Shown piece by piece: positions 1 to 64,000 of a stretch of 64,000 nucleotides of DNA (position 1 is the stretch's first letter; every line of letters begins with the position of its first letter). Where the stretch lies: IMG/VR virus record IMGVR_UViG_3300042473_001368; one strand, 5' to 3'. The notes beneath the pieces are model-generated. The model was given only the letters and a program-made list of their open reading frames with translations. It did not search any database and had not been told where the DNA came from. The stretch comes from a virus. The translations under genes and the position numbers were made by a program.

Positions 1-216
1 TTGATCTTTCAGGGATGTGCTAGAAGAAAAGTTAAAGTTTAGGTTTTCTTCGAAGCATTTTGCTAAAAATGTATTAGTGCTACTTAATTCTTGCGAATTG
101 CTGTTAAACACAGAACCGGTATAAACAGTTGAGTCTATTACATTGATAAGTCCTGAATAAGATGATTCATTGAGGGTAAAATCAGATCCATCGGTGTATT
201 TAAAGTATGATATCAC
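1..216 (-). CDS. Partial hypothetical virion protein (5' part; runs off window start)
   Basis: GTG at 216 overlaps the TGA of the upstream ORF; frame MISYFKYTDGSDFTLNESS... stays open to position 1. Confidence 0.6.
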   Translation of the reverse strand, partial: MISYFKYTDGSDFTLNESSYSGLINVIDSTVYTGSVFNSNSQELSSTNTFLAKCFEENLNFNFSSSTSLKDQ

Positions 217-2435
217 AATATTTCGATAGTATTTATTGTTGCGTTTAGAGGCATTACATCAACTAACTCCGCCTTTATGGTTTGTATGAGTTCGTCGCGG
301 TCGCTGTTAGAGACTTCTAATCCATTCAAGAAGACATCGAATGTATTAGACTTACTAAAGTTCGAAGACTCGAGAATATTAATATGTTTAACATTATCTG
401 TTCTATTTCTCATACCACACGGAAGTGATATTGAATATGTATTGTAAATAGTGTTGTATTTTGTTACAAGTAACTCAAGTTCTTCTGATGTAAGCGGAGC
501 CAGACTCAAAAACACATCTGATAAGTAGTTAGAGCTTTCTTTAAGCGGTTGATCATTTACAACGAAGTCGCCATACACAATTACATTATAGGTAAGCGGT
601 TCAATGACTTCATTTATTACATTGTCTTCGTTTAGGAATACTTTAACCTCGCCTATATTGTTGTCAACATGACACACAACACTGTTTTTTGATCTAGCAG
701 GCAAGCTAATAGTTTTAGTAAAGGGGTTATACCTCGTTTTTAAATCGCTGCTAGCTACAGAAGCGTCGCTAGCTACAGAATTATAGAATGTTACAGTTAT
801 TATGATAGTGTCGTTATTGTATTCTACCTTTAATCCACCTTCAATAGAGTTGAACTTACTATACAATGTTATAAAGTCAGTTCCAGCATATTGATTAATA
901 TAAAATCCTAAAGTAAAGCCATTATTTCTATTAATTTGCGGATAATAGCCATTTATCGATGTGTCTACACTATTTTTTGATGTAAAGAAATCAATATTAT
1001 CAATATCTATGCGATCATACACATATGATGCAGAAGGCTCGAAGGCAAAATCACTTAATTTATCAAAATATTGTGTTTCAGCAACATTAGTCTTGAGACC
1101 TAAGTTCGAATTAATAAGTTTTTCAACATAACTCTCAAATGTATTATTGTAGATTGACGCTGTTAGTGTCTGCTCCTTTGTAGTGAGATTAGGATAATAA
1201 TATCTGTCAAGCCATGTGCATGTATCTGTAGTCTGGTTATAAGAAAGCCATGTACATAGATAGGTCGCACTCTCTCCAATATTGTTTATCTGTTCTTTGT
1301 ATACTTTATCAGCATACTTAGGAGTAGATGAGCCGAAGGCACCATTTGCAATAAATGTTGTATCATTAACATTAAGAACACTAAATGGAAACAGTGTATC
1401 ACTTGTTGTAAATCTGTTAATTCCTGGAACTATAACAAATGATTGGTTATAACACACATAGTTCAGTGAAAGTGTTGTGTCTTCTAACTGATCTATGTTG
1501 CGGTTTAAGGATGTATATGTTCTATAATTAGCAGCTGTATTGTCATTTGCTAGCCCAAGTGTATTAAACACACCAACTTCACCAACCTCACTGGTTTGGT
1601 TCTTTAGTAGCATGATATCATACAAGTTACTGTTATTATGATTTCTAGATAACAAGTAATTGTTGTTGAGGTTAGAAATTCTATCGTCTGCTGAAATGTT
1701 AAGACCTGATAGCGAGTAACTAATGTATTGCTGATCGATAAAATCTGGTAACTCTGTACCTACTTTTGTACTAATAGTAAAAGCATTTTCTAATATATTG
1801 TTAAACACATGTTGAGTGAAGTTGACTGCAGATAATTTACCCGCATTACTTGTAATAATAGAAGTATTGCCTGAGTTATCATACAATAAAACTAAATTAT
1901 TACCATTTAGAATGTATCTGAAATAATGCTCATTAGATACAATTAAAGGTGCACGCTTGAGTTTGCAATCACCGTTATCAACAACAATATACCTTGTAGA
2001 AGTGTTGTCATCATACGAAACAGTGCAATATTTATTGTCTATCAAATCGATAGTAAATTGATTATTTACATCTTGTATTTCCTGAGAGAAAAATAACCCT
2101 AATTTAGTATCAATATACTTTAAAAGATCCGTTTCGCCTTGTGCAACACTTACAAAATTGTTTGTACCCTGTTGAAGGGTTGTAGTTATTTTAGTAGGCT
2201 TAATATCTGACTTTACCTCAGATAATATCTGACCTAGCTGAGTATTGTTAGTTAGATAGAAGTTCGAGTAGTTTTTTGCATGAATATCTGTTACACCAGA
2301 CAATGCATTAGCAAAGCAAATAGCTACACCGCTTCCGAACAGTATATTACTCTGCTTAAATTCTGCTCCAGGGATGGTAGTCTTAAGTTCTTCAGATTTT
2401 ATTGAAGAAGCACTTATTGATACATAGGTAGACAT
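213..2435 (-). CDS. Large hypothetical virion structural protein
   Basis: 740-aa N/T/S-rich beta-type ORF in the late structural block. Confidence 0.6.
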   Translation of the reverse strand: MSTYVSISASSIKSEELKTTIPGAEFKQSNILFGSGVAICFANALSGVTDIHAKNYSNFYLTNNTQLGQILSEVKSDIKPTKITTTLQQGTNNFVSVAQGETDLLKYIDTKLGLFFSQEIQDVNNQFTIDLIDNKYCTVSYDDNTSTRYIVVDNGDCKLKRAPLIVSNEHYFRYILNGNNLVLLYDNSGNTSIITSNAGKLSAVNFTQHVFNNILENAFTISTKVGTELPDFIDQQYISYSLSGLNISADDRISNLNNNYLLSRNHNNSNLYDIMLLKNQTSEVGEVGVFNTLGLANDNTAANYRTYTSLNRNIDQLEDTTLSLNYVCYNQSFVIVPGINRFTTSDTLFPFSVLNVNDTTFIANGAFGSSTPKYADKVYKEQINNIGESATYLCTWLSYNQTTDTCTWLDRYYYPNLTTKEQTLTASIYNNTFESYVEKLINSNLGLKTNVAETQYFDKLSDFAFEPSASYVYDRIDIDNIDFFTSKNSVDTSINGYYPQINRNNGFTLGFYINQYAGTDFITLYSKFNSIEGGLKVEYNNDTIIITVTFYNSVASDASVASSDLKTRYNPFTKTISLPARSKNSVVCHVDNNIGEVKVFLNEDNVINEVIEPLTYNVIVYGDFVVNDQPLKESSNYLSDVFLSLAPLTSEELELLVTKYNTIYNTYSISLPCGMRNRTDNVKHINILESSNFSKSNTFDVFLNGLEVSNSDRDELIQTIKAELVDVMPLNATINTIEIL

Positions 2436-2456
2436 ACAGTATATGTATATTTAGCT

Positions 2457-2963
2457 CTACACACTTAAAACTGTATCAATAACAAACCCTTCATTCGCAG
2501 TATGAAGAGATATCATGTAATCACCAGATAAACTTAGATTATTAACACTGAGCACATTCAAATCACCTGCTTTGTTTATTAACGAAGGGTTAGTAATGTT
2601 AATAGGTACAAGAAATCTGCACGATGTGTTATCAAAGTAATTTACAAGTAGTTGCGCTGATAAAATACGTGTTAACGCTACGCTAGACGGTGAGTATTCG
2701 TGTGAATATGGCTTTATAACTGTATAGTCATACCCGAATGATATTTCGTTTACAACATTTAGCTGATCTGAGAAGAAATCATTGGCGTAAAACTCATTAT
2801 CAGTACCATCACCCCAATTAACTGTAATAGATAATAGAGGCTTGTCAGCAGACACAAACTGTGTATCGAGAACCAGGGTGGTTGTATCGTACATGTATGC
2901 TGTTGGCGAAACAACCAGAGTGGATGCGCTGTTAGAAGATAGATTTATTGTTTGTGTTGTCAT
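2457..2963 (-). CDS. PKD-like domain virion protein
   Basis: VNWGDG...HEY PKD-type signature. Confidence 0.55.
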   Translation of the reverse strand: MTTQTINLSSNSASTLVVSPTAYMYDTTTLVLDTQFVSADKPLLSITVNWGDGTDNEFYANDFFSDQLNVVNEISFGYDYTVIKPYSHEYSPSSVALTRILSAQLLVNYFDNTSCRFLVPINITNPSLINKAGDLNVLSVNNLSLSGDYMISLHTANEGFVIDTVLSV

Positions 2964-5900
2964 AATATCATTGCAGATGTGCTGAATGCTATGGTTTGTG
3001 ATGATAATAGTACAGAAAAGTTGCTTAGCGTACTTAAACTCGTGAATACTGTTGTATTACCTATACTACCTAAGTTTGTATATACAGATTTAGTAATAAC
3101 ATCACCCATTACATCCTTAAAGTTAATGAATACAAGAGTAGGAGACTTATTTTGATCTTTCGCAATATATGTAAGATTAAATGTTTGTGTTTCCTGCGTA
3201 AATGATATTACAGGAGCGGATGTCTCAGTGAATAGCACATTACTCTGTATAACATTATCGTCAACATATGTGGTATTATTCGGATATACAGTATGTACCT
3301 TATTATCTGCAAGGCTATACTTATAAATCATCGGAACGATTGATTGCGTATCTGTATTTGTTGTGTTGAATGCAGATAATGTAACAAAATATACATTAGA
3401 ATCTACTTTATACCTGTTAGATAGTTTGTTGAACGGATTAGCGTTATATTCCACAACTCTTCCTTCTGTTACAAGTAAATCAGATGAATTAGTGCCTGTA
3501 ACCTTATCTATAACAAGTAAAGAACTTGTCTGGATAAAGAGTGTATCATAAACAACATCAAAATCTCTTACACAGCTCGATAATTGCGCGATAACATTTG
3601 TAGTATAGCGGTTGCTTAGGTACGGTAGTGTGTTCAACAGTGTATCGACTTTTCCATTTCTGTCTTTTATGTATAATACACCATTCGTAGCGTCTCTAGT
3701 AACAAGATCAGCAGTAGTGCTGTTTGAAGACACATATTGTGTTACAGACTGAGGGTTTACTGCAGTCAGATCTAAAGATATTGTATCTAGATTGAATAAA
3801 TCACGTTCTACAGGTATAATAGTCTTAAAGAGAGCGCAATCGACATCATCAACACCATTGTCTCCAGAAACTCTTACACTTTGTGTAAATCTAGCTGTAA
3901 TACCCGGATAGAGAACAGTATCTCTTAACGGACGCACATAAGGTACTGCTGTAAACACGCCTGCTTCAAATAATTCACTGAAGTAGTATACACCAGTAGT
4001 TGATGTAGAGAATGTTGACAGGTCAGATGATATACTATCATTAAGAAGTTCAGTTCCTTTGATAACAAATGTAGCACAATCTCTAAATCCTAGATTGAGA
4101 GGAATTCTGTACTGTGTAGTTACATCAAAAGGTTCTTTTGCATATTGAAATGTATCTTTTGCAAATTTACCAAACTTAAGAGTGTATCTCGAACCGGTAG
4201 AACTGAATGCACCGGTAAATGTAGACAACCCAGGTACTATAATCTCATTTCCGCTTGATAAAGGCGTGAAATAGTTAAACGTATAACCATTACCGAAGTA
4301 ACTATCAAAGAACTTATAGCCATTAAAGACATTTGTATAGTTTAGAATAGGTTCACCTACTGTTACTGTTGATTCAAAGTTATTAGCTTTTAATAGACCG
4401 TATCTGTTACCGAAAATATCGTCTGCAAAATTATGAAAGTAACCACTATTTACTATATCACTTATATCATAGTTTGGATTAAGTGACTTAAGTGAAGTAT
4501 AACCATCAAACGTTATAAAGTTGTCAGATGTATTAGGACGATTTCGTGCGATGGTAAATAGATTACCATTTTTGAATGAATCTTCATTAAAGGAGAACGT
4601 AAGTACAGGTGTCTCGCTTCCGTACCTAAAAGGATCTGGGAAGTAATATGGCTTGTTGAAATCAGCTACATCAGCATCAAGAGTAAATGTAAATTGACCA
4701 GGTTCTACGATTATATTTGAGGTCTGAGGAGGTGTAAAGTAGCCAACATCACGTTTTGGTACAGTTACCTTGAATTCATCGGTAGTAGCTGATGAAGGAA
4801 AGTCTCTATTTAAGAAGTTAGACGCTGGTGATGTTGCTGCAAATAGCTTGTTGAATGATATATCGATACCAGTAAGAGCTATAAAACTCGTAACAGTAGT
4901 AGATAGAGTTGATTCAATTACAGGAGTTATAATCTGCGTATCACCTGCAGATGTTATAATAGTTATTGTAGGCGGTAGCTGAGGTGGTATTACTTCAGGT
5001 TCCTTTAGTAATATATTGATAAGCGATTGTCTCGCTTTTAACCATTGATCATAACCTAAGATGCTTGTTGAATAACTGTAACTATCATGAAATTGTAGCT
5101 CGTTATTGTTAGTCTTAGCGTATATAGCAGGTATACCATATAAGAAAGCTTCTATATTAAAATCTGTAGGTACAACTACATCTCTTGCTACAATATACCC
5201 GAAATCTTTTGCTGTATTTTTATTTTGAACAAACTCTTTACCGTTAATGCTCCAGATAATTTTATCGAACAAATAGATCTGTGACGGGTATCCAAGACTT
5301 AATCTAATATATACATCTACTACACCGTTCTCTTTGTAGACAGGTAGCATGCTAAGGTTATCATACTTTACGTATCCGTCAATACCTAATACAGGTTTAA
5401 CGAAGTAGTTGTCAGCTGGATTAACTAAGCCATTATCAAAGTCGAGGTAATTTCGTGATCTATGATATTCAGAATAGATTGCTCCTGCAGCATCTTCAAA
5501 AACAAGAATACACCCTGGTAGGAATGGGTTGACATTGTGCGATGTGTATGTGTGCTTATGAGTAATGTACTGGTTAATGAACGGAGTAGTTTCATCGTAC
5601 ACAACAGGCGTCATATCATATGTGCCATCATCGTGATTCCAGAAAATATACTTCAGCTCACGCGTAACAGGAACCGTAAACCTACACTCAATAGGAAATG
5701 TATCTGTTGTACTCGGCGTTAGGTTGAATCCATATGTCTTTAGTTTAGAAACACTTATTGTCGGTACACTGACAATAATGTTAACGCGGTCTTGGAAGAC
5801 GATATCTGGTGATTGTAAAGCTAGTTTATACTTTGTAGTACCTTTACGCACATAAAGTGCAGCATTTGGAGAGTAGCTAAGCTCTGAAGGTAATAAACGG

Positions 5901-6640
5901 TAGTAGTATACACTTTTACTAAGGTCTTCTGTTATAGGAGAACCTAAAACAGTTGTTACGCTAGTTGAACCATCACCGTACACCCACTCGATGTAATCGA
6001 TATCTACACGACCAGCAATATTCGAGATAAGAAATTCAACAGGTGACGGTAAACTACTGAGAACTGACTGTGTAGTTCTTAATACAGGTAAATTGTTATC
6101 GGTAAATAGTAAATTTGTTCCATTTGTGGTTGTATATTCTTGTGAGATAGTACTCCAACCATCAGGAATGCTATATGTAGCATTTTCGTTACCAATTAAG
6201 CTACCAGGTAGGTAGTCAGGTGGAACCACCTTTGCGCTATTATAAACATTAAATGCAGTTTGTGTACCGACATAGCTTATATCATCAACAGTAGTAAGAG
6301 TAGCTTGTACATTGTATACACCTGCATTTTCGTACTGGTGTGTTATAGTAAACATCGGTGCAGCTACCTTTGCAATAGCTGCAGCTGTGTTTTGCCAATC
6401 AGGAAAGAACCCTGTGTATCTAGATAGCTCAGCTACAATTTGATTGTACTTTGCAATGCCACTACTAGCAGCTACAGTAGTTGTAGTACCGTCACCAAAA
6501 TCTAGAGTAACAGAAGCAAACTCAGTTGACGTTGGATATAATGTACCAATAGCAAATACACCTGTATTTTCCCCTAAAGAAGATTGACGTTGTATAGGAA
6601 AATCAAGAATAAGTGAGTTAACTTGCGTATTTGTAGACAT
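2960..6640 (-). CDS. Large multi-PKD-like virion protein
   Basis: 1226 aa; repeated DFGDG/VYGDG/NHDDG and HQY/HTY motifs; late promoter at 6648-6654. Confidence 0.6.
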   Translation of the reverse strand: MSTNTQVNSLILDFPIQRQSSLGENTGVFAIGTLYPTSTEFASVTLDFGDGTTTTVAASSGIAKYNQIVAELSRYTGFFPDWQNTAAAIAKVAAPMFTITHQYENAGVYNVQATLTTVDDISYVGTQTAFNVYNSAKVVPPDYLPGSLIGNENATYSIPDGWSTISQEYTTTNGTNLLFTDNNLPVLRTTQSVLSSLPSPVEFLISNIAGRVDIDYIEWVYGDGSTSVTTVLGSPITEDLSKSVYYYRLLPSELSYSPNAALYVRKGTTKYKLALQSPDIVFQDRVNIIVSVPTISVSKLKTYGFNLTPSTTDTFPIECRFTVPVTRELKYIFWNHDDGTYDMTPVVYDETTPFINQYITHKHTYTSHNVNPFLPGCILVFEDAAGAIYSEYHRSRNYLDFDNGLVNPADNYFVKPVLGIDGYVKYDNLSMLPVYKENGVVDVYIRLSLGYPSQIYLFDKIIWSINGKEFVQNKNTAKDFGYIVARDVVVPTDFNIEAFLYGIPAIYAKTNNNELQFHDSYSYSTSILGYDQWLKARQSLINILLKEPEVIPPQLPPTITIITSAGDTQIITPVIESTLSTTVTSFIALTGIDISFNKLFAATSPASNFLNRDFPSSATTDEFKVTVPKRDVGYFTPPQTSNIIVEPGQFTFTLDADVADFNKPYYFPDPFRYGSETPVLTFSFNEDSFKNGNLFTIARNRPNTSDNFITFDGYTSLKSLNPNYDISDIVNSGYFHNFADDIFGNRYGLLKANNFESTVTVGEPILNYTNVFNGYKFFDSYFGNGYTFNYFTPLSSGNEIIVPGLSTFTGAFSSTGSRYTLKFGKFAKDTFQYAKEPFDVTTQYRIPLNLGFRDCATFVIKGTELLNDSISSDLSTFSTSTTGVYYFSELFEAGVFTAVPYVRPLRDTVLYPGITARFTQSVRVSGDNGVDDVDCALFKTIIPVERDLFNLDTISLDLTAVNPQSVTQYVSSNSTTADLVTRDATNGVLYIKDRNGKVDTLLNTLPYLSNRYTTNVIAQLSSCVRDFDVVYDTLFIQTSSLLVIDKVTGTNSSDLLVTEGRVVEYNANPFNKLSNRYKVDSNVYFVTLSAFNTTNTDTQSIVPMIYKYSLADNKVHTVYPNNTTYVDDNVIQSNVLFTETSAPVISFTQETQTFNLTYIAKDQNKSPTLVFINFKDVMGDVITKSVYTNLGSIGNTTVFTSLSTLSNFSVLLSSQTIAFSTSAMIL

Positions 6641-6670
6641 CTAAATGTATTTATCTACTCTTGATGGATA

Positions 6671-8983
6671 TCACGGTCCTGTTGTGGGAGGTGAAGTGGT
6701 AGTTGGAGCTGATGTTGTAGTCGTAGTAGTTGTTGTTGTAGTTGTGGTCTCTGTGTCTGTATCGTAAGTCACATCATTAGACGGTTCAGCAGGTGTCGGC
6801 GAACTACGTTTTCCGCGAGGTCCGCTTGTATTGCCTTCATCGCAAAGAGGACACTCAGTAGTTTCTGGCGCTGGCTGTTGATCGCCGCCATCGCCATCAG
6901 GTGACGGTGTTACTTCGCTACTTGAAGGAGACGGTGTTACGCTACTACCTCCATCTGCCGGTTTCTCAGGGGGAACAATATCACCAGGTGTATCATAATC
7001 GCATGGGTCACATGGAGTTGACGATTGCTCAGGTGTAGAAGAACTTGTCGATGGCGGGGTTAGGGTTGTAGTAGATGATGTAGTCGATGAACAGCAATCA
7101 GACTCTTTAGAACCTTCGAGAGTGTATTTCACCGTTGCAGTAGGATAACATGGATTTCCTGATACAGCGCCACCGTAAGGTGTCATGTCTGCGTCTCCAT
7201 TTTTTATATCTTCGCCGAGTTGTCTCAATCTATTTTGCGTTTCATTGTCAAACGAGTCAAGTCTATATCTTTTAAATCCTCCCTTACCATCTGGAACAGT
7301 GACAGTATCATTGTCTACAGACGATATCTGTTCATCGAGAAATTCCCAACTATCATTATCACGCAATGTTTCTGATTCTACTGTCACTTCACCGCCTCCG
7401 CCTATCATAAACGAGACGCGTGGGCTTTCTATAAATTCAAATTCAACGCTATCGCATTTTACAGGTACAAATGTTTCATTAGTGTACTCTACTTTACCAT
7501 CACTGACAGGAGTACGAGTAGGTACTCGAGTATCGCCAATAGAGCCGCCAAGATCAGGTTCGACCTCTACATGTGTCGCAGGAGGGCACGCACCATATGT
7601 AACAGAACACGTCCATTTTAGAGTGTACCCTTCAAGACATCCATCTAGATCAAAAAGAGGCACAGGTGCTTCTTGATTAATTGTTAGAGCTACACTTTCA
7701 CAGCAATTTTTTGGTTCTTCTGGCTTAGGTGCAGGCTTAGGCTCTGGTTTAGGGTCAGGCTTAGGCTTAGGGTCTGGCTTTGGAGCTGTAGGTGGCGGCG
7801 GTGGTTTAGGTGTCGGCGGTTTAGTCGCTGGCGGAGGTAGCGTTAAACTAGGCGATGTTGTTGTACTAATAGGGCGAGTTGTTGTAGTTGCTGGCACGCA
7901 ATCACTTTGTTGCGTGCACTTTTTACCTGAAAGAATAGGAGTGTTTGATGTTATATCAAACATATCACTAACGCAATCATAGTGAACAGCACCTGATACT
8001 ACTTGTACTGCTGTATATGCTGTATCGTTACACTTAAGTACTGTGAGTGTAGCAGGACCATTTACTGTAATACAGTAGCAAGGCTGATTAGCTAATATTT
8101 TCTTAAGAAGCAATTCTCTATTATAGAGAATATTATAGTCTGCGTTTATTCTAACAACAGGTATATTGCTTATGATAGGTGATGCAGATAAGTAAAAGAA
8201 ATCAGCACCCATATACTTTTTCGTCAGCTCGCGCTTATTATCAAATATCGAATCTACTTCATTTACTATTTTAAATTCATTTGATGTCTGTGAGAACACA
8301 GAAGCTACTAACTCAGCATTGCTTTTAAGAAAGATATCGAGATTGTAGTCTCTGTCCTTGTTGTTATATTCACGTACATCAGGAGTCTTGTTAAAGAACG
8401 ACGATGCATTATACCTTTCACCTACGATAACATCAAGATTTTGAATAGATTTTGAAGCGTCATCTCTGTTTTGCTTATTTTGAAAAAAGCTTACAATTAT
8501 CTCTTTAACTGTAGTAGCAACACCTTTATTTGAACCCTTTAACTTCTTTCTAGTTGCTTCAAGTACAATATCATCACGTTTCTTACTATAGTATAGAGCG
8601 ATTTCTTTTATCTTTCTGCTTATAAACGATAGGGCAACATCAAGATCGTTAGGATTTGTGTAGTCTATCTTTTGAAGGAATATTTGCTCCTCACGAGTAG
8701 TGTAGTTAAGGGTTATTTCCTTAATAAAAGTAGTATATGCATCAACTATCTGTGTGTCTGTTGATGACTGTACAGAAGTTTTTATTCTATTCCACTTTGT
8801 AAGGTAGTAATTATAGTATGAAGTTATCTCTGTGTGGCTTGTAAACCTACTAACCGCTTTAATAAACTCAAGAAGCGTAAAAGGGTTGGATACATCAGTC
8901 GCAAATTGCTTATCAACTGATATATTTGTTATAGATAATGGAACCTCAGGATATCCAAATTTATGATTACTATCCATCTGCAT
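6671..8983 (-). CDS. Virion protein with Cys-rich and Pro/Thr/Ser mucin-like C-terminal half
   Basis: 770 aa; PKPDPKPKP and poly-Thr tracts, paired Cys; overlaps adjacent structural genes. Confidence 0.6.
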   Translation of the reverse strand: MQMDSNHKFGYPEVPLSITNISVDKQFATDVSNPFTLLEFIKAVSRFTSHTEITSYYNYYLTKWNRIKTSVQSSTDTQIVDAYTTFIKEITLNYTTREEQIFLQKIDYTNPNDLDVALSFISRKIKEIALYYSKKRDDIVLEATRKKLKGSNKGVATTVKEIIVSFFQNKQNRDDASKSIQNLDVIVGERYNASSFFNKTPDVREYNNKDRDYNLDIFLKSNAELVASVFSQTSNEFKIVNEVDSIFDNKRELTKKYMGADFFYLSASPIISNIPVVRINADYNILYNRELLLKKILANQPCYCITVNGPATLTVLKCNDTAYTAVQVVSGAVHYDCVSDMFDITSNTPILSGKKCTQQSDCVPATTTTRPISTTTSPSLTLPPPATKPPTPKPPPPPTAPKPDPKPKPDPKPEPKPAPKPEEPKNCCESVALTINQEAPVPLFDLDGCLEGYTLKWTCSVTYGACPPATHVEVEPDLGGSIGDTRVPTRTPVSDGKVEYTNETFVPVKCDSVEFEFIESPRVSFMIGGGGEVTVESETLRDNDSWEFLDEQISSVDNDTVTVPDGKGGFKRYRLDSFDNETQNRLRQLGEDIKNGDADMTPYGGAVSGNPCYPTATVKYTLEGSKESDCCSSTTSSTTTLTPPSTSSSTPEQSSTPCDPCDYDTPGDIVPPEKPADGGSSVTPSPSSSEVTPSPDGDGGDQQPAPETTECPLCDEGNTSGPRGKRSSPTPAEPSNDVTYDTDTETTTTTTTTTTTTSAPTTTSPPTTGP

Positions 8984-11208
8984 TATTTAGTAAGCGACAG
9001 TGACTGATACAGTGTATCTGAAATGATATTTTCGTAGATACCAGACTTGTCTAATAACAGAGTATTATCAATATCAAAAGGAACAGTTGTATGTGTAAAG
9101 TTGAGAACTCCACCAACAATATTACCCGCTATCTGTGAATCAAACTCATAGAAGTCGTAGTATGTGTTAATCGACTGCAATGATGTATCTTGTGGCAAAA
9201 CAAGAGGCCATCCCCAGTTAGGGTTATAGCTAGATAGCTTATACGAAGATGCAGTAGGAGTTGAAGCACACAAAGGCTGATATGTGTTTAACAGTTTGTA
9301 TATCTTACTAAATTTCTCATATGCTACAATATCTGTACCGGCAGTTATTGTATAAGTAGTTGTATCAATCTTATCTCCTAGGTTTTTGCCATATACATCT
9401 TTTGTTGTATACCCGAAATCACTAAAGTTTTCGTTAAACTTGTTGGTTGTGCCGAAAAGCTTATCTCTATTAACTGAGAGAAGATTTACAATACGTTGAA
9501 TCTTGTTAGGGAAGTTGAGAAGGTTTTTATCAAACATAACAGAATTGTTTGACATTAAATCTGCATATGACATGAGATTTATCACTTCTGCAGTACTAAT
9601 ATTTGTATTGTTGTTAATAAAATTACTAATACGTTCATACAACTTATTACCAAGTGCTTCGACATCTACACTATCGTTTCCGAAGATTGTTCCTAAGAAC
9701 TCCTCGAATAGCATAGGTTTATCCATTAAGGTTTCTTGGAATATCAGACTCTTGAACATTTGCTCGAAGTCATAGTCTTCATTGAGCTTAACAAGCTTGT
9801 AGTAGTTAAGTGGATAAATATTGAAAGTGTTCGAGTTCGCACTAACAGGATCTGCTTCTGTTGTTAGAGTAACTAGTGATTCAGTTGTTATAAACTCGTC
9901 TAACTCTGTGTTAATAGTATCGACATACGCAGCACTTAGATAAACACTTGTAAGCGGACTTGATAGTGTACCTGTATATGTAAGGTAACCTCTAAAATAA
10001 CCTCCGCCTGATAGTGAAGACAGTGTTGACTGCAAGCTACTGATTGAATAGCTACCAGTTTGAACGTTGTTTCCGACAAGGTTAAAAGTAATGTTATCTG
10101 GATAAGCTAGAGGTTCATAGTTTTTGACTTTATTACCAACAGAATCTGTTAAACACGCAACAAAGTGAATATTAGTATCTACAAACTTATTCTTATCAAT
10201 ATTAAAGATACTATTCGGGTAACCATCACCTGTAATACCATTAGATGTTATTACAACCTTTGTAGGTGTATTAGCTGCTACGCTACCCGATAGTGTTACA
10301 TTAAGCGTATTAGATGTATTATCATTATATCTATCAAAGGAGATGTTGAACAACTCTGTAGGCGCATCATCCCTATAAAAGACAATACCTGTTCCTCTAT
10401 ACCCGACAAGTTCTTTTTCACTACTGTATTCATATGATTGTGTAAGTTGAGATCCATCTAGCTTGACATATACTGCTGTAAGAGGCAATTGTATATTTGA
10501 AACCTGTTGAATATCATACGAAGATATAGAATCTACGTATGTTCGCGTAAACAGACTGTTGTATATTTCAAGGTGATTGTATAGATTATCAGGTAAATTG
10601 AAATAATTTACTGATTTTGCACCGCTTAGTGTATATCTAATAGTTGAAACTCTCTTTAACTCTTCAGCTGTAGGTTCTAATACAGTAACAGAGGGTGAAG
10701 GTTGATCGATAGGGATGGTTATCTTTGTCTTCTGAAGACTTTTAGGTATAAACTCAAAAGACTGACTGCTTTTAACAGGAGCAGTTACTGTACGTCTGTT
10801 AAACAGTCGTATTGGTAGTGTCTGAGTAACAGATAACGCAGGACTAAGACATCCTGCAGTAAGTGCTAGTGATGAGCACTCGATATTAAAGTTATCTTCA
10901 ATATAATCTTTAATTAAAATGCTTTTTGATATACTTGAACGTATTACTTCGTTGTTTGTCGAGTACACCATTAAAGATACAGTATATCTCCCGGGTTTTT
11001 TGTAGATGTGTCGCGGAGAATACTCCTCTACGAACGTTCCATCACCTGTAGACCATATAAGCCGTGTAAACCCTGTTACAGTTGAGGATATTACAGGTAC
11101 AAACTGCACAGGAGTGCAGTCTAGATTATAAGATGAAAGTGATGTTACACTTCCTGTATAATCTTTAACATTAAAATCGTAGTACTCAGTTGTGTTAATA
11201 TTACTCAT
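8983..11208 (-). CDS. PKD-domain virion/baseplate-associated protein
   Basis: WSTGDG...PRHIYKKPGRYTVSLMV PKD signature; directly downstream of gp6. Confidence 0.65.
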   Translation of the reverse strand: MSNINTTEYYDFNVKDYTGSVTSLSSYNLDCTPVQFVPVISSTVTGFTRLIWSTGDGTFVEEYSPRHIYKKPGRYTVSLMVYSTNNEVIRSSISKSILIKDYIEDNFNIECSSLALTAGCLSPALSVTQTLPIRLFNRRTVTAPVKSSQSFEFIPKSLQKTKITIPIDQPSPSVTVLEPTAEELKRVSTIRYTLSGAKSVNYFNLPDNLYNHLEIYNSLFTRTYVDSISSYDIQQVSNIQLPLTAVYVKLDGSQLTQSYEYSSEKELVGYRGTGIVFYRDDAPTELFNISFDRYNDNTSNTLNVTLSGSVAANTPTKVVITSNGITGDGYPNSIFNIDKNKFVDTNIHFVACLTDSVGNKVKNYEPLAYPDNITFNLVGNNVQTGSYSISSLQSTLSSLSGGGYFRGYLTYTGTLSSPLTSVYLSAAYVDTINTELDEFITTESLVTLTTEADPVSANSNTFNIYPLNYYKLVKLNEDYDFEQMFKSLIFQETLMDKPMLFEEFLGTIFGNDSVDVEALGNKLYERISNFINNNTNISTAEVINLMSYADLMSNNSVMFDKNLLNFPNKIQRIVNLLSVNRDKLFGTTNKFNENFSDFGYTTKDVYGKNLGDKIDTTTYTITAGTDIVAYEKFSKIYKLLNTYQPLCASTPTASSYKLSSYNPNWGWPLVLPQDTSLQSINTYYDFYEFDSQIAGNIVGGVLNFTHTTVPFDIDNTLLLDKSGIYENIISDTLYQSLSLTK

Positions 11209-13024
11209 CTATAACATCGATAAAGTTGCTAATTGTTTGCGGATAATCAAGATACGGGAATTTGAAGAACTGTAATTGTGTATCTTGGTTAAGTATAAAA
11301 ATATCGTCGCTTGGGTACAGTGGATTCCAGCCAAGTAATGACACACCATTAAATCGAAGATCTTCTTGCGAATTATATGTGTATATGTACTTTATACCTT
11401 CGATACTTAAGATATTCGAAGATAACTCACTCAAGCTAATGTTTTGGCCGAGTTTATTGTTACGAGGATCAAAGAAATCTTTAATAACAGTAGCAACACG
11501 ACTACGTAATGTGTCTTTCTGTATCTTATTTGTATTTTCACGTACAACAACAAGTTTACAGTTGTCAGCTATTGTTGTTTGAAGTACTGACTTATTAGAG
11601 AAACCTAGTCTAAATGTTACATACACTGGGTCACGCGGCACTACTTCAGTGTTAATCATTTTAATGTCTTTTGTGATATCAACAATTAAATTCTTGAAAG
11701 CTGTAGACATATATTCTGGTGTTTGACTGTCTACTTCAACATTGAATGTAGGAACTGTAAACACATTAATATTGTTAAAGTCGCAGCTGTCTGCAAAGTT
11801 AACCTGATTGAGTAATACTCTATTTACCTTATTTGGATCTACACTAATGTTGTAAAAGTAGTTTATATAACTATCTAAGAATTCAGTGTTAGATGCAACA
11901 TAGATTGATTGTGCAAGACCTGTTAGATTCTTTGATAAAAACGAGGTATAATCCTGAGATGTTACAAGTCGTAAATTGCTTGCAACAAAACCAGGAGTAT
12001 TTTTTCGTATCTCGTCTACTGTCTCGCCTTCAGAGATTATACTAGAGTTATTTGGGTTAGTAAACGCAATGTTTTCACTCAATGCATTTGTCACTACTGT
12101 ACCTTGCAAATCTGGTTCTACATCAGTGTAGATAGTTTCGAAAAGCGAAGTCGAATAGTTAAAGAGCTTGTTACCGCTTATTGCGTTTTTAGATATAACA
12201 CCTACAACATTATTACTGAGGATGTAGTATACAATAACTTCATCTCCTTGTTCTAGTTTTCTACCAAAAACACCATTGCCAAATTTAACTTCGTAATTGC
12301 CGTTTTCATTAAGTCTTAGATCATACGATCTATCACTTGCACCAGCGAGATACAGGCTATTTGATTCAGCATACTCATAGTATTTGCTTGAAGTAGCTTC
12401 TTTAACATATACTGAAATCGTACCATTAGCAATAAACTTAAGTGTGGTAGAGTCAACTATATTGTCTACAACAATAGGAAATGTCTCGTATTCTTCACCT
12501 GAAGCTACATAGACCGGATATTGTTCAACTGTACCTTGGTACAAAACTACATTATTGTTAATACTGTCTAGCGTTTGAGTAGCTGTTTCAGTTTTTGTGA
12601 ATGTGTAGTTCTTTAAAAATGTATATTGAATATCATCTACGAGAAAGTACGAATACTTTCGAATAGTGTAACTCCCTACAGGTAAATTTGCATTAGCTGT
12701 TGCGTTTAATGTGCATATCGATGTTTGTTTACCAGTTGGCTTGTATCCAACAAGGTTAACAATCTTATTCATATTCTCATAAAGAGTAGCTTGCGAAAAT
12801 GTAGACTCAGACGCTGTTGTATTGAGGTAGAACATCAATACATGATATGAGTAAGCTATTATATCAATAATAGAAGACAGGTTACTGCCATCATAGATTT
12901 GATCAGTAAAATTCTCATTTGTATTAAGTCTCTTAATGATAAAGTCCTTGAGCGTAAGTGCATCAAATGTCACATAAGCGTCTTGAGGTAGTTTATAATC
13001 GATGTTTTGTTCTGGTCTTGACAT
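11201..13024 (-). CDS. gp6: Baseplate wedge subunit, T4 gp6-like
   Basis: DQIYDGSNLSSIIDIIAY...ESTFSQATLYEN..LVGYKP and YEVKFGNGVFGRKL motifs. Confidence 0.9.
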   Translation of the reverse strand: MSRPEQNIDYKLPQDAYVTFDALTLKDFIIKRLNTNENFTDQIYDGSNLSSIIDIIAYSYHVLMFYLNTTASESTFSQATLYENMNKIVNLVGYKPTGKQTSICTLNATANANLPVGSYTIRKYSYFLVDDIQYTFLKNYTFTKTETATQTLDSINNNVVLYQGTVEQYPVYVASGEEYETFPIVVDNIVDSTTLKFIANGTISVYVKEATSSKYYEYAESNSLYLAGASDRSYDLRLNENGNYEVKFGNGVFGRKLEQGDEVIVYYILSNNVVGVISKNAISGNKLFNYSTSLFETIYTDVEPDLQGTVVTNALSENIAFTNPNNSSIISEGETVDEIRKNTPGFVASNLRLVTSQDYTSFLSKNLTGLAQSIYVASNTEFLDSYINYFYNISVDPNKVNRVLLNQVNFADSCDFNNINVFTVPTFNVEVDSQTPEYMSTAFKNLIVDITKDIKMINTEVVPRDPVYVTFRLGFSNKSVLQTTIADNCKLVVVRENTNKIQKDTLRSRVATVIKDFFDPRNNKLGQNISLSELSSNILSIEGIKYIYTYNSQEDLRFNGVSLLGWNPLYPSDDIFILNQDTQLQFFKFPYLDYPQTISNFIDVIDE

Positions 13025-13026
13025 AG

Positions 13027-13509
13027 TTAGTAGTATCCATTACTGTTAAGTGCATTCTTCAACGACACTCCGTATATATTTAACGAAGGAACATCAATCT
13101 GAAGGGTTATATTGTATTGATTATTATCTGGGTCTGGTATAACAGAAACACCTTGTACTATTACTCTTGGTTCAAAGCGAGGTAAGTTGTTAAAGATGTC
13201 ATCTCTAATAAAGAACGCTGTATCTGCAGTGATTGGTTCAAAGAGATACTGACGTAAATCAATACCATACTCTGGTGATAGTATTTTCTGGCCAGGTGAT
13301 GTAAGAAAGCACGTTTTTATACTGTTTTTAACAGCATCGAGATCAAACAAAGCAACAATATCGTTTAACTTTGCTTTTGTGTTGAGTTGATTATTATAGG
13401 TATAGCCATCTTCAAAATCGAGTAATACATCCTTATATAGGAATCCCTTCTCTAATGATGCCTCTTTACCTTTACTTGGAGCAATATTTGTAAGTTTTAA
13501 ACTTATCAC
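13027..13509 (-). CDS. gp25: Baseplate wedge subunit, T4 gp25-like
   Basis: AVKNSIK..FLTSPGQKILSPEYGIDLRQYLFEP...RFEPRV. Confidence 0.9.
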   Translation of the reverse strand: MISLKLTNIAPSKGKEASLEKGFLYKDVLLDFEDGYTYNNQLNTKAKLNDIVALFDLDAVKNSIKTCFLTSPGQKILSPEYGIDLRQYLFEPITADTAFFIRDDIFNNLPRFEPRVIVQGVSVIPDPDNNQYNITLQIDVPSLNIYGVSLKNALNSNGYY

Positions 13510-13517
13510 TCAAATAT

Positions 13518-13802
13518 TTATTGCCAATCCTTGCAAGCAGCGTGTTTTGGTGTACCTGGTTTTGCACTTGAGCATTTGTGTCTTGCTCTAAACGATTTAC
13601 GTCTCTTTGGATTAGACTTTTTGACTCTCATATTAGGATCGCCCCAATGAATTCTCTTGTACCCTTCACCGCTAGGATTTTTAACACACTTTGTATACTT
13701 CTTACTTTTAAGAGGAGACGATGCTTTTTTTGTAGTGCGTGTACATCTCGAGCCCTTGGATGCTTCAGTTAGTAGCTCTTCTACAAGTTTGTCAAATTCC
13801 AT
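13518..13802 (-). CDS. Small basic protein conserved in T4-like phages; possible internal head/DNA-binding protein
   Basis: HWGDPNMRVKKSNPKRRKSFRARHKC; start moved to MEFDKL after late promoter 13808-13814. Confidence 0.65.
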   Translation of the reverse strand: MEFDKLVEELLTEASKGSRCTRTTKKASSPLKSKKYTKCVKNPSGEGYKRIHWGDPNMRVKKSNPKRRKSFRARHKCSSAKPGTPKHAACKDWQ

Positions 13803-13807
13803 ACATT

Positions 13808-13829
13808 TATTTATCACTATGCATAAATA
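13808..13829. promoter_or_regulatory. Divergent pair of T4-type late promoters
   Basis: TATTTAT at 13808-13814 (minus) and ATAAATA at 13823-13829 (plus). Confidence 0.75.
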
Positions 13830-13834
13830 TTCTT

Positions 13835-14368
13835 ATGACAAAACGTAACAAGTTCGTTTCACTATATGAATCCTACATGAAGAGATTCCAACGAGGTGGA
13901 TTTCAAGTTGGAGATGTATTCGTGTTCAACAAAAACTTTAAAAGCGACGAAGGGTATAAACAATTAGGTCAAAATGTTAAGGATCTAATCGATCAAATGA
14001 TTGAATCAGGCCTTCACATCCGTGTTGTTAATATTAAAGATACAGCTCCTCAAAGATACCCTGCATCAGATGCAGGCTCTTCGTTAGAAGTTAATCTCGA
14101 TCTTGCAGTTGATACAGGCGGTGGTAGATACATGCATTATGTTACTATTCCATGCTGCTTAGGCGAACCTATTAGATATGGTCAGAACCTACCGCCTATT
14201 CCTGATGCAATGAGACGTGTCGATAAGGTGAATATTAAACCAGAAGAGTATGTAGAAGATGAAGAGAACCCTTCAAATAAATCGGAACGTAAGCTCGCTA
14301 CTAAAAACACAGTTCTTAAGCATAGTAAAGAGCCATACACTGTTAACTACGTCAAAGGTTTAAAATAA
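13835..14368 (+). CDS. Hypothetical late protein
   Basis: Start moved to MTKRNK after ATAAATA at 13823-13829. Confidence 0.65.
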   Translation: MTKRNKFVSLYESYMKRFQRGGFQVGDVFVFNKNFKSDEGYKQLGQNVKDLIDQMIESGLHIRVVNIKDTAPQRYPASDAGSSLEVNLDLAVDTGGGRYMHYVTIPCCLGEPIRYGQNLPPIPDAMRRVDKVNIKPEEYVEDEENPSNKSERKLATKNTVLKHSKEPYTVNYVKGLK

Positions 14369-14412
14369 CTATATTATATAAAAAACTTTACTAACTAATA
14401 AATAATAATTAT

Positions 14413-14928
14413 ATGAGTTCAGCAAAAAAAGATACAGATATGCTTATGGAAGCATATGAACAGGTTATAGAAGAAGGTCTATTTGATCGCTTTAAAGCTC
14501 GTGGTGCACAAGCTATCGGCGCAGTAAAAGGAGCAGGTCAGCAAGTAGCAGGCGGTGCTAAGCAGTTAGCTGGTAAGGCTATATCTAAGGCTGGTGATTA
14601 TGCACAAAAAGGGGTAGAAGCAGTAGGTGGTTCTGTTGACCCTGGCAAAAATAAATTAACACAGGCAGGTGCTAACCTTCAAAAAACAGGAGCAAAGCAA
14701 GTTGGTGCAGGTCAACGTGCTGGCGAAGAAGCTAAATATAGATCATATATCAGCAACACCGTTCAAACACTTATTACTGATCTTACCAAGTTAGGTATGG
14801 ATGTTAATGATGAAGCTGCTCTTTCTAAAGAACTTACAGATGTTATTACTAAAAATCTTAAGTATGTTACTAAGAGCGGACAACTAATGACTAAAGGCAA
14901 AACGACTTTTGGTAGCAAAGTAGTCTAA
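14413..14928 (+). CDS. Hypothetical Gly/Ala/Lys-rich late protein (possible head internal protein)
   Basis: ATAAATA at 14398-14404; N-terminal LMEAYEQVIEE motif. Confidence 0.6.
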   Translation: MSSAKKDTDMLMEAYEQVIEEGLFDRFKARGAQAIGAVKGAGQQVAGGAKQLAGKAISKAGDYAQKGVEAVGGSVDPGKNKLTQAGANLQKTGAKQVGAGQRAGEEAKYRSYISNTVQTLITDLTKLGMDVNDEAALSKELTDVITKNLKYVTKSGQLMTKGKTTFGSKVV

Positions 14929-14943
14929 TTGACGCATTCCAAG

Positions 14944-15819
14944 TTAATCCAGCAAGCGAAAATTGGAGAGAACTTCTTTAAGTTCTCTCCAATTTTTTAC
15001 GTTAAAAGTGTTTCTATATTTTTCTATAATGCAACGCTTTGATAGTTGTAGTGCTATTTCTATTTCTTGAAGATTGCATCCACGTGCTACGAGGCGTATA
15101 AATTTATCCTTATCAAATTCTTTATAATTGCTATTCTTATTTGCTCTTTGTGTATTAACGTAATCGATACCATAACTATTGCAGTACTCTTTTAGAGTTG
15201 TATTAGGGTAAAATTTTGACTTTAACGTATTTACATTAATTTTTAAAAGTTTACCTATCTCTTTATTAGTACGCTGCTCTTTGAGATATTTTACAAAAAG
15301 CTCTTCTGTTATATCTAGACGTGTCATATGATTATATTTTACTATACTATGCGAATCGCAATACTGTCTTAATGTTTTGTCAGGATAAAATCGACGCTTA
15401 AACGTGTCTTTATTAACTTTTAGCTTATTTGATATATATGTTATATCATAACCTTCGCGTAAAAGCATAATAAACGTCTCCTCTTCTAGATCGTGTCTGT
15501 AATTATTATTGTGCTGACCAGAGCTCGCACCCTGTCCTCCTTGTTGAAGGTTTAGTAAAACACCGCCTTCACTCCTTAATCCGTACTGTTTAATATATTC
15601 TTTCTCGAGATTATACGCAGCCTGTTCAGATTCTATGTTTTCATATAGAATACGAGCAATATCTTGCATTGTCCACCCGCATTTTTGCAACTTAGCGAGT
15701 TTATTTTTATGTATATTACTTCTGCTTTGTAAACTACGAGACCTATTTTTTGTACCTTTACCTATATAGAATATCTTACAAGTCTCAGGATCTATGTGAC
15801 AATATATGTAATACATCAT
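14944..15819 (-). mobile_element. Free-standing GIY-YIG homing endonuclease with three tandem HTH-like C-terminal repeats
   Basis: YYIYCH...FYIGKG...R, E..YIKQYG; late promoter 15823-15829. Confidence 0.85.
14959..14998. terminator. Bidirectional intrinsic terminator-like hairpin between convergent genes
   Basis: Perfect 17-bp inverted repeat AAAATTGGAGAGAACTT-CTTT-AAGTTCTCTCCAATTTT. Confidence 0.75.
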
Positions 15820-15845
15820 ATGTATTTATGTCACTATCTTGTTTA

Positions 15846-16775
15846 TTACACTTCTTCTAGATTTATCCAGCAAGCAAAACAATTAATCTCATGATCTGCT
15901 ACAAATGCAGCTCGCCACAAATGTTCTGCAATTATTGCGATCATCTCTTTCTTTTTGGATTCGTCAATAGGTCTTTCATATAAGAAGTTAAGATAGTCTT
16001 TCATCAGAGTATCATAGTCACCATAGAATTGCTCTTCATTCTCAATAAGATACTTACGTAACTCAATAGAGTTCTTAGCAGATATACTATCAAATATAAA
16101 AGTTAGTAGTGCATTACTAGTATTAACTTTCTCGATAGATAACTCACCACTGATACAGTTTTTCTGTACTTCGTTAATACACTTACGTAAATCAGGAAAA
16201 TTGCTCTTAACCAATTCTACGAACTTCTTCTTCTGATCTTCAGGTATTGTAATACCCTCTTTCTTAAGAATACTATATACAAATCTTACACTATCATCAA
16301 GATGAGGCTTGATATCAAGCAATTGACATCTTGACTGAATAGCAGGTATAATCTTATGCTTATAGTTAGCAGTCAAGATAAAACGCGTATACTTTGAGAA
16401 AGACTCCATAGTATTACGTAGAGCTGCTTGAGCATTTGAACTCAAGAAGTCAGACTCATCAAGAATAACAACTTTGATACCACCATCAAATGACTTAGTC
16501 TGAGCAAAGTTAGATACTTTAGTACGAATTGTATCGATACCATTCTCATCAGAAGCATTGATATACAAATAATCGCAGTTAAGTATCTCCTTAACAATGA
16601 CAAGAGCCGTAGTAGTTTTACCAGTTCCAGGGCTACCCACGAAAAGTAAGTTAGGTATCTCAGAATTACCTTGATAATCCTGGATGATACCACGAACCCT
16701 CTCAGGGAGACTAATCTCTAAGAGGGTTCGTGGTCTATACTTTTCGCACCAAATTCCGTTTAAGTCAAGAGCCAT
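15846..16775 (-). CDS. gp44: Sliding clamp loader AAA+ subunit (T4 gp44/RFC-like)
   Basis: WCEKYRP, GSPGTGKT Walker A, INASDE, LDESD, SRC motifs. Confidence 0.95.
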   Translation of the reverse strand: MALDLNGIWCEKYRPRTLLEISLPERVRGIIQDYQGNSEIPNLLFVGSPGTGKTTTALVIVKEILNCDYLYINASDENGIDTIRTKVSNFAQTKSFDGGIKVVILDESDFLSSNAQAALRNTMESFSKYTRFILTANYKHKIIPAIQSRCQLLDIKPHLDDSVRFVYSILKKEGITIPEDQKKKFVELVKSNFPDLRKCINEVQKNCISGELSIEKVNTSNALLTFIFDSISAKNSIELRKYLIENEEQFYGDYDTLMKDYLNFLYERPIDESKKKEMIAIIAEHLWRAAFVADHEINCFACWINLEEV

Positions 16776-16777
16776 AA

Positions 16778-17278
16778 TTATCTTCCAGAAGAACCAAAAC
16801 CATTAGCACCACGATCGCTTTCTGCAGTCTCGCCTTCTTCTACAAGAACATTATAGTTACGATATACAACAAATTGTGCTATTTTATCACCTTTTTCAAC
16901 AATATATTCTGTATCAGTGTTGTTATACAACTTAATACCAGCATTTCCTCTGTATCCAGGATCAATAATACCTGGATGAGGCGAAACACCATACTTAAAT
17001 CCTAAACCACTACGACCTTCAACTTTTACCCAGAAGTCAGGTGAAATTTCAGCAAATTCAAGGCCAACATCTACAACTGCACTACCTCTAGCAGGAATTG
17101 CTTTATTCTCAACGCTATAAACATCAAACCCTACATCACTAGCATTATTTTTCGTGGGTAGCTTTGCGTCAGGATGCACTTTCTTAAATTTAAGGCGTGT
17201 ATCAATTTTGCGTACTTCAACACTTGAGTTAGTAGATACTGTTTGACCATCAGACGGATAACTATATTCGATTTGCAT
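16778..17278 (-). CDS. dut: Trimeric dUTPase
   Basis: DVGFDV, GRSGLG, GIIDPGYRG, RGANGFGSSG. Confidence 0.95.
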   Translation of the reverse strand: MQIEYSYPSDGQTVSTNSSVEVRKIDTRLKFKKVHPDAKLPTKNNASDVGFDVYSVENKAIPARGSAVVDVGLEFAEISPDFWVKVEGRSGLGFKYGVSPHPGIIDPGYRGNAGIKLYNNTDTEYIVEKGDKIAQFVVYRNYNVLVEEGETAESDRGANGFGSSGR

Positions 17279-17323
17279 GTCATGATTATATGACTAAATA
17301 CATAAAAATCAATAAGTAATTTC

Positions 17324-17776
17324 ATGGAAGATTCACTCGACGAAGCAGTCAACGATATTTTATCACAACTCAAAGATACTACAGCACTTGCGCGTAAAGT
17401 GCCGGTACAAGAACAAGATCTTCAAAAGGAAGACTTAGAGAGATACATTATCAGTACATCTGGTAAGTTAATTAACAAGACGCTCGGAATTATCGACAAT
17501 GTTCAGGATTATATCAGTTCTGCACCTGAAGCAAAAGATGTAACAGCGTTAGCAGAACTACTCAAAGCAGCTTCTTCATCAATTGAATCGTTAAACAAGG
17601 TATATACATCAATTGAACGCAATAAGACTGTAAAAGAGGTTAAGCAAATGGATATTGATTCAAGAGAGAAGATCAATGTTAACGATAACGCTACTTTCCT
17701 ACTGTCTCGTAAAGAAGTAATGCAAGAACTGCTTAAGAAAGCAGAAGAGCCTGAGCCAAAAGTCGTTGATGTTTAA
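17324..17776 (+). CDS. Probable terminase small subunit (T4 gp16-like)
   Basis: 150 aa helical; C-terminal INVNDNATFLLSRKEVMQELL resembles T4 gp16 [20 protein letters not shown]. Confidence 0.55.
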   Translation: MEDSLDEAVNDILSQLKDTTALARKVPVQEQDLQKEDLERYIISTSGKLINKTLGIIDNVQDYISSAPEAKDVTALAELLKAASSSIESLNKVYTSIERNKTVKEVKQMDIDSREKINVNDNATFLLSRKEVMQELLKKAEEPEPKVVDV

Positions 17777-18732
17777 TCGTTCTTTGTAATCGGTTCTTGC
17801 TTAGGTTTACTAAGGTCACCTAGCTGTCCTTCGACAGTATGAAGATTAAGTATGGTGTTTTTAGCATCGTTCTTGATTTCGAGCTTAAATTCACGTACTT
17901 TATCGCTTTCGAATGTATTACCTATAAGATCTGCACTAATAACAGCTTGTTTTGTATCTCCACCTTGAAAATATTCACTAATACGGTGAATTACATACTG
18001 AGTTGATACATCTGTGTTACGTTCTTTGTCAAATAAGTTAATCTCGCGGTTAAACTCATACAATCTGTATGTTTCATCACCAAGAAACTCTTTAATTTTA
18101 GGAAATATTTCAGCAGATAGTGATTGTGTATTGGTCCACGATGTTGTATCAGCAACAAGGTAAGATCCATGCGGTGTACTATTATTTGCCTGAGCTGATA
18201 CCTCTCTCAGCTGATTATCAAGTACAATAGAGCCTAGAACACAATTCTGGTAGACAGTGTTAGATGCTTTAGTTAGCTCATTATGAGAATCTAGAATAAA
18301 CTTAGGTACCTTTTTAAGTGTAAGTACATTTATATCATATACAGTTGTATCTGCTAGTTCCGATATAGGAGTCTCAACTGTAGATCTATTAAGGTTGCCT
18401 TGAACACCTAGAGTATCAGGAGTATTCTTCCAGTACTTTTTATCTAATGTCAATGCACTAAGAAACCCTTTAAAAGGGCTGTTTCGAAGCTGCGTTAGGT
18501 AGTACGTAATAGTATATTCATCTACCTTCGTACCTATGTCTTCTAGCGAAGTTATAAAAACTTTTAACTGTCTTACACCAGCATGATAGATTTTTTTAAA
18601 ATTTTCCATTAAAGTTTTATCTTCTTCTGAAAAATTTCCTAGAGTGTCGAGATTGCCGATAAGCTCCTCTGACTGTTTCTTAGTTAAAAGAACAGCTCTT
18701 AAACGTTCAACTTTTTTTGATAACTTATACAT
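17773..18732 (-). CDS. Hypothetical protein in baseplate gene block
   Basis: Long ORF; likely start MYKLSKK at 18732. Confidence 0.6.
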   Translation of the reverse strand: MYKLSKKVERLRAVLLTKKQSEELIGNLDTLGNFSEEDKTLMENFKKIYHAGVRQLKVFITSLEDIGTKVDEYTITYYLTQLRNSPFKGFLSALTLDKKYWKNTPDTLGVQGNLNRSTVETPISELADTTVYDINVLTLKKVPKFILDSHNELTKASNTVYQNCVLGSIVLDNQLREVSAQANNSTPHGSYLVADTTSWTNTQSLSAEIFPKIKEFLGDETYRLYEFNREINLFDKERNTDVSTQYVIHRISEYFQGGDTKQAVISADLIGNTFESDKVREFKLEIKNDAKNTILNLHTVEGQLGDLSKPKQEPITKND

Positions 18733-20074
18733 CTTGATCGTTATTACCAGTTTTATATGATGGCCCTGCAAATGTCTTTACAGCTTTAATTGTGTTCCTA
18801 TATGTAGAGCCTAATTTTATATGTTCAACTCCTGTTACAAACCACCTACCAAGGAGAAGAGGGCTTTTCGCTTCTTTCTTCTGAAGGGATATATCAATAA
18901 ATGTACCTGGTTGTCTAGCTAAGTTTCCGTTAGTTGTAATCATTATTTGATTGTTGCGAAATATAAAATCGTTAATCATATTTGCTTTTACTATATTTAC
19001 ATTATCAACTCGGCTATACGGTAGCCGATATGTCTTAAATTCACCTTCTAGTTTTTCCTTTGTCATAGGAAGATGTCTCACAGGTTCACCGTACATCATT
19101 GGAAACTTCTTCACAAACTTCTCTTCCCATTCAGCTCTTACATCTTTAATACGGAGTTGGTCAATATGATTTTCGCCTAGAATATCATCATAACTCATTA
19201 CATTCGTATTCATAAAAAATTGATTAGAATCATCGACACTATACTTATCGAGTGAGATACTAGTAACATTACTTATATTTCTATCAGATGGAGTATCACG
19301 TGGTGTATCAGGGTTATCTTCACTACCTATTTGTACGTCTTGCTTAGTTAATATTTCGCCTGAATGAAATGCTTCTATTAAGAGCTCACTATTCTTCTCA
19401 AAGAAGTCCTTACTCATTGTTTTGAGAGAATACTTACCGTCTCTTTCTTTCGAGAGGATTCCTTTTACAGGTGTATCACCATCTTTAAAGTAATAATATT
19501 GTAGTAAGTAATATATAACATCGATATACCTATAATTAACAGATGGTACAAATGGATCTGTTAAAGATAAAATAAAGTCACCATCTTCAAATATCTCTTC
19601 ACCAGCATCGTCTTTCTTTATCTCAAACTTAAACTCTTTGAGTATGTCCTTAATAATTTTACCAGCTTTACCGCTATATGCACGACCATATGGGAATTTG
19701 TGCAATAGCATAGATTCATGGTTATCTATGAAGTAAAACACCTTAAGATTTTTAATAGGTGTACCATCATCCACTATGTTCTTTTCACCTATTATAGTAA
19801 ATGTAGAGTTTATCTCAGTATTATTCGCTTCATCACGTAAGAATATGTCAATCTTATCAGAACCATCTCCTCTGAAAATAAACTTACTATCTATAAAATT
19901 AGATGGGTTTGCGATAGTGATAGCGCCATCTGGAAATGGGTCAAACAGACTCTCATCGTATAACAAGTTCTGTACCGCAGAGTCTTTAAATGAAAACTCT
20001 TGACCCGTACCGTTATAGATCTTGTATTTGTATTGGTACGATGAACCATTTAATTTAGTTAAAGTGTTTTCCAT
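18725..20074 (-). CDS. Baseplate hub-like protein (gp27/late control D-like)
   Basis: ESLFDPFPDGAITI N-terminus and GRWFVTGVEH...Y.NTIKAVK C-terminus; position next to gp53. Confidence 0.55.
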   Translation of the reverse strand: MENTLTKLNGSSYQYKYKIYNGTGQEFSFKDSAVQNLLYDESLFDPFPDGAITIANPSNFIDSKFIFRGDGSDKIDIFLRDEANNTEINSTFTIIGEKNIVDDGTPIKNLKVFYFIDNHESMLLHKFPYGRAYSGKAGKIIKDILKEFKFEIKKDDAGEEIFEDGDFILSLTDPFVPSVNYRYIDVIYYLLQYYYFKDGDTPVKGILSKERDGKYSLKTMSKDFFEKNSELLIEAFHSGEILTKQDVQIGSEDNPDTPRDTPSDRNISNVTSISLDKYSVDDSNQFFMNTNVMSYDDILGENHIDQLRIKDVRAEWEEKFVKKFPMMYGEPVRHLPMTKEKLEGEFKTYRLPYSRVDNVNIVKANMINDFIFRNNQIMITTNGNLARQPGTFIDISLQKKEAKSPLLLGRWFVTGVEHIKLGSTYRNTIKAVKTFAGPSYKTGNNDQDV

Positions 20075-20456
20075 TACCTTGAGTTATTTTAGTTATTTGA
20101 CTTAGTACTAATGATAGATACTCAGGTTTAATATACTCTATTTGGATCCCTCCCGAAACAACGAATCTATTCGTCTCAAGTGTTTTTTTGTTTATTAGAA
20201 ACAAAAGCCACCAAAGCTTCATATCACCATAGATTTTGTAAGATAAGATAGTCAAAGGCATATCTGATTTTACATTGTAAAAACTAACAAGTTCGTCATC
20301 TATAGTATCTGGTATCTCAATCTTCTTAAGAATATTATAAAACAGAAATTCCTTTGTGTTCTTTTCTGTTGTATATAGCTTAAAAATCCTCTCGTAAGCA
20401 GTTATGCTTAGAGAACTTAGGGATTTAATATCGGATTGATAGTTACCTAATTTCAT
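20055..20456 (-). CDS. gp53: Baseplate wedge subunit gp53-like (LysM-like)
   Basis: PLTILSYKIYGDMKLWWLLFLIN. Confidence 0.75.
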   Translation of the reverse strand: MKLGNYQSDIKSLSSLSITAYERIFKLYTTEKNTKEFLFYNILKKIEIPDTIDDELVSFYNVKSDMPLTILSYKIYGDMKLWWLLFLINKKTLETNRFVVSGGIQIEYIKPEYLSLVLSQITKITQGNGKHFN

Positions 20457-20477
20457 AATATTATTTTTATTCTACCC

Positions 20478-21263
20478 TTAATTATTAGAATATTTACTTT
20501 CTAGTTCTCTTGGTTCTGTGTATAGAGATGTGAAAGTGATTGTTACTCTATAACCTTCAGGTATCAGTTTGCCACCTAGGTATTTTCTCTGCCCTACAAG
20601 CTTGACATCAACATTAGCTGATGCCCAGCTAATATATCTGTAACCTGGAACTGTTACTTTCCACAAAGCTGCAGGCTCTACGATAAGACCTGATGACCTA
20701 CTCAGTTTATTTATAGTTATTAATTTTTTAACAAGCTCGTAGTTTTTCTCGTAATCGTTAGAATTAATTGTATTAATTAAAGAGAACTCAATGCCAACTG
20801 ATCCTTCTCCTAACTCTGCGTAGTTAAAGAATTTTGGTGGTTCGTATAGTGATCCAGGCGAAGTAATGTTTGCTTGAAACTGTCCTACTGCTGTTTGAAC
20901 ATTAGCAGCTAGTTGACTTACAACACCTACAGCTCCTAATGAAGCAAGTCCCTGCGTTCCGTTAGTAGATCCAACATAGTTGTCCGCCCACGATGTACTA
21001 ATTTGTCTAACGTCGTCACCAAAATAAGGAAAAATCCAACCATCTGATGTAGCATTACCTGCGTCCATGGGATGAAGGTTATCATAGTAACTAACACCAT
21101 CTGAAGATGTGATAGCGTTACCCCATGTCGATATTTGATTAAGTATATCACTCTTCAGAATCAAGTATGATGTAGCGAATATACGCGGCACCTCGTCTAA
21201 CAACGGGCCGGTTGCTGTTGTCCATTTATACTGGTTATTAGCAGCTATATTGTAGATACTCAC
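20478..21263 (-). CDS. Baseplate tail-tube cap/initiator-like protein (gp48/gp54-like)
   Basis: EPPKFFNY...IEFSLINT...WKVTVPG; baseplate context. Confidence 0.45.
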   Translation of the reverse strand: MSIYNIAANNQYKWTTATGPLLDEVPRIFATSYLILKSDILNQISTWGNAITSSDGVSYYDNLHPMDAGNATSDGWIFPYFGDDVRQISTSWADNYVGSTNGTQGLASLGAVGVVSQLAANVQTAVGQFQANITSPGSLYEPPKFFNYAELGEGSVGIEFSLINTINSNDYEKNYELVKKLITINKLSRSSGLIVEPAALWKVTVPGYRYISWASANVDVKLVGQRKYLGGKLIPEGYRVTITFTSLYTEPRELESKYSNN

Positions 21264-21271
21264 AATAATAT

Positions 21272-23107
21272 TTAGACAGGAGATAGGGTATAAGGTGATG
21301 AACCATACATACTTCTACTTGTTTCAGTTCCAGTATCAAACTTATTACTTGATGATACATTAGTCGAACCTCCAGATGTATTATTAATTACAGTTGGCTT
21401 AGCCTTTTCTACAATGCCCAATTGCATTTTTGACGTTTTAAGCAACTCAGATAGTATCTGAGTCTGTTGAACTATAAGATTGTTCTGACTTGTTAGGTCA
21501 ATCGATGCATTCTGTGATTGTTCTTTTGCACCGCTTGTAGCTATTTTTTCTGCTTCCTTTGCTTTCAAACCCGCCTCTTTTGTAACAATGTCGCCTGCTG
21601 CTCTCGCTATACCTAATGCTTTTGGCTGTTCAGGTACAAAAGCTGGTGGTGGGGTTGTAAGCTGAGGGTCAGTAATAGTAGGTGTTGAAGGCTGAGGAGC
21701 TTGCTCTTTATTATCTGTTTTAGCGCCCTCTTTTTGAGTTTCACGTCTGACAAAATCCTTAGAGCTCATTTGCATATTACCCTCTAATGAAGTGAATGTA
21801 TCTGCTTGCTTATCATATCTCCACTTCTTACCAGTTTTATCGTTATAAAACTTCATTTTTGAAGGACCAGAATCAGCAGAGTTCCATAACTTGAGTTTTT
21901 CTTCTAGTGTATCTATTTTACCAGTCTTATCAGTATCATACTTCGCAGTCTTCTCTTGAGATTTCTCTTCAGCTACCTTTAAATTAGCTTCTGATTTAGC
22001 AGCAGCTCTTGACGACTCGATAAGATCATAAGTTGCAAGACCAATAGCTGAGCTGGTCTCAAGCGGAGATAGAACTGCTTTTCCTAAAGTGCCGAAAAAA
22101 TCTTTTTGGTAATCAAGTGATTCAGCTGTTGCTCTTAAATTCTCTCTACCTGCTTCTGTTGATAGTTTTGTTACTGCGGTAACTCCATCGATAGCTAGTG
22201 CTAATGGAGCCACAACCTTTCCTGCCACTTTACCGACAGTTCCGACTGCAGAGCCTACCTTACCTAACGCAGGCGCTATAGATCCAACAGCCGTACCTAT
22301 AGTACCTAAAGCAGCTGTAGCTTTTCCTGCGCCACCTACGCCTTTTGTAGCAGTTGATACCTTAGAACCTACATCTAGAACCTTACTTCCTATTGAACCA
22401 GCTTTTGTAGCAACTTTTGGAATTACTGTAGGTACCTTTGGTACAGTAGGTACAGATACCTTTGGCACTTTCGGCACTGCTACTTTAGGTACAGATACTT
22501 TAGGTACTTTTGGTACAGATACCTTTGGTGCTCTTGAAAATATCTTAGGCAAACGTATTTTACTTAGTTTTCTTCTTGCTAAGCGTGGAAGCGATCTTGG
22601 TGCTCTTCTTAGACGTCTTACTCCTCGCTTTGCTTTCTTAACCCCATCCTTCGCAGAATCAAAAGTATCTTTTAAAGAATCAAAAGTATCTTTAATACCC
22701 ATAATACTGTCAAGTAATCCACCTCCATCTTCAGAATCACTATCTTTTTTACCCTTAACTCTAGTACCTGAAAACGATTGTTTTCCAGGCATACCAAATT
22801 CTGATTGACGTATTAACGCCTTCTCCTTTTTATCAACTTTCTTTGTTAGATTGAAATTATACTGAGCTTTTGCTAAGATAGTACCTATTTCATAAACCCT
22901 TGATCGTTCATTACTGCTTAACCGTGGATTGACAGATCTCTCACCTATCCCAAGGGTAGAACCTGGTCCAGGTATAACATTTTTTTCTGCTAACTGTTTT
23001 GAGCTACTATCCTGAGGTTGAGTACTATCACTTAATCCTTCTAACCGTGTAGTAAAGAATTGAACGATTTCAGCTAGTGTTTTGACATTAGATGTGTCTT
23101 TATTCAC
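21272..23107 (-). CDS. Probable tape-measure/hub protein (gp29-like) with VPKV repeats
   Basis: 611 aa; G/A/K/V-rich helical middle; VINNTSGGSTNVSS C-terminus; adjacent to gp26-like genes. Confidence 0.5.
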   Translation of the reverse strand: MNKDTSNVKTLAEIVQFFTTRLEGLSDSTQPQDSSSKQLAEKNVIPGPGSTLGIGERSVNPRLSSNERSRVYEIGTILAKAQYNFNLTKKVDKKEKALIRQSEFGMPGKQSFSGTRVKGKKDSDSEDGGGLLDSIMGIKDTFDSLKDTFDSAKDGVKKAKRGVRRLRRAPRSLPRLARRKLSKIRLPKIFSRAPKVSVPKVPKVSVPKVAVPKVPKVSVPTVPKVPTVIPKVATKAGSIGSKVLDVGSKVSTATKGVGGAGKATAALGTIGTAVGSIAPALGKVGSAVGTVGKVAGKVVAPLALAIDGVTAVTKLSTEAGRENLRATAESLDYQKDFFGTLGKAVLSPLETSSAIGLATYDLIESSRAAAKSEANLKVAEEKSQEKTAKYDTDKTGKIDTLEEKLKLWNSADSGPSKMKFYNDKTGKKWRYDKQADTFTSLEGNMQMSSKDFVRRETQKEGAKTDNKEQAPQPSTPTITDPQLTTPPPAFVPEQPKALGIARAAGDIVTKEAGLKAKEAEKIATSGAKEQSQNASIDLTSQNNLIVQQTQILSELLKTSKMQLGIVEKAKPTVINNTSGGSTNVSSSNKFDTGTETSRSMYGSSPYTLSPV

Positions 23108-23118
23108 ATCTTTATTTA

Positions 23119-23814
23119 TTATACGCTAAAGAATTCGCGATCAATAACCAATACACGTTCATCTACAGTTAACAGACTGAGCTCATTTTCTTTAAATTCC
23201 TCAATATAACTTACTACTCCCTTAGTACACATGATAGGTAGCTTATCAAATAGCTCAAGTCTATCAGCTATAGTAAGGTCGCTCAATACTAATACTGTAT
23301 CATCTATAGTTAGTGACTTAATATATTTGAGTACCTCCACTGAATAAATGAGACGAGTGTTATACTCTTCATCTCTTGTTAGATTAGCTTTCAGGTAATC
23401 AAGTAAGACAATTTCATCTTTAAGATATGGCATCTCAATGGAGATTGATAGGTTACCAGTCTTAACATCTTTAATAAGTTCGACACCGTTAGTCCATTTC
23501 GAGTCTGATGTTAGTTCAGATAAGTCAACATCACCAAAGTAATTATCTATAGATATATTACGTAATTTAATTGCGAGGTATGCTCTGTCACATAAGCGAG
23601 CGTCTGAAACTTCTTCAGTAATTATCTCATTAAGAGTCTTTGTGAAACCTATTAACTCATACTCATCTGTAACGCCTTCTGTTAAAAGTTTTTTTTGTTG
23701 GATTATGTTCAGAGGAGTTATATTTACTTCTTTGCCTGATGAAGGAAGTTTGACAGAGGCTGCTGGAGGAGTAAGTGTTGCGACTTTATCAAGAAACGAT
23801 TGGAGATCTACCAT
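23119..23814 (-). CDS. gp26: Baseplate hub assembly protein gp26-like
   Basis: VKLPSSGKEVNITPL..QQKKLL, CDRAYLAIKLR..SI. Confidence 0.7.
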   Translation of the reverse strand: MVDLQSFLDKVATLTPPAASVKLPSSGKEVNITPLNIIQQKKLLTEGVTDEYELIGFTKTLNEIITEEVSDARLCDRAYLAIKLRNISIDNYFGDVDLSELTSDSKWTNGVELIKDVKTGNLSISIEMPYLKDEIVLLDYLKANLTRDEEYNTRLIYSVEVLKYIKSLTIDDTVLVLSDLTIADRLELFDKLPIMCTKGVVSYIEEFKENELSLLTVDERVLVIDREFFSV

Positions 23815-23823
23815 ACAGACTAT

Positions 23824-24591
23824 TTATATTGTTTGAGACGAATGGCTATCTGTACTATAGATTTCATCTACATAATATTCAATATCCGACATTGTAGATT
23901 TATAAAGTATATCAGAACTGATTCGCTTTGAAAGGTACAGTAGTACCTCTCTACAGTAATGTAGATCGTATATACTGTACAGATTTTTTATTAACTCGTA
24001 TGGTTCTGATGTAAGAAAATCAATTGAGATGCGTATATTTCTTTTTGGTGACTCGAATAACACGTATTCCCATTGAATACTCTTGTAGAACTCTCTTACT
24101 AGTTTAAACGTTGATGGAGGCAATTTAGATACTATAGACAGTTGATCAGACTTTGGTAGAGTATCAAAGCAAATAACATTATCTTGTATATCTATAGTCT
24201 TAATTGTTTCTATAAATGTATCATCATTACTATCTCTTATTAATGTCCTTGGAAGTGTGAATGTTATAGAAAGCAATCCATCTGTAATAGTTTTGTCTAC
24301 ACGACTTACGCCGTCAAAGCATTTGAATAAGTTTGACATATTTAAATCGATATACTTATCGTTATCTTTTATACGAACTTTCTCACTAAGCCATAACTGA
24401 CGAGCTTTTAACAATACAAAAAATTTATCTACAATACAGAGAGGTTCTATCTCGAAATGATCAATAAGATACTTAAACAGACTCTCATCATCATTTTCAT
24501 AAGAGAGTCTTGCAATATCTATTACATTGTTAAACAAGAATGGTTTAACAGTAAACGGCTTTTTTGATATAGGTAGATGTATAGTGAACAT
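23824..24591 (-). CDS. Second gp26/gp51-like baseplate hub assembly protein
   Basis: IHLPISKKPFTVKPF N-terminus like gp26; tandem paralog. Confidence 0.55.
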   Translation of the reverse strand: MFTIHLPISKKPFTVKPFLFNNVIDIARLSYENDDESLFKYLIDHFEIEPLCIVDKFFVLLKARQLWLSEKVRIKDNDKYIDLNMSNLFKCFDGVSRVDKTITDGLLSITFTLPRTLIRDSNDDTFIETIKTIDIQDNVICFDTLPKSDQLSIVSKLPPSTFKLVREFYKSIQWEYVLFESPKRNIRISIDFLTSEPYELIKNLYSIYDLHYCREVLLYLSKRISSDILYKSTMSDIEYYVDEIYSTDSHSSQTI

Positions 24592-24593
24592 TA

Positions 24594-25262
24594 TTATGCA
24601 ATATTTCCAGTATCATTAATTATATCACCTGTAAAATAACCTTGTGTTTCGAGAGGGTATTTAACCTTATAGTTTGTATAGCCAAATGTAATGGTCTTAA
24701 CACTGAATTCGTCACCTGTATAGTTTAGTGTTACACCTTCAGCGTTAGTAGGAAACGCACCATAGAATGTATATTCTTTACGCATTTTCATTTTTCTATC
24801 ATACTGCGTGAGTGTTATAGTAGATCTCAATTTACCGCCCAACAAACCATCAATGCCTAGTGCAATAATCCATGGTCTAAAGAGCATTGCCTCTATATCT
24901 GCATTAGTTTCTAGAAAATTAATAGAAACATTTCGCTGTAAGAAATCAACACGTTGTGATACGCCTTGCCCAGGCATAAATGCACCTCTGCTACTATCTA
25001 CACCGATAGATACAGCTTCTATTTGCTCTCCCGGTATAGTAAAATCTTGAGCTACAAATATATTGTTATTATTCGTATCAGTCCAATCTAGAGGAGATTT
25101 GGCTACCCACGCTCCGTAGTCTGCTTTACTTAATGTTGAATTTATATTATCTGCTAACCCTTGAGGTTCATCGACAGTTACAGTCCATAAAAACGGTAAT
25201 GGTATTGAAAATTTATCAAATGTAGAAAATACCGTTAAAAACGATGGAACTATGTTACTCAT
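24594..25262 (-). CDS. Tail tube-like protein (gp19/gp54 paralog)
   Basis: YTFYGAFPTN...LNY....FSVKTITFGY tube-fold motif. Confidence 0.7.
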   Translation of the reverse strand: MSNIVPSFLTVFSTFDKFSIPLPFLWTVTVDEPQGLADNINSTLSKADYGAWVAKSPLDWTDTNNNNIFVAQDFTIPGEQIEAVSIGVDSSRGAFMPGQGVSQRVDFLQRNVSINFLETNADIEAMLFRPWIIALGIDGLLGGKLRSTITLTQYDRKMKMRKEYTFYGAFPTNAEGVTLNYTGDEFSVKTITFGYTNYKVKYPLETQGYFTGDIINDTGNIA

Positions 25263-25276
25263 ACAGTTATTTATAC

Positions 25277-25307
25277 AAAAAAAGCGCTACGTAAACCGTA
25301 GCGCTTT
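25277..25307 (-). terminator. Intrinsic terminator after tail tube gene
   Basis: 10-bp stem AAAGCGCTAC/GTAGCGCTTT with U-tract on minus strand. Confidence 0.8.
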
Positions 25308-25327
25308 GAATATTAGTGCTTATTAGA

Positions 25328-25867
25328 TTAAGCACTAAAGTCTTGATAGAAGTGGTAGGAGAAAGTAACTGGGAAGTTAAGTATTTCACCTGTACCATCA
25401 GCGATCTCATGTGAAATCTCTCCGATATTTCTTATAGAAGCACCAACGAGGGTAATGGTTGATATTTCTTCTAGATCTTTATTAAGCACAGAAAGAGTGA
25501 TTGTGTCACCTGTCCCTGGCATATAGTAGTCACCTGTTGAAGTATCATTGTTAAATACAGCGCGCGATGCTTGTTCGAAACGCTTTCTCAAGTCAATATT
25601 CTCTTCGTGGTAGAAGTTAATTGAATAGCCTTCAGAATTATCATAAGATGATTTTCCTGGAACGTTAAACTGTTGACCAAAGTAGTTAACAGCTTTATTT
25701 TCAATTGTTCTACCTGGAAGAGCTGCAGATCTTGCATACACAAGATCTGACTCACCGTTAAAAACAGCATTACCTGCAAGATTAATTTGTTTGACTCTAA
25801 ACAAGAAGTCTCTTGCAAATTGTCTTCTTTGTGCTTGCTGGAAGAATGTTTGGATTGTAGTTGCCAT
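25328..25867 (-). CDS. gp19: Tail tube protein (gp19-like)
   Basis: RSAALPGRTIENKAVNYFGQQFNVPG...EILNFPVTFSY; follows sheath. Confidence 0.85.
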   Translation of the reverse strand: MATTIQTFFQQAQRRQFARDFLFRVKQINLAGNAVFNGESDLVYARSAALPGRTIENKAVNYFGQQFNVPGKSSYDNSEGYSINFYHEENIDLRKRFEQASRAVFNNDTSTGDYYMPGTGDTITLSVLNKDLEEISTITLVGASIRNIGEISHEIADGTGEILNFPVTFSYHFYQDFSA

Positions 25868-25893
25868 ATATTATTATTTATGAGTTAGTTAGA

Positions 25894-28194
25894 TTAGCCA
25901 CCGATAATTTCACGGAAGTTGGTATCAGTTCTAGTTGCGACAAAGTTAAGAAGAATAAACTCACTTGCGCGTACAGGCTTGATGTAGAAGTCAACTACCA
26001 GTTCGTTATTATCAATAACTTGTGGTGTATTGTTTCTTTCATCGCACACAATCAAGTAATCATATACCCCTTCTGTGTTCTTAGCTCTATCAAAGATAGG
26101 TACAAGAGCATTAACAAGTCGCGTACGAGTAAATGTTGTGTTTGGTTCAAATACGAAGAACTGTGATAGTTTCTTAGAAGGTCTTTCGAGAGCTAAGAAC
26201 AATCTACGAACATTAATTCTGTCAAATGCACTAGGCTTACGGCTAAGTGTCTTTTGACCGTAGATAACATTGCCCTGAGCAGGGAAGAATGTTACTGGGT
26301 TAAGATTTACTTTGTAAAGCTCATCACGTTGTTTCTGATTTGGTGTTGAAGCAAGCTCAAGAGCATTTGTTACAAGACCATTTGTGAAACCAGCAGGTGC
26401 AATCCATGGATATCTAGCAGCGTCGTTTCTAGCTATTGCTGCAGCAGCAAAACCAGAGAATGGAGCCCATACTTGTTGGCCAGAGTATGAATCATATACT
26501 TTCGACCAGTTTGCATAAGCAGCAGCATATGATGTATTAGCTGTGCTGAACAAGTGTCTAAGTGCCCAGTAAATGTCTCTTTGATAGATTGAATTCTTAT
26601 TAGCTGCAATCTTGTTGTTTGTACCAGTTACGAAGATATGACGTAGTGGGTCAGCAACAAACATACAGTCACCACGACCACCGCCGATATAACCAGGTGA
26701 GCAGAAGTTTGCAAACTTGTTAAAGATTGTCATGTAGTTGTTACGAAGTGTAACACCATCGTTGCTCGGCGTACCTGTTGTTCTTAGACCAGATACTTGA
26801 GTTGATAGATTGCTGTTATAGTTAGTCTCGTCGTAGTATGCAGTTTGAGCACCAGAAGCAGCAGCGTAAATTGTACCTAGACCAGCTTCAACAACAAGAT
26901 CTAATTCATAGATATCGTCGTTGCGAACCGAATCAAGTGCACGGTCAAGCTTAGTTGGAATATCTCCAAGATCTTTTGTATTAGCTGCAACACCTGTATA
27001 AGCACCTAGAGGGTAAAGGTTATCAGCAAAACCTAGAGTAGCAACAAGCGAGTTAAGTGTACTTGTCGATACGCCTGAAGTTGTTTGATTATTGTTATCG
27101 ATAAGAGACTTAGTTAACACGCGAACCTTCTTAAGCGGAACACCATCTACACCAATCGAAGATGTACTAAGTCTGTTAGAGATAAAATCATTAACAAGAA
27201 CTGTAGTGTTACGTGAGTTTTCATCAGTGCTTTCTAGGAAATAACTAATAGCAGGACCGCCTTTTTCGTCATTGATAGTTTTGAAATAATCAATCGAACC
27301 AACTACTTTTTCGTCGAGAACATAATCAAGCTTGAATGCTTCAGTTGAGAAAAGCGATTTACGAAGCTTAAACACACCGATATTAAGTAAATCAGCATCT
27401 TGAGTTTCGCTTGGTTGATAATCAGTAAGATTCTCCATCACTTGCGAAATACTGTTCGAAGCACCATTAACTGCTGCAGTAAGTTGGAACTGAAGTGTAC
27501 CAGTTGGAACAGGAATGTATGTTGCTGTAGAAGTTAAGCTCGAGTTGAGTGTGTTAACACCTGTAATACTATTAAATGCCGTACCAGGGTTAAGATTGAA
27601 GTTATCACCAATACCGATATAGTAACCTTCGAACTGATCGTTAATCGCTGTTTGTGATTTATTGAGAACAACGACACCAGCTTTTCCAAGGTCGCCAAGA
27701 GTGCTAAAAGATGTGCTAGCAGAAGCAGACCATGTAAACGCAGATCCTTCAATAATTGACTGATACTGTGTGTCAGTAAGTTCCATGTGTGTAGGTGAAC
27801 CTAAGACATATGTACCTGCAGAAACGTTAAGCGTATTGGATGTAGCACTAGTAGAAGATGTAACAGTAGAAACTGGATATACAAGAGCGGAATACTTTGT
27901 TGTAAATCCGCTACCACTTCCAAGGCCATATGGCAATCTTGATGTATAAATGTTTGCTGGAGAGTTAAGAAGCTCTCTCACTGTGTGATAGAAGTATCTT
28001 TCTGCTGAGTTAGTAGGAGTACCGTAGATTAGCTCAAGTTCATCACGTGTTGTGATCTTAAGCACTTCATCTGATGGACCTTGATTTGCAAAGCCTGTTA
28101 CGAATACTGTTGTTCCAACATTGTTTGGAGCTACGAGTGATAAATCGCGCTCGCGAACTTCCACACCTGGTGACAAAATTGTTCTTGTTGACAT
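25894..28194 (-). CDS. gp18: Tail sheath protein (gp18-like)
   Basis: LSPGVEVRERDLS, WIAPAG, GQKTL...SAFDRINVRRLF, FEPN..FTR, FYIKP. Confidence 0.97.
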   Translation of the reverse strand: MSTRTILSPGVEVRERDLSLVAPNNVGTTVFVTGFANQGPSDEVLKITTRDELELIYGTPTNSAERYFYHTVRELLNSPANIYTSRLPYGLGSGSGFTTKYSALVYPVSTVTSSTSATSNTLNVSAGTYVLGSPTHMELTDTQYQSIIEGSAFTWSASASTSFSTLGDLGKAGVVVLNKSQTAINDQFEGYYIGIGDNFNLNPGTAFNSITGVNTLNSSLTSTATYIPVPTGTLQFQLTAAVNGASNSISQVMENLTDYQPSETQDADLLNIGVFKLRKSLFSTEAFKLDYVLDEKVVGSIDYFKTINDEKGGPAISYFLESTDENSRNTTVLVNDFISNRLSTSSIGVDGVPLKKVRVLTKSLIDNNNQTTSGVSTSTLNSLVATLGFADNLYPLGAYTGVAANTKDLGDIPTKLDRALDSVRNDDIYELDLVVEAGLGTIYAAASGAQTAYYDETNYNSNLSTQVSGLRTTGTPSNDGVTLRNNYMTIFNKFANFCSPGYIGGGRGDCMFVADPLRHIFVTGTNNKIAANKNSIYQRDIYWALRHLFSTANTSYAAAYANWSKVYDSYSGQQVWAPFSGFAAAAIARNDAARYPWIAPAGFTNGLVTNALELASTPNQKQRDELYKVNLNPVTFFPAQGNVIYGQKTLSRKPSAFDRINVRRLFLALERPSKKLSQFFVFEPNTTFTRTRLVNALVPIFDRAKNTEGVYDYLIVCDERNNTPQVIDNNELVVDFYIKPVRASEFILLNFVATRTDTNFREIIGG

Positions 28195-28201
28195 ATATGA
28201 T

Positions 28202-28208
28202 TATTTAT
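28202..28208 (-). promoter_or_regulatory. T4-type late promoter of sheath gene (representative of many)
   Basis: ATAAATA on minus strand; same motif at 6648, 13515, 15823, 23113, 23821, 25268, 25875, 28817, 36798, 50774, 61511. Confidence 0.8.
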
Positions 28209-28228
28209 ACGTCTTCAGATTTTTTTTG

Positions 28229-28810
28229 TCAGAACGCTAGCTTTTCAACATGCATCTGAGAATATACAAAGGTAAATCCACTAGTAATTTCACCAGATTC
28301 TTGATAATTGTAATCGATAGTATTAATTGATGTAGGAAACGCTTTTGTATACTTAAAAGCAATTTTTTTATTGTTGTATTCATCAAGACCATAAATGGTC
28401 ATATCAGTTTGATAATCACTAAAATTAGAATCAATTTGAATATTTTGAGCATTATATCTGCCCTCTGTTTGATCGTGAAGTAGGTTTAACCACTGATATA
28501 TCACCCAATAGTTATTGTATTCATTATCTATGTTAAATTTTACATTAACAGGCGGATATGAGTTTTTAGAATGTGAAGAAACATACAGTGTATTACCTGC
28601 ATATCTATTCTCAATTGCAGGTACAGTTATCTCAGGTACCATGCTACCAAATATCGAGAACTGAACAGCATCTGGTTTAACAGACCTACCATCTTCCTCG
28701 CTTCTTAGTGTATTTGAGAATGTCTTTAAGATTGGAGGTAAATCGAACACAAGTAGAAACTTATCAACTCGCGACTTATTTAAAATTGATTGTGGTAGTG
28801 TATTGACCAT
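28229..28810 (-). CDS. gp3: Tail tube terminator/completion protein (gp3-like)
   Basis: VPEITVP...VNVKFNIDNEYNNYWVIYQWL...FKYTKAFPTSI. Confidence 0.7.
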   Translation of the reverse strand: MVNTLPQSILNKSRVDKFLLVFDLPPILKTFSNTLRSEEDGRSVKPDAVQFSIFGSMVPEITVPAIENRYAGNTLYVSSHSKNSYPPVNVKFNIDNEYNNYWVIYQWLNLLHDQTEGRYNAQNIQIDSNFSDYQTDMTIYGLDEYNNKKIAFKYTKAFPTSINTIDYNYQESGEITSGFTFVYSQMHVEKLAF

Positions 28811-28819
28811 TGCTATTAT

Positions 28820-30520
28820 TTATAGTGACATCCATCCCTCTTGTTGTAACCATTCAATTTCGGCTAATTGCTCAGAATCTCCCATACCGAATACAACAGG
28901 TGATAAGAATGCGTTATTTTCTCCAATTACTTCAAAATCGTTATAAATTGAAGTAGGGTCTTCAAAAAGAGCCACACCATAATCAATAGGAGTAATCATA
29001 GCAGGTTTACCGTGTTCATCAACTTCAACAATGTCAAAGTATCTTTCGGTTATTTCTTTTTCAAGAACAAACAGTGCCCATAAGCATGACATAACTCTAT
29101 CATCATTATATCCTGATTTAGCCTTCCATATACCATTAGGGTGTCTGACAAAGTCCTTAAATTCCTTGAGTGTATCGATATCGCGGAATGTTACAGTTCT
29201 TAGCTCGTTTACAAAGTACCTCATGTTACGTACACCAGCACCCTTTGTATTAGTATGAGCTATCATACCCATCTGTGGCTTAGCTCTACCAGCTACTTTA
29301 GCTCCATATGATACAACCTTTGTATATCCAAGATCAAAAGCAAGTCTATCAACAACTTGAGCTCCGCAATTGTTTCGCTCGATGAGAGCAAGAGGCGACC
29401 CCCAGTTTTTGAGAATAGTATGAAGCTTATTAGAGAATTCGAGAGGTGGTATATGCCTATTATGATACACTGCTACTTGTGTAATATCTCTAAGATCTGT
29501 TATGTCAAATATCTGAATGACACTAGCATCAAGACCGACTCCTTCAGATATATCGACACCTGCAACATATACTTTTTCTGGATTCGGCTCTTCCCAGAGT
29601 TTGTAATTGCCTTCATCTAATATAATAGGCGCAGGCGTACATCTCTGTGACATATCAAGGAATAGCTCTTGGTCGATAGATGATTCACCAGTAGATAGGA
29701 ATTGACACTCAAACTCCTGCAACCAGTCTTCTGATGAACCAAGAGTTTTTCTTGTTGTCTCTGCCCACTTCTCATCTCGACCTGGTACTTCATGCCATAG
29801 AATCTTATCATGAGCCCATCCATTTTCTTCCTTCTCAGCACCATCATACAATTTATAAAACAAGTTATCTGTACCATTAGCCGTAGAGCACACGAATATC
29901 TTAGATTTTTTCGATGATGAAATAATAGGAAAAACAGATTTCCAGAACTCATCCATCAAGTGAGGCTCAATGTGACCCATCTCGTCAATAACAACAACGT
30001 TCACGGATTGACCCCTCGCTGCTGACCCTGTTGTAGTTGATATACCTATTCTACTACCATTATCTAGTGTCATCGATGTCTTACCATATTCTTTAACACC
30101 TGGCTTTAGCCACACTGGTAATTCTTCAAACGCTAATCGTACACGTTGAAAGATTTCTATCGCAGTAGCCTCTTTGTTAGCTACAAGTAGAATACGCTGG
30201 TCGTCATTAAAGCATGCTTGCCATAAAACATAGATTGTCATCATCGTTGATTTACCAATCTGTCTTGATGCTAACAAGATGAAGAATCTATTGTCTCTCA
30301 TCTTGCGTATAGCTCTCTTCTGACACGAATGCAATTTAATCTTCTCACGACCCCTATCTAGATTAATAATAAAGAAGAAGTTTTCAGCAAAGTAGAGAAT
30401 GTTTTCTCTAGCTTTTCTGAGCTCTTTTATCATCCATGGTTCGTACTCAAGTACCGTGTTAGCTGCTGGTAGGTTAGGATTTCCTAGATAGTATTCTGTT
30501 TTATCTGACTTTTTGGCCAT
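28820..30520 (-). CDS. gp17: Terminase large subunit (gp17-like)
   Basis: ASRQIGKST Walker A, VVIDE Walker B, STANG, QEFEC, VAGVD, DDRVMS. Confidence 0.97.
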   Translation of the reverse strand: MAKKSDKTEYYLGNPNLPAANTVLEYEPWMIKELRKARENILYFAENFFFIINLDRGREKIKLHSCQKRAIRKMRDNRFFILLASRQIGKSTMMTIYVLWQACFNDDQRILLVANKEATAIEIFQRVRLAFEELPVWLKPGVKEYGKTSMTLDNGSRIGISTTTGSAARGQSVNVVVIDEMGHIEPHLMDEFWKSVFPIISSSKKSKIFVCSTANGTDNLFYKLYDGAEKEENGWAHDKILWHEVPGRDEKWAETTRKTLGSSEDWLQEFECQFLSTGESSIDQELFLDMSQRCTPAPIILDEGNYKLWEEPNPEKVYVAGVDISEGVGLDASVIQIFDITDLRDITQVAVYHNRHIPPLEFSNKLHTILKNWGSPLALIERNNCGAQVVDRLAFDLGYTKVVSYGAKVAGRAKPQMGMIAHTNTKGAGVRNMRYFVNELRTVTFRDIDTLKEFKDFVRHPNGIWKAKSGYNDDRVMSCLWALFVLEKEITERYFDIVEVDEHGKPAMITPIDYGVALFEDPTSIYNDFEVIGENNAFLSPVVFGMGDSEQLAEIEWLQQEGWMSL

Positions 30521-30537
30521 ATAGTATAAATATACTT

Positions 30538-31425
30538 ATGTCAAAAAGAGACTTTTTTAAACTTGGTGAAATATATAGTAACCAGCTCAACAATATTAAA
30601 CACAAAATTGTAACTGAGCAAAAGCATCAGGGCAAAGTGAAACCTGGAGAAATCGGTGAAGCTCCTCTTATTAAAGGTGGTCCAGATTCTACAGAAGGAT
30701 ATGTTAAGGATCTCATTGATAAGAAGAACAAGAAGATCAAAGATGATAACCTTTATGATATCAACAATTTGTCACAAGATGAAACATCTGAAGAGACAGA
30801 AAAAGAAGCTAAGTCGAAGAAATTGACAACAGAATCACAAAAAATAGCGAGAAGAAGTATAAATAAATTTATGAGAAAAAAATCTTTGTTTGATAGACTC
30901 TACGAAAATGTTATGACCCCAGGTGCACCTGCTCCTGATATGGGTGGTGAAATGGATCAAGAACAAGAACTTGACGCTCTTGGCATTGAAGACGAAGGTC
31001 TTGAAGATGACCTAGGCGGCGAAGGTGATGAAGTTACATTCACTCTTGATCGCGCTACAGCACAAAAACTTCACGAAGTTCTTATGAGCGTTCTTGAAGG
31101 TGGCGAAGAAGACCTTGGTGACGAGGGTGACTTCGACATGGGCGACGAAAATGCAGATGACGACTTCGGTGGCGATGACTTCGGCGATGAAGACGAAGAA
31201 GAACTCGGTCACACTCTTGTCAATGCTAAACAAGTTGACATGGGTAAGAACAACAAAGTTGGTAACCTCAAAGTTAAATCAGGCGGTGCTAGCTCAGCAT
31301 ACACAAACAAAGTAGGTGACGATGGCGATCATGGTCATGCTCTTGTTAATGCTAAGCAACCAGATATGGGCAAAAATAACAAAGTTGGCAAGCTTAAAAC
31401 TGGCACATCTTTGTTTGAACAATAA
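30538..31425 (+). CDS. Acidic late protein, possible prohead core/scaffold
   Basis: TATAAATA at 30525-30532; D/E-rich; duplicated GH.LVNAKQ.DMGKNNKVG.LK motif. Confidence 0.55.
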   Translation: MSKRDFFKLGEIYSNQLNNIKHKIVTEQKHQGKVKPGEIGEAPLIKGGPDSTEGYVKDLIDKKNKKIKDDNLYDINNLSQDETSEETEKEAKSKKLTTESQKIARRSINKFMRKKSLFDRLYENVMTPGAPAPDMGGEMDQEQELDALGIEDEGLEDDLGGEGDEVTFTLDRATAQKLHEVLMSVLEGGEEDLGDEGDFDMGDENADDDFGGDDFGDEDEEELGHTLVNAKQVDMGKNNKVGNLKVKSGGASSAYTNKVGDDGDHGHALVNAKQPDMGKNNKVGKLKTGTSLFEQ

Positions 31426-31451
31426 TTCTTAATTAAGACAAGGAATTGAGA

Positions 31452-31483
31452 GCGGGCTTAGTTGAAAGACTAAGCCCGTTTTT
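31452..31483 (+). terminator. Intrinsic terminator
   Basis: GCGGGCTTAGT-TGAAAG-ACTAAGCCCGT followed by T-tract. Confidence 0.8.
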
Positions 31484-31497
31484 GTATAAATAACAGT

Positions 31498-31836
31498 ATG
31501 ACTACCTTCAAGGAGTACTTTTTAACAGAATATGCAAAGAAAGAAAACGCACTACAAAGTCGTTTAGTGTCGTTAAAGTCTGGACCAAATGGTAAGTCGT
31601 TTGATAGAGTGCATATGAGAAAGAATCCAGGCACAGTAAGAAAAGAATATATACCAAAGCACACTATACCTAATGGTGTTGTATCTGGCCCGCAGCTCAT
31701 TAAGTTACTACAATCATATAAGATCGATTTCGCTCCAGGTAAAACAAAACACCTTGGTAACTCTTCATCCACCGTTCAAATGTATACAGGTGATGATGGT
31801 GTACAGTATGGCAAAGTGTCTACACTAAATAAGTAA
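31498..31836 (+). CDS. Small basic late protein, candidate capsid internal protein
   Basis: TATAAATA at 31485-31492; N-terminus MTTFKEYFLTE resembles the T4 capsid-targeting sequence. Confidence 0.55.
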   Translation: MTTFKEYFLTEYAKKENALQSRLVSLKSGPNGKSFDRVHMRKNPGTVRKEYIPKHTIPNGVVSGPQLIKLLQSYKIDFAPGKTKHLGNSSSTVQMYTGDDGVQYGKVSTLNK

Positions 31837-31837
31837 T

Positions 31838-32782
31838 ATGGGATGTAATCCATCAAGAACTGATTGCACTATTGATAGTGTATTTGCTGGTGCAGCTAAC
31901 CTTAATTGTGGGCAGTTGCTTAACCCTGCGAATCTCATGGGTGAGCAGTTAGTATTTGATATGGCTTTTAGAGACCTAATTAACAATTTAGGTACACCAG
32001 TAAATTATTACATTCATTCGTTCAATTTATCTGCAGCTGATACATTTTATGGCTCAGATCCAACATCAGTTTTCTATGGACCTGTTTCATTGATGATGTA
32101 CCTCGAGCTAACTGATGGTGCTATTAAGTTATCTAAGTTTGGCTTCACACCGGATGATGAATTCACCGGATATGTTCATATTGAAACATTTGAGAATCAA
32201 ATAGCTGATAGAGACTTCTACATCAGAACACAAACAGGAGCACTTTCGAGTTATAACGAGTATCTTACATATGTACAAGCTCAATCATCAACTCCTGGAT
32301 TTAATTTTCCTGCTAACATTGATACGACAGCTCCTGAAGTAGGTGGTTATGATTTCAGTACATCAAGATATTCAGCACTACAACTTTATAATAGCACTGG
32401 TCAATCAGTAGAGCCAAAATCTGGCGATCTAATCGAAGTGTGGCCTCTTGGCTGTGATAGACCAAATGGTAGAGGCTCTAAGATTTATGAAGTAACAGAG
32501 AGAACTGATCAAGATATAGCTACTCTTAACCCTGTTCTTGGTCACTATGTTTACCGTTTAAGAGCTAAGAGATATATGCATTCATTCGAGCCTGGAGCAC
32601 CAACAGAGAAACAAAATCAACAAATATTCGACAATGCTTTCTCTGGTATTATATCATCAACTATACCTGGCGTGTCAGCCTCTTCTGCGAAGTCGTACCC
32701 AGGCGATATAGATAACACCTCGAGAAACGAGGTGTTTGACATGTCGGTAAATAATACCGATATCTATGGTGAATACTATTAA
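31838..32782 (+). CDS. gp14: Neck/head completion protein (gp14-like)
   Basis: DLINNLGTPVNYY...LSKFGFTPDDE...EPKSGDLI...IYEVT. Confidence 0.75.
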   Translation: MGCNPSRTDCTIDSVFAGAANLNCGQLLNPANLMGEQLVFDMAFRDLINNLGTPVNYYIHSFNLSAADTFYGSDPTSVFYGPVSLMMYLELTDGAIKLSKFGFTPDDEFTGYVHIETFENQIADRDFYIRTQTGALSSYNEYLTYVQAQSSTPGFNFPANIDTTAPEVGGYDFSTSRYSALQLYNSTGQSVEPKSGDLIEVWPLGCDRPNGRGSKIYEVTERTDQDIATLNPVLGHYVYRLRAKRYMHSFEPGAPTEKQNQQIFDNAFSGIISSTIPGVSASSAKSYPGDIDNTSRNEVFDMSVNNTDIYGEYY

Positions 32783-33138
32783 AGCTTATCTCCTACAATA
32801 ATACTGTTGCCTGATAGAGTAAAGTTATGAGTAGGTTGCTTAAGATCAACTTTAACATTATTAGCAGCAGCAACATCTGTAATAAACTCTGATAGTTCTC
32901 TGTGCATTGCAAAGATAGCTGGTGCTCTATCTCCAAGCTCGTTTAGGATTTCCTGAGGAGTAAAGCTATCATCCGCCCATACAAGATCAATGCCTCTACG
33001 CTGTACACTAACTAAATCATTAAATGTTTCACATGTCGTATTCACAATTATATTAGCAACAGCTTTGAGTCTCTGTTGTCTCATTTCAGGTGTTACAGTC
33101 GGCGCGGCAGGAATTTTGTTATCAGTTAAGATTGACAT
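32779..33138 (-). CDS. Hypothetical protein
   Basis: 119-aa ORF downstream of glycosyltransferases. Confidence 0.6.
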   Translation of the reverse strand: MSILTDNKIPAAPTVTPEMRQQRLKAVANIIVNTTCETFNDLVSVQRRGIDLVWADDSFTPQEILNELGDRAPAIFAMHRELSEFITDVAAANNVKVDLKQPTHNFTLSGNSIIVGDKL

Positions 33139-33147
33139 ATATGATAT

Positions 33148-34062
33148 TTATGCTTTGTTGTATATATTACTTGAATCGAGAGGGTCTGAGAGAACTGCAT
33201 AGTAAATTGCTTCTTCATCAAACATTTGAGTATATTTGTCGAATGGACACTCAGCAGGAATACCACCGATTTCGAAATCATACAAATATGATTTTCTATG
33301 ACCTTTAGAGTAATCAGCTTTAGGAAGAATATTTGCATGCATATCGTAACCGAATAATGTAGGAGATGTAACATTCCATATTACTTTCGATGGCTTACCA
33401 ATTGCAGCAGCAATATGCTGTAAAGAAGAATCGATAAGAATACGTTCGGTTGATAAGTGTATGATAGCTGCTAAAGTACCTACTGTGCAACGTTCATCTA
33501 ATCTCTCGCAGTTCTCGAGTACAGGGTGATACTGATTACACACATGTAATACATGATAACCTTTCTGTACTAACATATTCACTATTGACTGAGCAATATT
33601 AGGGTGAATATCTCTAGCCCAGTTATACGGTAGCGTATGAACGCTACCTCCGAATGGCTGAAAGACGCAAAGTGGTTTCTGATTACCTAAAAATCGTTTA
33701 CCTGCAATTTCTACCTCTCTAAAATTAAAATTAAGTGATGAACTCTTGTATTGCTTTGTACCAACAAGATTGCACCAGGTTTTAATAAGGTGCAATCTCT
33801 TAAAAATATGATCTTGCTGTCTGTACGGATCCTGAGCGAAGATTTTTGTATCTGTCCTGCCTGAGATATAATCTCTATAGAAATACTCGAGACTGTTGAG
33901 GTCTCTACTCTCACTTACACCTTCATTGCGTTCAAATACTCCAGGATACGCGCTACATACAATAATATCATCGTCTTTATTTTCATGCTTATATGAATTG
34001 ATAACACTAGTAGCAGCTACATGCTTACCTAGTCCTCCTGTTATATGAAAGATTGTTCTCAT
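33148..34062 (-). CDS. Glycosyltransferase, GT9/heptosyltransferase-like
   Basis: GGLGKHV N-terminal motif; LIDSSLQHIAAA...VIW. Confidence 0.75.
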   Translation of the reverse strand: MRTIFHITGGLGKHVAATSVINSYKHENKDDDIIVCSAYPGVFERNEGVSESRDLNSLEYFYRDYISGRTDTKIFAQDPYRQQDHIFKRLHLIKTWCNLVGTKQYKSSSLNFNFREVEIAGKRFLGNQKPLCVFQPFGGSVHTLPYNWARDIHPNIAQSIVNMLVQKGYHVLHVCNQYHPVLENCERLDERCTVGTLAAIIHLSTERILIDSSLQHIAAAIGKPSKVIWNVTSPTLFGYDMHANILPKADYSKGHRKSYLYDFEIGGIPAECPFDKYTQMFDEEAIYYAVLSDPLDSSNIYNKA

Positions 34063-34691
34063 TGATCGAAATTTGATTTAAAGTTCTGCCTGTCTTGATA
34101 TACAGTGTTGAATGGCTCTGTTTTTTTAACAAGATATTTTCCACCCACTCTATTATTTACAGACATGTGTTGAATGATCTTAGCATAAAAGTTATCAATC
34201 TCCATTCCTGATGGAATAGCCATATTAACAATATCTTCATATATATTTTCGGAAAGAGCGTACGCGTGAGTTGTAACTATCTGATTTCTGAATAACTGCT
34301 CTTCAAGACCACCTAAGTAGAGCATATCAAAATCGTGAAGATGGTTGTAGTTGCCTAATAGCAGATCATCAAGGTTTTTTGAAAACTGAACATCATCTTC
34401 GAAAATAAGAATACGCTTGTAATTATTCTGCTTTGCATCTGCAATACATTTGAGATGTGATAACCTACACCCTAATGCGTTCTTTATATAATTTTCATCC
34501 TTGCGATTAAAATTTCTATATACGCTATCAGGTATCGAACTTAGATCTACATCTACAACTGAGCCCTCTGTACGTTTATAATTTTTAATGCCAAACAATG
34601 CAAAATATTTTAACATGTTGTTATTCCTATCTTCGTCTTTCTCTAGATTTATATAGTAAATCATGTCAAAGATGTTATCTGCAAGACTCAT
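34059..34691 (-). CDS. Glycosyltransferase family 25
   Basis: YYINL...DR, GCRLSHL, LIFEDD, TTHAY. Confidence 0.85.
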   Translation of the reverse strand: MSLADNIFDMIYYINLEKDEDRNNNMLKYFALFGIKNYKRTEGSVVDVDLSSIPDSVYRNFNRKDENYIKNALGCRLSHLKCIADAKQNNYKRILIFEDDVQFSKNLDDLLLGNYNHLHDFDMLYLGGLEEQLFRNQIVTTHAYALSENIYEDIVNMAIPSGMEIDNFYAKIIQHMSVNNRVGGKYLVKKTEPFNTVYQDRQNFKSNFDQ

Positions 34692-34743
34692 GCCGGTATT
34701 TTATATTTAAAATATTACTTATCAACTATAAAATAGACCATCA

Positions 34744-35562
34744 TTGCTTTACTGGTTTCAATGTGTAAATAACTACATGGACAAAGAAGTTTTCTTTATT
34801 AACGGAATGCCTCGCTCAGGGTCAACGCTCTTATGCAATATTCTAGCTCAAAACCCAGGTTTTCATACAACACCTACAAGCGGATTATCTGATATTGTGT
34901 CAAACATAAATCATATGTGGCATCAGAATCCGACTATAAAAGCTTCTGAACCCCCTGAAAAACAGTTAAGAGTTATTAAGGATTTAATACAGTCTTATCA
35001 CAGTGATACAGATAGACCTGTAGTGTTCAATAAGTCACGAGGTTGGTGTCCTCTAATAGAGCTCATAGAACTATCTACTGAGAAGCCTATTAAGATTCTA
35101 ACAACAATAAGAAGCTTACCGTGTATAATTGCGTCTTTTGAAAAATTGTACAGAAAAGAATTAAAAAACATAAGTTCTCCTATGCAACGTACTCAAGAGA
35201 TGGGTATTATGTCAACTCGTATAAACGCTTGGACGAATGGTGTAGTTGGTTCAACATTCAATACCATACAAGATGCTTTCCTACGTGGTCATAAAAGTAA
35301 GTTTCATTTTATTGATTACGAAAAACTTACTACATCGCCAGAAATCGCTATGAGAGGTGTTTATGAGTTTTTAGATAAACCTTATTTTAACCACGATTTT
35401 AACAATGTTGTACAATATACATTCGAAAAAGATATTGAACATGGCTTTACTGATCTACACACTATTAGACCTATAATTAAGCCGCAAATTGATGATAGTA
35501 AAGAGATCTTAGGACCGCTTTACGACAATCTTACAGGTTTTCATTATGATTTTCACGGTTAA
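34744..35562 (+). CDS. Sulfotransferase family protein
   Basis: GMPRSGSTLL PAPS-binding loop; IDYEKLTTSP. Confidence 0.85.
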   Translation: MLYWFQCVNNYMDKEVFFINGMPRSGSTLLCNILAQNPGFHTTPTSGLSDIVSNINHMWHQNPTIKASEPPEKQLRVIKDLIQSYHSDTDRPVVFNKSRGWCPLIELIELSTEKPIKILTTIRSLPCIIASFEKLYRKELKNISSPMQRTQEMGIMSTRINAWTNGVVGSTFNTIQDAFLRGHKSKFHFIDYEKLTTSPEIAMRGVYEFLDKPYFNHDFNNVVQYTFEKDIEHGFTDLHTIRPIIKPQIDDSKEILGPLYDNLTGFHYDFHG

Positions 35563-36792
35563 TTAACTAACTAACGGGATACGGAACCAGCTACCATTAA
35601 TGTTGACGCATAAACTATCAGTTGAATAACCTGTGAAATTTACTGTACCTCCAAGACTTAGTGGATTATTACTTGATCCAAGAACTAGCTGACCCGATCC
35701 TGTGACAATAGCACCAGCTCCAATAGCAATTGAATCACAAACATTAGATACGCTCTGACCAGCATTACAGCCAATAAAAACCGAATTTTTAACATACGTT
35801 GCATTAAGACCTGCAGCGTAACCTATAAATGTAACATGACAGCTATTAGTTGCACAAATTCCCGCACTGTTACCTATAAAATTAGCATGACAGCTAGTAC
35901 TAGCACCTCTACCTGTATATCTACCGATAAATATATTGTTATTTGTATTATTTGATGCTTTACCTGCACTGTAACCTATAAATGTTACATCATTGTTAGT
36001 CGTTGATCCGCAACCTGCGCACCTACCTATAAAATTAGAGTCACAGACAGTACTAGCGTTTCTACCAGCGCATGTACCGAAGACGTTATTATGACACGCC
36101 GTAATCATTCCTACACCAGCATTATTACCTATAAAGTTAGAATCAGTTGTTGCTGTAACACCATTACCTGCATTACATCCTATAAAATTAGAATTACTTG
36201 CTGATGTAGAATTACATCCTGCTCTTTCTCCGATAAAATTAGAAAAACTAGATGATGTTGCACCGTAACCAGCCGCGTTACCTATAAAATTAGAAGAACT
36301 CGCAGAACCCGCTCCGCAGCCAGCCGCGTTACCTATAAAATTAGAAGTACTTGATGATGTTGCACTTCTACCAGCATTATTACCTATAAAGTTAGAATTC
36401 TGAGCTGACGTTGCACCGTTACCTGCATTAAGACCTATGAAATTAGCACACGTAGAACTTGTAGCGTTATTACCAGCACTTCGGCCTACAAAGAAACTAT
36501 CTGAACGAGTCGCACTTATAGGTATGCTACCTATGTTAATTGCACTTGATGCGAATGTCTGAGTCTGAGTAAATGTATTTGCTGCGCTAAGTCGAGCATA
36601 ACCGCTTAAAGAGCTACTGAGAGCATAAGAGCTTAGAGAGCTATTGAGAGCATAAGAGCTTAGTGCAGTACTTGAAATATATAAGGAAATTGAACTTGCT
36701 AAACCTCTTACAGTAACACCTCCCTGAACAAAAACGAGTGTCTCACTTCCTGAAAGTGGTTGCGCGGAGGGTAGTTGTGAAATCTTTGGCAT
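35563..36792 (-). CDS. Fibre/adhesin-like virion protein with 14-aa NFIG..AG repeats
   Basis: MPKISQLPSA fibre-type N-terminus; about 17 [SN]NFIGxxAG repeats; late promoter 36798-36804. Confidence 0.7.
   Translation of the reverse strand: MPKISQLPSAQPLSGSETLVFVQGGVTVRGLASSISLYISSTALSSYALNSSLSSYALSSSLSGYARLSAANTFTQTQTFASSAINIGSIPISATRSDSFFVGRSAGNNATSSTCANFIGLNAGNGATSAQNSNFIGNNAGRSATSSSTSNFIGNAAGCGAGSASSSNFIGNAAGYGATSSSFSNFIGERAGCNSTSASNSNFIGCNAGNGVTATTDSNFIGNNAGVGMITACHNNVFGTCAGRNASTVCDSNFIGRCAGCGSTTNNDVTFIGYSAGKASNNTNNNIFIGRYTGRGASTSCHANFIGNSAGICATNSCHVTFIGYAAGLNATYVKNSVFIGCNAGQSVSNVCDSIAIGAGAIVTGSGQLVLGSSNNPLSLGGTVNFTGYSTDSLCVNINGSWFRIPLVS
36606..36659. repeat. Two tandem 27-nt repeats encoding (A)LSSYALxSS
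   Basis: ttaaagagctactgagagcataagagc / ttagagagctattgagagcataagagc. Confidence 0.8.
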
Positions 36793-36802
36793 AATAATAT
36801 TT

Positions 36803-36820
36803 ATGGAACTCTTATATAAT
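36803..36820 (+). promoter_or_regulatory. GAAC-N5-TATAAT promoter (variant ATGGAAC)
   Basis: ATGGAAC TCTTA TATAAT 18 nt before ATG. Confidence 0.6.
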
Positions 36821-36838
36821 TAGTATATAATTATTAAA

Positions 36839-37531
36839 ATGGTTAAATTCGATAAAGACACTCACACCTATACCAATGTTATTACTGACGAGAAGTATAT
36901 TTCGTGTACAACATTGCTAGGAAAATATGTAAAACCATTTGATTCCGACTACCATGCAGAAAGAGTAGCAAAACGTGAAGGTGTGTCAAAAGAATTTATA
37001 CTCAATGTTTGGAAGCAGCAAAACGATACTGCGAACGAAAGAGGTACAAAAATTCACAAGCTGCTTGAAGATTATATTGGTGAAGGAGTAACTGATTCAC
37101 TATATAATTGGCTCTACAAATCGTATGATAATGTATGTGCTGAAGTCATTAGCAAGTACAAAACTGTACAGACAGAGCATATGCTTCATAATCACGAATT
37201 TAAGATTGCAGGCACATCTGACCTTATCTTTGATCATGGTGATACATTCACTGTGGCAGACTTTAAGACTAACAAAGCGTTTAAGTTTGAAAATAAGTAT
37301 AATGAATTTCTTTTAGACCCTGTGTCTCACATGATGTATAGTCAATTCACTGTGTACGCCTTACAATTGTCTCTCTATGCTTATATGCATGAGCTCCTAA
37401 GCGGAAAGCGGTGTAGAAAGCTTGTGTCATTATATTTAAAGGATGATAAGATAGTACCTTACCATTTTAACTATTTGAAGACTGATATTATTAACATTTT
37501 GAATCACTACAGCCTAAATAGCTGTAAATGA
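36839..37531 (+). CDS. PD-(D/E)XK exonuclease (Cas4-like family)
   Basis: RGTKIHKLLE, IAGTSDL...VADFKT, YALQLSLYAY. Confidence 0.85.
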   Translation: MVKFDKDTHTYTNVITDEKYISCTTLLGKYVKPFDSDYHAERVAKREGVSKEFILNVWKQQNDTANERGTKIHKLLEDYIGEGVTDSLYNWLYKSYDNVCAEVISKYKTVQTEHMLHNHEFKIAGTSDLIFDHGDTFTVADFKTNKAFKFENKYNEFLLDPVSHMMYSQFTVYALQLSLYAYMHELLSGKRCRKLVSLYLKDDKIVPYHFNYLKTDIINILNHYSLNSCK

Positions 37532-37743
37532 AAAAAGATGTTTTACTAAAAAAATTAGATTCACATATCGAAAAGATTCAAGACACACTAGATGATATAT
37601 CATCCTTGCTTGAATTAGATGTTGATGATGAAGAGCTTGCTCAGATGTCTGTGATATTTAAAGAACACGTAGAGGCTGCAATTACAGATAATGATGAGTG
37701 TAGCTACAGTGATATCGCTGATTATATAAGAGAAAATTTATAA
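37528..37743 (+). CDS. Small acidic hypothetical protein
   Basis: 71-aa ORF with ATGA overlap. Confidence 0.6.
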   Translation: MKKDVLLKKLDSHIEKIQDTLDDISSLLELDVDDEELAQMSVIFKEHVEAAITDNDECSYSDIADYIRENL

Positions 37744-37777
37744 GTTGATTTTCTGAGATCATCATTATAATTGTTTT

Positions 37778-38647
37778 ATGGTGAATGTGTTGATCCTAGG
37801 AAATGGCTATGTTGGCAATGAACTTAATAGATTGTTAAATAGATGTAATGTACACTTTAAATCTTTAAAAGATCTTAATTATCACGATCAAGGAACTCTA
37901 CGGAGATACATAGGTAATAACAATATATCCTATGTTATTAACTGTGCTGGTTTTACTGGGCGTCCTAATGTTGATGAATGCGAAGAAAAAAGAGAATTGT
38001 GTACTAAGCTTAATGTAACTGTACCTCTGCAGATCGCAGAATCCTGCAAAGCACTATATGTAAATTATATCCACATCTCATCAGGTTGCATTTATGGCGG
38101 TTATGAAAAAAATTATACAGAAGAAGATACTCCCAATTTTGGTTTCTACGATAGTCATTCTTCGTTTTATAGTAAAACGAAACACCTTTACGAAATATTG
38201 AGTAATGTAGGTCTTACAATAAGAGTAAGAATGCCATTCACGCCATATGCTAGTAATCGAAACTATCTCAACAAACTAATCGCTTATGATACACTTATTG
38301 ATTGCGTAAACTCTAAGACATATTTGCCAGATTTGTGTAATTTTATTCAGTATATTATTGATAATAATATCTACACCAATAATATCGGTGCGGTAAACTT
38401 TGTAAATCCTTCGCCTCTTTGTACTAAGCAAGTAGTTGAGCTAATGGAAGAGTTTAATTTAGTGGATTCATCAACTAAACAGTTCGTGTTAACTGTAGAA
38501 TCTCTCAATGTAAAAGCAAACAGATCAAATTGCGTGCTTGAAAATAAGAAACTTGCTGAATTATATCCAGATTTCTCTATACGTACAGAACGCGAAGCAA
38601 TAAATCATGCTTTGTCTGAAATGAAGGAACTATCAAACACAAAATAA
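37778..38647 (+). CDS. NDP-4-keto-6-deoxyglucose 3,5-epimerase/4-reductase (RmlD-fold, NRS/ER-type)
   Basis: GNGYVG; NCAGFTGRPNVDECE; SSGCIY; SFYSKTK match NRS/ER-type enzymes. Confidence 0.8.
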   Translation: MVNVLILGNGYVGNELNRLLNRCNVHFKSLKDLNYHDQGTLRRYIGNNNISYVINCAGFTGRPNVDECEEKRELCTKLNVTVPLQIAESCKALYVNYIHISSGCIYGGYEKNYTEEDTPNFGFYDSHSSFYSKTKHLYEILSNVGLTIRVRMPFTPYASNRNYLNKLIAYDTLIDCVNSKTYLPDLCNFIQYIIDNNIYTNNIGAVNFVNPSPLCTKQVVELMEEFNLVDSSTKQFVLTVESLNVKANRSNCVLENKKLAELYPDFSIRTEREAINHALSEMKELSNTK

Positions 38648-39375
38648 TGACAAAAGGAATCGTCCTCGCAGGTGGAAAGGGTACACGTTTGTACCCGCTA
38701 ACGCATAGTATTAGTAAACAGTTACTGCCTGTTTATAACAAGCCTATGATATATTACCCTCTTCAAACTCTAAAAGATATGGGTGTAACTGATGTTCTAA
38801 TCATTGTATCAGATCTTGTACAGTTCATGCTTTTTAATAAGCAGTTAAAGTCTGGTGAAGATTATGGGATGAACATAAAGTATGAGGTTCAAGAGTCGCC
38901 TAATGGCTTACCTGAGGCATTCATTATTGGAGAAGAATTTATTGGCGATGATGATGTTGTGCTTGTCTTAGGTGACAATGTATTCATCACAAATACACCA
39001 CTCAAAGCTTCACCTAATACAATCTTTACATATAGTGTACAGAATCCCTCAGCATATGGTGTTGTAGAGGTTAAAGATAATAAACTTGTACAGATTGTTG
39101 AGAAACCTAAAGAATTTGTGTCGAATGACGCAGTAGTTGGATTGTATTCGTTTACAAATACTGCAGTGAAATTAGCTAAGGAGTTAAAGCCTTCATCTCG
39201 CAATGAATTAGAGATAGTGGACCTCATTAGGAACCTCGATAAATTAGAGGGAGTTAATATTCACAAGTTAGATGGCTTCTGGTTTGATTGCGGAACGCAT
39301 CAAGATTTATTAGAGTGCGCAAATCTGATTGAAGCTATTGAACACAGAACAACACAAATAATTGGATTACACTAA
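38647..39375 (+). CDS. rmlA: Glucose-1-phosphate thymidylyltransferase
   Basis: GIVLAGGKGTRLYPLT...SKQLLPVYNKPMIYYPL; WFDCGT. Confidence 0.95.
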   Translation: MTKGIVLAGGKGTRLYPLTHSISKQLLPVYNKPMIYYPLQTLKDMGVTDVLIIVSDLVQFMLFNKQLKSGEDYGMNIKYEVQESPNGLPEAFIIGEEFIGDDDVVLVLGDNVFITNTPLKASPNTIFTYSVQNPSAYGVVEVKDNKLVQIVEKPKEFVSNDAVVGLYSFTNTAVKLAKELKPSSRNELEIVDLIRNLDKLEGVNIHKLDGFWFDCGTHQDLLECANLIEAIEHRTTQIIGLH

Positions 39376-40380
39376 ATGAAACGTATTATAGTAACAGGCG
39401 GATTTGGCTTTATTGGTTCTCATGTAATTGAAGAGCTTTTAAAGAGAACAGATGTAGAGATTATCGCAAATATCGATAACCTTCAGATTGGTAGTGATCC
39501 TAATAACCTACCGAAAGATTCGAGACTTCAAAACTTTGGCGCTGATATAGCAAATAAGAAAGTAATGGATAGTATTGTTAGGAAGGTTAAACCCACGCAT
39601 ATTATTCACCTTGCGGCAGAATCGCATGTTGACAGATCAATTACAGGTCCGATCAACTTTATAACTACAAATGTATTAGGTACTACAGTTCTTCTTGAAT
39701 GCTTGAGATTGATTGCTCCTACAGCAAAGTTTGTTCATGTATCTACTGATGAAGTTTATGGACATTTAGAGTCGCGAGACGCTGAACCATTTACAGAGAA
39801 AACTCCTTTGGATCCTCGTTCACCATACTCTTCATCAAAAGCTTCTTCTGACCTTATTGCGCTCTCTTATAAGAGTACATATGGTCTTGATATTACAGTA
39901 ACTCGTTGCTGCAATAATTATGGTGAGCGTCAATTCGACGAGAAATTCATTCCTACTATTCTTAAGCATATCGTAGAGAAGAAACAGATTCCAGTTTATG
40001 GTAATGGGCAGAATGTAAGAGAATGGATTTATGTCAAAGACCATGCGAAAGCGCTTCTAGAGGTTCTGTTCAGTAATAAACCAGAAGATGTGTACAATAT
40101 ATTTGGCACAGAGCGCTTATCTAATCTCCAATTAATTAATGTTATCACAGATATTGTTGAGGATGTATATCCAATGTACAAGCAGCAGAATTACATTAAG
40201 TTTGTTGAAGACCGGAAAGGTCATGATTTTTGCTACATGATTGGAACAATTCACGATAACGCAATTGACGCACTTTATAGTCAGCAAGATTTTTATGCGT
40301 CGTTAGAGAAGGTCGTGAAGTTCTACGCAGATAAATTTACATCGCAAAAATACAAAACGAACTCCTATACAATTGTGTAG
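39376..40380 (+). CDS. rmlB: dTDP-glucose 4,6-dehydratase
   Basis: VTGGFGFIG, HLAAESHVDRSI, VSTDEVYG, PYSSSK, DRKGHD. Confidence 0.95.
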   Translation: MKRIIVTGGFGFIGSHVIEELLKRTDVEIIANIDNLQIGSDPNNLPKDSRLQNFGADIANKKVMDSIVRKVKPTHIIHLAAESHVDRSITGPINFITTNVLGTTVLLECLRLIAPTAKFVHVSTDEVYGHLESRDAEPFTEKTPLDPRSPYSSSKASSDLIALSYKSTYGLDITVTRCCNNYGERQFDEKFIPTILKHIVEKKQIPVYGNGQNVREWIYVKDHAKALLEVLFSNKPEDVYNIFGTERLSNLQLINVITDIVEDVYPMYKQQNYIKFVEDRKGHDFCYMIGTIHDNAIDALYSQQDFYASLEKVVKFYADKFTSQKYKTNSYTIV

Positions 40381-40381
40381 T

Positions 40382-40651
40382 ATGAGAGTTCTAAGAGTTA
40401 TCACTCCAAAGGAAAATGCACAATGGGATCCAGAAGTAGCGTGCGATGTTCTTATTGATTACTTCTACGAGGTTGATCATGAGAACAAAGGCGTCAAGTT
40501 TGTTGATGTAAAGGGATACGTAGCTAACGAGGATGGCAAATTAACTCTTTGGGAACTTCCATATAATAAGAAACTGCTTATGATTGGCATGATCCTTAAT
40601 AGTCCGCTTGCGCACGAATCTCATTATTTTTTACATAAAGACGAAGAATGA
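40382..40651 (+). CDS. Hypothetical protein
   Basis: ORF; start moved to MRVLRV. Confidence 0.55.
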   Translation: MRVLRVITPKENAQWDPEVACDVLIDYFYEVDHENKGVKFVDVKGYVANEDGKLTLWELPYNKKLLMIGMILNSPLAHESHYFLHKDEE

Positions 40652-40836
40652 AAGAATACGAAAGTACGATTGGTAAGTATCGATTCAAGCTCGATGCTCA
40701 AATGAATAAGATTGAGGTATACTGTCAGTCAAAAGGAGTAGAGCCTTTAGCTCTCATACAAGTGAAGCCTAATTTGCAAGAGAAGGACTTTCATTATGAG
40801 ATCATGCAATGGGCATCAGAAAATAACGCAATATAA
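40648..40836 (+). CDS. Hypothetical protein
   Basis: 62-aa ORF with ATGA overlap. Confidence 0.55.
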   Translation: MKEYESTIGKYRFKLDAQMNKIEVYCQSKGVEPLALIQVKPNLQEKDFHYEIMQWASENNAI

Positions 40837-40841
40837 AATAT

Positions 40842-41084
40842 ATGTACTGTAACTGTGGAAATAAGATTGAAGAAGCTCGTCTCGAGCTTAAACTAGAGAA
40901 GTGTAGGGTTTGTGCTTTTGCTGGACCTGATCTACGTCCTAAAGGTCGAATGATTTATAGCCATAAAACCGCTGGTGAGATTGAGATCTTGTCGCATAGT
41001 ACTTGGCAGGAGAATCGTTCACGCTTTCAAGCTAATGGTGCTCGCAGCGCAGTTAAGAATTTTAGTAAAAACGTTTGTAGTTAA
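40842..41084 (+). CDS. DksA/TraR-type C4 zinc-finger-like protein
   Basis: CNCGNKIEEARLE...CRVCA. Confidence 0.55.
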   Translation: MYCNCGNKIEEARLELKLEKCRVCAFAGPDLRPKGRMIYSHKTAGEIEILSHSTWQENRSRFQANGARSAVKNFSKNVCS

Positions 41085-41085
41085 T

Positions 41086-41637
41086 ATGAAAAAAGAAAGT
41101 TCATTTAAGGCTCAATGGAAAGCCGAGACAGACTTTATCAATGGTCTTGTCAAAAAATATCCAAATGTAAAATGGAGCCATGGCTCTCCTGAGATTAGCG
41201 ATTGCCCTACGGGCTGGCGACCAATTGTTGAAGACTTGTTTGCTGAGCTCGATACTCTTTCAAGAAATGGTATTGGCTATTACGAGTCTGGTTTGGTCAA
41301 GCGCATTATTGATGAGTGCAATCGTTTTCTCGATAAACTGCACATGCCTCGCAAATTAAGATTTAAAAGAAGATTTGCAAAACATCGTGTCGAAAAACCA
41401 GATATCAAAATTGAACAGCTTAAAGAAAAATTTGCTGAACTGCGAGTCTATTATAGTTATAATGATCAAAGAGCACATGATCGCGTACAAGGTATGATTG
41501 ATCTTGCAGAAAGAATTTGTAGCCACACGTGTCAGGTTAGCGGAGCAGATGGCAAGCTAAGAACTGATGGTTGGTGGGTTGTGCTAAGCGATAAAGAATA
41601 TTTAAAACTTAAAAAGAGAAAATATGGAAAAACGTAA
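41086..41637 (+). CDS. Conserved phage hypothetical protein
   Basis: PTGWRPIV...QLKEKFAELRVYY...TCQVSG; start moved to MKKESS. Confidence 0.65.
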   Translation: MKKESSFKAQWKAETDFINGLVKKYPNVKWSHGSPEISDCPTGWRPIVEDLFAELDTLSRNGIGYYESGLVKRIIDECNRFLDKLHMPRKLRFKRRFAKHRVEKPDIKIEQLKEKFAELRVYYSYNDQRAHDRVQGMIDLAERICSHTCQVSGADGKLRTDGWWVVLSDKEYLKLKKRKYGKT

Positions 41638-42145
41638 ACAATATGCAATTGGTCAACATGATCTTTGCTGCGAGCATCTAGGAATCGGCAATAGTCACGA
41701 AGATCGATGTGATACTCTTTTTGAGGCAGTGCTTGCTTTGCAAGACGATCTTACAAAGTTTAAAGAACGAGCTGCTGGTCTCGAGACTCTCGCTGGTGAA
41801 TTGATCACGATGTTTCGTGTTAATGTACAGCGTGGCAATATTAACTTAAAGGATGCTGAGCTTGATACTCATTTGACACCATGGATTCAACGATTGCAAA
41901 AGTTAAAACAGATTAAGACACTTGGAAATATGCCAAAAGCATGGTTTGAAGCTAGCGCTAAAATTGAAGCAGATAGCATTATTGTAGGTAATCGATCTGA
42001 GCCAACTCATCCTTACCCGCAGAAATATAGTGTTTGTGATGGGTGCAATAAACGAGTAGAAGTAACTTTTGGTGGATCACATAGCGATTGTAGTTATGTA
42101 TATGGCCGCAGAGGCTGGCGTCAACTTGGCTCGTATGATGGCTAA
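41624..42145 (+). CDS. Hypothetical protein
   Basis: 173-aa ORF in co-directional run. Confidence 0.55.
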   Translation: MEKRKQYAIGQHDLCCEHLGIGNSHEDRCDTLFEAVLALQDDLTKFKERAAGLETLAGELITMFRVNVQRGNINLKDAELDTHLTPWIQRLQKLKQIKTLGNMPKAWFEASAKIEADSIIVGNRSEPTHPYPQKYSVCDGCNKRVEVTFGGSHSDCSYVYGRRGWRQLGSYDG

Positions 42146-42165
42146 ACAAAAAAATAAGAAATAAT

Positions 42166-42360
42166 ATGGAAAATAATAGTAATAATGGGTGGTTTGCATT
42201 AGCACTAACCTTGGTGTTTATTGTGCTTAAATTAACCCAGCAGATTGATTGGTCTTGGTGGTGGGTATTGTCTCCGCTCTGGCTGCCTCTTGCGTTGGTA
42301 CTTTGCTTGGCAGCTATAGTCGTGATATTTATGGCACTATTTGGAGGTTTTATGAGATGA
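42166..42360 (+). CDS. Small membrane protein
   Basis: Two hydrophobic helices; IDWSWWWVLSPLWLP motif common in phages. Confidence 0.7.
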   Translation: MENNSNNGWFALALTLVFIVLKLTQQIDWSWWWVLSPLWLPLALVLCLAAIVVIFMALFGGFMR

Positions 42361-42710
42361 GCGAAAAACGATTAGACGGCAAAGCAGAGCTTGAAAGAGC
42401 TCTGAAGCTACACCAAGCCAGCGCAGATAATTATCATGTTGGTAATATGTACCCTTTGAAGGATGGTGAAGAGATTGACTTGTCACAGTTAACTATTAGT
42501 TCAAAAAGCATGAGCAAACCTTTAATCAATTGTTATGATGGTTTAAGTGAAGAGTATTTAAATAGCTTGAGTAAAGACGATCTGGTAAATATTTTGCTAA
42601 TTATCACCACCGTTAATCCAGTTAATAGTGGTGAATATTATCCCACTGATTGCTATCTTCCAGATACGCTAGCAGACATAATCAGAAAAAGACATGTACG
42701 GACGACTTAA
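42357..42710 (+). CDS. Hypothetical protein
   Basis: Start moved to MSEKRL (ATGA overlap). Confidence 0.5.
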   Translation: MSEKRLDGKAELERALKLHQASADNYHVGNMYPLKDGEEIDLSQLTISSKSMSKPLINCYDGLSEEYLNSLSKDDLVNILLIITTVNPVNSGEYYPTDCYLPDTLADIIRKRHVRTT

Positions 42711-42897
42711 CAGAAACCAGTCTACACAAATGATTGAGGAAAATGCTAATTGCGCATGTAGGGAATGTAATCCAAATGCATGGTGGATGGTTGTATGCTG
42801 CATTTGCGGCAATAAACGCTGTCCTCATGCTACAAATCATGAAAATGAGTGCACCAACAGCAACGAAACAGGTCAAGCAGGATCAGTTTATAAATAA
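42694..42897 (+). CDS. Small Cys-rich hypothetical protein
   Basis: CACRECN...CCICGNKRCPHA. Confidence 0.55.
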   Translation: MYGRLNRNQSTQMIEENANCACRECNPNAWWMVVCCICGNKRCPHATNHENECTNSNETGQAGSVYK

Positions 42898-42913
42898 GGA
42901 ACGCTGATATAAT
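42896..42913 (+). promoter_or_regulatory. GAAC-N5-TATAAT promoter
   Basis: AAGGAAC GCTGA TATAAT. Confidence 0.7.
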
Positions 42914-42921
42914 TATCTTAT

Positions 42922-43602
42922 ATGGAACTTACAACAGATTTACTAGTCGTAATGGGCGATACTCATGGAGAATGGGGATCTGCTCTTGATGCTATACAAA
43001 GGAATCATATTCGTGATGCAATTATTCTGCACGCTGGAGATGTAGGCATTGGCTTCCTACCTAAAGATGTGCAGGAAGAAATACTTGAGTCTCTTAATGC
43101 AGAGCTCGCAGAAAGAAATGTGCGAATGTTTTGCATTAGAGGCAATCACGATGACCCGCAATACTTTACTGGTGACTATGCATATTCGAATATTGCACTG
43201 ATACCAGACTATACGCGCATGCGAATCAATGGCGAAGAGTTTTTGTTTGTAGGTGGTGCAATTAGTATTGATCGCATCAAGCGTACTACTTATAAGTCTT
43301 GGTGGCCTGATGAAGTACTGGTATATGATGCAGAGCGTGTTACGCCATGTGATGTTCTAGTTACTCATACTGCTCCAAGCTGGGTTGGTCCGAATGATAA
43401 AACTGGTATTGCTTATTACACTGAGAATGACGCCACTCTTTGGGCTGAATGCGTCTCTGAGAGAATTCTCATGAATAAATTAGTTGAAGCATGCGGTGCA
43501 AAGCGTCACTATTGCGGCCACTTTCATATGAGTGCAACTGCAGAAAACAATGGTTGTCGTAGCACAATCCTTAATATCAATGAACTATTAGAACATCGCT
43601 AA
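42922..43602 (+). CDS. Calcineurin-like metallophosphoesterase
   Basis: GDTHG, GDVG, RGNHD, THTAP, GHFH. Confidence 0.9.
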   Translation: MELTTDLLVVMGDTHGEWGSALDAIQRNHIRDAIILHAGDVGIGFLPKDVQEEILESLNAELAERNVRMFCIRGNHDDPQYFTGDYAYSNIALIPDYTRMRINGEEFLFVGGAISIDRIKRTTYKSWWPDEVLVYDAERVTPCDVLVTHTAPSWVGPNDKTGIAYYTENDATLWAECVSERILMNKLVEACGAKRHYCGHFHMSATAENNGCRSTILNINELLEHR

Positions 43603-43621
43603 GATTATAAATGAAGCTATT

Positions 43622-44044
43622 ATGAGTGAGATAAATAATTTTAATAACTATATACGACTTTATAAGAAAAATATTGCAGAAATTCTTGAAAAGAAGGTTA
43701 AGCCTCTCTTTGAACTTATCGCAATCCTTGAGAAACAAAGGGATGAAATTATTTTAGATTCTCAGTTTACATGGAATGAAAAGACATTTAAAGTTTCAGA
43801 TATGCAATGGTATAACGACTGGATGTATGATGACTGTCCTTATACTCCAGGCTATAAGAGTTTTACAGAGACATTAAAATTGTTGTCTGTTGATAATAAA
43901 AGTGAATTTTTAACACTGCCTGCTAATGAGCATGGATGGTATGATAATTATCACCAACAATTCAAAGACTTCGAGAACTTTTTCATTGATAAATTTGGTG
44001 TTTCATTTAAAATGATACTAAAGAAAGGTGAAGTGAAACAATAA
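43622..44044 (+). CDS. Hypothetical protein
   Basis: 140-aa ORF. Confidence 0.55.
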   Translation: MSEINNFNNYIRLYKKNIAEILEKKVKPLFELIAILEKQRDEIILDSQFTWNEKTFKVSDMQWYNDWMYDDCPYTPGYKSFTETLKLLSVDNKSEFLTLPANEHGWYDNYHQQFKDFENFFIDKFGVSFKMILKKGEVKQ

Positions 44045-44045
44045 T

Positions 44046-44282
44046 ATGTCAAAAAAAATACTAGCTACCTCAAAAACGTGCGGACCGTGTCATGTGCTTA
44101 AAGCGCAGTTAAATCGACTGTCTATTGAGATCGAAACCAAAGATCTTACTAATTCAGCAGATTTTCAATGGTTTAGAAAGCACTCTATTAGACATGTACC
44201 GTGTCTCGTTGTAGAGGATGATAATGGTGATATTGAGATTGTTCAAGGAACAGAAGAAATTATTCAGAGACTCAAAGCTTAG
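44046..44282 (+). CDS. Glutaredoxin/thioredoxin-like protein
   Basis: TCGPC active site; VPCL cis-Pro motif. Confidence 0.8.
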   Translation: MSKKILATSKTCGPCHVLKAQLNRLSIEIETKDLTNSADFQWFRKHSIRHVPCLVVEDDNGDIEIVQGTEEIIQRLKA

Positions 44283-44301
44283 GGCTTGAGTCTCTGTTTT
44301 T
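44266..44301 (+). terminator. Intrinsic terminator
   Basis: AGAGACTCAA/TTGAGTCTCT stem plus T-tract. Confidence 0.7.
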
Positions 44302-44341
44302 TGTGAGAAATCTAATTGTTTTTCATAAATAATAATTAGAT

Positions 44342-44530
44342 ATGTTTAATGACCATCTCAGTAAAATTTACGCACTCGGAACAACAGGTCCATTCGCAGG
44401 AATTGCGTTAAGCCACGGACTTATTAACGAGTGGCTTCAAACAGTTTCACTGTCTATGGGTATTTTAACAGGTATAATCGCTGTTTGCACTTTTATTGCA
44501 AAAAATAGTAGAAAAAGCGACAAGAAGTAA
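44342..44530 (+). CDS. Small late membrane protein, possible holin
   Basis: ATAAATA at 44325-44331; two hydrophobic segments and basic C-terminus. Confidence 0.4.
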   Translation: MFNDHLSKIYALGTTGPFAGIALSHGLINEWLQTVSLSMGILTGIIAVCTFIAKNSRKSDKK

Positions 44531-44663
44531 TAAATAATTTTCGTGATACGATATTCAAAAAGCTGGACAAGACAGTCAGCGGAGCTCTTCGGAGGTTCGC
44601 CGATGAATTGCATTGTGTTAGTTTTTTGAGATCCGTATAACATAAGCGCAAAAAGCACCAAGG

Positions 44664-44695
44664 AAGCGGATCTCTTAACTGAGATCCGCTTTTTT
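44664..44695 (+). terminator. Intrinsic terminator ahead of tRNA cluster
   Basis: AAGCGGATCTC-TTAACT-GAGATCCGCTT plus T-tract. Confidence 0.85.
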
Positions 44696-44713
44696 AATGA
44701 ACTTCATTATAAT
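44696..44713 (+). promoter_or_regulatory. GAAC-N5-TATAAT promoter
   Basis: AATGAAC TTCAT TATAAT. Confidence 0.7.
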
Positions 44714-44714
44714 G

Positions 44715-44802
44715 GTGTTGTAATAGAGAAACAAGATAAAGGTTCAAGACGAGGGAGCACCTGAAGCGCCCAAGCGTGCACGATTAGGTGTCACTACAAC
44801 AT
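44715..44802 (+). ncRNA. Putative structured ncRNA
   Basis: Follows promoter 44696-44713; TGTTGTA/TACAACA closing stem, GCACCTGA/TTAGGTGT inner stem; no ORF. Confidence 0.45.
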
Positions 44803-44863
44803 AGCGTTTGTAGGTAGTGTATATTGTTTTAAAAATTTCTCAAAAATATAAGTTGTTTTTGTT

Positions 44864-44881
44864 AACGAACTAGGATATAAT
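44864..44881 (+). promoter_or_regulatory. GAAC-N5-TATAAT promoter heading the tRNA cluster
   Basis: AACGAAC TAGGA TATAAT; TTGTTT 17 nt upstream of -10. Confidence 0.75.
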
Positions 44882-44887
44882 GATGAT

Positions 44888-45033
44888 GTCAGCGATGATC
44901 TAAATGATCGACGATGTCAAGGCCAGTACAAAGGTATTGGTTATCCGAATAGGATATTTTCTATTGTTCTTTGACAAGCAAAACACTTAACAGTCAGGGT
45001 TTCGGTCGCCTGACTTTAAAGAAAAGACCGAAC
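44888..45033 (+). ncRNA. Putative structured ncRNA ending in an H-type pseudoknot
   Basis: Follows promoter 44864-44881; three-way junction then AGTCAGG/CCTGACT stem whose loop pairs with GACCGAA. Confidence 0.6.
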
Positions 45034-45043
45034 ATTTTCAAAT

Positions 45044-45118
45044 GGACCGTTCGTCCAACGGATAGGACTAAGGCCTTCTAAGCCTCCAATCTAGGTTCGA
45101 ATCCTAGACGGTCTACCA
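45044..45118 (+). tRNA. tRNA-Arg(UCU)
   Basis: Cloverleaf, loop CTTCTAA, encoded CCA. Confidence 0.92.
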
Positions 45119-45120
45119 AT

Positions 45121-45192
45121 GCTGCTATCGTCTATCGGTTAGGACAAATGGTTTTCAACCATTAGAGCGGGGTTCAACTCCCCGTGGCAGCT
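45121..45192 (+). tRNA. tRNA-Glu(UUC), CCA not encoded
   Basis: Cloverleaf, loop TTTTCAA. Confidence 0.88.
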
Positions 45193-45234
45193 CTCTTTTT
45201 TCAGGTTAAGACATGAACTAGTATAAATACTAGT

Positions 45235-45837
45235 ATGTATTATACGGTTTATAAGATAACAAACTTAATTAACGGTAAAATATATGTTGGTGTTCATAGA
45301 ACATCCAACTTGAATGATTCGTATATGGGATCTGGTATGCTTATTAAGCAAGCGATTACCAAACACGGAGTTGAAAACTTTGAGCGTGAATACTTAGCGG
45401 TCTTCGATAACCCTGAAGATATGTATGACATGGAGTCGAAAATAGTAAATGAAGAATTTATTAACTCTCCATCTTCTTACAACCTTGCTACAGGCGGCTA
45501 CGGAGGCTGTCCTATATCTGGATCAAAAGGAGGCAAAAATTGTGCTGCAAAGTATAAGACGGACCCTGCTCTTGCAGAGGAACGATATTTTAGAAATAAG
45601 CTTCGTTTTGAAGAGTTAAAAAAGCAGGGAAAATGTTTAGGTGGTCCAAAATTTAAAGGGATGAAACACACCGAAGAGACAAAAGCAAAGATCGGGGCTA
45701 GTATTTCTAAAAAATGTCGTGGAGAAAACAACTCTCAGTTCGGGACAATGTGGATAACAGATAAGGTTACAAATAAAAAGATTTCAAAATTCGAACCTAT
45801 CCCAGAAGGCTGGGAAAAAGGTCGTATAATAAAGTAA
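45235..45837 (+). mobile_element. Free-standing GIY-YIG (Seg-like) homing endonuclease in the tRNA cluster
   Basis: YTVYKITNLINGKIYVGVH...YMGSG; NUMOD3-like KHTEETKAKIG; TATAAATA 45222-45229. Confidence 0.9.
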
Positions 45838-45854
45838 AAGTATGTTCTTAATAT

Positions 45855-45931
45855 CCTATTGTAGCTCAGTTGGTCAGAGCACTCGGTTGATAACCGATAG
45901 GTCGCAGGTTCAAATCCTGCCAGTAGGACCA
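45855..45931 (+). tRNA. tRNA-Ile(GAU)
   Basis: Cloverleaf, loop TTGATAA, CCA. Confidence 0.92.
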
Positions 45932-45943
45932 AATTTTTCAAAG

Positions 45944-46032
45944 GTACGTGAGGCTACTGTTGGTTGTGTGGCGGCAGACTGTAACCCTGCTCATCAGAAA
46001 CATCGTTGGTTCGATTCCAACCGCGTACACCA
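45944..46032 (+). tRNA. tRNA-Tyr(GUA)
   Basis: Loop CTGTAAC, long variable region, CCA. Confidence 0.88.
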
Positions 46033-46040
46033 TTTTTATT

Positions 46041-46115
46041 CCGAGGTTAGCATATGTAGTAATGTCCTGCCTTGTGACGGCAGCGAACATGGTGCAAGTC
46101 CATGACCGCGGACCA
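46041..46115 (+). tRNA. tRNA-His(GUG), atypical (no G-1, A73, T-loop TGCAAGT)
   Basis: CTGCC-TTGTGAC-GGCAG anticodon arm, CCA. Confidence 0.8.
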
Positions 46116-46117
46116 TT

Positions 46118-46214
46118 TTTGAGCAGCGAGAACTCGGACTAAGTAAAAGGAGGTTCAACTCCTCCATTCTCTGGCTAGTCACTATCAGGATGACAACCTG
46201 ACTGCTCAAATCCA
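46118..46214 (+). ncRNA. Rearranged tRNA-like RNA
   Basis: TTTGAGCAG/CTGCTCAAA closing stem + T + CCA; internal GGAGG-TTCAACT-CCTCC hairpin. Confidence 0.55.
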
Positions 46215-46228
46215 CTTTTTTTTAAAAA

Positions 46229-46303
46229 GCACCGTTAGTGTAATGGATAACACGCAAGATTACGACTCTTGTAATAAAGGTTCGAGTCCTTTATGGTGCA
46301 CCA
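46229..46303 (+). tRNA. tRNA-Arg(ACG)
   Basis: Cloverleaf, loop TTACGAC, CCA. Confidence 0.92.
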
Positions 46304-46312
46304 ATTTAATAT

Positions 46313-46387
46313 CGGTATGAAGCTTTAATGGTGAAGCGGTTGTCTGAAGAACAACATAAGACGATTCAAGCGCGTCCATGCCGGCCA
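46313..46387 (+). tRNA. tRNA-Phe(GAA), G73
   Basis: GTTGT-CTGAAGA-ACAAC, CCA; imperfect T-stem. Confidence 0.8.
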
Positions 46388-46396
46388 ATTTTCAAT

Positions 46397-46470
46397 CGCG
46401 GGGTAGAGTAGAGGTAACTCAACGGTCTCATAAGCCGTGTACGTGGGTTCGAATCCCACCCCTGCAACCA
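46397..46470 (+). tRNA. tRNA-fMet(CAU), initiator-like
   Basis: C1xA72 mismatch, loop CTCATAA, CCA. Confidence 0.85.
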
Positions 46471-46477
46471 ATTTTAT

Positions 46478-46552
46478 GGAGCATTAGTATATCGGTTAGT
46501 ACGAAGGATTGTCGATCCTTTGGGACGGGTTCGACTCCCGTATGCTCCGCCA
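46478..46552 (+). tRNA. tRNA-Asp(GUC)
   Basis: Cloverleaf, loop TTGTCGA, G73, CCA. Confidence 0.93.
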
Positions 46553-46564
46553 AATAACATTTAA

Positions 46565-46640
46565 CGGGCCTGAAGTGTAACCTGGTTGCACGCTTCGTTT
46601 GGGGCGAAGAAGAGGCGTTCGAATCGCACAGGCCCGACCA
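46565..46640 (+). tRNA. tRNA-Pro(UGG)
   Basis: C1-G72, loop TTTGGGG, weak T-stem, CCA. Confidence 0.85.
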
Positions 46641-46653
46641 ATTTTCAAAACAT

Positions 46654-46727
46654 GCGTTGATCGTCTAATGGTAAGACCTTGGATTCCAAACCCAAAGATG
46701 TGAGTTCGATTCTTACTCAACGTGCCA
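46654..46727 (+). tRNA. tRNA-Trp(CCA)
   Basis: Loop TTCCAAA, G73, CCA. Confidence 0.9.
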
Positions 46728-46729
46728 AA

Positions 46730-46805
46730 CGAGGCGAAGCTTTGATGGCTGAAGCAATCGGTTCTTACCCGATAGAAGCCGGCTCGAGTCCGGACGCCTT
46801 GACCA
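46730..46805 (+). tRNA. tRNA-Lys(CUU)
   Basis: Loop TTCTTAC, T-loop CTCGAGT, CCA. Confidence 0.85.
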
Positions 46806-46821
46806 ATTTTCAATAAACAAC

Positions 46822-46897
46822 GGGTCTATGATGAAACTGGTTATCATATCTGACTTTTAATCAGACTTTCCGAGTTCGAATCTCGGTGGACCTACCA
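46822..46897 (+). tRNA. tRNA-Lys(UUU)
   Basis: Cloverleaf, loop CTTTTAA, CCA. Confidence 0.93.
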
Positions 46898-46905
46898 ATT
46901 TCAAT

Positions 46906-46980
46906 AGGACTTTCGTATAACGGTTATTACTCTCGGCTTTGACCCGATAGATAGATGTTCAATTCATCTAGGTCCTACCA
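46906..46980 (+). tRNA. tRNA-Gln(UUG)
   Basis: Cloverleaf, loop CTTTGAC, CCA. Confidence 0.88.
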
Positions 46981-47102
46981 ATTTGCGTCATTGACAGAGC
47001 GAGCTATTCACTCGTGATCATCATTTGAGGCTGGGAAAAGTTGCTGAGACGACGGAGAAGGAATTCTTTAGTTGCAGAACTTAGTACCTAAACATTTTTA
47101 AT

Positions 47103-47193
47103 TCCCAGCGACCCGAGCAGGCGAACGGGCGTGGCTGTTAACCACTGCACCATGAATAATGGAGGCTAGGATCGTTACCTAGGCTGGGAGCCA
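47103..47193 (+). tRNA. tRNA-Asn(GUU) with long variable arm
   Basis: GTGG-CTGTTAA-CCAC; CCAT-GAATA-ATGG extra arm; T-loop ATCGTTA; G73, CCA. Confidence 0.8.
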
Positions 47194-47202
47194 TTTTACA
47201 AA

Positions 47203-47282
47203 GGAGTCGGACTGTTGTCAGCATCCAAATCTGTGAAAAGAGGAGGTTAGGTAATAAGTGGGACGAAACCCACACGGCGCCA
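47203..47282 (+). pseudogene. Degenerate tRNA-like element
   Basis: GGAGTCG/CGGCGCC stem (6 of 7 pairs) and GTGGG-ACGAAA-CCCAC T-arm-like hairpin; no clear anticodon arm. Confidence 0.4.
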
Positions 47283-47294
47283 TTTTTTCAATCT

Positions 47295-47376
47295 TTGCAT
47301 AGCGTGTATTGGTTCTGGTAGAGCGCGCATAACTCTGAGCATGTCAGAGAGAATCTACAAAGTATACGCTATGCAA
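47295..47376 (+). ncRNA. Long-stem structured RNA
   Basis: 16-bp closing stem (11 perfect, TTGCATAGCGT/ACGCTATGCAA); inner CTCTGA/TCAGAG hairpin. Confidence 0.55.
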
Positions 47377-47384
47377 TTCTAAAT

Positions 47385-47464
47385 GTCCGCCGGCTGAGAC
47401 TACGCTGATGCACAGTTTGAGTTTAATAGCTCTTAACGATAACGCCGATAATTAGTGGACGCCA
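47385..47464 (+). ncRNA. tRNA-sized CCA-ended RNA without T-loop
   Basis: GTCCGC/GTGGAC + G + CCA. Confidence 0.45.
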
Positions 47465-47484
47465 AATTTCATAGTTGAAGTTCA

Positions 47485-47502
47485 AAGGAACTAGATTATA
47501 AT
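47485..47502 (+). promoter_or_regulatory. GAAC-N5-TATAAT promoter
   Basis: AAGGAAC TAGAT TATAAT. Confidence 0.7.
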
Positions 47503-47512
47503 AATAATGTAA

Positions 47513-47636
47513 GCAATAGTAGCGAATGGTACAGCAGCGTGTCAGTAGTCAAGATCTCATGGCGGAAACAGGCGGAATACGACAGTACGAGAAACTGGAG
47601 CGTGTTTTTATGGAGGTTCAACTCCTCTCTATTGTT
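47513..47636 (+). ncRNA. Expanded tRNA-like RNA (large insertion in place of the anticodon arm)
   Basis: GCAATAG/CTATTGT acceptor, D-like TAGCGAATGGTACAGC, T-arm GGAGG-TTCAACT-CCTCT; own promoter 47485-47502. Confidence 0.6.
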
Positions 47637-47653
47637 TAATGCAATCGGCCTCG

Positions 47654-47736
47654 TGAACAGTGGTGATGCTCTCAGCTTGGATTAAGTTCCTGTCTTCGGA
47701 TTGCTGTGGTCGTATACCTGCGCCTAAAGCTGTTCA
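47654..47736 (+). ncRNA. Putative structured RNA
   Basis: TGAACAGT/GCTGTTCA closing stem with GGTG/CGCC and CAGC/GCTG inner stems. Confidence 0.4.
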
Positions 47737-47750
47737 AACAATTTTAAAAT

Positions 47751-47843
47751 GCTCCTGTAGGTTAATGGTAAACCACCGGCCTTATACACCGTTTAGCGCT
47801 AGATGTGCGCGAAATCCGGGTTCGAATCCCGGCGGGAGTACCA
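47751..47843 (+). tRNA. tRNA with UAU anticodon (Ile AUA reader) and long variable arm
   Basis: Loop CTTATAC; GCGC-TAGATGT-GCGC extra arm; canonical T-arm; A73, CCA. Confidence 0.8.
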
Positions 47844-47853
47844 AATTTTCAAT

Positions 47854-47929
47854 ACGCTTGTAGCTCAGTGGTTAGAGCAAGCCTCTCATAAAGGTTAGGT
47901 CATGGGTTCAAGCCCCATCGGGCGTACCA
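47854..47929 (+). tRNA. tRNA(CAU), elongator Met or lysidine Ile2
   Basis: Cloverleaf, loop CTCATAA, CCA. Confidence 0.9.
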
Positions 47930-47939
47930 ATTTCTTGAA

Positions 47940-48073
47940 ACATTAACACGCCACACTCTGATCAAGCGACGTGGTAATTATAGATAGACATACAATGCAG
48001 AAGGTTCGATTCCTTGACTCTGGTGAGGTCTGTGTAGTATGGAATGGATCGTGAAATCCTATAGTGTTAATGT
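47940..48073 (+). ncRNA. T-loop-containing structured RNA
   Basis: 10-bp ACATTAACAC/GTGTTAATGT closing stem; AAGG-TTCGATT-CCTT hairpin; GCCAC/GTGGT hairpin. Confidence 0.6.
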
Positions 48074-48089
48074 ATAAATAATTTTTTAT

Positions 48090-48163
48090 GGGGCTATGAT
48101 GTAACGGTAACATACAAGATTTGCAATTTTGTTCTGAGAGTTCGATTCTCTCTAGCTCCACCA
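48090..48163 (+). tRNA. tRNA-Ala(UGC)
   Basis: G3-U70, loop TTTGCAA, CCA. Confidence 0.93.
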
Positions 48164-48173
48164 AATTTCAATC

Positions 48174-48248
48174 CCCGCTGTAGCTTATACGGTAAAGCCT
48201 ACGCTTGTGACGCGTACTAACTCGGTTCGATCCCGAGCAGCTGGACCA
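48174..48248 (+). tRNA. Second tRNA-His(GUG), no G-1, A73
   Basis: TACGC-TTGTGAC-GCGTA, CCA. Confidence 0.82.
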
Positions 48249-48251
48249 AAC

Positions 48252-48325
48252 GCGCTAATAATTTAATGGTAAAATGTCTGTCTTCCAAGCAGAATTCCTG
48301 AGTTCGATTCTCAGTTAGCGTACCA
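48252..48325 (+). tRNA. tRNA-Gly(UCC), A73
   Basis: Loop CTTCCAA, CCA. Confidence 0.9.
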
Positions 48326-48334
48326 ATTTAACAA

Positions 48335-48600
48335 CTCTGTAATTCCGTAACATAGCATAGATGATAATGCGCCCGAAAGGGAGAAGGTGCTTAGACCACA
48401 TGAGGAAAAAAGAATTCAGAATTTCGGTGATCTGAATTAAAAGAAAACACCGTACACTTTTAATGCTGAAGTAGCCAAGCGTAATTGTGAGGGGTTCTAT
48501 TTTGCGTCCTATGCGTTTTCTCACCGTTTTAGCGACGATGCAAGTCAAGCCCAATGAGCGGGAAATAACGGATCAGGTTTGAGGTCATCCAGTAAAAACC
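48335..48600 (+). ncRNA. About 265-nt structured RNA with two pseudoknots
   Basis: CCC-GAAA-GGG; pseudoknot 48413-48455; GTGAG/CTCAC stem; pseudoknot 48570-48600. Confidence 0.55.
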
Positions 48601-48607
48601 TTATAAT

Positions 48608-48682
48608 GGCCGCAAAACATAGATGGCGATGTGCTGGTTTTGTACTCCAGATAGGAGGGTTCAAGTCCTTCTGCGGCCTCCA
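48608..48682 (+). tRNA. tRNA-Thr(UGU), U73
   Basis: GGCCGCA/TGCGGCC, loop TTTGTAC, CCA. Confidence 0.85.
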
Positions 48683-48690
48683 TATTTTTT

Positions 48691-48851
48691 TGACACAGAC
48701 GGTCTAGCTGTTGTAATTTACGAGACCATAAGAGAGGGTGATTGCGAGTGCGAATGCGTAGTAAGTCTTTTGACCGAAACAAAACAATATCTCGACAAGA
48801 CCGGATACTTGAACAAATTTCTGCCTCTCAAACTTCAGCGTGTGTCATCCA
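48691..48851 (+). ncRNA. 161-nt RNA with perfect acceptor-like stem and CCA, no cloverleaf
   Basis: TGACACA/TGTGTCA + T + CCA; inner GAGAGG/CCTCTC, GGTCT/AGACC, GTCTT/AAGAC stems. Confidence 0.6.
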
Positions 48852-48855
48852 ATTT

Positions 48856-49051
48856 GTATGAACAGCCGCTTTTCGTGTCTAGGGAAAAGCTCCACAATAT
48901 CAAGGTTATGATATGGCGCTGGTGAAATTCCAGAACGGATTCAAATTTACCTAAACGGGCTCATGAAACATAGGGACGGGCTCTTCCAATAGCGTGATGG
49001 CTATAGTCTTCGGACGAAGAGTATGTATATCTTGCAGAAGTGTTTCACTAC
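48856..49051 (+). ncRNA. About 195-nt multi-hairpin RNA
   Basis: GCTTTTC/GAAAAGC, ATATCA/TGATAT, CTGG/CCAG, CTCTTC/GAAGAG junction with GTC-TTCG-GAC. Confidence 0.55.
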
Positions 49052-49062
49052 AATTTTTTAAT

Positions 49063-49136
49063 GCCTTGTTAGTTCAATGGTAGAACGTCTGTTTTGTAAT
49101 CAGAAGGCGAGAGTTCGATTCTCTCACTCGGCTCCA
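49063..49136 (+). tRNA. Second tRNA-Thr(UGU), mismatched acceptor stem
   Basis: Loop TTTGTAA, U73, CCA. Confidence 0.82.
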
Positions 49137-49145
49137 ATTTTCTTA

Positions 49146-49244
49146 CAGTATATAGTGTAGTGATAGCACAACAAATGCGAACTGTGAAAACAGATGTAGC
49201 TAATCAAAATGGTTGCGAGGGTTTGATTCCCTCTGTACTGACAA
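49146..49244 (+). ncRNA. Expanded tRNA-like RNA with extra GAAA-capped arm
   Basis: CAGTATA/TGTACTG acceptor, D-arm, 46-nt middle, GAGGG-TTTGATT-CCCTC, ends ACAA. Confidence 0.6.
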
Positions 49245-49257
49245 ATTTTTAAACAAA

Positions 49258-49341
49258 GCGCAGGTGGTGGAATGGTATACACAGCAGTCTTAGAAGCTGC
49301 CGCCGTAAGGCTTGTGGGTTCGAGTCCCACCCTGCGCACCA
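49258..49341 (+). tRNA. tRNA-Leu(UAG)
   Basis: Class II cloverleaf, loop CTTAGAA, CCA. Confidence 0.93.
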
Positions 49342-49342
49342 T

Positions 49343-50770
49343 TTATCGACTGACCTCTTCCCAGTCCATTGATCCGTAAATGTCATCGCCATCTTTACTC
49401 GCTGCTACAGCTAGAGTTAATTCAAAGGATGTATTTGTAAAGCTATTTCTCTCAAGTTGGAACTTGAACAAAGCTTCTTTAAGAATATCAATAGTAGGAC
49501 TTCCTTGAGCATTGGAAGCAAGATATCCAGAAGCCAATACTCTACCGCCGGACAGACTAGTTCCATCTAGCTTGTATTCTACAGCGGAATTAGCGCTTCC
49601 AGCATCGGTCCATGTACCACCACTAGTTGTCCCTGAAGCAACTGCTCGCCAATTGTAAACTCCTGTACCTAATCCCATTATAGATAATGCAGTTAGAATA
49701 ACAATAGCATCTTGTCTTGCTGATTTTAAACGTATTGAAACTACAGGGTAAAAGGTTCCTTTTACTGTAAGATCTTTAGGAGCAGTTATTTCTGTGCCTA
49801 CTGCTTGTTGCAAGCCTCTTAGCTCATAGCCACCTTCAGATATAACTGTGCTACAAACTTGTTTTAATTTGCTCGGACCTGAAGTTGCAGCTTTATTTTC
49901 AATTTCATATCTGAGCGGTAGTGATCCTGTTGTAATGTATGTTGAATCAATTAGATTAGCGTGATGGAAGTAATGGCAAGGTACAAACTGACCATTGATA
50001 ACAAATCCTGTTCTCACAGTGCCTAATCCGAGCCATTCGATATCCGCGAATAAAATTTGAGCCTTTGTAATATCAAGGGTAAGTCCAGATGGTCCTGATC
50101 CATCTAAGCGATCTACATTCCATTGCGACTGTGGGATACGGTTAGATGAAAGCGAGCCAGAGGTAATGCTGCGTTCAACCATGTAAAGAGTGCTATCGTC
50201 TAACTCTAAGTAGATACCATTATCAACGCCAAAATAACCAACACGTTGTCTAAGATTTGTCTTAGCTTGGTTGAAGGTGAATGTATTTAACAGCTGTAAG
50301 CTCTTACCAGGTTGATATGCAAATACTTTAGTAGTTTCGCGATAAACTTTAGAACCGCTGAGAGCATCAACTTTTAGTTCGACGAGACCTTGAGTTTGAA
50401 TAAATTGCGCAGAAGCAGATGTTGATGTAGATCCTCCTGTTAATGTTGCCCAAAGGTTGTTATCTGCATATCTATGAGACGAGTCAAAAAGAGTCAATGG
50501 ACTTGATGTTCGTGTTCTTCCGAATGCGTCGCTTCCCATGTTTAAGTTGCCTGTATAGTTGCTTGTTGTATCATCAACACTCTTAACTAATACAGCATAC
50601 TTAGGATAGACCTCAACAGAACTTGTTGGAGCAACTCCGGTAGCGTTAGGTGAGTTGTATCGTGTAACAGATACAGCAGGGTATGTTGTATGATTTTTAA
50701 GTTCAACAAACTTACCGTATTCTGCGGTTTGATAATTTGCTACAACAACGGTATTATATTCACTCATCAA
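49343..50770 (-). CDS. Late virion-type protein, antisense within the tRNA cluster
   Basis: 475 aa beta-rich; DAFGRTRTSSPLTLFDS motif of phage structural proteins; late promoter 50774-50780. Confidence 0.7.
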   Translation of the reverse strand: MMSEYNTVVVANYQTAEYGKFVELKNHTTYPAVSVTRYNSPNATGVAPTSSVEVYPKYAVLVKSVDDTTSNYTGNLNMGSDAFGRTRTSSPLTLFDSSHRYADNNLWATLTGGSTSTSASAQFIQTQGLVELKVDALSGSKVYRETTKVFAYQPGKSLQLLNTFTFNQAKTNLRQRVGYFGVDNGIYLELDDSTLYMVERSITSGSLSSNRIPQSQWNVDRLDGSGPSGLTLDITKAQILFADIEWLGLGTVRTGFVINGQFVPCHYFHHANLIDSTYITTGSLPLRYEIENKAATSGPSKLKQVCSTVISEGGYELRGLQQAVGTEITAPKDLTVKGTFYPVVSIRLKSARQDAIVILTALSIMGLGTGVYNWRAVASGTTSGGTWTDAGSANSAVEYKLDGTSLSGGRVLASGYLASNAQGSPTIDILKEALFKFQLERNSFTNTSFELTLAVAASKDGDDIYGSMDWEEVSR

Positions 50771-50824
50771 AAGTATTTATCATTTTGAGTGGATTATTAT
50801 TAATTTGTTGTTATAATAAGTTGT

Positions 50825-50953
50825 ATGTCGGATAGAACAACAACCAAAACAAGAAAAGCTACAGTAAAACGCGGCAATGTTACTGTTCGTAAGACTGTAA
50901 CAGTAACAAAGACTGTAAAGGCTCCAAAAGAGAAACGGAGACGTAAGAAATAA
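50825..50953 (+). CDS. 42-aa very basic K/R/T/V-rich protein (below ORF-track cutoff)
   Basis: MSDRTTTKTRKATVKRGNVTVRKTVTVTKTVKAPKEKRRRKK. Confidence 0.55.
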   Translation: MSDRTTTKTRKATVKRGNVTVRKTVTVTKTVKAPKEKRRRKK

Positions 50954-50962
50954 TTTTTATAT

Positions 50963-51054
50963 GGGTGTGTGGTCGAGTCTGGTTTATGGCGCCGCACTTG
51001 AAATGCGGAGGTGGTGAAAGCTGCCCGTGGGTTCAAATCCTACCGCACCCGCCA
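50963..51054 (+). tRNA. tRNA-Ser(UGA)
   Basis: Class II, loop CTTGAAA, G73, CCA. Confidence 0.93.
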
Positions 51055-51065
51055 ATTTAATAAAT

Positions 51066-51140
51066 TGCATGATGAGTCGCGCTCATCTGATCTGGAATAC
51101 GCAGGAGGACGTCCAGTAAGAATAATATATAAACCCTGCA
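51066..51140 (+). ncRNA. Hairpin plus H-type pseudoknot RNA
   Basis: GATGAG/CTCATC; CTGGA/TCCAG with loop GCAGG pairing to downstream CCTGC. Confidence 0.5.
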
Positions 51141-51151
51141 CAATTTTTAAC

Positions 51152-51233
51152 GGCTCCGTGGTGGAACGTATACACAGCAAACTTAAAATTTGCCGCCTTA
51201 GGGATTGCGATGTCGAAGTCGCCGGAGCCACCA
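51152..51233 (+). tRNA. tRNA-Leu(UAA), aberrant T-loop
   Basis: GCAAA-CTTAAAA-TTTGC, variable arm, CCA. Confidence 0.85.
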
Positions 51234-51243
51234 TTTTAACATT

Positions 51244-51726
51244 ATGCGTAAATTAACATTTAGCGATTGCGAATCGCATGTAGACAAGATTTGTAAGTCG
51301 ATTGTAAAATCGCACTGGCAGCCCGACTATATTGTAGGCCTCAGTAGAGGTGGATTAGTTCCAGGAGTAATGATTAGTCATTGGCTCAATGTACCATTTA
51401 AGCCTCTTGAGGTCTCTCTCAGAGATGGTGGGTATCGTAAGAGTTCAAAGTTTCTTTCAAAAGAAGCGCAATACGGTAGAAACATTCTCATTGTCGATGA
51501 TATTAATGATTCAGGTAAAACATTTAACTGGATTATGAGTGACTGGGAGACTACAATCAGCCAAGGAGGGCATTCGCTCGAAGATGCATGGAACAACAAT
51601 GTAAGATTTGCTGTTCTCGTTAACAAGATCGAGAGTGGCTGCGATGTTAGTATTGATTACTTTGGCGCAGATAACTCATGCGACGTCTCTCCGAAAGAAT
51701 GGTATTCCTTTCCTTGGGAACTTTAA
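51244..51726 (+). CDS. Type I phosphoribosyltransferase
   Basis: IVGLSRGGLVPG, ILIVDDINDSGKT; start moved to MRKLTF because the track start lies inside a tRNA. Confidence 0.85.
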   Translation: MRKLTFSDCESHVDKICKSIVKSHWQPDYIVGLSRGGLVPGVMISHWLNVPFKPLEVSLRDGGYRKSSKFLSKEAQYGRNILIVDDINDSGKTFNWIMSDWETTISQGGHSLEDAWNNNVRFAVLVNKIESGCDVSIDYFGADNSCDVSPKEWYSFPWEL

Positions 51727-51741
51727 TATAATATCTATAAC

Positions 51742-51816
51742 GCGCGATTAGCTCAGCGGTAGAGCAGATCCTTTACACGGATAAGGTCGGCGGTTCAATC
51801 CCGTCATCGCGTACCA
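51742..51816 (+). tRNA. tRNA-Val(UAC)
   Basis: Cloverleaf, loop TTTACAC, CCA. Confidence 0.93.
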
Positions 51817-51835
51817 CTTTTTAATAAATAACATT

Positions 51836-52198
51836 ATGCAATTTACAGCTTTAGTTGAGAAGGTCATAGACGGTGTGACGGAAATGTTTACTCTCTTTAT
51901 AACCAAGAGAGCCGCAGGCGCAAAAAAGATCGAGGATGCTGCACGCAAGAAAGGCATGTACGCAATTCTTACAGCGTATCATTTTGCAGGTAAGGTCAAA
52001 CCTTATGCTGACGCATTAAAATGGGCTAAGAAAGAAGCTAAAGAGGATCACTTCAAAGAGCAGTATAAGGAATTTTACTCCAAGCTGAAGAACATCGATT
52101 CTCTCTCTCAAAAAGAATTTCAAATGATTACAGGATCTCTTGAGGCGTACGGCGAAGTTTATATTCAGTCAAAGACGCCAAAAGATTATTCAAAATAA
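51836..52198 (+). CDS. Hypothetical protein between tRNAs
   Basis: 120-aa ORF filling the spacer. Confidence 0.6.
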   Translation: MQFTALVEKVIDGVTEMFTLFITKRAAGAKKIEDAARKKGMYAILTAYHFAGKVKPYADALKWAKKEAKEDHFKEQYKEFYSKLKNIDSLSQKEFQMITGSLEAYGEVYIQSKTPKDYSK

Positions 52199-52205
52199 TA
52201 ACAAC

Positions 52206-52279
52206 GAGGCGGTGGGAGAATGGCCATCCAGCGGACTGCAACTCCGTGTATATCAGTTCGAGTCTGATCCGCCTCTCCA
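52206..52279 (+). tRNA. tRNA-Cys(GCA)
   Basis: Loop CTGCAAC, U73, CCA. Confidence 0.93.
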
Positions 52280-52292
52280 ATTTATAACGAAC

Positions 52293-52366
52293 ACGGGTAT
52301 AATATAATGGTAGTATGCAACGTTGCCAACGTTGATGTTCCGGATCAAAACCGGGTACCCGTACCA
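52293..52366 (+). tRNA. tRNA-Gly(GCC), A73, T-loop ATCAAAA
   Basis: ACGGGTA/TACCCGT; CAACG-TTGCCAA-CGTTG; CCA. Confidence 0.82.
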
Positions 52367-52372
52367 CTTTTT

Positions 52373-52449
52373 GCCTCGATATCCCAATTGGTAGAGGAGC
52401 ATGTTTAAGGGACATGATGTTGAGGGTTCGACTCCCTCTCGAGGCACCA
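52373..52449 (+). tRNA. tRNA with AAG anticodon (Leu CUU reader) but short variable loop
   Basis: CATGT-TTAAGGG-ACATG; 5-nt variable loop; perfect acceptor and T arms; CCA. Confidence 0.8.
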
Positions 52450-52453
52450 ATAT

Positions 52454-52528
52454 ACCACTGTAGTTCAGAGGCAGAACGCGTCGCTCATAACGACGAGGTC
52501 GGGATTTCGAAATTCCCTGGTGGTACCA
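52454..52528 (+). tRNA. tRNA(CAU), elongator Met or Ile2
   Basis: CGTCG-CTCATAA-CGACG, CCA. Confidence 0.88.
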
Positions 52529-52536
52529 AATTTTAA

Positions 52537-52629
52537 GGAACGTTGACAGAGTCCGGTATTGTGCTGTCCTGCTAAGACATGGCCAACCCTATAAAGGTTG
52601 CATTGGTTCAAATCCAATACGTTCCTCCA
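52537..52629 (+). tRNA. tRNA-Ser(GCU), U73
   Basis: Class II, loop CTGCTAA, CCA. Confidence 0.88.
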
Positions 52630-52664
52630 TTTTCAACAATGTTAAGTGTTTTGAGAGATTTCAT

Positions 52665-52682
52665 AACGAACTAAGATATAAT
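52665..52682 (+). promoter_or_regulatory. GAAC-N5-TATAAT promoter
   Basis: AACGAAC TAAGA TATAAT. Confidence 0.75.
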
Positions 52683-52709
52683 TAAGGAGTAACGAAACAA
52701 TATACCAAA

Positions 52710-53750
52710 ATGACACAAGTACTAGAAAATATCAAAAATACAGTCAAGCAACACACCCTTGTACCTTTTACCGCACGCGAGATTGCGTGCAATAAGCAAG
52801 GCGATAGAGCAACGATCGACGTTGTAACAAACAATACTCGCTTTACCGTAGAGAAACCAGGCGATATTATGTCTGCGATCGGTATTAAGCCTTCTCTTGC
52901 TAAGCGCATTCTTAGCAATCCTACTGAGAACTGGTCTGTCTTCCAAGATGCGATCAGCAATATTGATAAGAATAAAACTTATGGTTTGATTGCGCGTAGC
53001 GATAATGCTGCAATTAGCATTGTTGATACTAAATTGAAAGAGATTCAACAATTGAATTATGACTCTCGCATTGACGACCTTATCAATACTCTTGACGGTA
53101 ATGCAGGCTTTCAATTCCACAATGCGCTCTTCAATCCTCTCGATTGCTCAGTTGATATCAATGTCAACAACCTCTCTCGTGAGCTTGATATGGGCGGTGG
53201 CGATCTTTGGAAGTTCGGTACTGCAGTGAATTTGTCTCTAACCAATCAAACTTATGCGCAATACTTCTTGCGTTTGATTTGTACGAACGGTATGACTACT
53301 CGTGAGAATCTCGCGTATCGTAGCGCAGAGCTTACTAAGCATATTGGTAAGCAATTCGTAAAATATGCGAGCGATGAGAATGCTGTGAGATTGGCTAATG
53401 CTCGTGTATCTAAACTTAAAGGAGCGCGCGCTTCTGTGTATGAATTGAATAGCGTTGCAGGTGCACTTGGTAAAGAAGCTGAGATTTACTTTCCGAATTA
53501 CACTTCTATTATCGAAGATTTCCGCAGCGCTGGATACGATATTAAAGATATTGGCGCTAAGCAAGCGAAGCTTATGTTTACTAACGAGAACCTCTACGAT
53601 GTATTCAATGTTGCAACGTATCTCTCTTCTCATCAACGCGAAGCTATCGGCGATCGTAAAGCGCTTGAGCTTAATAAGGCGGCAGGCGAGATGTTTGTAA
53701 AAGGTCCTGACCTTCAATTCTCTCTGATCGACATTTACAAAGGCAAATAA
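52710..53750 (+). CDS. DUF932-like phage protein
   Basis: YFLRLICTNGM motif; NLYDVFNVATY. Confidence 0.6.
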   Translation: MTQVLENIKNTVKQHTLVPFTAREIACNKQGDRATIDVVTNNTRFTVEKPGDIMSAIGIKPSLAKRILSNPTENWSVFQDAISNIDKNKTYGLIARSDNAAISIVDTKLKEIQQLNYDSRIDDLINTLDGNAGFQFHNALFNPLDCSVDINVNNLSRELDMGGGDLWKFGTAVNLSLTNQTYAQYFLRLICTNGMTTRENLAYRSAELTKHIGKQFVKYASDENAVRLANARVSKLKGARASVYELNSVAGALGKEAEIYFPNYTSIIEDFRSAGYDIKDIGAKQAKLMFTNENLYDVFNVATYLSSHQREAIGDRKALELNKAAGEMFVKGPDLQFSLIDIYKGK

Positions 53751-53764
53751 TTCATATTGCGTGT

Positions 53765-53795
53765 GAGGAGACCGACTTTTAGTCGGTCTCCTCTT
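53765..53795. terminator. Perfect 13-bp hairpin, probable terminator
   Basis: GAGGAGACCGACT-TTT-AGTCGGTCTCCTC directly before promoter 53796. Confidence 0.7.
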
Positions 53796-53813
53796 AATGA
53801 ACTAGTGTATAAT
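53796..53813 (+). promoter_or_regulatory. GAAC-N5-TATAAT promoter
   Basis: AATGAAC TAGTG TATAAT. Confidence 0.75.
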
Positions 53814-53821
53814 AAGAGAGT

Positions 53822-54070
53822 ATGAAGGTAAGAGGAACAATCCAAGCAGATGTAGAGATTACAGACTTTGAAGCAGCGTGTATTGCAATTAAGGTAATTC
53901 GGATCACTAGAATGTGGCCAGGGCGATATCGTATTGATGAAAACGGCAATGTATGCGAAGAGGTGGTGAATGTAACATCTCATGAATGGTCTGAGACGAA
54001 GATTATCCGTCCTGCGACAGATGAGGATAGATTTACCTGCAAACTTATCCAAGATATTTTAAAGGGCTGA
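53822..54070 (+). CDS. Hypothetical protein; stop codon lies inside the tmRNA-like RNA
   Basis: 82-aa ORF after promoter 53796-53813. Confidence 0.65.
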   Translation: MKVRGTIQADVEITDFEAACIAIKVIRITRMWPGRYRIDENGNVCEEVVNVTSHEWSETKIIRPATDEDRFTCKLIQDILKG

Positions 54071-54130
54071 ATATGGTTTCGACGGGAGAGTTTACGCTCT
54101 CCCGGACGGGGTTCGAGTCCCCACGGTCCA
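54064..54130 (+). ncRNA. Mini tmRNA-like RNA (tRNA-like domain only)
   Basis: GGGCTGAATATGGTTTCGACGGG 5' end, GGGAGAG/CTCTCCC helix capped by 6 nt, GGAC-GGGG-TTCGAGT-CCCC, G3-U70, A73. Confidence 0.75.
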
Positions 54131-54149
54131 CTTTTTAACAAAACAAATT

Positions 54150-54488
54150 ATGAGAGAATTATTAAAAATTTTATTAGTCGGGAGCTTAACCTCAGCAATG
54201 TATTACTACGCTGAACAACGTGATGTTCTATTTGCGCAGATTTTAGCATGGTGCTGTATGGCGTTTTCAATGTATATCGCACTTGCTTTGGTTGCGAGCT
54301 ATAAGTTCTATACTCAAACGATGAAAATCTTAGCGGTAAGTCCTTTGTGGCATCGCATCCCAAACTATGGATTTATTACGTTTAACATCCATGCACTATA
54401 CGGATCTGCTTTAGGTTACATCTACCTTATTCTGATTATCTTTTTCGAAGCACTATATTTAATTGCAAAGTTATCAACAGATGAATAA
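54150..54488 (+). CDS. Membrane protein
   Basis: Multiple hydrophobic segments. Confidence 0.6.
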   Translation: MRELLKILLVGSLTSAMYYYAEQRDVLFAQILAWCCMAFSMYIALALVASYKFYTQTMKILAVSPLWHRIPNYGFITFNIHALYGSALGYIYLILIIFFEALYLIAKLSTDE

Positions 54489-54645
54489 AGATCCTATACA
54501 AACAAAAATCGATAGCCTCACGCGCACTCTTGCAGAGCATGAGAAGCTATTAAAGTCTCTCAAACTTCAAACTCAACGAATGGAGCAACTTCTAGCAAAG
54601 CTGCAAAGAGATATTAAATCTCTGAAGAATAAAAACGAACAGTAA
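54481..54645 (+). CDS. Small coiled-coil protein
   Basis: Heptad L pattern; start MNKDPI. Confidence 0.5.
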   Translation: MNKDPIQTKIDSLTRTLAEHEKLLKSLKLQTQRMEQLLAKLQRDIKSLKNKNEQ

Positions 54646-54816
54646 ATGATAACCTTTTTAGTACAATATACAGACCCGTGTTTACAGGTACCTTTAAACG
54701 AGAAGATACAAGCAGAAGATAAAACAGATGCGCGTGATAAGTTCTTTGAACTGTTTACAGATATTGAGCGCGTAGACAAAATTACACGAGTATTGAACGT
54801 AGCATATCATGAGTGA
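54646..54816 (+). CDS. Small hypothetical protein (not in track)
   Basis: MITFLVQYTDP...VAYHE, 56 aa, fills the gap. Confidence 0.5.
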   Translation: MITFLVQYTDPCLQVPLNEKIQAEDKTDARDKFFELFTDIERVDKITRVLNVAYHE

Positions 54817-55303
54817 AATTACCTTTAATATAGTTACATCTATCAAGTATGGTACGCATCGCAGTTTGCGAAGTGAAGGAGAATCTCGACGAGATTTGCT
54901 CCTTAGCAATATCGATATGTTATTAAAGGAGTTTATCATTCCTGATTTTCTTATAATCAATTACAGGCCTATTCCTTTACGTCGTAAGATGTTAGGTGCT
55001 GCGTGGCTTGATGGTGAGATAGCAATTATCGATATTGAAGCGCGTCAAGATGATGAGAGCTTTTTCTCTACTCTGTTCCATGAAATGACGCATATAGAGC
55101 AATTTGTAACAGAGAAGCTTTGCGCGCTTGATGATGAACCGGAGCGCGGATATCTTTGGGAAGGTGTAGAGCATGTGCGCCTTAAGACAACAGATGACAG
55201 TTATGATGACCAACCTTGGGAAGCTGAGGCAAATCTCAAAGCAGAAAGAGTCATGAAGAAATTCAATATGAATTTAAACTTTAAAAAGTTCTTGAACGAA
55301 TAA
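54809..55303 (+). CDS. HExxH zinc metallopeptidase-like protein
   Basis: TLFHEMTHIEQ...YDDQPWEAEA. Confidence 0.75.
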   Translation: MSEITFNIVTSIKYGTHRSLRSEGESRRDLLLSNIDMLLKEFIIPDFLIINYRPIPLRRKMLGAAWLDGEIAIIDIEARQDDESFFSTLFHEMTHIEQFVTEKLCALDDEPERGYLWEGVEHVRLKTTDDSYDDQPWEAEANLKAERVMKKFNMNLNFKKFLNE

Positions 55304-55319
55304 CGAACTAGGATATAAT
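55302..55319 (+). promoter_or_regulatory. GAAC-N5-TATAAT promoter
   Basis: AACGAAC TAGGA TATAAT. Confidence 0.75.
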
Positions 55320-55338
55320 TAGTACATATAAACGATCT

Positions 55339-55563
55339 ATGAAGAAACAAAACGAAACATGGGATGGCTATTTGGCCAATAAACAAGTGCGACCAAAACT
55401 CTACAATGTAACTCTTCGCCGTAAGCGCGATGGTACATTCGAGATTGTGTCGCGTGGTGCTCAGATGCTCAATGTAGTTAATGAGTACAAGCATGATATG
55501 GTTACTGTTAATGCACGCTCGCTTGCTAAAGCGCTGCGCAATAACGGTATTGTAGCTAAGTAA
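55339..55563 (+). CDS. Hypothetical protein
   Basis: Follows promoter 55302-55319. Confidence 0.6.
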   Translation: MKKQNETWDGYLANKQVRPKLYNVTLRRKRDGTFEIVSRGAQMLNVVNEYKHDMVTVNARSLAKALRNNGIVAK

Positions 55564-55575
55564 CCCTAATCACAC

Positions 55576-55616
55576 AGAGGGTGCGGCTTAGGCTGCACCC
55601 TCTTTAAATTTTTTTT
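55576..55616 (+). terminator. Intrinsic terminator
   Basis: AGAGGGTGCGGC/GCTGCACCCTCT stem followed by T-rich tract. Confidence 0.75.
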
Positions 55617-55630
55617 ACAAAGAACAACTA

Positions 55631-55795
55631 ATGAATAAAAATACAAAACACGCAAGAAGCAAAGGATACTGCAGTATGAAAGATATGAACACTGGCGGTG
55701 ACAAAGTGTACGCTGGTAGTAGATGCGATACTCGCTGGGATAATCCAAACAGCAAGCACCGCAAAGCAAAACAATACAAAGTTAGCAAAGGGTAA
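55631..55795 (+). CDS. Small basic hypothetical protein (not in track)
   Basis: MNKNTKHARSKG...KVSKG, 54 aa. Confidence 0.45.
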   Translation: MNKNTKHARSKGYCSMKDMNTGGDKVYAGSRCDTRWDNPNSKHRKAKQYKVSKG

Positions 55796-55797
55796 TT

Positions 55798-56076
55798 ATG
55801 GGTACTACTGCACGTAACGATATTACTGGAATGGCGATTAAGTCTCGGGCGCAAACCGGGGCTTATCGCTCCGGTTGGGATGCTATCTTCGCTAAGAAGA
55901 CTCCTGAGGAATGGATCAATGAACGCCTAGATGGTAAGGTTATTGTTCTAGATCCTGATGGTTGGCGCGAAGATGATACACCTTACGATAAGCCAATTAC
56001 ATACAAGGACTTTTGCAATCGCTTAAGTACCTCTACTATTCAGACAAATCTTTCTTTGTCTGCATTCAATCTATAA
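55798..56076 (+). CDS. Hypothetical protein
   Basis: VLDPDGWRED...PITYKDFCNRL. Confidence 0.6.
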   Translation: MGTTARNDITGMAIKSRAQTGAYRSGWDAIFAKKTPEEWINERLDGKVIVLDPDGWREDDTPYDKPITYKDFCNRLSTSTIQTNLSLSAFNL

Positions 56077-56093
56077 ACGAACAATAATACAAT
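56076..56093 (+). promoter_or_regulatory. GAAC-N5-TACAAT promoter
   Basis: AACGAAC AATAA TACAAT. Confidence 0.7.
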
Positions 56094-56101
56094 AAACACA
56101 A

Positions 56102-56659
56102 ATGAAAACTAAACTAATTGCATTAGCATCTCTTGGAGGTGTATTTCTACTTGGCCTAATTCTTATGTTCTCTGCTATTGGCAGTGTAAACAGTTATACT
56201 CGACTCGAAAACCTAGCAAAGGCTACGCAAGTTGATAATAGCAACGTTCTTGATAATACTCGAAAGAGTATTCGTGAAGCTGCTGGTGTGAGTGATAAGG
56301 AGGTTGAAGCTCTCACGAACATTATCACTGGTTATGCAGAAGCTAGAGGCGGTAATACTGCTGGCGAAGGTCAAATGGTAACTGTTGGTATGGTGCAAGA
56401 AGCTGTACCAGGTATCACCGAGATTAAAACGCTAACTAACTTGCAAAATATTGTTGTCGCAGGACGCAAAGATTGGCAGTATAGTCAGACTCGATTGCTT
56501 GAAGTGAAACGACAAGCGGATGATGCTCTTGGTATGTTTCCATCTGGCACTATTCTAAAGATGCTGGGCAAGCGCGAGATTGAAGTCGTGATTGTTACAA
56601 GCGCCGAGACAAAAGAAAACTTTAAGTCTGGAGAAGACAATTCTAACTGGATCAAATAA
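56102..56659 (+). CDS. Membrane-anchored coiled-coil protein (LemA-like)
   Basis: N-terminal TM helix then helical domain; paired with next membrane gene. Confidence 0.55.
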   Translation: MKTKLIALASLGGVFLLGLILMFSAIGSVNSYTRLENLAKATQVDNSNVLDNTRKSIREAAGVSDKEVEALTNIITGYAEARGGNTAGEGQMVTVGMVQEAVPGITEIKTLTNLQNIVVAGRKDWQYSQTRLLEVKRQADDALGMFPSGTILKMLGKREIEVVIVTSAETKENFKSGEDNSNWIK

Positions 56660-57756
56660 TGACACTAGGCTACTGGCTATTTCTACTAATGTTAATCCCT
56701 GTAATTGCAGGGATTTTCTGTTGGATCAAATATGATACAATTGATCTGAAAGAACTTGGCGCAGGAGTCGTCGCAGCTATTATAACTATCACAGTTGTGC
56801 TAAGTCTTGGCACATGCAGCATGAAAAGAGATAGCGAGACACTAAGCGGTAGTGTAACAGCTGCTGTTTATATTCCTGAATGGCATGCACGCTGGACTGA
56901 GCTTGAGACATATACAACAACAGATAGTAAAGGCAAGTCGCAATCACATACACGAATTGTAACTCGCAATCGTCATTATCCTCCAGAATGGCACGCAGAT
57001 ACAACTCTTGGTCGTGTAAGCATCACGCAAAGTTTCTATATGCAAATTGCTGAAAAACATGGCACACATAGCGTTCGCGGCGATCGTTATCATTATTATA
57101 GTGGCGATATGAATGATTATATCAGTGATGTGCATGATGATCCAGAATATTGCGATTATCCTATGACGCAGACTCGTTCGTGGTCAAATCCATTAAAGAA
57201 TACACAAGGTTTGCATAGCTATCGAAATATCAGTGATAAGGAAGCAAAGAGCTTAGGCTTACCGCAATACCCTCAAAATGAAACCTTTGGTAGCTCGCGG
57301 ATCATTGGAGATATTCCTATTAACATTTGGAATTGGGATAAACTGAATAGCTATATAGGTCCTGAGAAGCATGTGAATCTGATTCTCGTAAATCTAAAGG
57401 GTGGAGTTGATCAAGCAAAACAACTTCAAGGTTATTGGAAAAATGGTAAAAAGAATGATCTGGTAATTTGCTATGACGGCGAGAAGAATGCTCCAGCACA
57501 ATGGTGTTATGTCTTTGGTTGGAGTAAAAGCGAGCTAGTAAAACTAAACATTCAAAGCCTATTTCTCGAAAAACCAATCAATGACTATTTGCTGCCAGAT
57601 CTAAAAGCTATTGTGCTCGCTAATTATGAAGCGCACGAATGGGTAAAATACAAGGACTCTCCTGTTCTTATTGGCACTGGTTGGGTTGTTGCTGCATTTA
57701 TCATTATGTTAATTAGCCAAGTTGCGCTATATCTTTGCTTCCACGAGAATAATTAA
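56659..57756 (+). CDS. Membrane protein with large extracytoplasmic domain
   Basis: Two N-terminal and one C-terminal TM; YWKNGKKNDLVIC motif. Confidence 0.6.
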   Translation: MTLGYWLFLLMLIPVIAGIFCWIKYDTIDLKELGAGVVAAIITITVVLSLGTCSMKRDSETLSGSVTAAVYIPEWHARWTELETYTTTDSKGKSQSHTRIVTRNRHYPPEWHADTTLGRVSITQSFYMQIAEKHGTHSVRGDRYHYYSGDMNDYISDVHDDPEYCDYPMTQTRSWSNPLKNTQGLHSYRNISDKEAKSLGLPQYPQNETFGSSRIIGDIPINIWNWDKLNSYIGPEKHVNLILVNLKGGVDQAKQLQGYWKNGKKNDLVICYDGEKNAPAQWCYVFGWSKSELVKLNIQSLFLEKPINDYLLPDLKAIVLANYEAHEWVKYKDSPVLIGTGWVVAAFIIMLISQVALYLCFHENN

Positions 57757-57772
57757 GGAACCTCTATATAAT
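57755..57772 (+). promoter_or_regulatory. GAAC-N5-TATAAT promoter
   Basis: AAGGAAC CTCTA TATAAT. Confidence 0.7.
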
Positions 57773-57785
57773 TAATTTACAAAGT

Positions 57786-58193
57786 ATGAGAAAACGTTTA
57801 CTTAAATGGTTATTTGGTGATAATGCTTGGGCGGCGGCGGTCCTGCCTCGAACATATCACGACAAAGATGAAATTATTCGTCGCGTGCTTTTTGAGGCTC
57901 TTGTACGCTATGTCGAAGATGAAGATGATTTGAGAATTGGCCGTGACCGCGAATATTATAGTGTTGAATTGCAGAGCAATTTTATGACTCTTGAAGAAAT
58001 AGATGCGCGCATCGCTTGGAGACAACCTCTATATGATGCATATCTTTACATTAAGGAGACTCGGCCAAAACTTCAAGCAGATCTTAATCATAATGATTTA
58101 CGAATCTGTATAACTCTCATCACAGAAATCGAAGAACGTGATCAACAAACAATGGAAACAATAGTCAAATATAGTGGCTATATGTGGACTTAA
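57786..58193 (+). CDS. Hypothetical protein
   Basis: Follows promoter 57755-57772. Confidence 0.6.
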   Translation: MRKRLLKWLFGDNAWAAAVLPRTYHDKDEIIRRVLFEALVRYVEDEDDLRIGRDREYYSVELQSNFMTLEEIDARIAWRQPLYDAYLYIKETRPKLQADLNHNDLRICITLITEIEERDQQTMETIVKYSGYMWT

Positions 58194-58211
58194 AACGAAC
58201 TTCAATAAAAT
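58194..58211 (+). promoter_or_regulatory. GAAC-N5-TAAAAT promoter
   Basis: AACGAAC TTCAA TAAAAT. Confidence 0.7.
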
Positions 58212-58222
58212 AATAATATAGA

Positions 58223-59167
58223 ATGAAAAAACAATTACATCTAAAGTGGGCCGTTAGTACAACGCAAATTTTTATCGCTAACCTCGACCCTGAATTCACA
58301 CCGGTGACTGCAGATGAAAAGTTTCATCTTGCGATCAAGCAAAGCACCTTTCTAGGCGGTGAACCATATTTGAGATTTGCTGACTACTTATCTGATGCAA
58401 CTCAAGATCCTAATGCTCAGTTGTTTATTACGCAAAGAGCAGATAGTGTTGAGGACTTTTTCAGAGTTGTAATTGCGGCTGATGCTGCACGTAGAGCCGG
58501 CTTCAAAAACATTAGTCTTGTCTTACCTTATTTCCCTGGTGCTCGTCAAGATCGTGTTTGTAATGAAGGCGAAAGCTTGACTGTTAAGGTCTATGCTGAT
58601 ATGATTAATCGTTGCAATTTTGATGCTGTGTATATCCTAACTCCTCACAGCGATGTTACGCCTGCGCTTATTGATAATGTTGAGCTCATTGACGATCTTG
58701 TCTATGCCGAAAAGGCTGTAGCTGACATCTATCAAAAAACTGGAGTGAATAGCTTTATGATTATCTGTCCAGACGCTGGAGCAGGCAAACGCATTGAAAA
58801 GATTGTCAAACATCTTAAAGCAACGTTTGCGACATTTCATAATTTTGACGTAGTCAATTGCGAGAAAGTTCGTGATCTTGCTACAGGTGAATTGCAAAGC
58901 TTTAAGGTTCATGCTGATCGTAGCCTTAATGGCTATAACTGCATTATCTTTGATGACATTGTGAGCATGGGCGGCACCTTTATTGGACTCAACGCTAAAC
59001 TTGAAGAAGCTGGCGCAGAAAAAGTCTATTTGAGTGTCTCGCACGCAGATTGTCTCAAAGGCGTAGTCAAGATGTGCTCAACCTTCGATGGCGTTTACAT
59101 CACGAATAGCCGCAAAATTGATCGAGACGGTCTTAAGAATCTCACGATTTGGCCAATTGAACTCTAA
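58223..59167 (+). CDS. Ribose-phosphate pyrophosphokinase-like (candidate Adps of NARP1)
   Basis: FLGGEPY, LPYFPGARQDR, PHSDV, CPDAGA, IIFDDIVSMGGTF. Confidence 0.85.
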   Translation: MKKQLHLKWAVSTTQIFIANLDPEFTPVTADEKFHLAIKQSTFLGGEPYLRFADYLSDATQDPNAQLFITQRADSVEDFFRVVIAADAARRAGFKNISLVLPYFPGARQDRVCNEGESLTVKVYADMINRCNFDAVYILTPHSDVTPALIDNVELIDDLVYAEKAVADIYQKTGVNSFMIICPDAGAGKRIEKIVKHLKATFATFHNFDVVNCEKVRDLATGELQSFKVHADRSLNGYNCIIFDDIVSMGGTFIGLNAKLEEAGAEKVYLSVSHADCLKGVVKMCSTFDGVYITNSRKIDRDGLKNLTIWPIEL

Positions 59168-59184
59168 ACGAACTATAATATAAT
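59167..59184 (+). promoter_or_regulatory. GAAC-N5-TATAAT promoter
   Basis: AACGAAC TATAA TATAAT. Confidence 0.75.
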
Positions 59185-59195
59185 CTACTTACAAT

Positions 59196-59519
59196 ATGAA
59201 AACAATAGCACAACAACTTAACGTTAAGTCATTTCCCTTCAGTATCGAAGATTCCAATGGTAAAGAGATTTACTGGGAGAACTCAGATGGATATTGGGAG
59301 AAGCGCGAATACAATTCTAATGGTAATTGGTTTTACTACGAGAACTCCGATGGATATTGGGAGAAGAGTGAATACGATTCTGATGGTAATCGTATTTACT
59401 TAGAGGACTCCAATGGAACAGTCATTGATAATCGTCCTAAAACAGATGTTCAGAAAGCCATTGAACTTCTTACGAAAGAAGGATTGCTGGTAGATGGTAA
59501 GATTGTCATCATCAAATAA
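59196..59519 (+). CDS. Short-repeat protein, tandem paralog A
   Basis: About 20-aa EY(D/N)S.GN..Y.ENSDGYWE repeats. Confidence 0.75.
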   Translation: MKTIAQQLNVKSFPFSIEDSNGKEIYWENSDGYWEKREYNSNGNWFYYENSDGYWEKSEYDSDGNRIYLEDSNGTVIDNRPKTDVQKAIELLTKEGLLVDGKIVIIK

Positions 59520-59520
59520 T

Positions 59521-59538
59521 AACGAACCTCAATATAAT
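59521..59538 (+). promoter_or_regulatory. GAAC-N5-TATAAT promoter
   Basis: AACGAAC CTCAA TATAAT. Confidence 0.75.
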
Positions 59539-59549
59539 TATAACATAAT

Positions 59550-59870
59550 ATGAAAACAATAGCACAACAACTCAATGTAAAGGACTTCCCGCTTATCATC
59601 AAAGATTCTAATGGTAAAGAGATTTACCGTGAGGAATCCAATGGAGGTTGGGTCAGACGCGAATACGACTCTAGCAATAGAGAGATTTACCTCGAAAACT
59701 CTGCTGGAAATTGGATTAAAAGAGAATACTCTCTCGCAGGAAGAGAAATTTACTATGAATCTTCTTTCGGAACACTCTATGATGCTCGTCCCAAGACAGA
59801 TGTTCAGAAAGCAATCGATCTTCTTACGAAAGAAGGATTGCTGGTAGATGGAAAGATCCTCAAGCAATAA
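59550..59870 (+). CDS. Short-repeat protein, tandem paralog B
   Basis: Same termini as paralog A, divergent middle. Confidence 0.75.
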   Translation: MKTIAQQLNVKDFPLIIKDSNGKEIYREESNGGWVRREYDSSNREIYLENSAGNWIKREYSLAGREIYYESSFGTLYDARPKTDVQKAIDLLTKEGLLVDGKILKQ

Positions 59871-59886
59871 CGAACCTCAACATAAT
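59869..59886 (+). promoter_or_regulatory. GAAC-N5-CATAAT promoter
   Basis: AACGAAC CTCAA CATAAT. Confidence 0.65.
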
Positions 59887-59897
59887 TAACTTACAAT

Positions 59898-60731
59898 ATG
59901 AATAATACACTAGCACCGCTACTCGTCGACGGCTATAAAGTCGACCATCGCCGTCAATATCCAAGCAACAGCAAGCTTGTCTTTAGTAACCTTACTGCGC
60001 GAGGCTCTCGTGTAGCAGGTCAAAACAAAGTAGTTCTCTTTGGCTTGCAATATTTCATCAAGCGCTATCTCATTGAAGATTGGAATCGCAACTTCTTCGA
60101 GCGACCATTGGATGAGGTAACTGCAAAATACGCACGCCGTTTGCTCGCATATCTTGGACCTAACCAGATCGGCGATCAACACATTCGTGATTTACACGCT
60201 CTTGGCCACTTGCCTCTCGAAATCTGGAGCTTGCCTGAAGGCAGTCTCGTTGATCTTCGTGTGCCAATGTTTGTTGTATGGAATACAGATTCTCGTTTCT
60301 TCTGGCTGACTAATGCTATTGAAACTCTCTTGAGCACTACGATCTGGGGACCTTGCACGAGCGCAACAACTGCATTGATGTATCGTCGAATCTTAAATCG
60401 TTGGGCTCAAAAAACTGCTCCTGAAGCGATTGACTTTGTGCCATGGCAAGGCCACGACTTCTCCTTCCGCGGCCACTTTGGTCTCGAGGCTGCATCGATG
60501 AGCGGAGCTGCTCACTTACTGAGCTTCACTGGTACTGATACATTGCCTGCTATTGATTTCCTCGAGGAATATTATGGCGCTGATGTTGAGAAAGAACTCG
60601 TCGGTGGTTCGGTTGCTGCAACAGAACACAGCGTGATGTGCATGGGTATCGGCGAGTGTGAGGTTTATTTAGATTCTCTCTCTGAAGAGAGTCTTATTGA
60701 ATTTGCTGAGAAGAACGGTTATCGTTTTTAA
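59898..60731 (+). CDS. NAMPT-like (Namat) N-terminal fragment
   Basis: VDGYKVDHRRQYP, HDFSFRG, FTGTDTLPA, ATEHSVMC then premature stop. Confidence 0.9.
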   Translation: MNNTLAPLLVDGYKVDHRRQYPSNSKLVFSNLTARGSRVAGQNKVVLFGLQYFIKRYLIEDWNRNFFERPLDEVTAKYARRLLAYLGPNQIGDQHIRDLHALGHLPLEIWSLPEGSLVDLRVPMFVVWNTDSRFFWLTNAIETLLSTTIWGPCTSATTALMYRRILNRWAQKTAPEAIDFVPWQGHDFSFRGHFGLEAASMSGAAHLLSFTGTDTLPAIDFLEEYYGADVEKELVGGSVAATEHSVMCMGIGECEVYLDSLSEESLIEFAEKNGYRF

Positions 60732-61503
60732 ATTGATTACACTCATCTTTTGACCAGTTATGCGATCGTCCCATATGTTTATTGAAATTTCCTCCATCTA
60801 AATTTTGTAATGAGCATATGGGACACGAAAGCTTAGGCCTAGCCTGAGCCCGCGCTTTAGCCCACTCTTTATTTTGACCTAGCAGCTTTGCTGCAGCGCT
60901 CATTTTCTGCTTTGTCGATTCACTATGAGATTTGCCGAGAAATGTTGGCTCTCTTGATTCTACCAGCAATTTCCCTCTATCTCCTCGCCAGAAATCTTCG
61001 TTAATTTTGTCCATCTTTAACCTAAACTCAGGAGTAGCCCATAACTCTTTCATTTTTTCTCTCCTATGTTGTCTGTATTCTTCACTTGCTTGTCGCGAAG
61101 AAACCGCTTTTGAAATCTTATTTACATGATCCTCAGAAAGCACCCTACCAATATTGCATATTATAAACGGTTTATTATTATTGTCGTGAGTATTCAAAAA
61201 ATCCTTTCTGGTACGAGCATTAACCTTTTTTAAGAATTTTGATTCAAATATACAAGCTTCAGTGTGCGTCTCAAACTGTTTGTGAATTACAATAGAAATG
61301 GGGGTAATGCCTTTATCTAAAAGATTTTTTACAGATAACGAACTACTATAATATTTAATAAACAGATCTTCAGAAGGTTTTAATTTTAACCTAATATTCG
61401 CACACCTAACACCATAGTAATATTTTAACTCACCGTCAACTTCAAACTTAAGCATATAAGTGTAACATTTAACATCATCATTTGTTTTATTAAGAACTAA
61501 CAT
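60694..61503 (-). mobile_element. GIY-YIG-type homing endonuclease inserted antisense in the NAMPT-like gene
   Basis: YTYML...YYYGVR...YYSSS; NUMOD3 SHSESTKQKMS; CPIC..H..H; late promoter 61511-61517. Confidence 0.85.
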
Positions 61504-61508
61504 ATAAT
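61491..61508 (+). promoter_or_regulatory. GAAC-N5-TATAAT promoter for NAMPT C-terminal fragment
   Basis: TAAGAAC TAACA TATAAT, overlapping the endonuclease start codon on the opposite strand. Confidence 0.6.
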
Positions 61509-61538
61509 ATTATTTATACTCCACAAGTCCAAAGTATC

Positions 61539-62375
61539 ATGAAAATAACACAAGAAAATAAAAAAGAATTCGCTGAATATTTGACATTTAAGCGATTAAT
61601 TACAGAAACATACCCAACTGGTATCGTAAGTATCGTAAGCGACACGTTTTCATTCTGGAATGTAGTCAATCCTGATGGAGGCATTTGCGCACAGCTTAAA
61701 GATTTGATTATGGCTCGTGATGGTAAGGTTGTCATTCGTCCTGACAGTGGTGATCCAGTGAAGATTGTTACTGGCTATACTGATGAAGAATGGACGGCTC
61801 TTGAATATGCTCGTAGTTATAGTGGAGGTTTGACGATGCCATCGGAACTTGAGCGTAAGGGCATGATTGTGTGCCTTTGGGAAATCTTCGGCGGTACCGA
61901 AACCAGCACTGGATATAAGCAGCTCGACTCTCACATTGGAGCAATCTATGGTGATAGCATTACTCTTGAGCGTGCAGAGGAAATCTGCCAACGCCTCGCT
62001 GATAAAGGCTTTGCATCGACTAACATTGTCTTTGGTATTGGCAGCTTTACCTATCAAGGCGCTGTAACTCCTGATGCAATTGTAACTCGCGACACCTATG
62101 GCTTTGCTGTAAAGAGCACCTATGGTGAAGTTGAGATCAACGGAGATATTGTTGGTAAAGAGATCTTCAAAGATCCTAAGACTGACAATGGTCTGAAGAA
62201 GAGTGCAAAAGGTCTGACCGCTGTCTATGAAACAGCAGATGGCTTTGAGCTCAAAGATCAAGCAACCTGGGATGAAGTTCGCAATTGCGCATTCTATCCT
62301 GTCTTCGCAAATGGCAATCAGTGTGTTGTTGAAACTCTAAGCGAGATTCGTGCTCGCCTTGCTAAAAACTTCTAA
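61539..62375 (+). CDS. NAMPT-like (Namat) C-terminal fragment
   Basis: FKRLITETYPTGIVSIVSDT, VIRPDSGDP, IYGDSIT, GIGSFTYQ, TRDT, KDPKTD...KSAKG. Confidence 0.9.
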   Translation: MKITQENKKEFAEYLTFKRLITETYPTGIVSIVSDTFSFWNVVNPDGGICAQLKDLIMARDGKVVIRPDSGDPVKIVTGYTDEEWTALEYARSYSGGLTMPSELERKGMIVCLWEIFGGTETSTGYKQLDSHIGAIYGDSITLERAEEICQRLADKGFASTNIVFGIGSFTYQGAVTPDAIVTRDTYGFAVKSTYGEVEINGDIVGKEIFKDPKTDNGLKKSAKGLTAVYETADGFELKDQATWDEVRNCAFYPVFANGNQCVVETLSEIRARLAKNF

Positions 62376-62376
62376 T

Positions 62377-62850
62377 ATGAAAAGTATTACACTATTCGCG
62401 CCAAATCTCTTAAGCGTTGATGAGATTATGCGGTATAGCAATAAGCGTAAAGTCTTTCTGGCCGGCAGCATCGAAATGGGTGCTGCCGAGCCATGGCAAG
62501 AGGAACTAGCGTCTCGCTTCGCAGATAACGATATTGTCTTTTATAACCCTCGCCGTCCTGATTGGGACAGCACATGGACTGATACAAGCGACGCATTTAA
62601 CGAGCAGGTAAACTGGGAGATGGATCACCTAGAAGAGGCTGATGAGATCATTCTCTATTTTGATCCAGCTACTAAGAGCCCGATTAGTCTATTGGAGCTT
62701 GGCTTGCATGCTGCTAGCAAAAAAGTAACGGTGTGTTGCCCTGATGGCTTTTGGCGCAAAGGTAATGTTCGTGTTGTCTGCGAGCGATACGATATACCTT
62801 TGATCCACAGCAAAGAAGAGCTCATCGATCACTTGCGCCGTGTCTGGTAA
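62377..62850 (+). CDS. Nucleoside 2-deoxyribosyltransferase-like protein
   Basis: VFLAGSI...WQ..NPRR...QVNWE...SPISLLELG; start moved to MKSITL. Confidence 0.8.
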   Translation: MKSITLFAPNLLSVDEIMRYSNKRKVFLAGSIEMGAAEPWQEELASRFADNDIVFYNPRRPDWDSTWTDTSDAFNEQVNWEMDHLEEADEIILYFDPATKSPISLLELGLHAASKKVTVCCPDGFWRKGNVRVVCERYDIPLIHSKEELIDHLRRVW

Positions 62851-62854
62851 GTAT

Positions 62855-62872
62855 AACGAACTACGATATAAT
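62855..62872 (+). promoter_or_regulatory. GAAC-N5-TATAAT promoter
   Basis: AACGAAC TACGA TATAAT. Confidence 0.75.
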
Positions 62873-62889
62873 TAAGAGTAATACAAAAT

Positions 62890-63153
62890 ATGAACATCTA
62901 CCATATCTCTCAAACTGAAAATCGCGGCTATGATACCTATAGTGATGCTGTAGTAATTGCGCCTGACGTTGAAACTGCGCGCCGTGTAAACCCCAGTGAG
63001 TACGGCGACGTCTTTATGACTGACGAGGATTGGAAATATACTTATAGCAGCTGGGCGAGCTCGCCTGAAAATGTGAGCGTGACTCTTGTCGGAGTTGCAT
63101 CTGAAAACGAAAAATCGCCTCGCGTTGTTTGCGCAAGCTTTCACGCTGGCTAA
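62890..63153 (+). CDS. Hypothetical protein
   Basis: YDTYSDAVVIA...VVCASFHAG; promoter 62855-62872. Confidence 0.65.
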   Translation: MNIYHISQTENRGYDTYSDAVVIAPDVETARRVNPSEYGDVFMTDEDWKYTYSSWASSPENVSVTLVGVASENEKSPRVVCASFHAG

Positions 63154-63164
63154 TTTACAAAATT

Positions 63165-63458
63165 ATGAAACTTGCATCTATTGAAACTATCAAAACCGTT
63201 GAGCAGCATTCAAATGCTGATGCTCTCGACATTGTAACTGTGCTTGGCTATCGCTGCATCGTTGGACGTGGTGCCTTCTCTCAAGGAGATAAGGTAGTTC
63301 TAATCCAACCTGATACTGTATTGCCTGACGAGCCATGGGCTGAAATGTTCCGTAAACGCAGCAACAGAGTGAAAGCTTGTCGTCTGCGTGGTGAATGGAG
63401 CTATTCAATAGTACTACCGTTATCAATTCTTCAAAATTACGGTGAACTTATCGAGTGA
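63165..63458 (+). CDS. N-terminal fragment of Rnl2/DRB0094-family RNA ligase
   Basis: MKLASI...HSNADAL...LGYRCIV...GDKVV...DTVLP...RVKACRLRGEWS..IVLPLS then stop; no adenylation motif. Confidence 0.65.
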   Translation: MKLASIETIKTVEQHSNADALDIVTVLGYRCIVGRGAFSQGDKVVLIQPDTVLPDEPWAEMFRKRSNRVKACRLRGEWSYSIVLPLSILQNYGELIE

Positions 63459-63498
63459 AAGCTATATGATTTTGTGGGGTGTAGTATAAATATGTTAT

Positions 63499-64000
63499 AT
63501 GAACTACACTAAGATATATAACTCACTAATAACTCAGGCAAAAAACAGACAGGTAGATATCAACCAGTATTATGAGCGACACCATATAGTACCTAAATGC
63601 TGTAACGGAGAAGATACAGAATCAAATACGGTACTTTTAACAGGTAGGGAGCATTACATTGCACATCTTTTATTGTGGAAGATGTTTCCGTCTAACAGCA
63701 AACTATTGTTTGCCTTTAGGATGATGTCGCATGCTAACAATAACGGTTTACGAACATATAAGTATAATGCTAGGTTGTACGAAGCTGCACGGCAATCACT
63801 TTCAACGTATCTTAAAACTAATAAAGAGATAGGTAAAAAGGTATCTGAAGCACTTAAAGGTAGAAAGCAAAATGCTGAGCATGTTAAAAAGCGTATGGAT
63901 AGTAGAAAACGAAACGGTAAAAAATATACCACTGAACATATCGAGAAATACCGTAACGGAACTTTACGTGCACTTGCACGGGGCTGGAAACCTAATACAA
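63499..64000 (+). mobile_element. HNH (Mob-like) homing endonuclease, partial
   Basis: YERHHIVPKC..G.D..SN.V.LT.REHYIAH.LL; TATAAATA 63485-63492; runs off window. Confidence 0.88.

Follow-up and report, generated by a model that had tools for sequence, protein, structure and literature searches.

The 64,000-nt stretch of viral DNA analyzed here (hereafter the window) carries two copies of a short sequence that very probably represents a conserved, strand-specific family of RNA pseudoknots residing in phage tRNA arrays. The two copies had been pointed out in the initial annotation of the window, and both strings were confirmed in place, on the strand that encodes the tRNAs and inside the tRNA array. 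That annotation had also proposed that the motif is a conserved RNA module, and this proposal is borne out by 31 unique homologous sequences that show covariation in both stems of the pseudoknot. Judging from its position and from the sequence that follows it, we tentatively propose that the element is a mimic of the tRNA acceptor arm that would be released as a small RNA by the tRNA-processing machinery.

The window is DNA of a distant T4-type myovirus. Its proteins are a myovirus set, including tail sheath, baseplate wedge, and large terminase; the large terminase has only ~35% identity to its counterpart in any phage deposited so far, with top matches among T4-type phages of cyanobacteria, Pelagibacter, and rhizobia, and a DNA-level search among deposited phages found no close relative of the window. 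ARAGORN predicted 28 tRNA genes in the 64,000 nt, all on the plus strand between 45044 and 52629, and the Rfam tRNA model called two more that ARAGORN had missed (46313-46384 and 49146-49241, the second being 96 nt long), so that the array comprises 28-30 genes. At gathering thresholds, the Rfam matches in the window were all tRNAs. A further tRNA-like gene at 51152-51236, with a 7-bp acceptor stem, A73, CCA, a TTTT trailer, and an anticodon-like loop UAA (Leu), was called by neither program, and its T-arm looks unusual. The array also contains a gene for a GIY-YIG/NUMOD3 (seg-like) homing endonuclease (45235-45837), directly 3' of tRNA-Arg(UCU) and tRNA-Glu, an arrangement that recalls segB of T4 next to tRNA-Arg. 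Other non-tRNA genes were seen in comparable arrays. Related phages carry tmRNA genes of their own within or next to their tRNA arrays (L009:11436-11829, L023:12175-12568, and L096:11667-12045), those of L009 and L023 directly adjoining the homologue of a structural gene found in the window at 49343-50770, and Rfam identified Group I introns in tRNA-array loci of motif-carrying phages (L095:412-596, L177:853-1046, and L096:9470-9665).

The two copies and their homologues

Both copies lie on the plus strand and share one layout of ~47 nt, described here in window coordinates and in columns of the alignment of unique members (A3). In copy 1, which is of flavor A, the arms of stem 1 (44992-44998 and 45009-45015; columns 5-11 and 22-28) enclose, in order, loop 1 (44999-45002; columns 12-15), an R-UUU sequence whose three U residues are invariant or nearly so, the 5' arm of stem 2 (45003-45007; columns 16-20), and loop 2, one purine nucleotide located where the two helices meet (45008; column 21), always G or A. 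Downstream of stem 1, a 10-nt loop 3 (45016-45025) with an invariant, A-rich core of 8 nt (columns 31-38) leads to the 3' arm of stem 2 (45026-45030; columns 39-43), and the element closes with a tail of the form N-xCA-WUUU (45031-45038; columns 44-51), which resembles the 3' end of a tRNA plus its trailer. Copy 2, of flavor B, has stem 1 at 48414-48420 and 48431-48437, with an eighth pair between 48413 and 48438, and stem 2 at 48425-48429 and 48448-48452; the A3 alignment places its A-rich loop 3 at 48438-48447 and its N-xCA-WUUU tail at 48453-48460.

Aligned without gaps, the copies differ at 10 positions of the 41-column core. Three compensatory pairs account for six of them, one pair lying in stem 2 and two in stem 1, the latter in agreement with the earlier observation that stem 1 differs in sequence and still pairs in both copies, while one of the 10 breaks a stem-2 pair that had been claimed. 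A covariance model built from the two copies, a check that the initial annotation had recommended, scored them at 76-78 bits, the next best match in 1.14 Mb reaching 18 bits. Since a loose pseudoknot descriptor alone finds ~30 sites in the window, the weight of the evidence comes from homologues. Folding of single copies was uninformative (Z-scores of -1.2 to -1.5); as the program is unable to draw the two stems together, its nested minimum-energy fold showed stem 1 for copy 1 and stem 2 for copy 2.

Homologues were collected by scanning IMG/VR and metagenomes with a pattern that fixed three parts, namely the core of the loop, the A-rich core, and the 3' strand of stem 2, and left stem 1 free; it matched 29 loci in IMG/VR and more than 120 in metagenomes. 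Matches without stem 1 were set aside as chance; those with it amounted to 45 instances, the two in the window included, and the alignment A3, to which L231, L232, and the second copy of L093 were added, holds 31 unique sequences. Scans with stem 2 left free revealed no divergent members beyond L231 and L232, and scans with the linker left free revealed neither variants beyond these two loci nor a member without the 8-nt A-rich core. The family is therefore narrow. The putative minor-groove A-triples that the initial annotation had proposed would be consistent with the invariance of this core, which held in the linker-free scan as well. When the 31 sequences were made into a model, each phage record gave one or two strong matches (64 bits or more), and no score fell between 34 and 64 bits; a complete genome of 184.5 kb contained one copy, and in three records a pair of copies lay 376 nt apart. 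Two sub-threshold hits, G010 (25 bits) and G027 (21 bits), are coding DNA and were rejected as members.

Records of related phages were fetched through the 475-aa structural gene at 49343-50770, which is 58-80% identical among them, and several of these relatives have syntenic tRNA arrays. A simple pattern search and BLAST found the motif absent from 80 syntenic loci of the relatives, and the two-copy model (R1) likewise found no members in these loci or in five whole records, its lone match (L081, at E ~0.1) being coding DNA. Two complete genomes, with tRNA arrays or the same structural gene, are among these relatives without the element, which is therefore dispensable. Among 185,579 cellular genomes, a single match appeared, in a Bacteroidales MAG, and it was not genuine: it lies in coding DNA with no tRNAs nearby, lacks the 3' arm of stem 2, and was judged a chance match that gives no clue to the host.

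Such a patchy distribution among relatives is as would be expected of an accessory counter-defense function, and the element might conceivably be a decoy that binds a host nuclease or toxin, whether by type III, ToxI-like mimicry or by engaging an enzyme that attacks acceptor ends, with the tRNA array serving only as the platform for its expression and processing. Its size, its pseudoknot with an A-rich tract, and its phage origin liken it to the RNA units of type III antitoxins, and a tRNA-like end would suit enzymes that target the acceptor end. However, the copies are single and not arranged as tandem repeats, no ToxI-type model of Rfam matches them, and we know of no toxin partner; we consider a decoy role improbable.

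Pairing and covariation in both stems

Throughout the 31 unique members, stem 1 is 97.7% paired over 6-7 bp and includes three covarying pairs. Pair 6-27 is seen as U-A, A-U, and G-C, and pair 11-22 as A-U or G-C, neither ever being unpaired. The 5-bp core of stem 2 is paired in every member (100%). Within it, pair 20-39 splits almost evenly between G-C (16 members) and C-G (15 members), extending across the family the compensatory change, CGGTC/GACCG against CGGTG/CACCG, that the initial annotation had noted between the two copies. Pair 19-40 has undergone one change, from U-A to U.G, in the near-identical loci L231 and L232; there, the second base of the 3' arm is G, which pairs as U.G only if the tRNA strand is present as RNA. 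The longer stem 2 originally drawn for copy 1 stands in part: its 5-bp core is kept, whereas its two outer pairs are not conserved, since only 8 of the 31 members can form pair 15-44, and of the 22 that form pair 14-45, six have U.G. In each stem, the four inner pairs are invariant. The covariation score of the alignment was 0.304, as compared with 0.108 for column shuffles (0 of 500 reached 0.304) and no more than 0.075 for slid partners, in which 29-43% of positions were paired. RNAalifold, which cannot draw pseudoknots, recovered stem 1 on its own. Loop 1 spans 4 nt over the 5-bp stem 2, loop 3 spans 10 nt over the 7-bp stem 1, and loop 2 is 1 nt, lengths that, by general pseudoknot geometry, are able to span the respective grooves. 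Together, the pairing and the covariation in both stems support an H-type pseudoknot.

The two flavors of the element, A and B, differ at pairs 11-22 and 20-39 and at the adjoining columns 12 and 21, and all of these positions come together where the helices abut once the pseudoknot is folded. Both flavors are kept in one genome not only in the window, which has one copy of each, but also in the L093, L106, and L110 records. By a rough estimate (no formal test), the chance that four lineage-specific substitutions would give two complementary pairs is ~1 in 1000. As read from the alignment, the covariation of stem 2 is a single evolutionary split, that between the two flavors, plus one wobble change.

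Nucleotides that are unpaired and yet extremely conserved, flavor differences confined to the helix junction, and one or two copies per genome with both flavors retained side by side are features that a regulatory aptamer might also have. In such a case the element would be a riboswitch-like sensor or a put-like, polymerase-binding RNA for transcriptional read-through of the highly structured array, and the two flavors would represent two specificities; a few members do precede ORFs (L177 and L217). The preQ1-I aptamer (RF00522) shares the general layout of a hairpin, an A-rich tail in the minor groove, a pocket at the junction, and a 3' stretch complementary to the hairpin loop. The stem and loop sizes of the element differ from those of the preQ1-I class, however: its stems are longer and its loop 2 is 1 nt, and in addition it has no expression platform, has tRNAs downstream, and does not match RF00522 at E <= 10. 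In fact, no riboswitch or ribozyme model of Rfam matches even at that threshold, neither stem sequesters a terminator or ribosome-binding site in either window copy, and what lies downstream is tRNAs of at least eight identities or small ORFs, without a metabolic theme. The genomic context gave no support to preQ1 or SAM, the ligands that had been suggested as candidates, and an aptamer of this kind is unlikely.

The conserved block might instead act as DNA, either as a phage promoter for RNA genes or as a recombination or homing site at the boundaries of cassettes. Downstream genes, be they tRNAs or ORFs, begin at a nearly fixed distance of 10-17 nt; near-identical cores of 45 nt are embedded in unrelated flanks; a breakpoint falls within the tRNA that follows copy 2, 29 nt past its stem 2; and an endonuclease gene of the GIY-YIG type is present in the array. 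Compensatory changes in two interleaved helices would have no role in a duplex promoter, however, and one change keeps the pairing only as G.U on the tRNA strand. Moreover, the would-be -11 position of a sigma-70 promoter is variable (A, C, or G), tRNAs end 21-30 nt upstream in several loci, and the orientation of the element always follows that of the tRNAs. A consensus scan for sigma-70-type promoters found no plus-strand site at either copy. The best -35-like word of the family is 15 bp away, as compared with the 16-18 bp spacing of such promoters. A role at the level of DNA thus appears very improbable.

Position in tRNA arrays and the tRNA-like 3' end

All but one of the instances (44 of 45) lie inside phage tRNA arrays, and a tRNA on the opposite strand was found at none of the loci. 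In 26 instances, a tRNA predicted by ARAGORN begins 10-16 nt past stem 2; in the window, tRNA-Arg(UCU) (45044-45118, plus strand) starts 13 nt past stem 2 of copy 1. Some of the apparent exceptions in spacing are tRNAs that ARAGORN missed and Rfam located, at 13 nt in L096 and 12 nt in L231. Since the identity of the downstream tRNA varies (Ser(UGA), Ser(GGA), Met, Arg(UCU), Asn, Lys, Leu(CAA), Trp, and Thr), the element is a module rather than a part of one particular tRNA. On the other side, the interval from the preceding tRNA to stem 1 usually contains a small hairpin with a stem that covaries among flavor-A loci; in several loci, the preceding tRNA, complete with its own CCA, ends 21-30 nt upstream. 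Copy 2 is located 88 nt downstream of tRNA-Gly(UCC) and is preceded by a conserved noncoding segment (48340-48412, plus strand) common to L085, L180, and L231/L232, which contains a small hairpin whose stem differs between loci with its pairing kept. This segment and copy 2 may constitute one longer RNA of ~140 nt that ends in the pseudoknot.

Two loci separate the element from the tRNA that follows it. From 48326 onward, the window and L231 agree at ~99% across the pseudoknot and the first 16 nt of the next tRNA, and they are unrelated thereafter; those 16 nt (48466-48481, plus strand) are the beginning of a tRNA that is intact in L231 (L231:3660-3741, Rfam) and cut off in the window. The remnant is followed by ~125 nt of unassigned sequence, the two together occupying 48466-48607, with the recombination breakpoint inside the D-arm. 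At L217, the element lies between small ORFs, downstream of a metallophosphoesterase gene and with no tRNA within 13.5 kb, and its upstream neighborhood is the same as that of copy 1 in the window. The element is thus kept where its downstream tRNA has been cut off (copy 2) or where the array is absent (L217), and it is independent of that tRNA.

These positions bear on the possibility that the pseudoknot is a cis-acting part of the tRNA precursor, either capping the 3' end of the upstream RNA against 3' exonucleases after an RNase P cut, a role comparable to that of the MALAT1 triple helix upstream of mascRNA, or aiding processing by preventing mispairing between a leader and its tRNA. Most members do end 10-16 nt before a tRNA, with a spacer like an ordinary leader, and a hairpin and other conserved RNA are often found just upstream. 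An array of ~30 tRNAs, however, has only one or two copies of the element; the upstream RNA in many loci is a tRNA that has its own CCA and lies 21-30 nt off; the element persists with a cut-off tRNA or with none downstream; and a cap would leave the invariant loop sequences unexplained. A cis-acting role is conceivable, therefore, but on the unlikely side.

A different possibility is raised by the sequence that follows stem 2. In all members it reads N, x, C, A, W, T, T, T, in which the C, the A, and the three T residues are invariant or nearly so, and the CA lies exactly two nucleotides past the end of the helix in 31 of 31. The base before CA is C in a minority of members, A and G being commoner. 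Genuine tRNAs of the arrays have closely similar surroundings: among 341 unique tRNAs from loci L082-L232, 223 encode CCA, and in these the next four positions are A or T (89%), T (84%), T (89%), and T (80%), while the leaders of array tRNAs have A at N-2 in 80% and T at N-1 in 60%. So uniform a trailer, CCA-(A/T)TTT, together with the leader, suggests a processing signal shared across arrays. The signals that flank the element match those of the array tRNAs, with W-T-T-T after CA and, before stem 2, an invariant U, like the commonest N-1 base; the spacer ahead of the downstream tRNA also resembles an ordinary leader (N-1 T, N-2 A). In addition, the 5 bp of stem 2 and the 7 bp of stem 1, with a 1-nt junction, add up to 12 bp, as in the acceptor/T arm of a tRNA, and no equivalent of a T-loop was found at the far end of stem 1. 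The idea that stem 2 copies the acceptor stem of a resident tRNA was rejected, as no tRNA of the array begins with the same four bases; it resembles tRNA-Pro at C1:G72, G2:C71, and G3:C70 only.

The explanation that we favor, to which we assign a probability of about 0.4, is that the element is an acceptor-arm mimic that the enzymes processing tRNAs would set free, in the form of a small RNA that has a putative partner. The element would be transcribed within a polycistronic tRNA precursor, stem 2 would stack on stem 1 to give a helix of 12 bp, and the 3' strand would continue as N-xCA and then WUUU. Since this is the layout of acceptor stem, N73, CCA, and trailer in the neighboring genes, the element may fill the slot of a tRNA and be excised by the host enzymes that mature tRNAs. 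Its 3' end would be made as for tRNAs, RNase P would cut at the next tRNA, 10-16 nt downstream, and a further RNase P cut may fall in loop 1, immediately 5' of stem 2, the base at -1 being U. What results would be a stable RNA of small size, either alone or joined to the hairpin that usually precedes it, and its invariant loops and the flavor positions at the helix junction would bind the putative partner. Loop 1 of H-type pseudoknots is a known site of cleavage by bacterial RNase P when RCCA follows on the 3' side, and the enzyme also cleaves the tRNA-like ends of TYMV and TMV (PMC12710915); whether it targets pseudoknots in vivo has been called an open question (PMC12710915). Since the base before CA in the phage element is often not C, the RCCA contact with RNase P would be incomplete. 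Furthermore, since four base pairs of each stem are invariant in sequence, which a mere mimic of shape would not need, a specific partner or a tertiary structure is likely to be involved.

A more specific version of the acceptor-arm mimic, under which the element would be a pseudoknot naturally cleaved by bacterial RNase P and would function as a stand-in for the acceptor end, is doubtful and should be regarded as unlikely. In this version, RNase P would cut in loop 1, the 3' end would be trimmed to xCA, and an enzyme that reads acceptor ends would then be occupied or diverted, the two flavors corresponding to two targets. Candidate enzymes would be a synthetase, the CCA-adding enzyme, or a host defense nuclease or transferase aimed at the 3' ends of tRNAs.

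The window also contains a second element of the same layout and unrelated sequence (51071-51147, plus strand), which is shared by eight relatives without the main family. Its parts are a hairpin (51071-51087), a stem S1 (51092-51096 with 51112-51116), a potential stem S2 (51101-51105 with 51135-51139), an 18-nt, A-rich loop 3, and a tail ACA-WUUU. Covariation was seen at five of the six hairpin pairs and at one pair of the 5-bp S1, and the 5 bp of the potential S2 are invariant. Twelve nucleotides past this element lies the tRNA-like gene in the window, and tRNAs follow it in L009, L015, and L023. Since this second family has stems of 5 and 5 bp, a loop 2 of 6 nt, and a single nucleotide before CA, the 12-bp rule is not general. 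We also considered a general class of array pseudoknots abutting CA-WTT and rejected it: the enrichment (5.4% vs. 1.1%) comes wholly from the two families, the rest being at the level of chance.

Known RNAs and biological meaning

The pseudoknot had initially been left without a match to a named family, and our searches agree. Rfam 15 gave no match at either site at the gathering threshold or at E <= 10, where what appeared was noise of 17 bits or less; the models for preQ1-I, -II, and -III, SAM-II, fluoride, pistol, hatchet, twister-sister, ToxI, manA, wcaG, tRNA, and tmRNA in Rfam 15 matched neither site. We found no published description of the pseudoknot, although an unnamed candidate in a 2023 catalogue of phage RNAs with 10,006 entries (PMC10690425) could overlap it. 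Orphan structured RNAs known almost only from environmental T4-like phage sequence have precedents in manA and wcaG of T4-like cyanophages (Weinberg et al., 2010; PMC2864571), which differ from the element in both sequence and structure and whose Rfam models do not match it.

Several other RNAs are similar in part. The 5' half of the pistol ribozyme is alike, in that a hairpin loop pairs downstream past an A-containing linker, and pistol, too, is often of phage or environmental origin; the phage element, in contrast, has neither P2 and P3 nor a cleavage-site module downstream, and the Rfam model does not match it. The tRNA-like ends of TYMV and TMV, and the pseudoknot-RCCA substrates of RNase P, share with it an H-type pseudoknot with a single-stranded tail, like that of a tRNA, at the end of the 3' strand. 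Unlike the ends of TYMV and TMV, however, its tail is internal to the transcript of a DNA phage, the third-last base is often not C, analogues of the D-, anticodon-, and T-arms are missing, and the sequences show no similarity. The species 1 and species 2 RNAs of T4 (rnaC and rnaD) are likewise non-tRNA RNA genes in the tRNA cluster of a T4-type phage, near tRNA-Arg(UCU) and a GIY-YIG seg gene, and both they and the phage element have tRNA-like 3' ends; indeed, the two T4 RNAs are stable, and rnaD runs into an encoded CCA. They differ in length (119-139 nt) and in their unrelated sequence and are not built around the pseudoknot, and a search for homology to rnaC and rnaD found none. To our knowledge, the T4 RNAs are still without a function after decades.

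Phage tRNA arrays are usually annotated as tRNAs and spacers, and here one type of spacer is a strongly selected, structured RNA that carries the end signals of a tRNA without the body of one. Even without a function, the alignment is ready for use as an RNA family and would improve the annotation of environmental phages. If the processing model holds, the element would be a natural case of RNase P and the tRNA-end machinery acting on a pseudoknot, in the form of an RNA of ~45 nt fit for structural work, and tRNA arrays would be a production line for RNAs other than tRNAs, a notion that bears comparison with the puzzle of the T4 species 1 and 2 RNAs. If the element is indeed a mimic of the acceptor end, it would answer the question posed in PMC12710915 of pseudoknots as RNase P targets in vivo, and tRNA-like structures would extend from plant RNA viruses to bacteriophages.

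Follow-up and report, generated by a model that had tools for sequence, protein, structure and literature searches.

Why would a phage tRNA array carry, in a place where exactly one tRNA gene fits, an RNA gene whose T-loop is predicted to sit at the anticodon end? This question is raised by a 97-nt element at 46118–46214 (+) of the window, by which we mean the whole 64-kb stretch of DNA analyzed here (64,000 nt). The window comes from an uncultured freshwater T4-like phage and is present in public lake, river, aquatic, and wastewater metagenome runs. Its virion protein gene (49343–50770, −) matched phrog_1645 with an E value of 1.7e-134, and the product is about 65% identical to T4-like cyanophage and Puniceispirillum phage HMO-2011 proteins. 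The tRNA array spans 45044–52629, and nearly every gene in it has an encoded CCA followed by a T-rich spacer of 2–16 nt. The element fills exactly one slot of this array. It starts 2 nt past the CCA of a complete tRNA-His gene, a complete tRNA-Arg gene follows it, and its own CCA is succeeded by C and then eight Ts; the NCCA and T run resemble those of the neighbors. ARAGORN called 28 tRNAs in the array, and the element was not among them, just as the original prediction had expected of tRNA finders. Rfam returned 27 tRNA matches in the window, two of which were tRNA-like genes absent from the ARAGORN calls. At the element itself, nothing reached Rfam gathering scores and no tRNA match appeared at E ≤ 10 over 46090–46240; the only match at that threshold was a chance one, with a mammalian lncRNA family (7.6 bits, E 0.54). 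Directly upstream, tRNA-Tyr(GUA) and tRNA-His(GUG) (45944–46115, +) accompany the element, the three forming one near-identical cassette. The array also contains a gene for a Seg-like homing endonuclease (GIY-YIG plus NUMOD3) at 45235–45837 (+), 280 nt upstream of the element, and the block containing it (45118–45869) recurs at 99% identity in L186.

Several other genes of the array depart from the standard tRNA form. Both ARAGORN and Rfam missed a tRNA-Asn(GUU)-like gene at 47113–47195 (+). Its acceptor stem is 7 bp long and leads into G73-CCA, its anticodon loop reads CUGUUAA, its extra arm is long (CCAU/AUGG), and its T-loop, AUCGUUA, is noncanonical. Asn is otherwise missing from the array, and the block with this gene (47094–47203) is 96% identical in the related arrays L180, L182, and L184. 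At 47513–47637 (+) lies a tRNA frame of 124 nt that is closed by a 9-bp stem, keeps a normal T-arm, lacks CCA, and has a large insert where the anticodon arm would be. A covariance model built from six homologues of phage T5 RNA2 (R2) gave it a weak full-length match (12.4 bits, E 1.5). The 770-nt gap in the array at 46981–47750 (+) is without a convincing gene and full of further structured RNAs, several of which end in CCA plus TTT (e.g., 47196–47282 and 47386–47466), and it includes a 16-bp hairpin at 47295–47376 (z = −4.0). A 99-nt, five-arm tRNA-like gene at 49146–49244 (+) scored 38 bits with the Rfam tRNA model and was missed by ARAGORN; it carries an additional hairpin (CUGU-GAAA-ACAG), an arm of 7 bp whose loop is AUCAAAA, and a normal T-arm, and it ends in ACAA in place of CCA. 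Both tRNA-His genes (46041–46115 and 48174–48248, +) have A73, no encoded G−1 (T or C precedes), and one acceptor-stem mismatch each. Since tRNA-His with A73 and without an encoded G−1 is typical of a group of alphaproteobacteria, this combination may hint at an alphaproteobacterial host. In related phage contigs, a full tmRNA gene stands beside the tRNA arrays (L012 11436–11829 and L026 12175–12568, −), with a tag peptide ending in ...GGELALAA.

The ViennaRNA minimum-free-energy and centroid folds of the element are both a four-arm cloverleaf at −30.7 kcal/mol, in the form in which the original prediction had drawn it. Shuffled sequences fold at −20.3 ± 3.4 kcal/mol, giving the element z = −3.0, and 1 shuffle in 200 was as stable. 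The 9-bp closing stem, in which TTTGAGCAG (46118–46126) pairs with CTGCTCAAA (46202–46210), is of acceptor type. Its 5′ strand, UUUGAGCAG, has pair probabilities of 0.64–1.0, and its 3′ strand, CUGCUCAAA, is followed by discriminator U46211 and the encoded CCA at 46212–46214 (46202–46214 in all), so the described order of closing stem, T, and CCA holds. A mini arm, CGA-GAAC-UCG, occupies the D-arm position (46127–46136) without G18G19 and with probabilities of 0.82–0.94. This arm had been proposed as CGAG/CTCG; the arm is there, but the 4-bp form is impossible because it would leave a 2-nt loop, and the arm is 3 bp closed by GAAC. The long arm at the anticodon-arm position (46137–46180) is predicted to start with GACTA (46137–46141) paired to TAGTC (46176–46180), the GACUA/UAGUC helix. 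It continues through AG/CU with a GGC bulge and a 5 × 5 internal loop with two A-U pairs, and its tip is the T-arm hairpin GGAGG-UUCAACU-CCUCC (46149–46165; G53 U54 U55 C56 A57 A58 .. C61). Sequence and fold thus both agree with the GACT/AGTC arm ending in a canonical T hairpin that had been described. A 4-nt linker, ACUA (46181–46184), stands at the variable-loop position. The last hairpin, UCAGG-AUGACAA-CCUGA (46185–46201; 5-bp stem, 7-nt loop, probabilities 0.83–1.0), is found at the T-arm place where it was expected and directly abuts the 3′ strand of the closing stem. Its AUGACAA loop resembles an anticodon loop, in that position 2 is U, GAC follows, and position 6 is A, and it has no T-loop features.

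All seven helices of the element are perfectly Watson–Crick, and the closing stem terminates exactly at N73-CCA. Helix pair probabilities are 0.8–1.0, except for the terminal U-A of the closing stem (0.64) and the last GACUA/UAGUC pair (0.78). An alternative fold, in which GAGAA (46128–46132) and UUCUC (46167–46171) form a nested minihelix around the T-arm and GACUA/UAGUC becomes a pseudoknot, was not preferred: when forced, it reaches −27.1 vs −30.7 kcal/mol, with a pair probability of 0.01. Coding readings were dismissed as well. The overlapping ORFs at 45948–46142 (+) and 46036–46215 (−) both cross tRNA genes, and AAGGAGGU was rejected as a Shine–Dalgarno site, the only ATG (46190) being 35 nt off and opening a 3-codon frame.

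The junction linkers of the element are 0, 0, 4, and 0 nt, against 2, 1, 4–5, and 0 nt in tRNA. Because these linkers are close to those of tRNA, the arms correspond by position to the D, anticodon, and T arms, and the modeled topology is that of a tRNA frame. Together with the tRNA slot and the acceptor-type stem with N73 and CCA, this upholds the proposal that the element is tRNA-derived. It is not a canonical tRNA. The end-closed stem with discriminator and CCA is present, though with 9 bp rather than 7. The T-position loop is AUGACAA on a stack of 9 + 5 = 14 bp, not 12, the anticodon-position arm has about 17 layers and ends in a T-loop, and the D-position arm is 3 bp plus GAAC. A tmRNA was rejected, as neither ARAGORN nor Rfam made a tmRNA call at the element, pair 3–70 is U-A and not G3-U70, and the T-arm is misplaced. 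A circularly permuted tRNA gene was also set aside, in line with the original prediction: the T hairpin and the last hairpin are only 19 nt apart, and no second half lies on either side. The YrlA Y RNA family (RF02553) gave no Rfam match at the element, and its arm order differs. Allo-tRNAs (8/4 or 9/3 cloverleaf; PMC5389517) have a longer acceptor and a shorter T-stem, keeping a 12-bp branch and a normal anticodon arm, whereas the element has a branch of 9 + 5 = 14 bp and lacks a normal anticodon arm.

Both strands of the 64-kb window were scanned for a strict T-arm signature (a 5-bp stem closed by G53-C61, with the loop TTCRA..). The signature occurred 25 times, every time on the + strand within the array, and zero times in the remaining 54.7 kb or on the opposite strand of the window. 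ARAGORN-called tRNA genes hold 23 of the 25 occurrences, and the other two are the element and the gene at 47513–47637. The T-arm of the element is identical at 16 of 16 nt to the T-arm of that gene (47612–47627). Confinement of the signature to the array and this 16-nt identity argue that the long-arm tip is a T-arm by descent and not by accident. The T hairpin first noticed here is therefore a genuine T-arm.

Six copies of the element were found in public data, five of them identical and one diverged (L179). The identical copies are those of the window, of three IMG/VR contigs (L001, L002, and L003), and of an ENA marine-metagenome contig (L177). Their order is always Tyr-His-element, in at least three different array contexts, the flanking genes being Ile and Arg in the window, Glu and Thr in L001–L003, and Cys and Thr in L177. 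The Tyr-His-element block shows 2–3 differences in about 290 positions among the five copies, and the L001–L003 phages have no DNA-level similarity to the window beyond the array. In L181, the coding backbone is 78% identical to that of the window and tRNA-Tyr is 98.9% identical. Near-identical cassettes in unlike contexts and backbones show the arrays to be mosaics whose cassettes are exchanged at CCA/T-rich junctions. A wastewater DNA run (X10) holds a further relative with 8 differences over 66 nt (46140–46205), its depth being about four times that of the window-type sequence in the same run.

We favor the reading that the element is an accessory, non-decoding tRNA mimic of the T5-RNA2/T4-species-1 kind, a reading that we regard as about evenly poised between right and wrong. 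It is favored by the slot anatomy, the stable fold, the array-specific T-arm, and the fact that tRNA and tmRNA tools do not recognize the element. It is further favored by the same design in the conserved T5 RNA2 and in another RNA of this array (47940–48073), by identical copies in at least three contexts, by the abundant X10 relative, and by a Seg-like gene placed as segB is in T4. Opposed to it are the missing covariation, the damage in L179, sibling arrays that are free of the element, and the lack of further homologues.

These opposing points bear on the chief rival, which we consider unlikely on balance and still a serious contender. The element may be a young recombination by-product of a fluid tRNA array, with no selected function, hitch-hiking with a useful Tyr-His cassette. 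The anticodon loop of a tRNA frame would have captured a T-arm fragment, its own T-loop and D-arm would have decayed, and the element would still be transcribed and perhaps still processed. The tiny distribution of six copies, five identical, fits this origin, and so does the sole diverged copy. In L179 (JACCDG011220573.1), the element follows a tRNA-Tyr identical to the window's at 89 of 89 positions, without His. The basal helix of the long arm, GACUA/UAGUC, is broken by the loss of 2 nt from its 5′ strand, an A-to-G change adjoins the T hairpin, and UUUAA replaces the UCCAC of the others, leaving no CCA where all other genes read there keep theirs. In the minimum-free-energy fold of this copy, the mini arm is gone and the closing stem persists, as do the T hairpin and last hairpin; the deletion leaves the nested-minihelix fold intact. 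Sibling arrays L180, L182, and L184 pass from Tyr directly to Arg with neither His nor the element, and their Tyr, Arg, Phe-like, and Met genes match those of the window, so they share the element's neighbors without sharing the element. Mosaic arrays that swap cassettes at CCA/T-rich junctions with a Seg-like endonuclease on site, and a T-arm that recurs unchanged in another odd gene 1.5 kb off, also suit an accidental origin.

A recombination by-product is harder to reconcile with seven perfect Watson–Crick helices, a 9-bp stem that stops exactly at N73-CCA, and a cloverleaf that is the clear ensemble winner, an outcome that random rearrangement would rarely yield. The design is also conserved in T5 RNA2 and in the 47940–48073 RNA, and the relative with 8 differences over 66 nt outnumbers the window-type phage in one sample. 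The perfect helices, the stem ending at N73-CCA, and the abundance of that relative therefore oppose a pure relic. The element-free arrays of L180, L182, and L184 and the deletion, CCA loss, and lost mini arm of L179 weaken the case for selection, and the evidence that the element is under selection is thin. The outcome that the original prediction had named as fatal, a recently scrambled and unconserved tRNA pseudogene, is borne out in part only, by the helix-breaking deletion and lost CCA of L179 and by related arrays without the element.

The proposed search for homologues was productive in yielding five other copies and uninformative as to structure: with five of the six copies identical, no covariation or compensatory change was found among them. 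Because there is no compensatory change anywhere, the fold of the element is a thermodynamic prediction. The AUGACAA loop is unchanged in all six copies, which is uninformative given their near-identity. The patterns and models used brought up no further homologues in GenBank phages, GTDB genomes, IMG/VR, or JGI metagenome contigs. The IMG/VR patterns were exact or degenerate over the 3′ hairpin, both loops, and the T-arm, with anchors on the unusual tRNA-His and tRNA-Tyr, and a protein-anchored IMG/VR collection was used to gather related arrays. A single-sequence covariance model of the element (R1) covered 186 loci, and a structure-descriptor script covered 143. All 31 matches from the pattern scans of GTDB genomes were unrelated coding or repeat sequence, and blastn of the element against all GenBank phages gave nothing at E ≤ 1.

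Returning to the favored reading, a non-decoding tRNA mimic, the element would be co-transcribed with the neighboring tRNAs, since a search for its own promoter or terminator gave nothing above what shuffled sequences yield. Its release would be tRNA-style, with an endonuclease cut just 3′ of CCA, RNase P acting at the 5′ end (predicted site U46117/U46118), and exonucleases trimming to CCA. The E. coli tRNA processing scheme serves as the model for these steps (PMC2190699). The 14-bp stack and the U1-A72 start poorly fit the 12-bp ruler of RNase P, which counts against this reading. The product would be a 97-nt cloverleaf whose acceptor stem, stacked on the 5-bp hairpin, makes a 14-bp helix vs the 12 bp of tRNA, and whose "anticodon" arm is a rod of about 17 layers with a T-arm cap. 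Without a D/T elbow, with a 14-bp stack, and with no anticodon arm in usable geometry, such a product should be unable to decode. Most probably it would act as the other tRNA-framed stable RNAs of such clusters do (T5 RNA1/RNA2, T4 species 1), presenting tRNA-handling factors of the host or phage with a T-arm and a minihelix that ends in CCA. Candidate partners include TrmA and TruB (T-arm-specific modification enzymes and chaperones), RNase P, the CCA-adding enzyme, and a tRNA-directed defense nuclease. An isolated T-arm hairpin is the minimal kind of substrate accepted by TrmA and TruB. The element would be dispensable, and mobile in a Tyr-(His)-element cassette via recombination at CCA/T-rich spacers.

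Three metatranscriptome runs from three studies gave contigs of 164–173 nt with 100% identity, covering 46049, 46053, and 46059 to 46214, 46216, and 46218. These contigs correspond to the 3′ two-thirds of tRNA-His plus the whole element. Their depth is only 2.7–4.7, two of them run 2–4 nt into DNA spacer, and all three end where the window-type and L003-type contexts diverge. For these reasons they prove neither transcription nor RNA ends, and assembly-graph branching or DNA carry-over accounts for them. Their low depth and run into DNA spacer count against the mimic reading. One metatranscriptome contig (RNA run X18) joins A46214 to TTTATTCCGAG, which is the spacer plus the 5′ start of tRNA-His. 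This head-to-tail CCA/tRNA-His junction was absent from all DNA loci compared, and it could reflect tandem amplification of a His-element unit or an RNA circle.

The original prediction had suggested that the element acts as bait for tRNA-targeting enzymes, and we find this improbable. The swapped anticodon-like loop (AUGACAA) and the T-loop would titrate a tRNA-attacking enzyme or be cut harmlessly. AUGACAA does have an anticodon-loop-like U at position 2 and a purine at position 6, and a Seg-like gene adjoins. Phage tRNA genes are documented against tRNA-cleaving defenses, and a Seg endonuclease can amplify them, SegB driving tandem amplification of tRNA genes in T6 (PMC13096335). However, no candidate nuclease, target specificity, or comparative signal was found for the element, a constant loop in six near-identical copies says nothing, and an anticodon nuclease that reads shape would face a 14-bp stack and not an anticodon/D stack.

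A broader proposal, which we judge decidedly improbable, joins the element, T5 RNA2, and the 47940–48073 RNA into an unrecognized class of "inverted-handle" phage tRNA mimics. The T-loop knob at the anticodon place would engage an elbow-reading host factor or defense sensor from the wrong end. AUGACAA (GAC plus purine) could also pair with the anticodon loop of tRNA-Asp(GUC), making the element a tRNA-binding or tRNA-sequestering RNA and not a passive decoy, and the X18 junction would then be a Seg-driven tandem amplification of His-element or an RNA circle. An aberrant decoding tRNA, reading with CAA in UUCAACU (Leu) or GAC in AUGACAA (Val), is highly implausible. In its favor, each loop is 7 nt long with U as its second base, and unorthodox yet plausible tRNAs occur elsewhere in the array (e.g., Asn-GUU with its long extra arm, 47113–47195). 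Against it, the long arm is about three times as long as an anticodon arm should be, the UUCAACU loop would have C at position 37, the hairpin with AUGACAA is stacked on the acceptor stem, there is no D/T elbow, and tRNA models score nothing at the element. The mimic, by-product, bait, and decoding readings together take up nearly all of our confidence, and a small share is reserved for readings beyond these four.

Stable RNAs of phage tRNA clusters (T4 species 1 and 2; T5 RNA1, RNA2, and RNA3) have been known since the 1970s, and to our knowledge no function has ever been assigned to them. The element adds a compact, 97-nt, CCA-ended example with only two tRNA "handles", the CCA minihelix and a T-arm at the anticodon end. 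If it is selected, it narrows the requirements of such RNAs and provides a small, directly testable construct. Shuffling of such RNAs with tRNAs in cassettes among freshwater phages bears on how counter-measures to tRNA-directed defenses are assembled. Should it be no more than a relic, it would cleanly illustrate how tRNA arrays give rise to new structured RNAs.

Comparison with known systems places the element among several non-decoding RNAs of tRNA type. The YrlA-type bacterial and phage Y RNAs resemble it as non-decoding tRNA mimics with an internal T-arm. YrlA is reportedly (as attributed to Chen et al., 2014) a permuted tRNA with the order T-arm, loop-closed acceptor, and D-arm, and with a Ro-binding stem and no CCA end. 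The element differs from it in arm order and in having a free NCCA end. T4 species 1 and 2 (rnaC and rnaD) are, like the element, small RNAs of a tRNA cluster near a GIY-YIG gene (segB), and rnaC shares an acceptor-like closing stem. Unlike the element, rnaC (139 nt) has a canonical T-arm, CCGGG-UUCGAAU-CCCGG, at the normal place by the 3′ strand, and blastn at E ≤ 1 detects no sequence similarity between the element and these T4 RNAs.

The 47940–48073 RNA (+) lies in the same array and has the same succession of a closing stem (9–10 bp), a small arm, a long arm, and a small arm, and its long second arm bears the T-loop hairpin AAGG-UUCGAUU-CCUU. Unlike the element, it is 134 nt long, has no discriminator-CCA end, and is present and well conserved in L180, L182, and L184; no sequence similarity between the two was detected. 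In a four-sequence alignment read by eye, it has six differing positions against the three sibling phages, and two in-stem changes preserve pairing (G·U to A-U and C-G to U·G). The 345-nt block containing this RNA and its flanking tRNAs is 88–89% identical.

The closest known analogue of the element is T5 RNA2. The T5 annotation lists eight stable RNAs in the tRNA region, three of them termed tRNA-like, and RNA2 of T5/BF23 (gene rna2, NC_005859 32959–33083) is a misc_RNA annotated as "tRNA-like stable RNA with unknown functions". Like the element, it belongs to a phage tRNA cluster, has a tRNA-type frame, is non-decoding, and carries a T-loop-type hairpin on a lengthened anticodon-position arm, here CUCG-UUCGAUU-CGAG. 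Unlike the element, it has a normal D-arm, a normal T-arm by the acceptor stem, and the motifs GAAUGG and CGUAARUCCGCA. The R2 model gave no match to the whole element, and its sole partial alignment (46072–46165, 12.4 bits, E 1.5) begins inside tRNA-His and is spurious. Since the element lacks the RNA2 D-arm, T-arm, and motifs and the covariance model fails on it, we place it outside the RNA2 family. A related freshwater phage carries a 126-nt T5-RNA2-like gene (L181 13463–13588, +; 29 bits), in which the CGUAAAUCCGCA motif is conserved and a GGUUCGA hairpin lies internally, and L180 8135–8249 and L182 2790–2904 score 26 bits with the same model. Among RNA2 homologues from T5-like phages and Acinetobacter phage Acj9, G-UUCRAUU-C is kept and the changes in the 4-bp tip stem are compensatory (CUCG/CGAG, ACGG/CCGU, UUGG/CCAA, and CUUG/CAAG). 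Given this conserved, covarying T-loop hairpin on an anticodon-position arm, the element is less unprecedented than the original prediction held, and a T-loop at the anticodon end is an existing and conserved design.

Follow-up and report, generated by a model that had tools for sequence, protein, structure and literature searches.

The 64-kb stretch of viral DNA analyzed here, to which we refer as the window, very probably carries a genuine gene for a tmRNA that consists of the tRNA-like domain (TLD) and nothing else. The 67-nt mini-tmRNA encoded at 54064-54130 on the plus strand runs from G1 to the discriminator A73, and in place of the whole tmRNA body it has a 20-nt hairpin, with no resume codon, tag ORF, or pseudoknots. 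Judging from the sequence comparisons presented below, we consider it probable that the full explanation is a functional phage TLD-only tmRNA gene whose product would be charged and would compete with the host tmRNA; on the competitor role taken alone, in which the charged RNA would vie with host tmRNA, we lean toward it. TLD-only tmRNA as a kind has already been published, for phage DS6A, and the window RNA is a compact new example of it. The element, its parts, and the features immediately upstream are as follows.

53765-53813, plus strand: 12-bp hairpin (53765-53793) and TATAAT block (53808-53813), candidate terminator and promoter before the 82-aa gene
53822-54070, plus strand: upstream gene for an 82-aa protein, its TGA stop codon (54068-54070) lying inside the acceptor 5' strand
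54064-54130, plus strand: mini-tmRNA gene (TLD only), 67 nt, placed by sequence, minimum free energy (MFE) fold, covariance model (CM) R1, and orthologues
54064-54070, plus strand: acceptor 5' strand GGGCTGA, from sequence
54071-54077, plus strand: D-loop ATATGGT, of tmRNA type, without a D-stem
54078-54083, plus strand: TTCGAC (UUCGAC) box, from sequence; together with the D-loop it contains the counterparts of E. coli U17 and G19
54084-54103, plus strand: helix 2 hairpin, GGGAGAG and CTCTCCC around the loop TTTACG, from sequence, MFE fold, and covariation
54104-54107, plus strand: GGAC box, equivalent to E. coli G332-C335 and including the SmpB-contact A334
54108-54122, plus strand: T-arm GGGG-TTCGAGT-CCCC, with a 4-bp stem and a 7-nt loop, UUCGAGU, of the UUCRAnU form
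54123-54129, plus strand: acceptor 3' strand ACGGTCC, from sequence
54130, plus strand: discriminator A73, from sequence
54131-54136, plus strand: C74, then five T in a row; no encoded CCA; possible transcription stop, from sequence

Segment by segment, the sequence agrees with the description given in the initial annotation, including G3-U70, A73, the 4-bp T-stem, the A/A apposition at 7-66, and a 3' end that does not encode CCA. The acceptor stem is formed by G1-C72, G2-C71, G3-U70, C4-G69, U5-G68, and G6-C67, with A7/A66 non-Watson-Crick, and helix 2 is a hairpin of 7-9 bp with a loop of 4-6 nt that occupies the 20 nt between the GAC and GGAC boxes. The MFE fold of the 67-nt RNA has the same architecture (-30.6 kcal/mol, z = -2.4) and gives helix 2 nine pairs around a loop of 4 nt; the 6-nt loop originally reported is therefore one of two equivalent readings. 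Six pairs, the non-Watson-Crick 7-66, and four T-stem pairs give the acceptor/T stack 11 layers, compared with the canonical 12. The run of five T begins 2 nt past the closure of the acceptor stem, and a terminator scan made no call at the mini-tmRNA or this T-run.

The ends of the RNA are collinear with positions 1-24 and 332-360 of E. coli ssrA, and the real MG1655 sequence, which reads GGAUUCGAC at positions 13-21 and GGAC at 332-335, confirms the E. coli string originally offered for comparison. SmpB contacts tmRNA at A15, U17, G19, and A334 (PMC8363625). The window RNA shares with bacterial tmRNA the U17, G19, and A334 contacts (E. coli ssrA numbering) and the alanine identity pair G3-U70, whereas its equivalent of A15 is a U, a substitution also seen in L149, a complete phage tmRNA that encodes a tag. 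Relative to bacterial tmRNA (SsrA, RF00023), the window RNA is without the mRNA-like domain, resume codon, tag ORF, pseudoknots, and helix 5, and it is 67 nt long as opposed to 363 nt. With tRNA-Ala it has G3-U70, A73, and a T-arm in common, but it has no D-stem, anticodon arm, or anticodon, and neither ARAGORN nor the Rfam tRNA model (RF00005, at least 29 bits) calls it.

Two other assignments were considered and rejected. A two-piece (permuted) tmRNA does not fit a gene whose order is standard, with the 5' half before the 3' half, and whose helix 2 is covalently closed, and a full tmRNA (RF00023) does not fit a score below the 47-bit gathering score and the lack of an mRNA-like domain or pseudoknots.

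Standard tools pass over the site: ARAGORN called no tmRNA or tRNA at 54064-54130, Rfam at gathering thresholds called nothing there for tmRNA or tRNA, and neither ARAGORN nor Rfam found a full tmRNA in the 64-kb window. The initial annotation had expected partial 5' and 3' hits from the Rfam tmRNA model; in local mode at E<=10, RF00023 aligned the 15-nt T-arm alone (6.8 bits), bearing out the 3' half of that expectation and not the 5' half. Other Rfam matches at the site at E<=10 were a weak one to mascRNA and one to rli60, by chance, and the mitochondrial tmRNA model (RF02544) gave no match at E<=10 in 53950-54250. Relatives of the same subtype (see below) score 39-44 bits end to end against RF00023, beneath its 47-bit gathering score. 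A CM dedicated to the viral form performs very differently. R1, whose seed comprised 37 main-type viral sequences with the window, its subtype, and DS6A left out, was run with filters off over both strands of the 64 kb and returned 54064-54130 as the best match (42.9 bits, E 2.8e-9), full length and on exactly those coordinates, followed by the phage's own tRNA-Ala(UGC) at 24.1 bits. Because R1 is free of the window and subtype sequences, a score of 42.9 bits places the window match far beyond chance.

The family from which R1 derives was collected by scanning IMG/VR with a pattern that required a 5' box and a 3' box 8-38 nt apart, which yielded at least 120 contigs. UUCGAC was part of this search pattern; G3-U70 and the discriminator A73 were not. 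Among the matches listed, at least six of the seven acceptor pairs form in 117 of 125 pattern hits, G3-T70 is present in 116 of the 117 with good acceptor pairing, and A73 is found in 123 of 125. Eight sequences with poor acceptor pairing (L004, L009, L013, L043, L061, L099, L102, and L110) and four with long inserts (L132, L137, L138, and L148) were set aside as belonging to other or uncertain classes.

Within the seed alignment of 37 main-type sequences (A2), compensatory changes occur at 16 of 23 consensus pairs, G3-U70 is present in 37/37 whereas five forms occur at pair 4-69, and GG and UUCGAC are invariant, the latter as set by the search pattern. When 89 members were aligned to the model (A5), 96.2% of cells pair, a figure that drops to 66.9% for shuffles and to no more than 52% when the partners are slid, and the covariation score is 0.644 vs 0.124. 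G3-U70 is retained in 89/89 members of this alignment even as the neighboring pair 4-69 again takes five forms. Double changes are seen at 17 of 23 pairs, and helix 2 covaries at 7 of 8 pairs. Being model-fitted, A5 leans to the model's structure, and both the seed alignment and a segment-based tabulation agree with it. In the MAFFT alignments A1, A3, and A4, unequal D-loop lengths displaced the 5' acceptor strand, and pair counts were taken from none of them. Homologues with compensatory changes, whose absence the initial annotation would have taken as refutation, are thus present across 89 members, and the metagenomic relatives with covarying helix 2 for which it had proposed a search were found.

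To judge by these scans, the general TLD-only form is common in viral metagenomes. Deposited phages gave only four full-length matches to a main-type query, one of them in Streptomyces phage pSt2308, and the TLD-only RNA is unannotated in the deposited genomes of both DS6A and pSt2308. Such RNAs escape ARAGORN and fall just below the Rfam tmRNA threshold, and in the deposited genomes that we checked they go unannotated.

The window RNA belongs to a compact subtype of this family. A narrower pattern, in which GGAC is followed directly by GGGG, recovered 8 viral and 22 metagenomic loci representing 17 distinct sequences of 61-68 nt. The hallmark of the subtype is a T-stem of 4 bp rather than 5, and its acceptor/T stack accordingly has 11 layers vs the canonical 12. 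Acceptor pairs 1-6 are paired in 17/17 sequences, with covariation at 4-69, 5-68, and 6-67, and helix 2 covaries at six positions. A73 is present in all 17, and G3-U70 in 16 (17/17 if the register of L131, discussed below, is shifted). Position 7-66 is non-Watson-Crick in 13 of the 17, with a purine at 66 (A/A, C/A, or G/A). CCA is encoded in 9 of the 17 sequences; in the window's clade, as in a few more sequences, A-C comes last and a T-run follows.

Three syntenic orthologues (L146, L135, and L131), all on metagenomic contigs found by the metagenome pattern scan, allow the RNA to be compared with its surroundings. Overall nucleotide identity to the window is ~96% for L146, ~93% for L135, and ~78% for L131, and identity within the RNA is 98.5%, 95.5%, and 91%, respectively. 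For the body of the neighboring 82-aa gene, identity is no more than 55-56% in both L135 and L131, and for the region downstream it is 72% in L131. In helix 2, the second pair differs on both sides, being G-C in the window and U-G in L131. These comparisons show the RNA to be under purifying selection. Family membership, covariation, and selection therefore fully support the original interpretation of the element as a TLD from which the whole mRNA-like domain is absent. Homology between L135 and the window stops two bases past A73, making the 3' end of the RNA a mosaic boundary. L131 reads GGCCTGA in the window's register, with a C at position 3 that breaks G3-U70; the model sets its 5' end one nt upstream (GGGCCUG), which keeps G3-U70 and leaves a stem of 5 bp.

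These comparisons bear on whether the element is a decayed relic, what an internal deletion would have left, without function, of a tmRNA gene from phage or host. The short T-stem, A/A at 7-66, and the missing CCA could be read in this way, but the first two, both pointed out in the initial annotation, recur in a subtype of 17 distinct sequences with covarying stems and are not marks of decay, and the RNA is 91-95% conserved precisely where the neighboring gene body has diverged. One phage (G004), moreover, has a mini-TLD beside an intact tmRNA of 305 nt with the tag GKNNVVDSGLALAA, and the acceptor stem of that full tmRNA is the same as that of its mini-TLD at 6 of 7 pairs. We consider a relic very improbable.

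The phage itself is a deeply divergent T4-like myovirus, with a tail sheath that shares 34-40% identity with its counterparts in T4-like phages. ARAGORN finds 28 tRNA genes at 45044-52629 on the plus strand, and the mini-tmRNA lies 1.4 kb downstream of the last of them on the same strand, past genes for a 346-aa and an 82-aa protein. The placement of the RNA outside the tRNA cluster in the initial annotation is correct in that the last tRNA ends at 52629, but the separation is less complete than this implies, given the shared strand, the short distance, and relatives that sit inside or beside tRNA clusters: between tRNA-Gly and tRNA-Met in L153, 9 nt from tRNA-Gly in L152, and 1.7 kb past a tRNA array in L134. 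Of the 27 tRNA genes that Rfam calls in the window, 25 encode CCA, which the mini-tmRNA does not. A search of IMG/VR gave no relatives of the 346-aa protein, and the 82-aa product has no Pfam or PHROG family match, though orthologous 82-aa proteins are ~45% identical and share a conserved C-terminus, KLIQDIL. Nucleotide searches of deposited phages with the 2.5-kb region and with the 67-nt element gave no match. Four records with the subtype were searchable for SmpB, G004 among them and one of the four a complete 140-kb genome, and the search gave no SmpB gene in any; the SmpB partner must then be the host's.

The position of the RNA at the 3' end of a short gene, with the TGA stop codon of the 82-aa gene forming RNA bases 5-7 in 4/4 orthologues (window included), raises the question of whether it works in cis, as a tRNA-like RNase P/RNase Z site, a 3' stabilizer, or a terminator for the 82-aa mRNA, with no role in trans. 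A T-run follows the RNA in three of these four (the window, L146, and L131), and 32 of 87 family members abut a same-strand upstream ORF. However, the T-run is absent from L135 and the terminator scan is silent, other relatives lie between tRNA genes without an upstream ORF, and the unpaired boxes GG-UUCGAC and GGAC are conserved, along with G3-U70 and A73, far beyond what processing or termination would need. A purely cis-acting element is thus improbable in our estimation. Still harder to credit is an attP site that mimics host ssrA for integration. tmRNA genes are indeed frequent integration targets (PMC11915505), but such sites carry the 3' part of the target, whereas here 5' and 3' halves are joined in a foldable RNA whose stems covary across the family and are not copies of one host sequence; the phage, furthermore, is a T4-like myovirus with no integrase among the neighboring genes examined.

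TLD-only tmRNA is not unprecedented, though it is barely charted and has figured in the literature as a curiosity. The tmRNA of Mycobacterium phage DS6A was listed as "TLD only" (Hudson, Lau & Williams 2014, PMC4131195; tmRNA Website tmID 11587), the 2025 tmRNA database, which restates the DS6A finding, puts the number of "standard, no CDS" sequences at nine (PMC11915505), and DS6A is the single phage example named in these papers (PMC4131195, PMC11915505). R1 matches DS6A at JN698994 28478-28557 with 56.3 bits, at a site with no GenBank feature and no ARAGORN call. Our literature search found no description of a widespread phage TLD-only family.

The two phage RNAs are alike in having G3-U70, A73, the tmRNA D-loop and UCGAC box, a hairpin-closed helix 2, and a T-arm, in lacking a tag ORF and pseudoknots, and in being matched by R1 while ARAGORN calls neither. 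They differ in type. The DS6A RNA is an 80-nt member of the main type, in which the T-stem has 5 bp, the acceptor stem 7 bp, and the longer helix 2 a conserved apical AAAACCGCACGCGG hairpin, whereas the window RNA is 67 nt long, with a plain helix 2 of 7-8 bp, a T-stem of 4 bp that follows GGAC directly, and no Watson-Crick pair at 7-66. Their hosts in the genomic sense also differ, the one being a temperate siphovirus and the other a T4-like myovirus in which the RNA lies beside a cluster of 28 tRNAs. The window thus adds a smaller form (61-68 nt, with an 11-layer stack), found in large T4-like phages next to tRNA arrays. Similar in size, and likewise reduced to the TLD with no tag frame, are jakobid mitochondrial tmRNA and the ~65-bp CDS-less plastid tmRNAs of Mallomonadaceae (RF02544; PMC11915505). 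Unlike the window RNA, these are organellar and their genes are usually circularly permuted, and CDS-less organellar tmRNAs co-occur with a dedicated SmpB, of which there is none in the searchable phage records with the subtype.

If the window RNA does act as a charged competitor, it would be transcribed behind the 82-aa gene on the strand of the tRNA cluster and excised by host tRNA-processing enzymes, after which the host CCA-adding enzyme would complete its 3' end and host AlaRS would charge it with alanine via G3-U70 and A73. Host SmpB would bind at the D-loop and the GGAC elbow, and, together with EF-Tu, the charged RNA would compete with host tmRNA for SmpB and stalled ribosomes. Lacking both a resume codon and a tag ORF, the RNA would add at most an alanine to the nascent chain and no ssrA tag, and tagging by the host would be suppressed or bypassed.

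The SmpB decoy and the tag-less Ala donor put forward in the initial annotation seem, by analogy with the TLD-only literature (PMC4131195; PMC3895274), to be the right candidates. A DS6A-like molecule is described as a strong inhibitor of tmRNA in E. coli whether chargeable or not (Mao et al. 2009, as cited in PMC4131195 and PMC11915505), perhaps through titration of SmpB (Mao et al. 2009, as cited in PMC4131195), and peptidyl transfer to a TLD-only tmRNA has been described in vitro (Shimizu and Ueda 2006, as cited in PMC3895274). On the account in PMC4131195, inhibition by such a molecule does not depend on chargeability, so a plain decoy would be sufficient for the effect. The window RNA might accordingly be a pure sponge that titrates host SmpB, and perhaps AlaRS or EF-Tu, uncharged and off the ribosome, shutting off host trans-translation. 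Several features are compatible with this and count against charging: the window RNA has no encoded CCA, even though nearly all tRNA genes around it do; L131 has C3 in the window's register; and an 11-layer acceptor/T stack departs from canonical tRNA geometry and could impair recognition by EF-Tu or RNase P. On the other side, CCA is encoded in about half of the subtype sequences, and G3-U70 (89/89) and A73 (123/125, among the matches listed) persist while adjacent pairs vary, for which an uncharged RNA has no obvious need. This selective retention of the alanine identity elements amid freely covarying neighbors argues that charging is selected. We regard an uncharged sponge as unlikely. A role for charging, for which the strictly kept alanine pair speaks, takes the argument a step past the SmpB titration proposed in print. 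Should RNAs of this family block ssrA tagging or circumvent it, interfering with ribosome rescue would be a widespread phage strategy. The 67-nt form also offers a natural minimal substrate with which to define the requirements of AlaRS, SmpB, EF-Tu, and RNase P.

A further reading, possible but doubtful, gives the charged RNA a constructive role. Here, Ala-TLD with host SmpB would enter ribosomes stalled on broken mRNAs, which may be those cut by host defense nucleases or by phage-induced mRNA decay, and would take over the nascent chain; a phage-encoded tag-free or alanine-tailing rescue would follow, in which recycling of the ribosome would cost the chain one alanine or a few at its end and no degradation tag. 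The message of the 82-aa gene would itself become a substrate: the 5' processing site of the RNA lies upstream of the 82-aa stop codon, and excision would therefore yield a programmed nonstop mRNA. Were this true, such a message would couple the output of the gene to the state of trans-translation.

The unit that carries the RNA and the 82-aa gene would be delimited by the 12-bp hairpin and TATAAT block upstream, both candidates on sequence grounds. A promoter scan did not call the TATAAT block. The initial annotation had assigned the RNA to an early-type transcription unit, a label that goes further than the upstream evidence, which consists of the conserved hairpin and TATAAT block and not of a promoter class. 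Both features are conserved in 4/4 orthologues, and the hairpin of L131 shows a compensatory change from A-T to G-C.

A single phage fragment, IMG/VR contig 3300027659_000068, carries both a complete tmRNA and a mini-TLD, the tag-less tmRNA tRNA-like domain:
L149:1501-1805 (-), record positions 24318-24622: complete tmRNA, 305 nt
L153:1504-1569 (-), record positions 32194-32262: mini-TLD

The tag encoded by the complete tmRNA is GKNNVVDSGLALAA, and the mini-TLD sits within a tRNA cluster, ~8 kb from it. Because their acceptor stems agree at 6 of 7 pairs, the sequences suggest that the mini form arose from the phage's own tmRNA or that the two have co-evolved. Among cultured phages, a full-length match to the main type (the longer, DS6A-like form with a 5-bp T-stem) was found in Streptomyces phage pSt2308 (PV588686.1 33356-33433; 100% query coverage, 79.5% identity), with no annotated feature beneath it. 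In four pattern matches, L132, L137, L138 and L148, an insert of 30 nt accompanies the arrangement GCGGG-TTCGAC-TCCCG, and acceptor pairing of the GGG/CCA type is poor. L148 comes from a Gemmatimonadetes MAG (JAQBPZ010000055.1). All four look like a separate tRNA-like class and were left out of the family.

In the window and its three syntenic contigs (L131, L135 and L146), bases 5-7 of the RNA double as the TGA with which the upstream 82-aa gene ends (window: RNA 5' end 54064-54070, ORF 53822-54070); across the family, 8 of 87 members contain the end of an upstream ORF's stop codon. If RNase P cut at G1, the stop would be removed and a nonstop mRNA left for the 82-aa gene, while ribosomes translating that gene as far as its stop would unfold the acceptor stem. 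Two elements lie upstream:
53765-53793: GC-rich 12-bp hairpin between the 346-aa and 82-aa genes, kept in all four orthologues
53808-53813: conserved TATAAT block, 3' of the hairpin

Within the hairpin, L131 carries a compensatory A-T to G-C change. At the other end of the RNA, homology between L135 (5225-5230) and the window (54130-54132) is lost two bases past discriminator A73 and resumes with sequence placed at 41083-43401 in the window; the 3' end of the RNA is therefore a recombination or mosaic boundary.

Of the 27 tRNA genes called by Rfam in the window (45044-52629), 25 encode CCA. Two tRNA-like sequences called by Rfam (46313-46384 and 49146-49241) are absent from the ARAGORN list, and three ARAGORN-listed genes score under Rfam's threshold. 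This region also holds an ORF on the strand opposite to the tRNA genes:
49343-50770 (-): 475-aa ORF

It has no Pfam family; a protein ~55% identical is encoded on contig L134, itself a carrier of the mini-TLD subtype with a 4-bp T-stem. Further downstream, a nicotinamide/nicotinate phosphoribosyltransferase apparently occupies two ORFs (59898-62375), possibly split by an intron or mobile-element insertion:
58223-59167: PRPP-synthetase-like gene
59898-60731: N-terminal ORF of the apparently split phosphoribosyltransferase
60694-61503, opposite strand: NUMOD3 homing-endonuclease-like ORF, between the two parts
61539-62375: C-terminal ORF of the apparently split phosphoribosyltransferase

Follow-up and report, generated by a model that had tools for sequence, protein, structure and literature searches.

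Judged from its sequence, the phage is T4-like, and its gene for an NAD+-rebuilding enzyme lies in two separate halves interrupted by a mobile homing-endonuclease cassette. The window, meaning the whole 64,000-nucleotide stretch that was analysed (IMG/VR record IMGVR_UViG_3300042473_001368), carries every element of this arrangement within about 4 kb (Table 1). We think it likely that invasion by the cassette gave rise to a two-chain Namat-clade enzyme, which would rebuild NAD+ together with a Prs-like enzyme, and that the late endonuclease spreads the cassette.

A Namat-type gene in two pieces

A sequence-only reading of this DNA had proposed a NAMPT-like (NARP1 Namat) gene broken by an antisense homing endonuclease. 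Pfam, PHROG and PDB alignments agreed with that proposal, showing a Namat-clade NAMPT-family gene that is broken by a free-standing endonuclease and lies beside a Prs-like gene. The stop of the N-half (29 residues past the ATEHSVMC motif), the restart of the C-half and the antisense endonuclease in the gap all lie where it had placed them; the endonuclease ORF overlaps the N-half tail by 38 nt on the opposite strand and leaves 35 nt unfilled between its start codon and the C-half ORF. It had named decayed or frameshifted halves as an outcome that would speak against it, and the halves were found to be intact and complementary. The Prs-like ORF lies 731 nt upstream of the N-half, with two small ORFs between. 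A Prs-like gene also lies upstream of a split or uncut Namat gene in eight related loci (L003, L004, L006, L008, L010, L011, L093 and L097) and, at 89% identity by blastn, upstream of the uncut gene in L025.

Table 1. Positions of the split Namat gene, its cassette and neighbouring features in the window
Feature	Position	Strand	Basis
Prs-like gene (Adps candidate)	58223..59167	+	Pfam Pribosyltran_N 1.6e-10; phrog_619 1.6e-67
Early-type promoter motif, one mismatch	59872..59886	+	12 nt before N-half ATG
Namat N-half, 277 aa	59898..60731	+	residues 6-253 align with 9W5X residues 8-253
N-half acidic C-terminal tail, non-native (residues 254-277), and stop codon	60657..60731	+	PDB alignment stops at 253
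Acquired mobile block (co-conversion tract)	about 60647..61675	.	three-way informative sites
GIY-YIG/NUMOD3 homing endonuclease, free-standing, 269 aa, C-terminal CCHH zinc finger	60694..61503	-	phrog_314, NUMOD3
Early-type promoter motif GAAC-N5-TATAAT for C-half	61494..61508	+	overlaps endonuclease start codon
T4-type late promoter motif TATAAATA	61511..61518	-	8 nt upstream of endonuclease ATG
Namat C-half, 278 aa	61539..62375	+	residues 13-274 align with 9W5X residues 255-489; residues 1-12 are a non-native head

Both halves matched the Namat of SPbetaL1 (PDB 9W5X/9W5W) with E-values of 2e-76 (N-half) and 1e-67 (C-half), and the best canonical Nampt chains matched far more weakly (3e-34 and 1.5e-13, respectively). 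Because the halves cover residues 8-253 and 255-489 of SPbetaL1 Namat, no part of the enzyme is missing. The nicotinamide pocket of SPbetaL1 Namat consists of Phe189, Arg192, Asp215, Ala242, Arg306, Asp13' and Tyr15' (PMC12774641). HMMER alignments place the corresponding residues at D11, Y13, F188, R191, D214 and A241 in the N-half and at R67 (equivalent to Arg306) in the C-half, a division of six to one between the chains, in columns that are invariant or nearly so in relatives. The C-half also bears the clamp helix. Here the adenine 'selectivity clamp' motif departs from the canonical form: positions 3 and 5 are aromatic, a 7-residue insert follows, and position 7 is non-aromatic. Most of the phage clade shares the insert, and a few members (P0182, P0194, P0206 and P0216) have the canonical motif. 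Because the motif is altered, the substrate may be ADPR-PP or PRPP, and we file the enzyme no more narrowly than as a Namat-clade member of the NAMPT family.

The Prs-like ORF lies in the same module and is kept in relatives, so that a candidate Adps-type partner is present at the level of a family match. A Prs-like gene upstream of a Namat-type gene is also the arrangement of NARP1 (Adps + Namat) in SPbetaL1, Bas63 and Fado (bioRxiv 10.1101/2024.02.11.579819; PMC12774641; PDB 9W5X/9W5W), and the likeness extends to the conserved nicotinamide-pocket residues and to SPbetaL1 Namat being by far the best solved relative. The locus differs from NARP1 in having the Namat gene in two pieces, in the two small ORFs that set the Prs-like gene apart, and in the insert, which replaces the third aromatic of the clamp helix. 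The searched parts of bioRxiv 10.1101/2024.02.11.579819 and PMC12774641 make no mention of a split Namat form.

The gene between the halves matched phrog_314 (3.5e-22), NUMOD3 (24.9 bits, cutoff 20.4) and SegE_GIY-YIG (E 0.003, covering profile positions 14-111 of 123 but under the curated cutoff). The GIY-YIG motif columns (Y-x-Y, Y-Y-G-x-R, E and N) are conserved across six family members, and VIA matched its structural model best to the catalytic domain of I-TevI (86 of 92 residues aligned at an rmsd of 3.1 A, Z 6.2); other GIY-YIG domains came next. Foldseek of the model gave no match with E below 0.6, and phmmer of the protein against PDB sequences gave none. From motifs and model together, we assign the protein a GIY-YIG catalytic domain. 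Its nearest annotated relatives are 'SEG-like' genes (29% identity). In another type of phage this junction houses a family member only 44% identical, which bears on the specificity of the endonuclease.

Motifs for two classes of promoter were found at the locus. The early-type motif GAAC-N5-TATAAT has 16 exact matches in the window, always on the plus strand and confined to 36.8-62.9 kb; tolerating one mismatch raises the count to 28 against 9.2 expected, which none of 100 shuffles reached. It has an extended consensus, and a tRNA gene is among the genes that it precedes. The late motif TATAAATA lies 6-8 nt upstream of the ATG in many late-strand ORFs, and an HNH gene at 63499 is preceded by it at the same spacing as the endonuclease gene. 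The two motifs stand back to back between endonuclease and C-half, as had been described from the sequence, with the first T of the C-half promoter motif falling in the complement of the endonuclease start codon. The L093 and L009 cassettes have the late motif too. An identical copy of the C-half promoter motif occurs in the L005 and L097 cassettes, and is the sole copy in the 6.7-kb L005 locus, a foreign backbone. The motif thus lies inside the mobile block and moves with it to L005, which upholds the earlier suggestion that the mobile element brings it. From these motifs we infer early transcription of the halves and late transcription of the endonuclease.

Uncut alleles and the footprint of homing

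The sequence-only reading had called for alignment with uninterrupted homologues, and these exist. L025 encodes an uncut 531-aa protein in a backbone 93% identical to the window, and three split lineages have uncut partners in P0123, P0176 and P0172. Because near-identical phages carry the uncut gene, the insertion point could be mapped. As far as CMG, the window shares 93-98% identity with L025 and P0123, L025 having identical codons, and the break falls directly after this EHS..CMG active-site motif, within the conserved catalytic core. L025 has 91 nt where the window has 1006 nt.

We located the breakpoints by a three-way comparison of the window, L025 (uncut) and L005 (donor-type). On the left, informative sites are all L025-like up to 60635 and all L005-like from 60647, placing the breakpoint at 60636-60646. 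On the right, L005-like states hold at 33 of the 36 informative sites between 61575 and about 61670, and L025-like states resume at about 61880, placing it at about 61670-61880. The block so defined contains a donor-type exon edge, the tail, the endonuclease gene, both promoters, the head and about 100 nt of donor-type exon. It is 99.3% identical in the sister phage L097, compared with 96% for the adjacent N-half body, and 91.6% identical in L005, compared with about 68% for the flanking gene body. In the N-half tree the window clusters with carriers of a different cassette and not with L005. The cassette is mobile, with presence/absence polymorphism and co-converted flanks, and the pattern of the block is, as read from these alignments, a homing footprint; the endonuclease would cleave endonuclease-free alleles. 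The relatives are metagenomic contigs only, and assembly chimeras could mimic such mosaics; the combinations of cassette and backbone recur across independent assemblies. A megablast search of 58200-63200 against GenBank phages gave no match, so the phage has no cultured close relative in that collection, and neither cassette endonuclease was found near a Namat gene among its cultured phages.

The tetrapeptide EFAE had been reported on both sides of the cassette with synonymous changes, and it is encoded at 60699-60710 and 61566-61577 with two synonymous differences. Composition-preserving shuffles gave this tail and head a common 4-residue word in 0.6% of cases. However, the accompanying claim of a recoded, duplicated junction, with an intact protein reading ...SLIEFAE-YLTFKRL, fails against the uncut alleles of L025 and P0123, which have only 7 residues between CMG and TF. 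We also dropped EFAE as a target-site duplication: FAEYL of the head is native sequence, aligning with EYV of the solved Namat and GELL of relatives, the tail EFAE aligns with aromatic residues in equal-length tails of relatives, and in eight other cassettes at this junction EFAE is never common to tail and head. Separately, E-V-Y-L ends the native part of the N-half and E-Y-L starts that of the C-half, a faint resemblance that may be chance. The Vequintavirinae proteins that seemed to match a C-half head are uncut, 595 aa long, and have an extended native loop at the junction.

Predicted reassembly of the halves and alternative explanations

Values of dN/dS against L025 were 0.04 for the N-half body and 0.07 for the distal C-half, and the endonuclease gave 0.18 against its L005 copy. 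These values point to purifying selection on both halves and on the endonuclease, although the low values may largely predate the split. Half-gene lengths were found in about 90 of the best 120 C-half protein clusters and about 35 of the best 120 N-half clusters. Modelling the two chains as a complex, as had been proposed, gave a score of 0.90, compared with 0.00 for the best of three controls; at least 94% of contacts agreed between runs, and partner pLDDT was at least 90. In a benchmark, 58 of 80 solved complexes reached the mark for this score, as did 2 of 110 mismatched pairs; these counts are rough here because our own alignments were used. Resemblance to solved single-chain Nampt/Namat structures may by itself explain the pass. 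The tail has a net charge of about -5, relatives' tails have the same length, and tail residues appear in the predicted interface between the halves. Conservation of the tails is no more than moderate and does not exceed that of the endonucleases, so a role in docking is putative.

The course of events that we favour begins with a self-contained cassette invading a Namat-clade gene, about 1 kb replacing about 91 nt just past the EHS..CMG codons. The cassette would give the upstream half an acidic tail and then a stop codon; the downstream half would receive a short head with its start codon, and an early promoter in front, and the antisense GIY-YIG endonuclease gene would be run from the late promoter. 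Made early in infection as separate polypeptides, the halves would come back together non-covalently and take up the usual Namat fold. They would probably form an (N/C)2 tetramer, its active sites drawn from both chains, and with the upstream Prs-like enzyme would rebuild NAD+ destroyed by bacterial immunity. Late in infection the endonuclease would cut uncut alleles of co-infecting relatives, into which cassette and flanks would be copied.

An alternative is that the split is ancient and the endonuclease only settled between genes already separate, without causing the split in this lineage. This would fit the tails, which are alike in length, acidity and acidic motif across cassettes with unrelated endonucleases, and L008, in which the gene is split and keeps tail and head without an endonuclease. 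It would also fit the N-half tree, where split forms make up two large clades. However, uncut alleles sit inside those clades, at 93-98% identity to the window backbone for L025 and P0123, and L025 refutes the alternative for this lineage. The breakpoints enclose the whole cassette, tail and head included, and together with the near-identical uncut alleles they indicate that the split came with the cassette in the window's lineage. We regard an ancient split as unlikely here, though the cassette type itself may have originated in an older split in which one endonuclease replaced another. We had entertained a split ancestral to the clade and dropped it when uncut forms of about 531 aa, left out by a length filter, were found.

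The split gene might instead be a decaying pseudogene, the loss of NAD+ reconstitution being tolerated and the halves non-functional. Decay does occur at the locus, as the truncated endonuclease of L006 attests, and the clamp motif is non-canonical. Yet the halves are complete ORFs in many diverged clusters, every mapped pocket residue is kept with dN/dS of 0.04-0.07, the C-half has its own promoter motif, and L008 retains both ORFs without an endonuclease; the halves are also predicted to refold together, subject to the single-chain likeness noted above. On balance a pseudogene seems quite improbable. Still harder to credit is continuity restored by a group I intron or by protein trans-splicing, so that the enzyme would not be two-chain. 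Such sites are common intron and intein targets, and the L008 C-half carries a Hint/LAGLIDADG intein elsewhere. However, an Rfam search of both strands of 60500-61800 was empty up to E 1, Pfam detected neither a Hint domain nor an intein in the halves, and the antisense endonuclease fills all but 35 nt of the gap. The halves also end and begin with stop and start codons of their own, the C-half with a promoter motif besides. We consider splicing extremely improbable and, by analogy with NrdA-a/NrdA-b of Aeromonas phage Aeh1, a working two-chain enzyme most likely; its assembly, activity and substrate are predictions from sequence and models.

Relation to other broken genes

An enzyme gene split by an endonuclease is already known from one other phage enzyme, that of Aeh1 nrdA. 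In Aeh1, mobE and nrdA-b are co-oriented. The nrdA-a / mobE / nrdA-b locus encodes a 'genes-in-pieces' ribonucleotide reductase, and the tails that NrdA-a and NrdA-b carry are required for activity (PMC3045599). The analogy had been drawn from the sequence, and it stands: uncut homologues exist, the break is in the core, and no intron or intein was found. In both systems a free-standing homing endonuclease breaks an enzyme gene within the catalytic core, active-site residues are shared out over two polypeptides with element-derived C- and N-terminal tails at the break, and neither RNA nor protein splicing is involved in Aeh1 or, in all likelihood, here. The Namat locus differs in the enzyme, which is of the Namat clade and would serve NAD+ salvage and counter-defence, and in the endonuclease, which is GIY-YIG and antisense, whereas mobE of Aeh1 is HNH and overlaps nrdA-b. 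It further differs in that the split is common across many environmental phages, that one junction shows uncut forms, an endonuclease-less split and three endonuclease families, and that the cassette bears a dedicated promoter motif for the downstream half.

At one locus of T4-type phages, segH and hef reportedly stand in place of mobC and mobE. There, as here, unrelated free-standing endonuclease genes occupy one position in related phages, but the Namat position is within coding sequence, and each cassette must also furnish the ends of two polypeptides. Fractured genes with split inteins (PMC2677866) likewise come from environmental loci and have a two-piece gene with an endonuclease gene between; because no intein halves were detected in the Namat halves, unlike in those genes, reassembly would have to be non-covalent.

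The Namat junction is taken by three unrelated endonuclease families across phages, always antisense. We tentatively suggest, while leaning towards doubt, that the cassettes are portable 'split-and-repair kits': each closes the upstream half with an acidic tail and a stop codon, opens the downstream half with an early promoter, start codon and head, and carries an antisense endonuclease that is expressed late. Because such a kit supplies ends and promoter, insertion into a counter-defence enzyme would be neutral from the first generation. The three families would have converged on one junction, the antisense layout and charge-biased ends, replacing one another, and tail and head would be transferable assembly peptides, on analogy with Aeh1 NrdA. 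The locus would then be a natural library of interchangeable protein-reassembly tags.

If the two-chain enzyme is real, it would give a second well-documented example of an enzyme that remains in service when its gene is broken by a free-standing homing endonuclease. Here, unlike at Aeh1 nrdA, the natural intermediates are all present. Near-identical backbones carry uncut alleles, diverged backbones share the cassette, competing cassettes bring other endonucleases, and one split allele has lost its endonuclease. These intermediates make it testable how an element neutralises its own damage, whether the tails dock and why the cassettes are antisense, and the altered adenine clamp of the clade poses a separate question of substrate. 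PHROGs already has distinct N-only and C-only families, and annotators who meet a half-length 'NAMPT' ORF in a phage metagenome should not count it as a broken counter-defence gene.

Anatomy and identity of the split gene

The window belongs to the genome of a large myovirus, distantly T4-like, in which genes for a large terminase, a tail sheath and a baseplate wedge were found. The sequence-only reading had described a NAMPT-like gene split by an antisense homing endonuclease, and three ORFs were found at that place. The outer two cover profile positions 9-273 (N-half) and 259-496 (C-half). Upstream of the N-half, at a distance of 731 nt, is a Prs-like gene, and a nucleoside 2-deoxyribosyltransferase-like gene lies downstream of the split gene. 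The 731-nt interval contains two tandem paralogous small ORFs with internal repeats, each with its own exact early promoter motif 11 nt before the ATG; Pfam and PHROG searches gave no match for either, and a related 86-kb contig (L025) has unrelated DNA at this position.

Features of the split locus and of related loci (window coordinates unless prefixed)
Feature	Position	Strand	Description
tRNA-like sequence with early promoter motif	51718-51760		motif 10 nt upstream
Small ORF 1	59196-59519		107 aa
Small ORF 2	59550-59870		106 aa
N-half	59898-60731	+	277 aa; NAMPT_N/NAPRTase and phrog_448 match
Homing endonuclease	60694-61503	-	269 aa; phrog_314 'homing endonuclease' and NUMOD3 match
C-half	61539-62375	+	278 aa; NAMPT_N/NAPRTase and phrog_448 match
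Insert after KIVTGY	61779-61860		C-half residues about 81-107
Clamp insert	62055-62090		C-half residues about 173-184
ORF	63129-63458		109 aa
HNH/Mob-like endonuclease gene	63485-64000		start 63499; follows the 109-aa ORF
L008 C-half with intein	L008:4362-6095		Hint + LAGLIDADG intein at about residues 68-380
Uncut Namat, Serratia ChuuTotoro	L095:2254-4041		595 aa; Vequintavirinae
Uncut Namat, Salmonella SSBI34	L096:2215-4005		595 aa; Vequintavirinae

Among solved structures, both halves are closest to SPbetaL1 Namat, 9W5X/9W5W (E 2e-76 for the N-half, 1e-67 for the C-half), with canonical Nampts scoring far more poorly. Because the N-half matches chain residues 8-253 and the C-half 255-489, nothing is lost or duplicated at fold level. 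Published nicotinamide-pocket residues are divided between the chains (D11, Y13, F188, R191, D214 and A241 in the N-half, R67 in the C-half), so that neither half, judged from its residues, could be active alone. The Namat clamp helix motif, a defining feature, is not matched, since a 7-residue insert takes the place of the third, adenine-stacking aromatic residue, which is lost; we therefore call this a Namat-clade enzyme with a putative substrate. The clamp insert is common to most of this phage clade and missing from four relatives (P0182, P0194, P0206, P0216). A separate insert, after the KIVTGY motif, is hypervariable in sequence and length, with the window, L025, the split-gene locus L005 and other relatives each carrying an unrelated 25-60 residues.

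A homing footprint at a recurrent junction

Uncut relatives are numerous in IMG/VR, and three uncut proteins (P0123, P0172, P0176) each have an N-part almost identical to that of a different split lineage. L025 encodes an uncut protein of 531 aa; its DNA is 93% identical to the window over 59895-60646 and 84% over 61653-62375, with 91 nt in place of the window's 1006 nt. We counted informative sites with L025 as recipient type and L005 as donor type. On the left, all sites up to 60635 are L025-like and all from 60647 are L005-like; on the right, 33 of 36 between 61575 and about 61670 are L005-like, and sites from about 61880 are L025-like. Against L005, identity rises from about 68% in the gene body to 86-100% over 60607-61780. 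The sister phage L097, at about 92% identity overall, has 99.3% in the block and 96% in the neighbouring N-half body, and in the N-half tree the window clusters with carriers of another cassette, apart from L005. Breakpoints, identity contrast and tree position together form the pattern that homing is expected to leave when flanks are co-converted.

The EFAE codons noticed at both edges of the insertion are present, and had been taken as a duplicated junction of the intact protein. That reading fails, because uncut alleles have just 7 residues between CMG and TF, so no intact protein ever contained the N-half tail. Codons up to CMG are identical between the window and L025, and FAEYL of the C-half head is native sequence. 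The tail aligns without gaps to equal-length tails of relatives, which have aromatic residues at the EFAE position. In shuffles, such a word shared by tail and head turns up with a probability of about 0.006. In L005 the shared word is shortened to FAE, and the eight other cassettes compared lack it. The repeat is unexplained and probably incidental.

Every endonuclease found at the junction is antisense and overlaps the N-half tail. The window's GIY-YIG family also occupies L005, L097 and L093/L094, the last a different phage type with a copy just 44% identical. L009 carries a SegE-like GIY-YIG enzyme of 331 aa; L003, L004, L010, L011/L012, L032 and L048 an HNH/EndoVII-like family; and L007 a second HNH family, truncated in L006. 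In six members of the window's family the GIY-YIG motif columns are conserved and a CCHH finger is present. The window's enzyme matches SegE_GIY-YIG weakly, and its predicted model is closest to I-TevI (Z 6.2, rmsd 3.1 Å, 86 aligned), followed by other GIY-YIG domains. Across cassettes, tails are acidic (net charge -2 to -10) and heads neutral to basic (0 to +4).

At the exact junction the uncut Vequintavirinae Namats carry a native loop that is longer by about 20 residues, which indicates that the site tolerates insertions. L008, which has no endonuclease at the junction, has an intein elsewhere in its C-half and a Cas12f/TnpB-like gene nearby. In a 78% identical relative (P0005) the junction is intact and the break in the gene lies 75 residues beyond it, with a 15-nt gap and an antisense DUF723/MUG113 ORF overlapping the 3' end of the gene; this may be another endonuclease-associated break, distinct from the first.

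Constraint and predicted assembly of the halves

Compared with L025, dN/dS is 0.04 for the N-half body and 0.07 for the distal C-half; for the endonuclease it is 0.18 (against the L005 copy). Half-gene length is found in about 90 of the best 120 C-half clusters, some on contigs of up to 216 kb, and L008 keeps both half ORFs without the endonuclease. An Rfam search of the junction (60500-61800, both strands) gave no intron signature. The predicted complex of the halves, run on alignments that we supplied, scored 0.90, against 0.00 for the best of three controls. Of solved complexes, 58 of 80 reach this mark, as do 2 of 110 mismatched pairs; with our alignments these counts apply approximately. 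Contact agreement between runs was at least 94%, partner pLDDT was at least 90, and the predicted interface includes tail and head residues. As single-chain Nampt and Namat structures are already solved, the prediction indicates that the two chains can take up the fold of the parent enzyme, not that they bind. The mechanism class is already known: the closest precedent is NrdA-a/NrdA-b of Aeh1, whose element-derived tails are essential (PMC3045599). Our literature search found no report of a split Namat or NadV.

Predicted expression signals within the cassette

Both promoter motifs described at the endonuclease start are present. The early motif, GAAC-N5-TATAAT, has 16 exact copies in the window, all on the + strand of the early region (36.8-62.9 kb), with the extended consensus TAAC-GAACT..ATATAAT and an end typically 8-19 nt upstream of an ATG. 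One copy precedes a tRNA-like sequence, which is independent evidence for a transcription rather than a translation signal. Given its strand bias, consensus, ATG spacing and tRNA copy, we accept the motif as a putative transcription signal of this phage. The late motif, TATAAATA, lies 6-8 nt upstream of the ATG of late-strand genes, the cassette endonuclease and the HNH/Mob-like gene (7 nt in the latter). These spacings are very short: most early genes start 8-19 nt past the -10 element and late genes 6-8 nt past TATAAATA, and no obvious Shine-Dalgarno sequence was seen in the short leaders of early-region and late genes; many mRNAs of this phage may be leaderless or nearly so.

In L008 the halves lie just 30 nt apart, and in L010, whose promoters are sigma70-like, each half has a promoter-like site of its own. 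The putative C-half promoter of the window lies within the block, and both L005 and L097 have identical copies. The 6.7-kb L005 locus has no other copy of the motif, and in the L097 backbone the same motif stands ahead of most genes. These observations support the proposal that the mobile element brings the predicted expression signal of the C-half.
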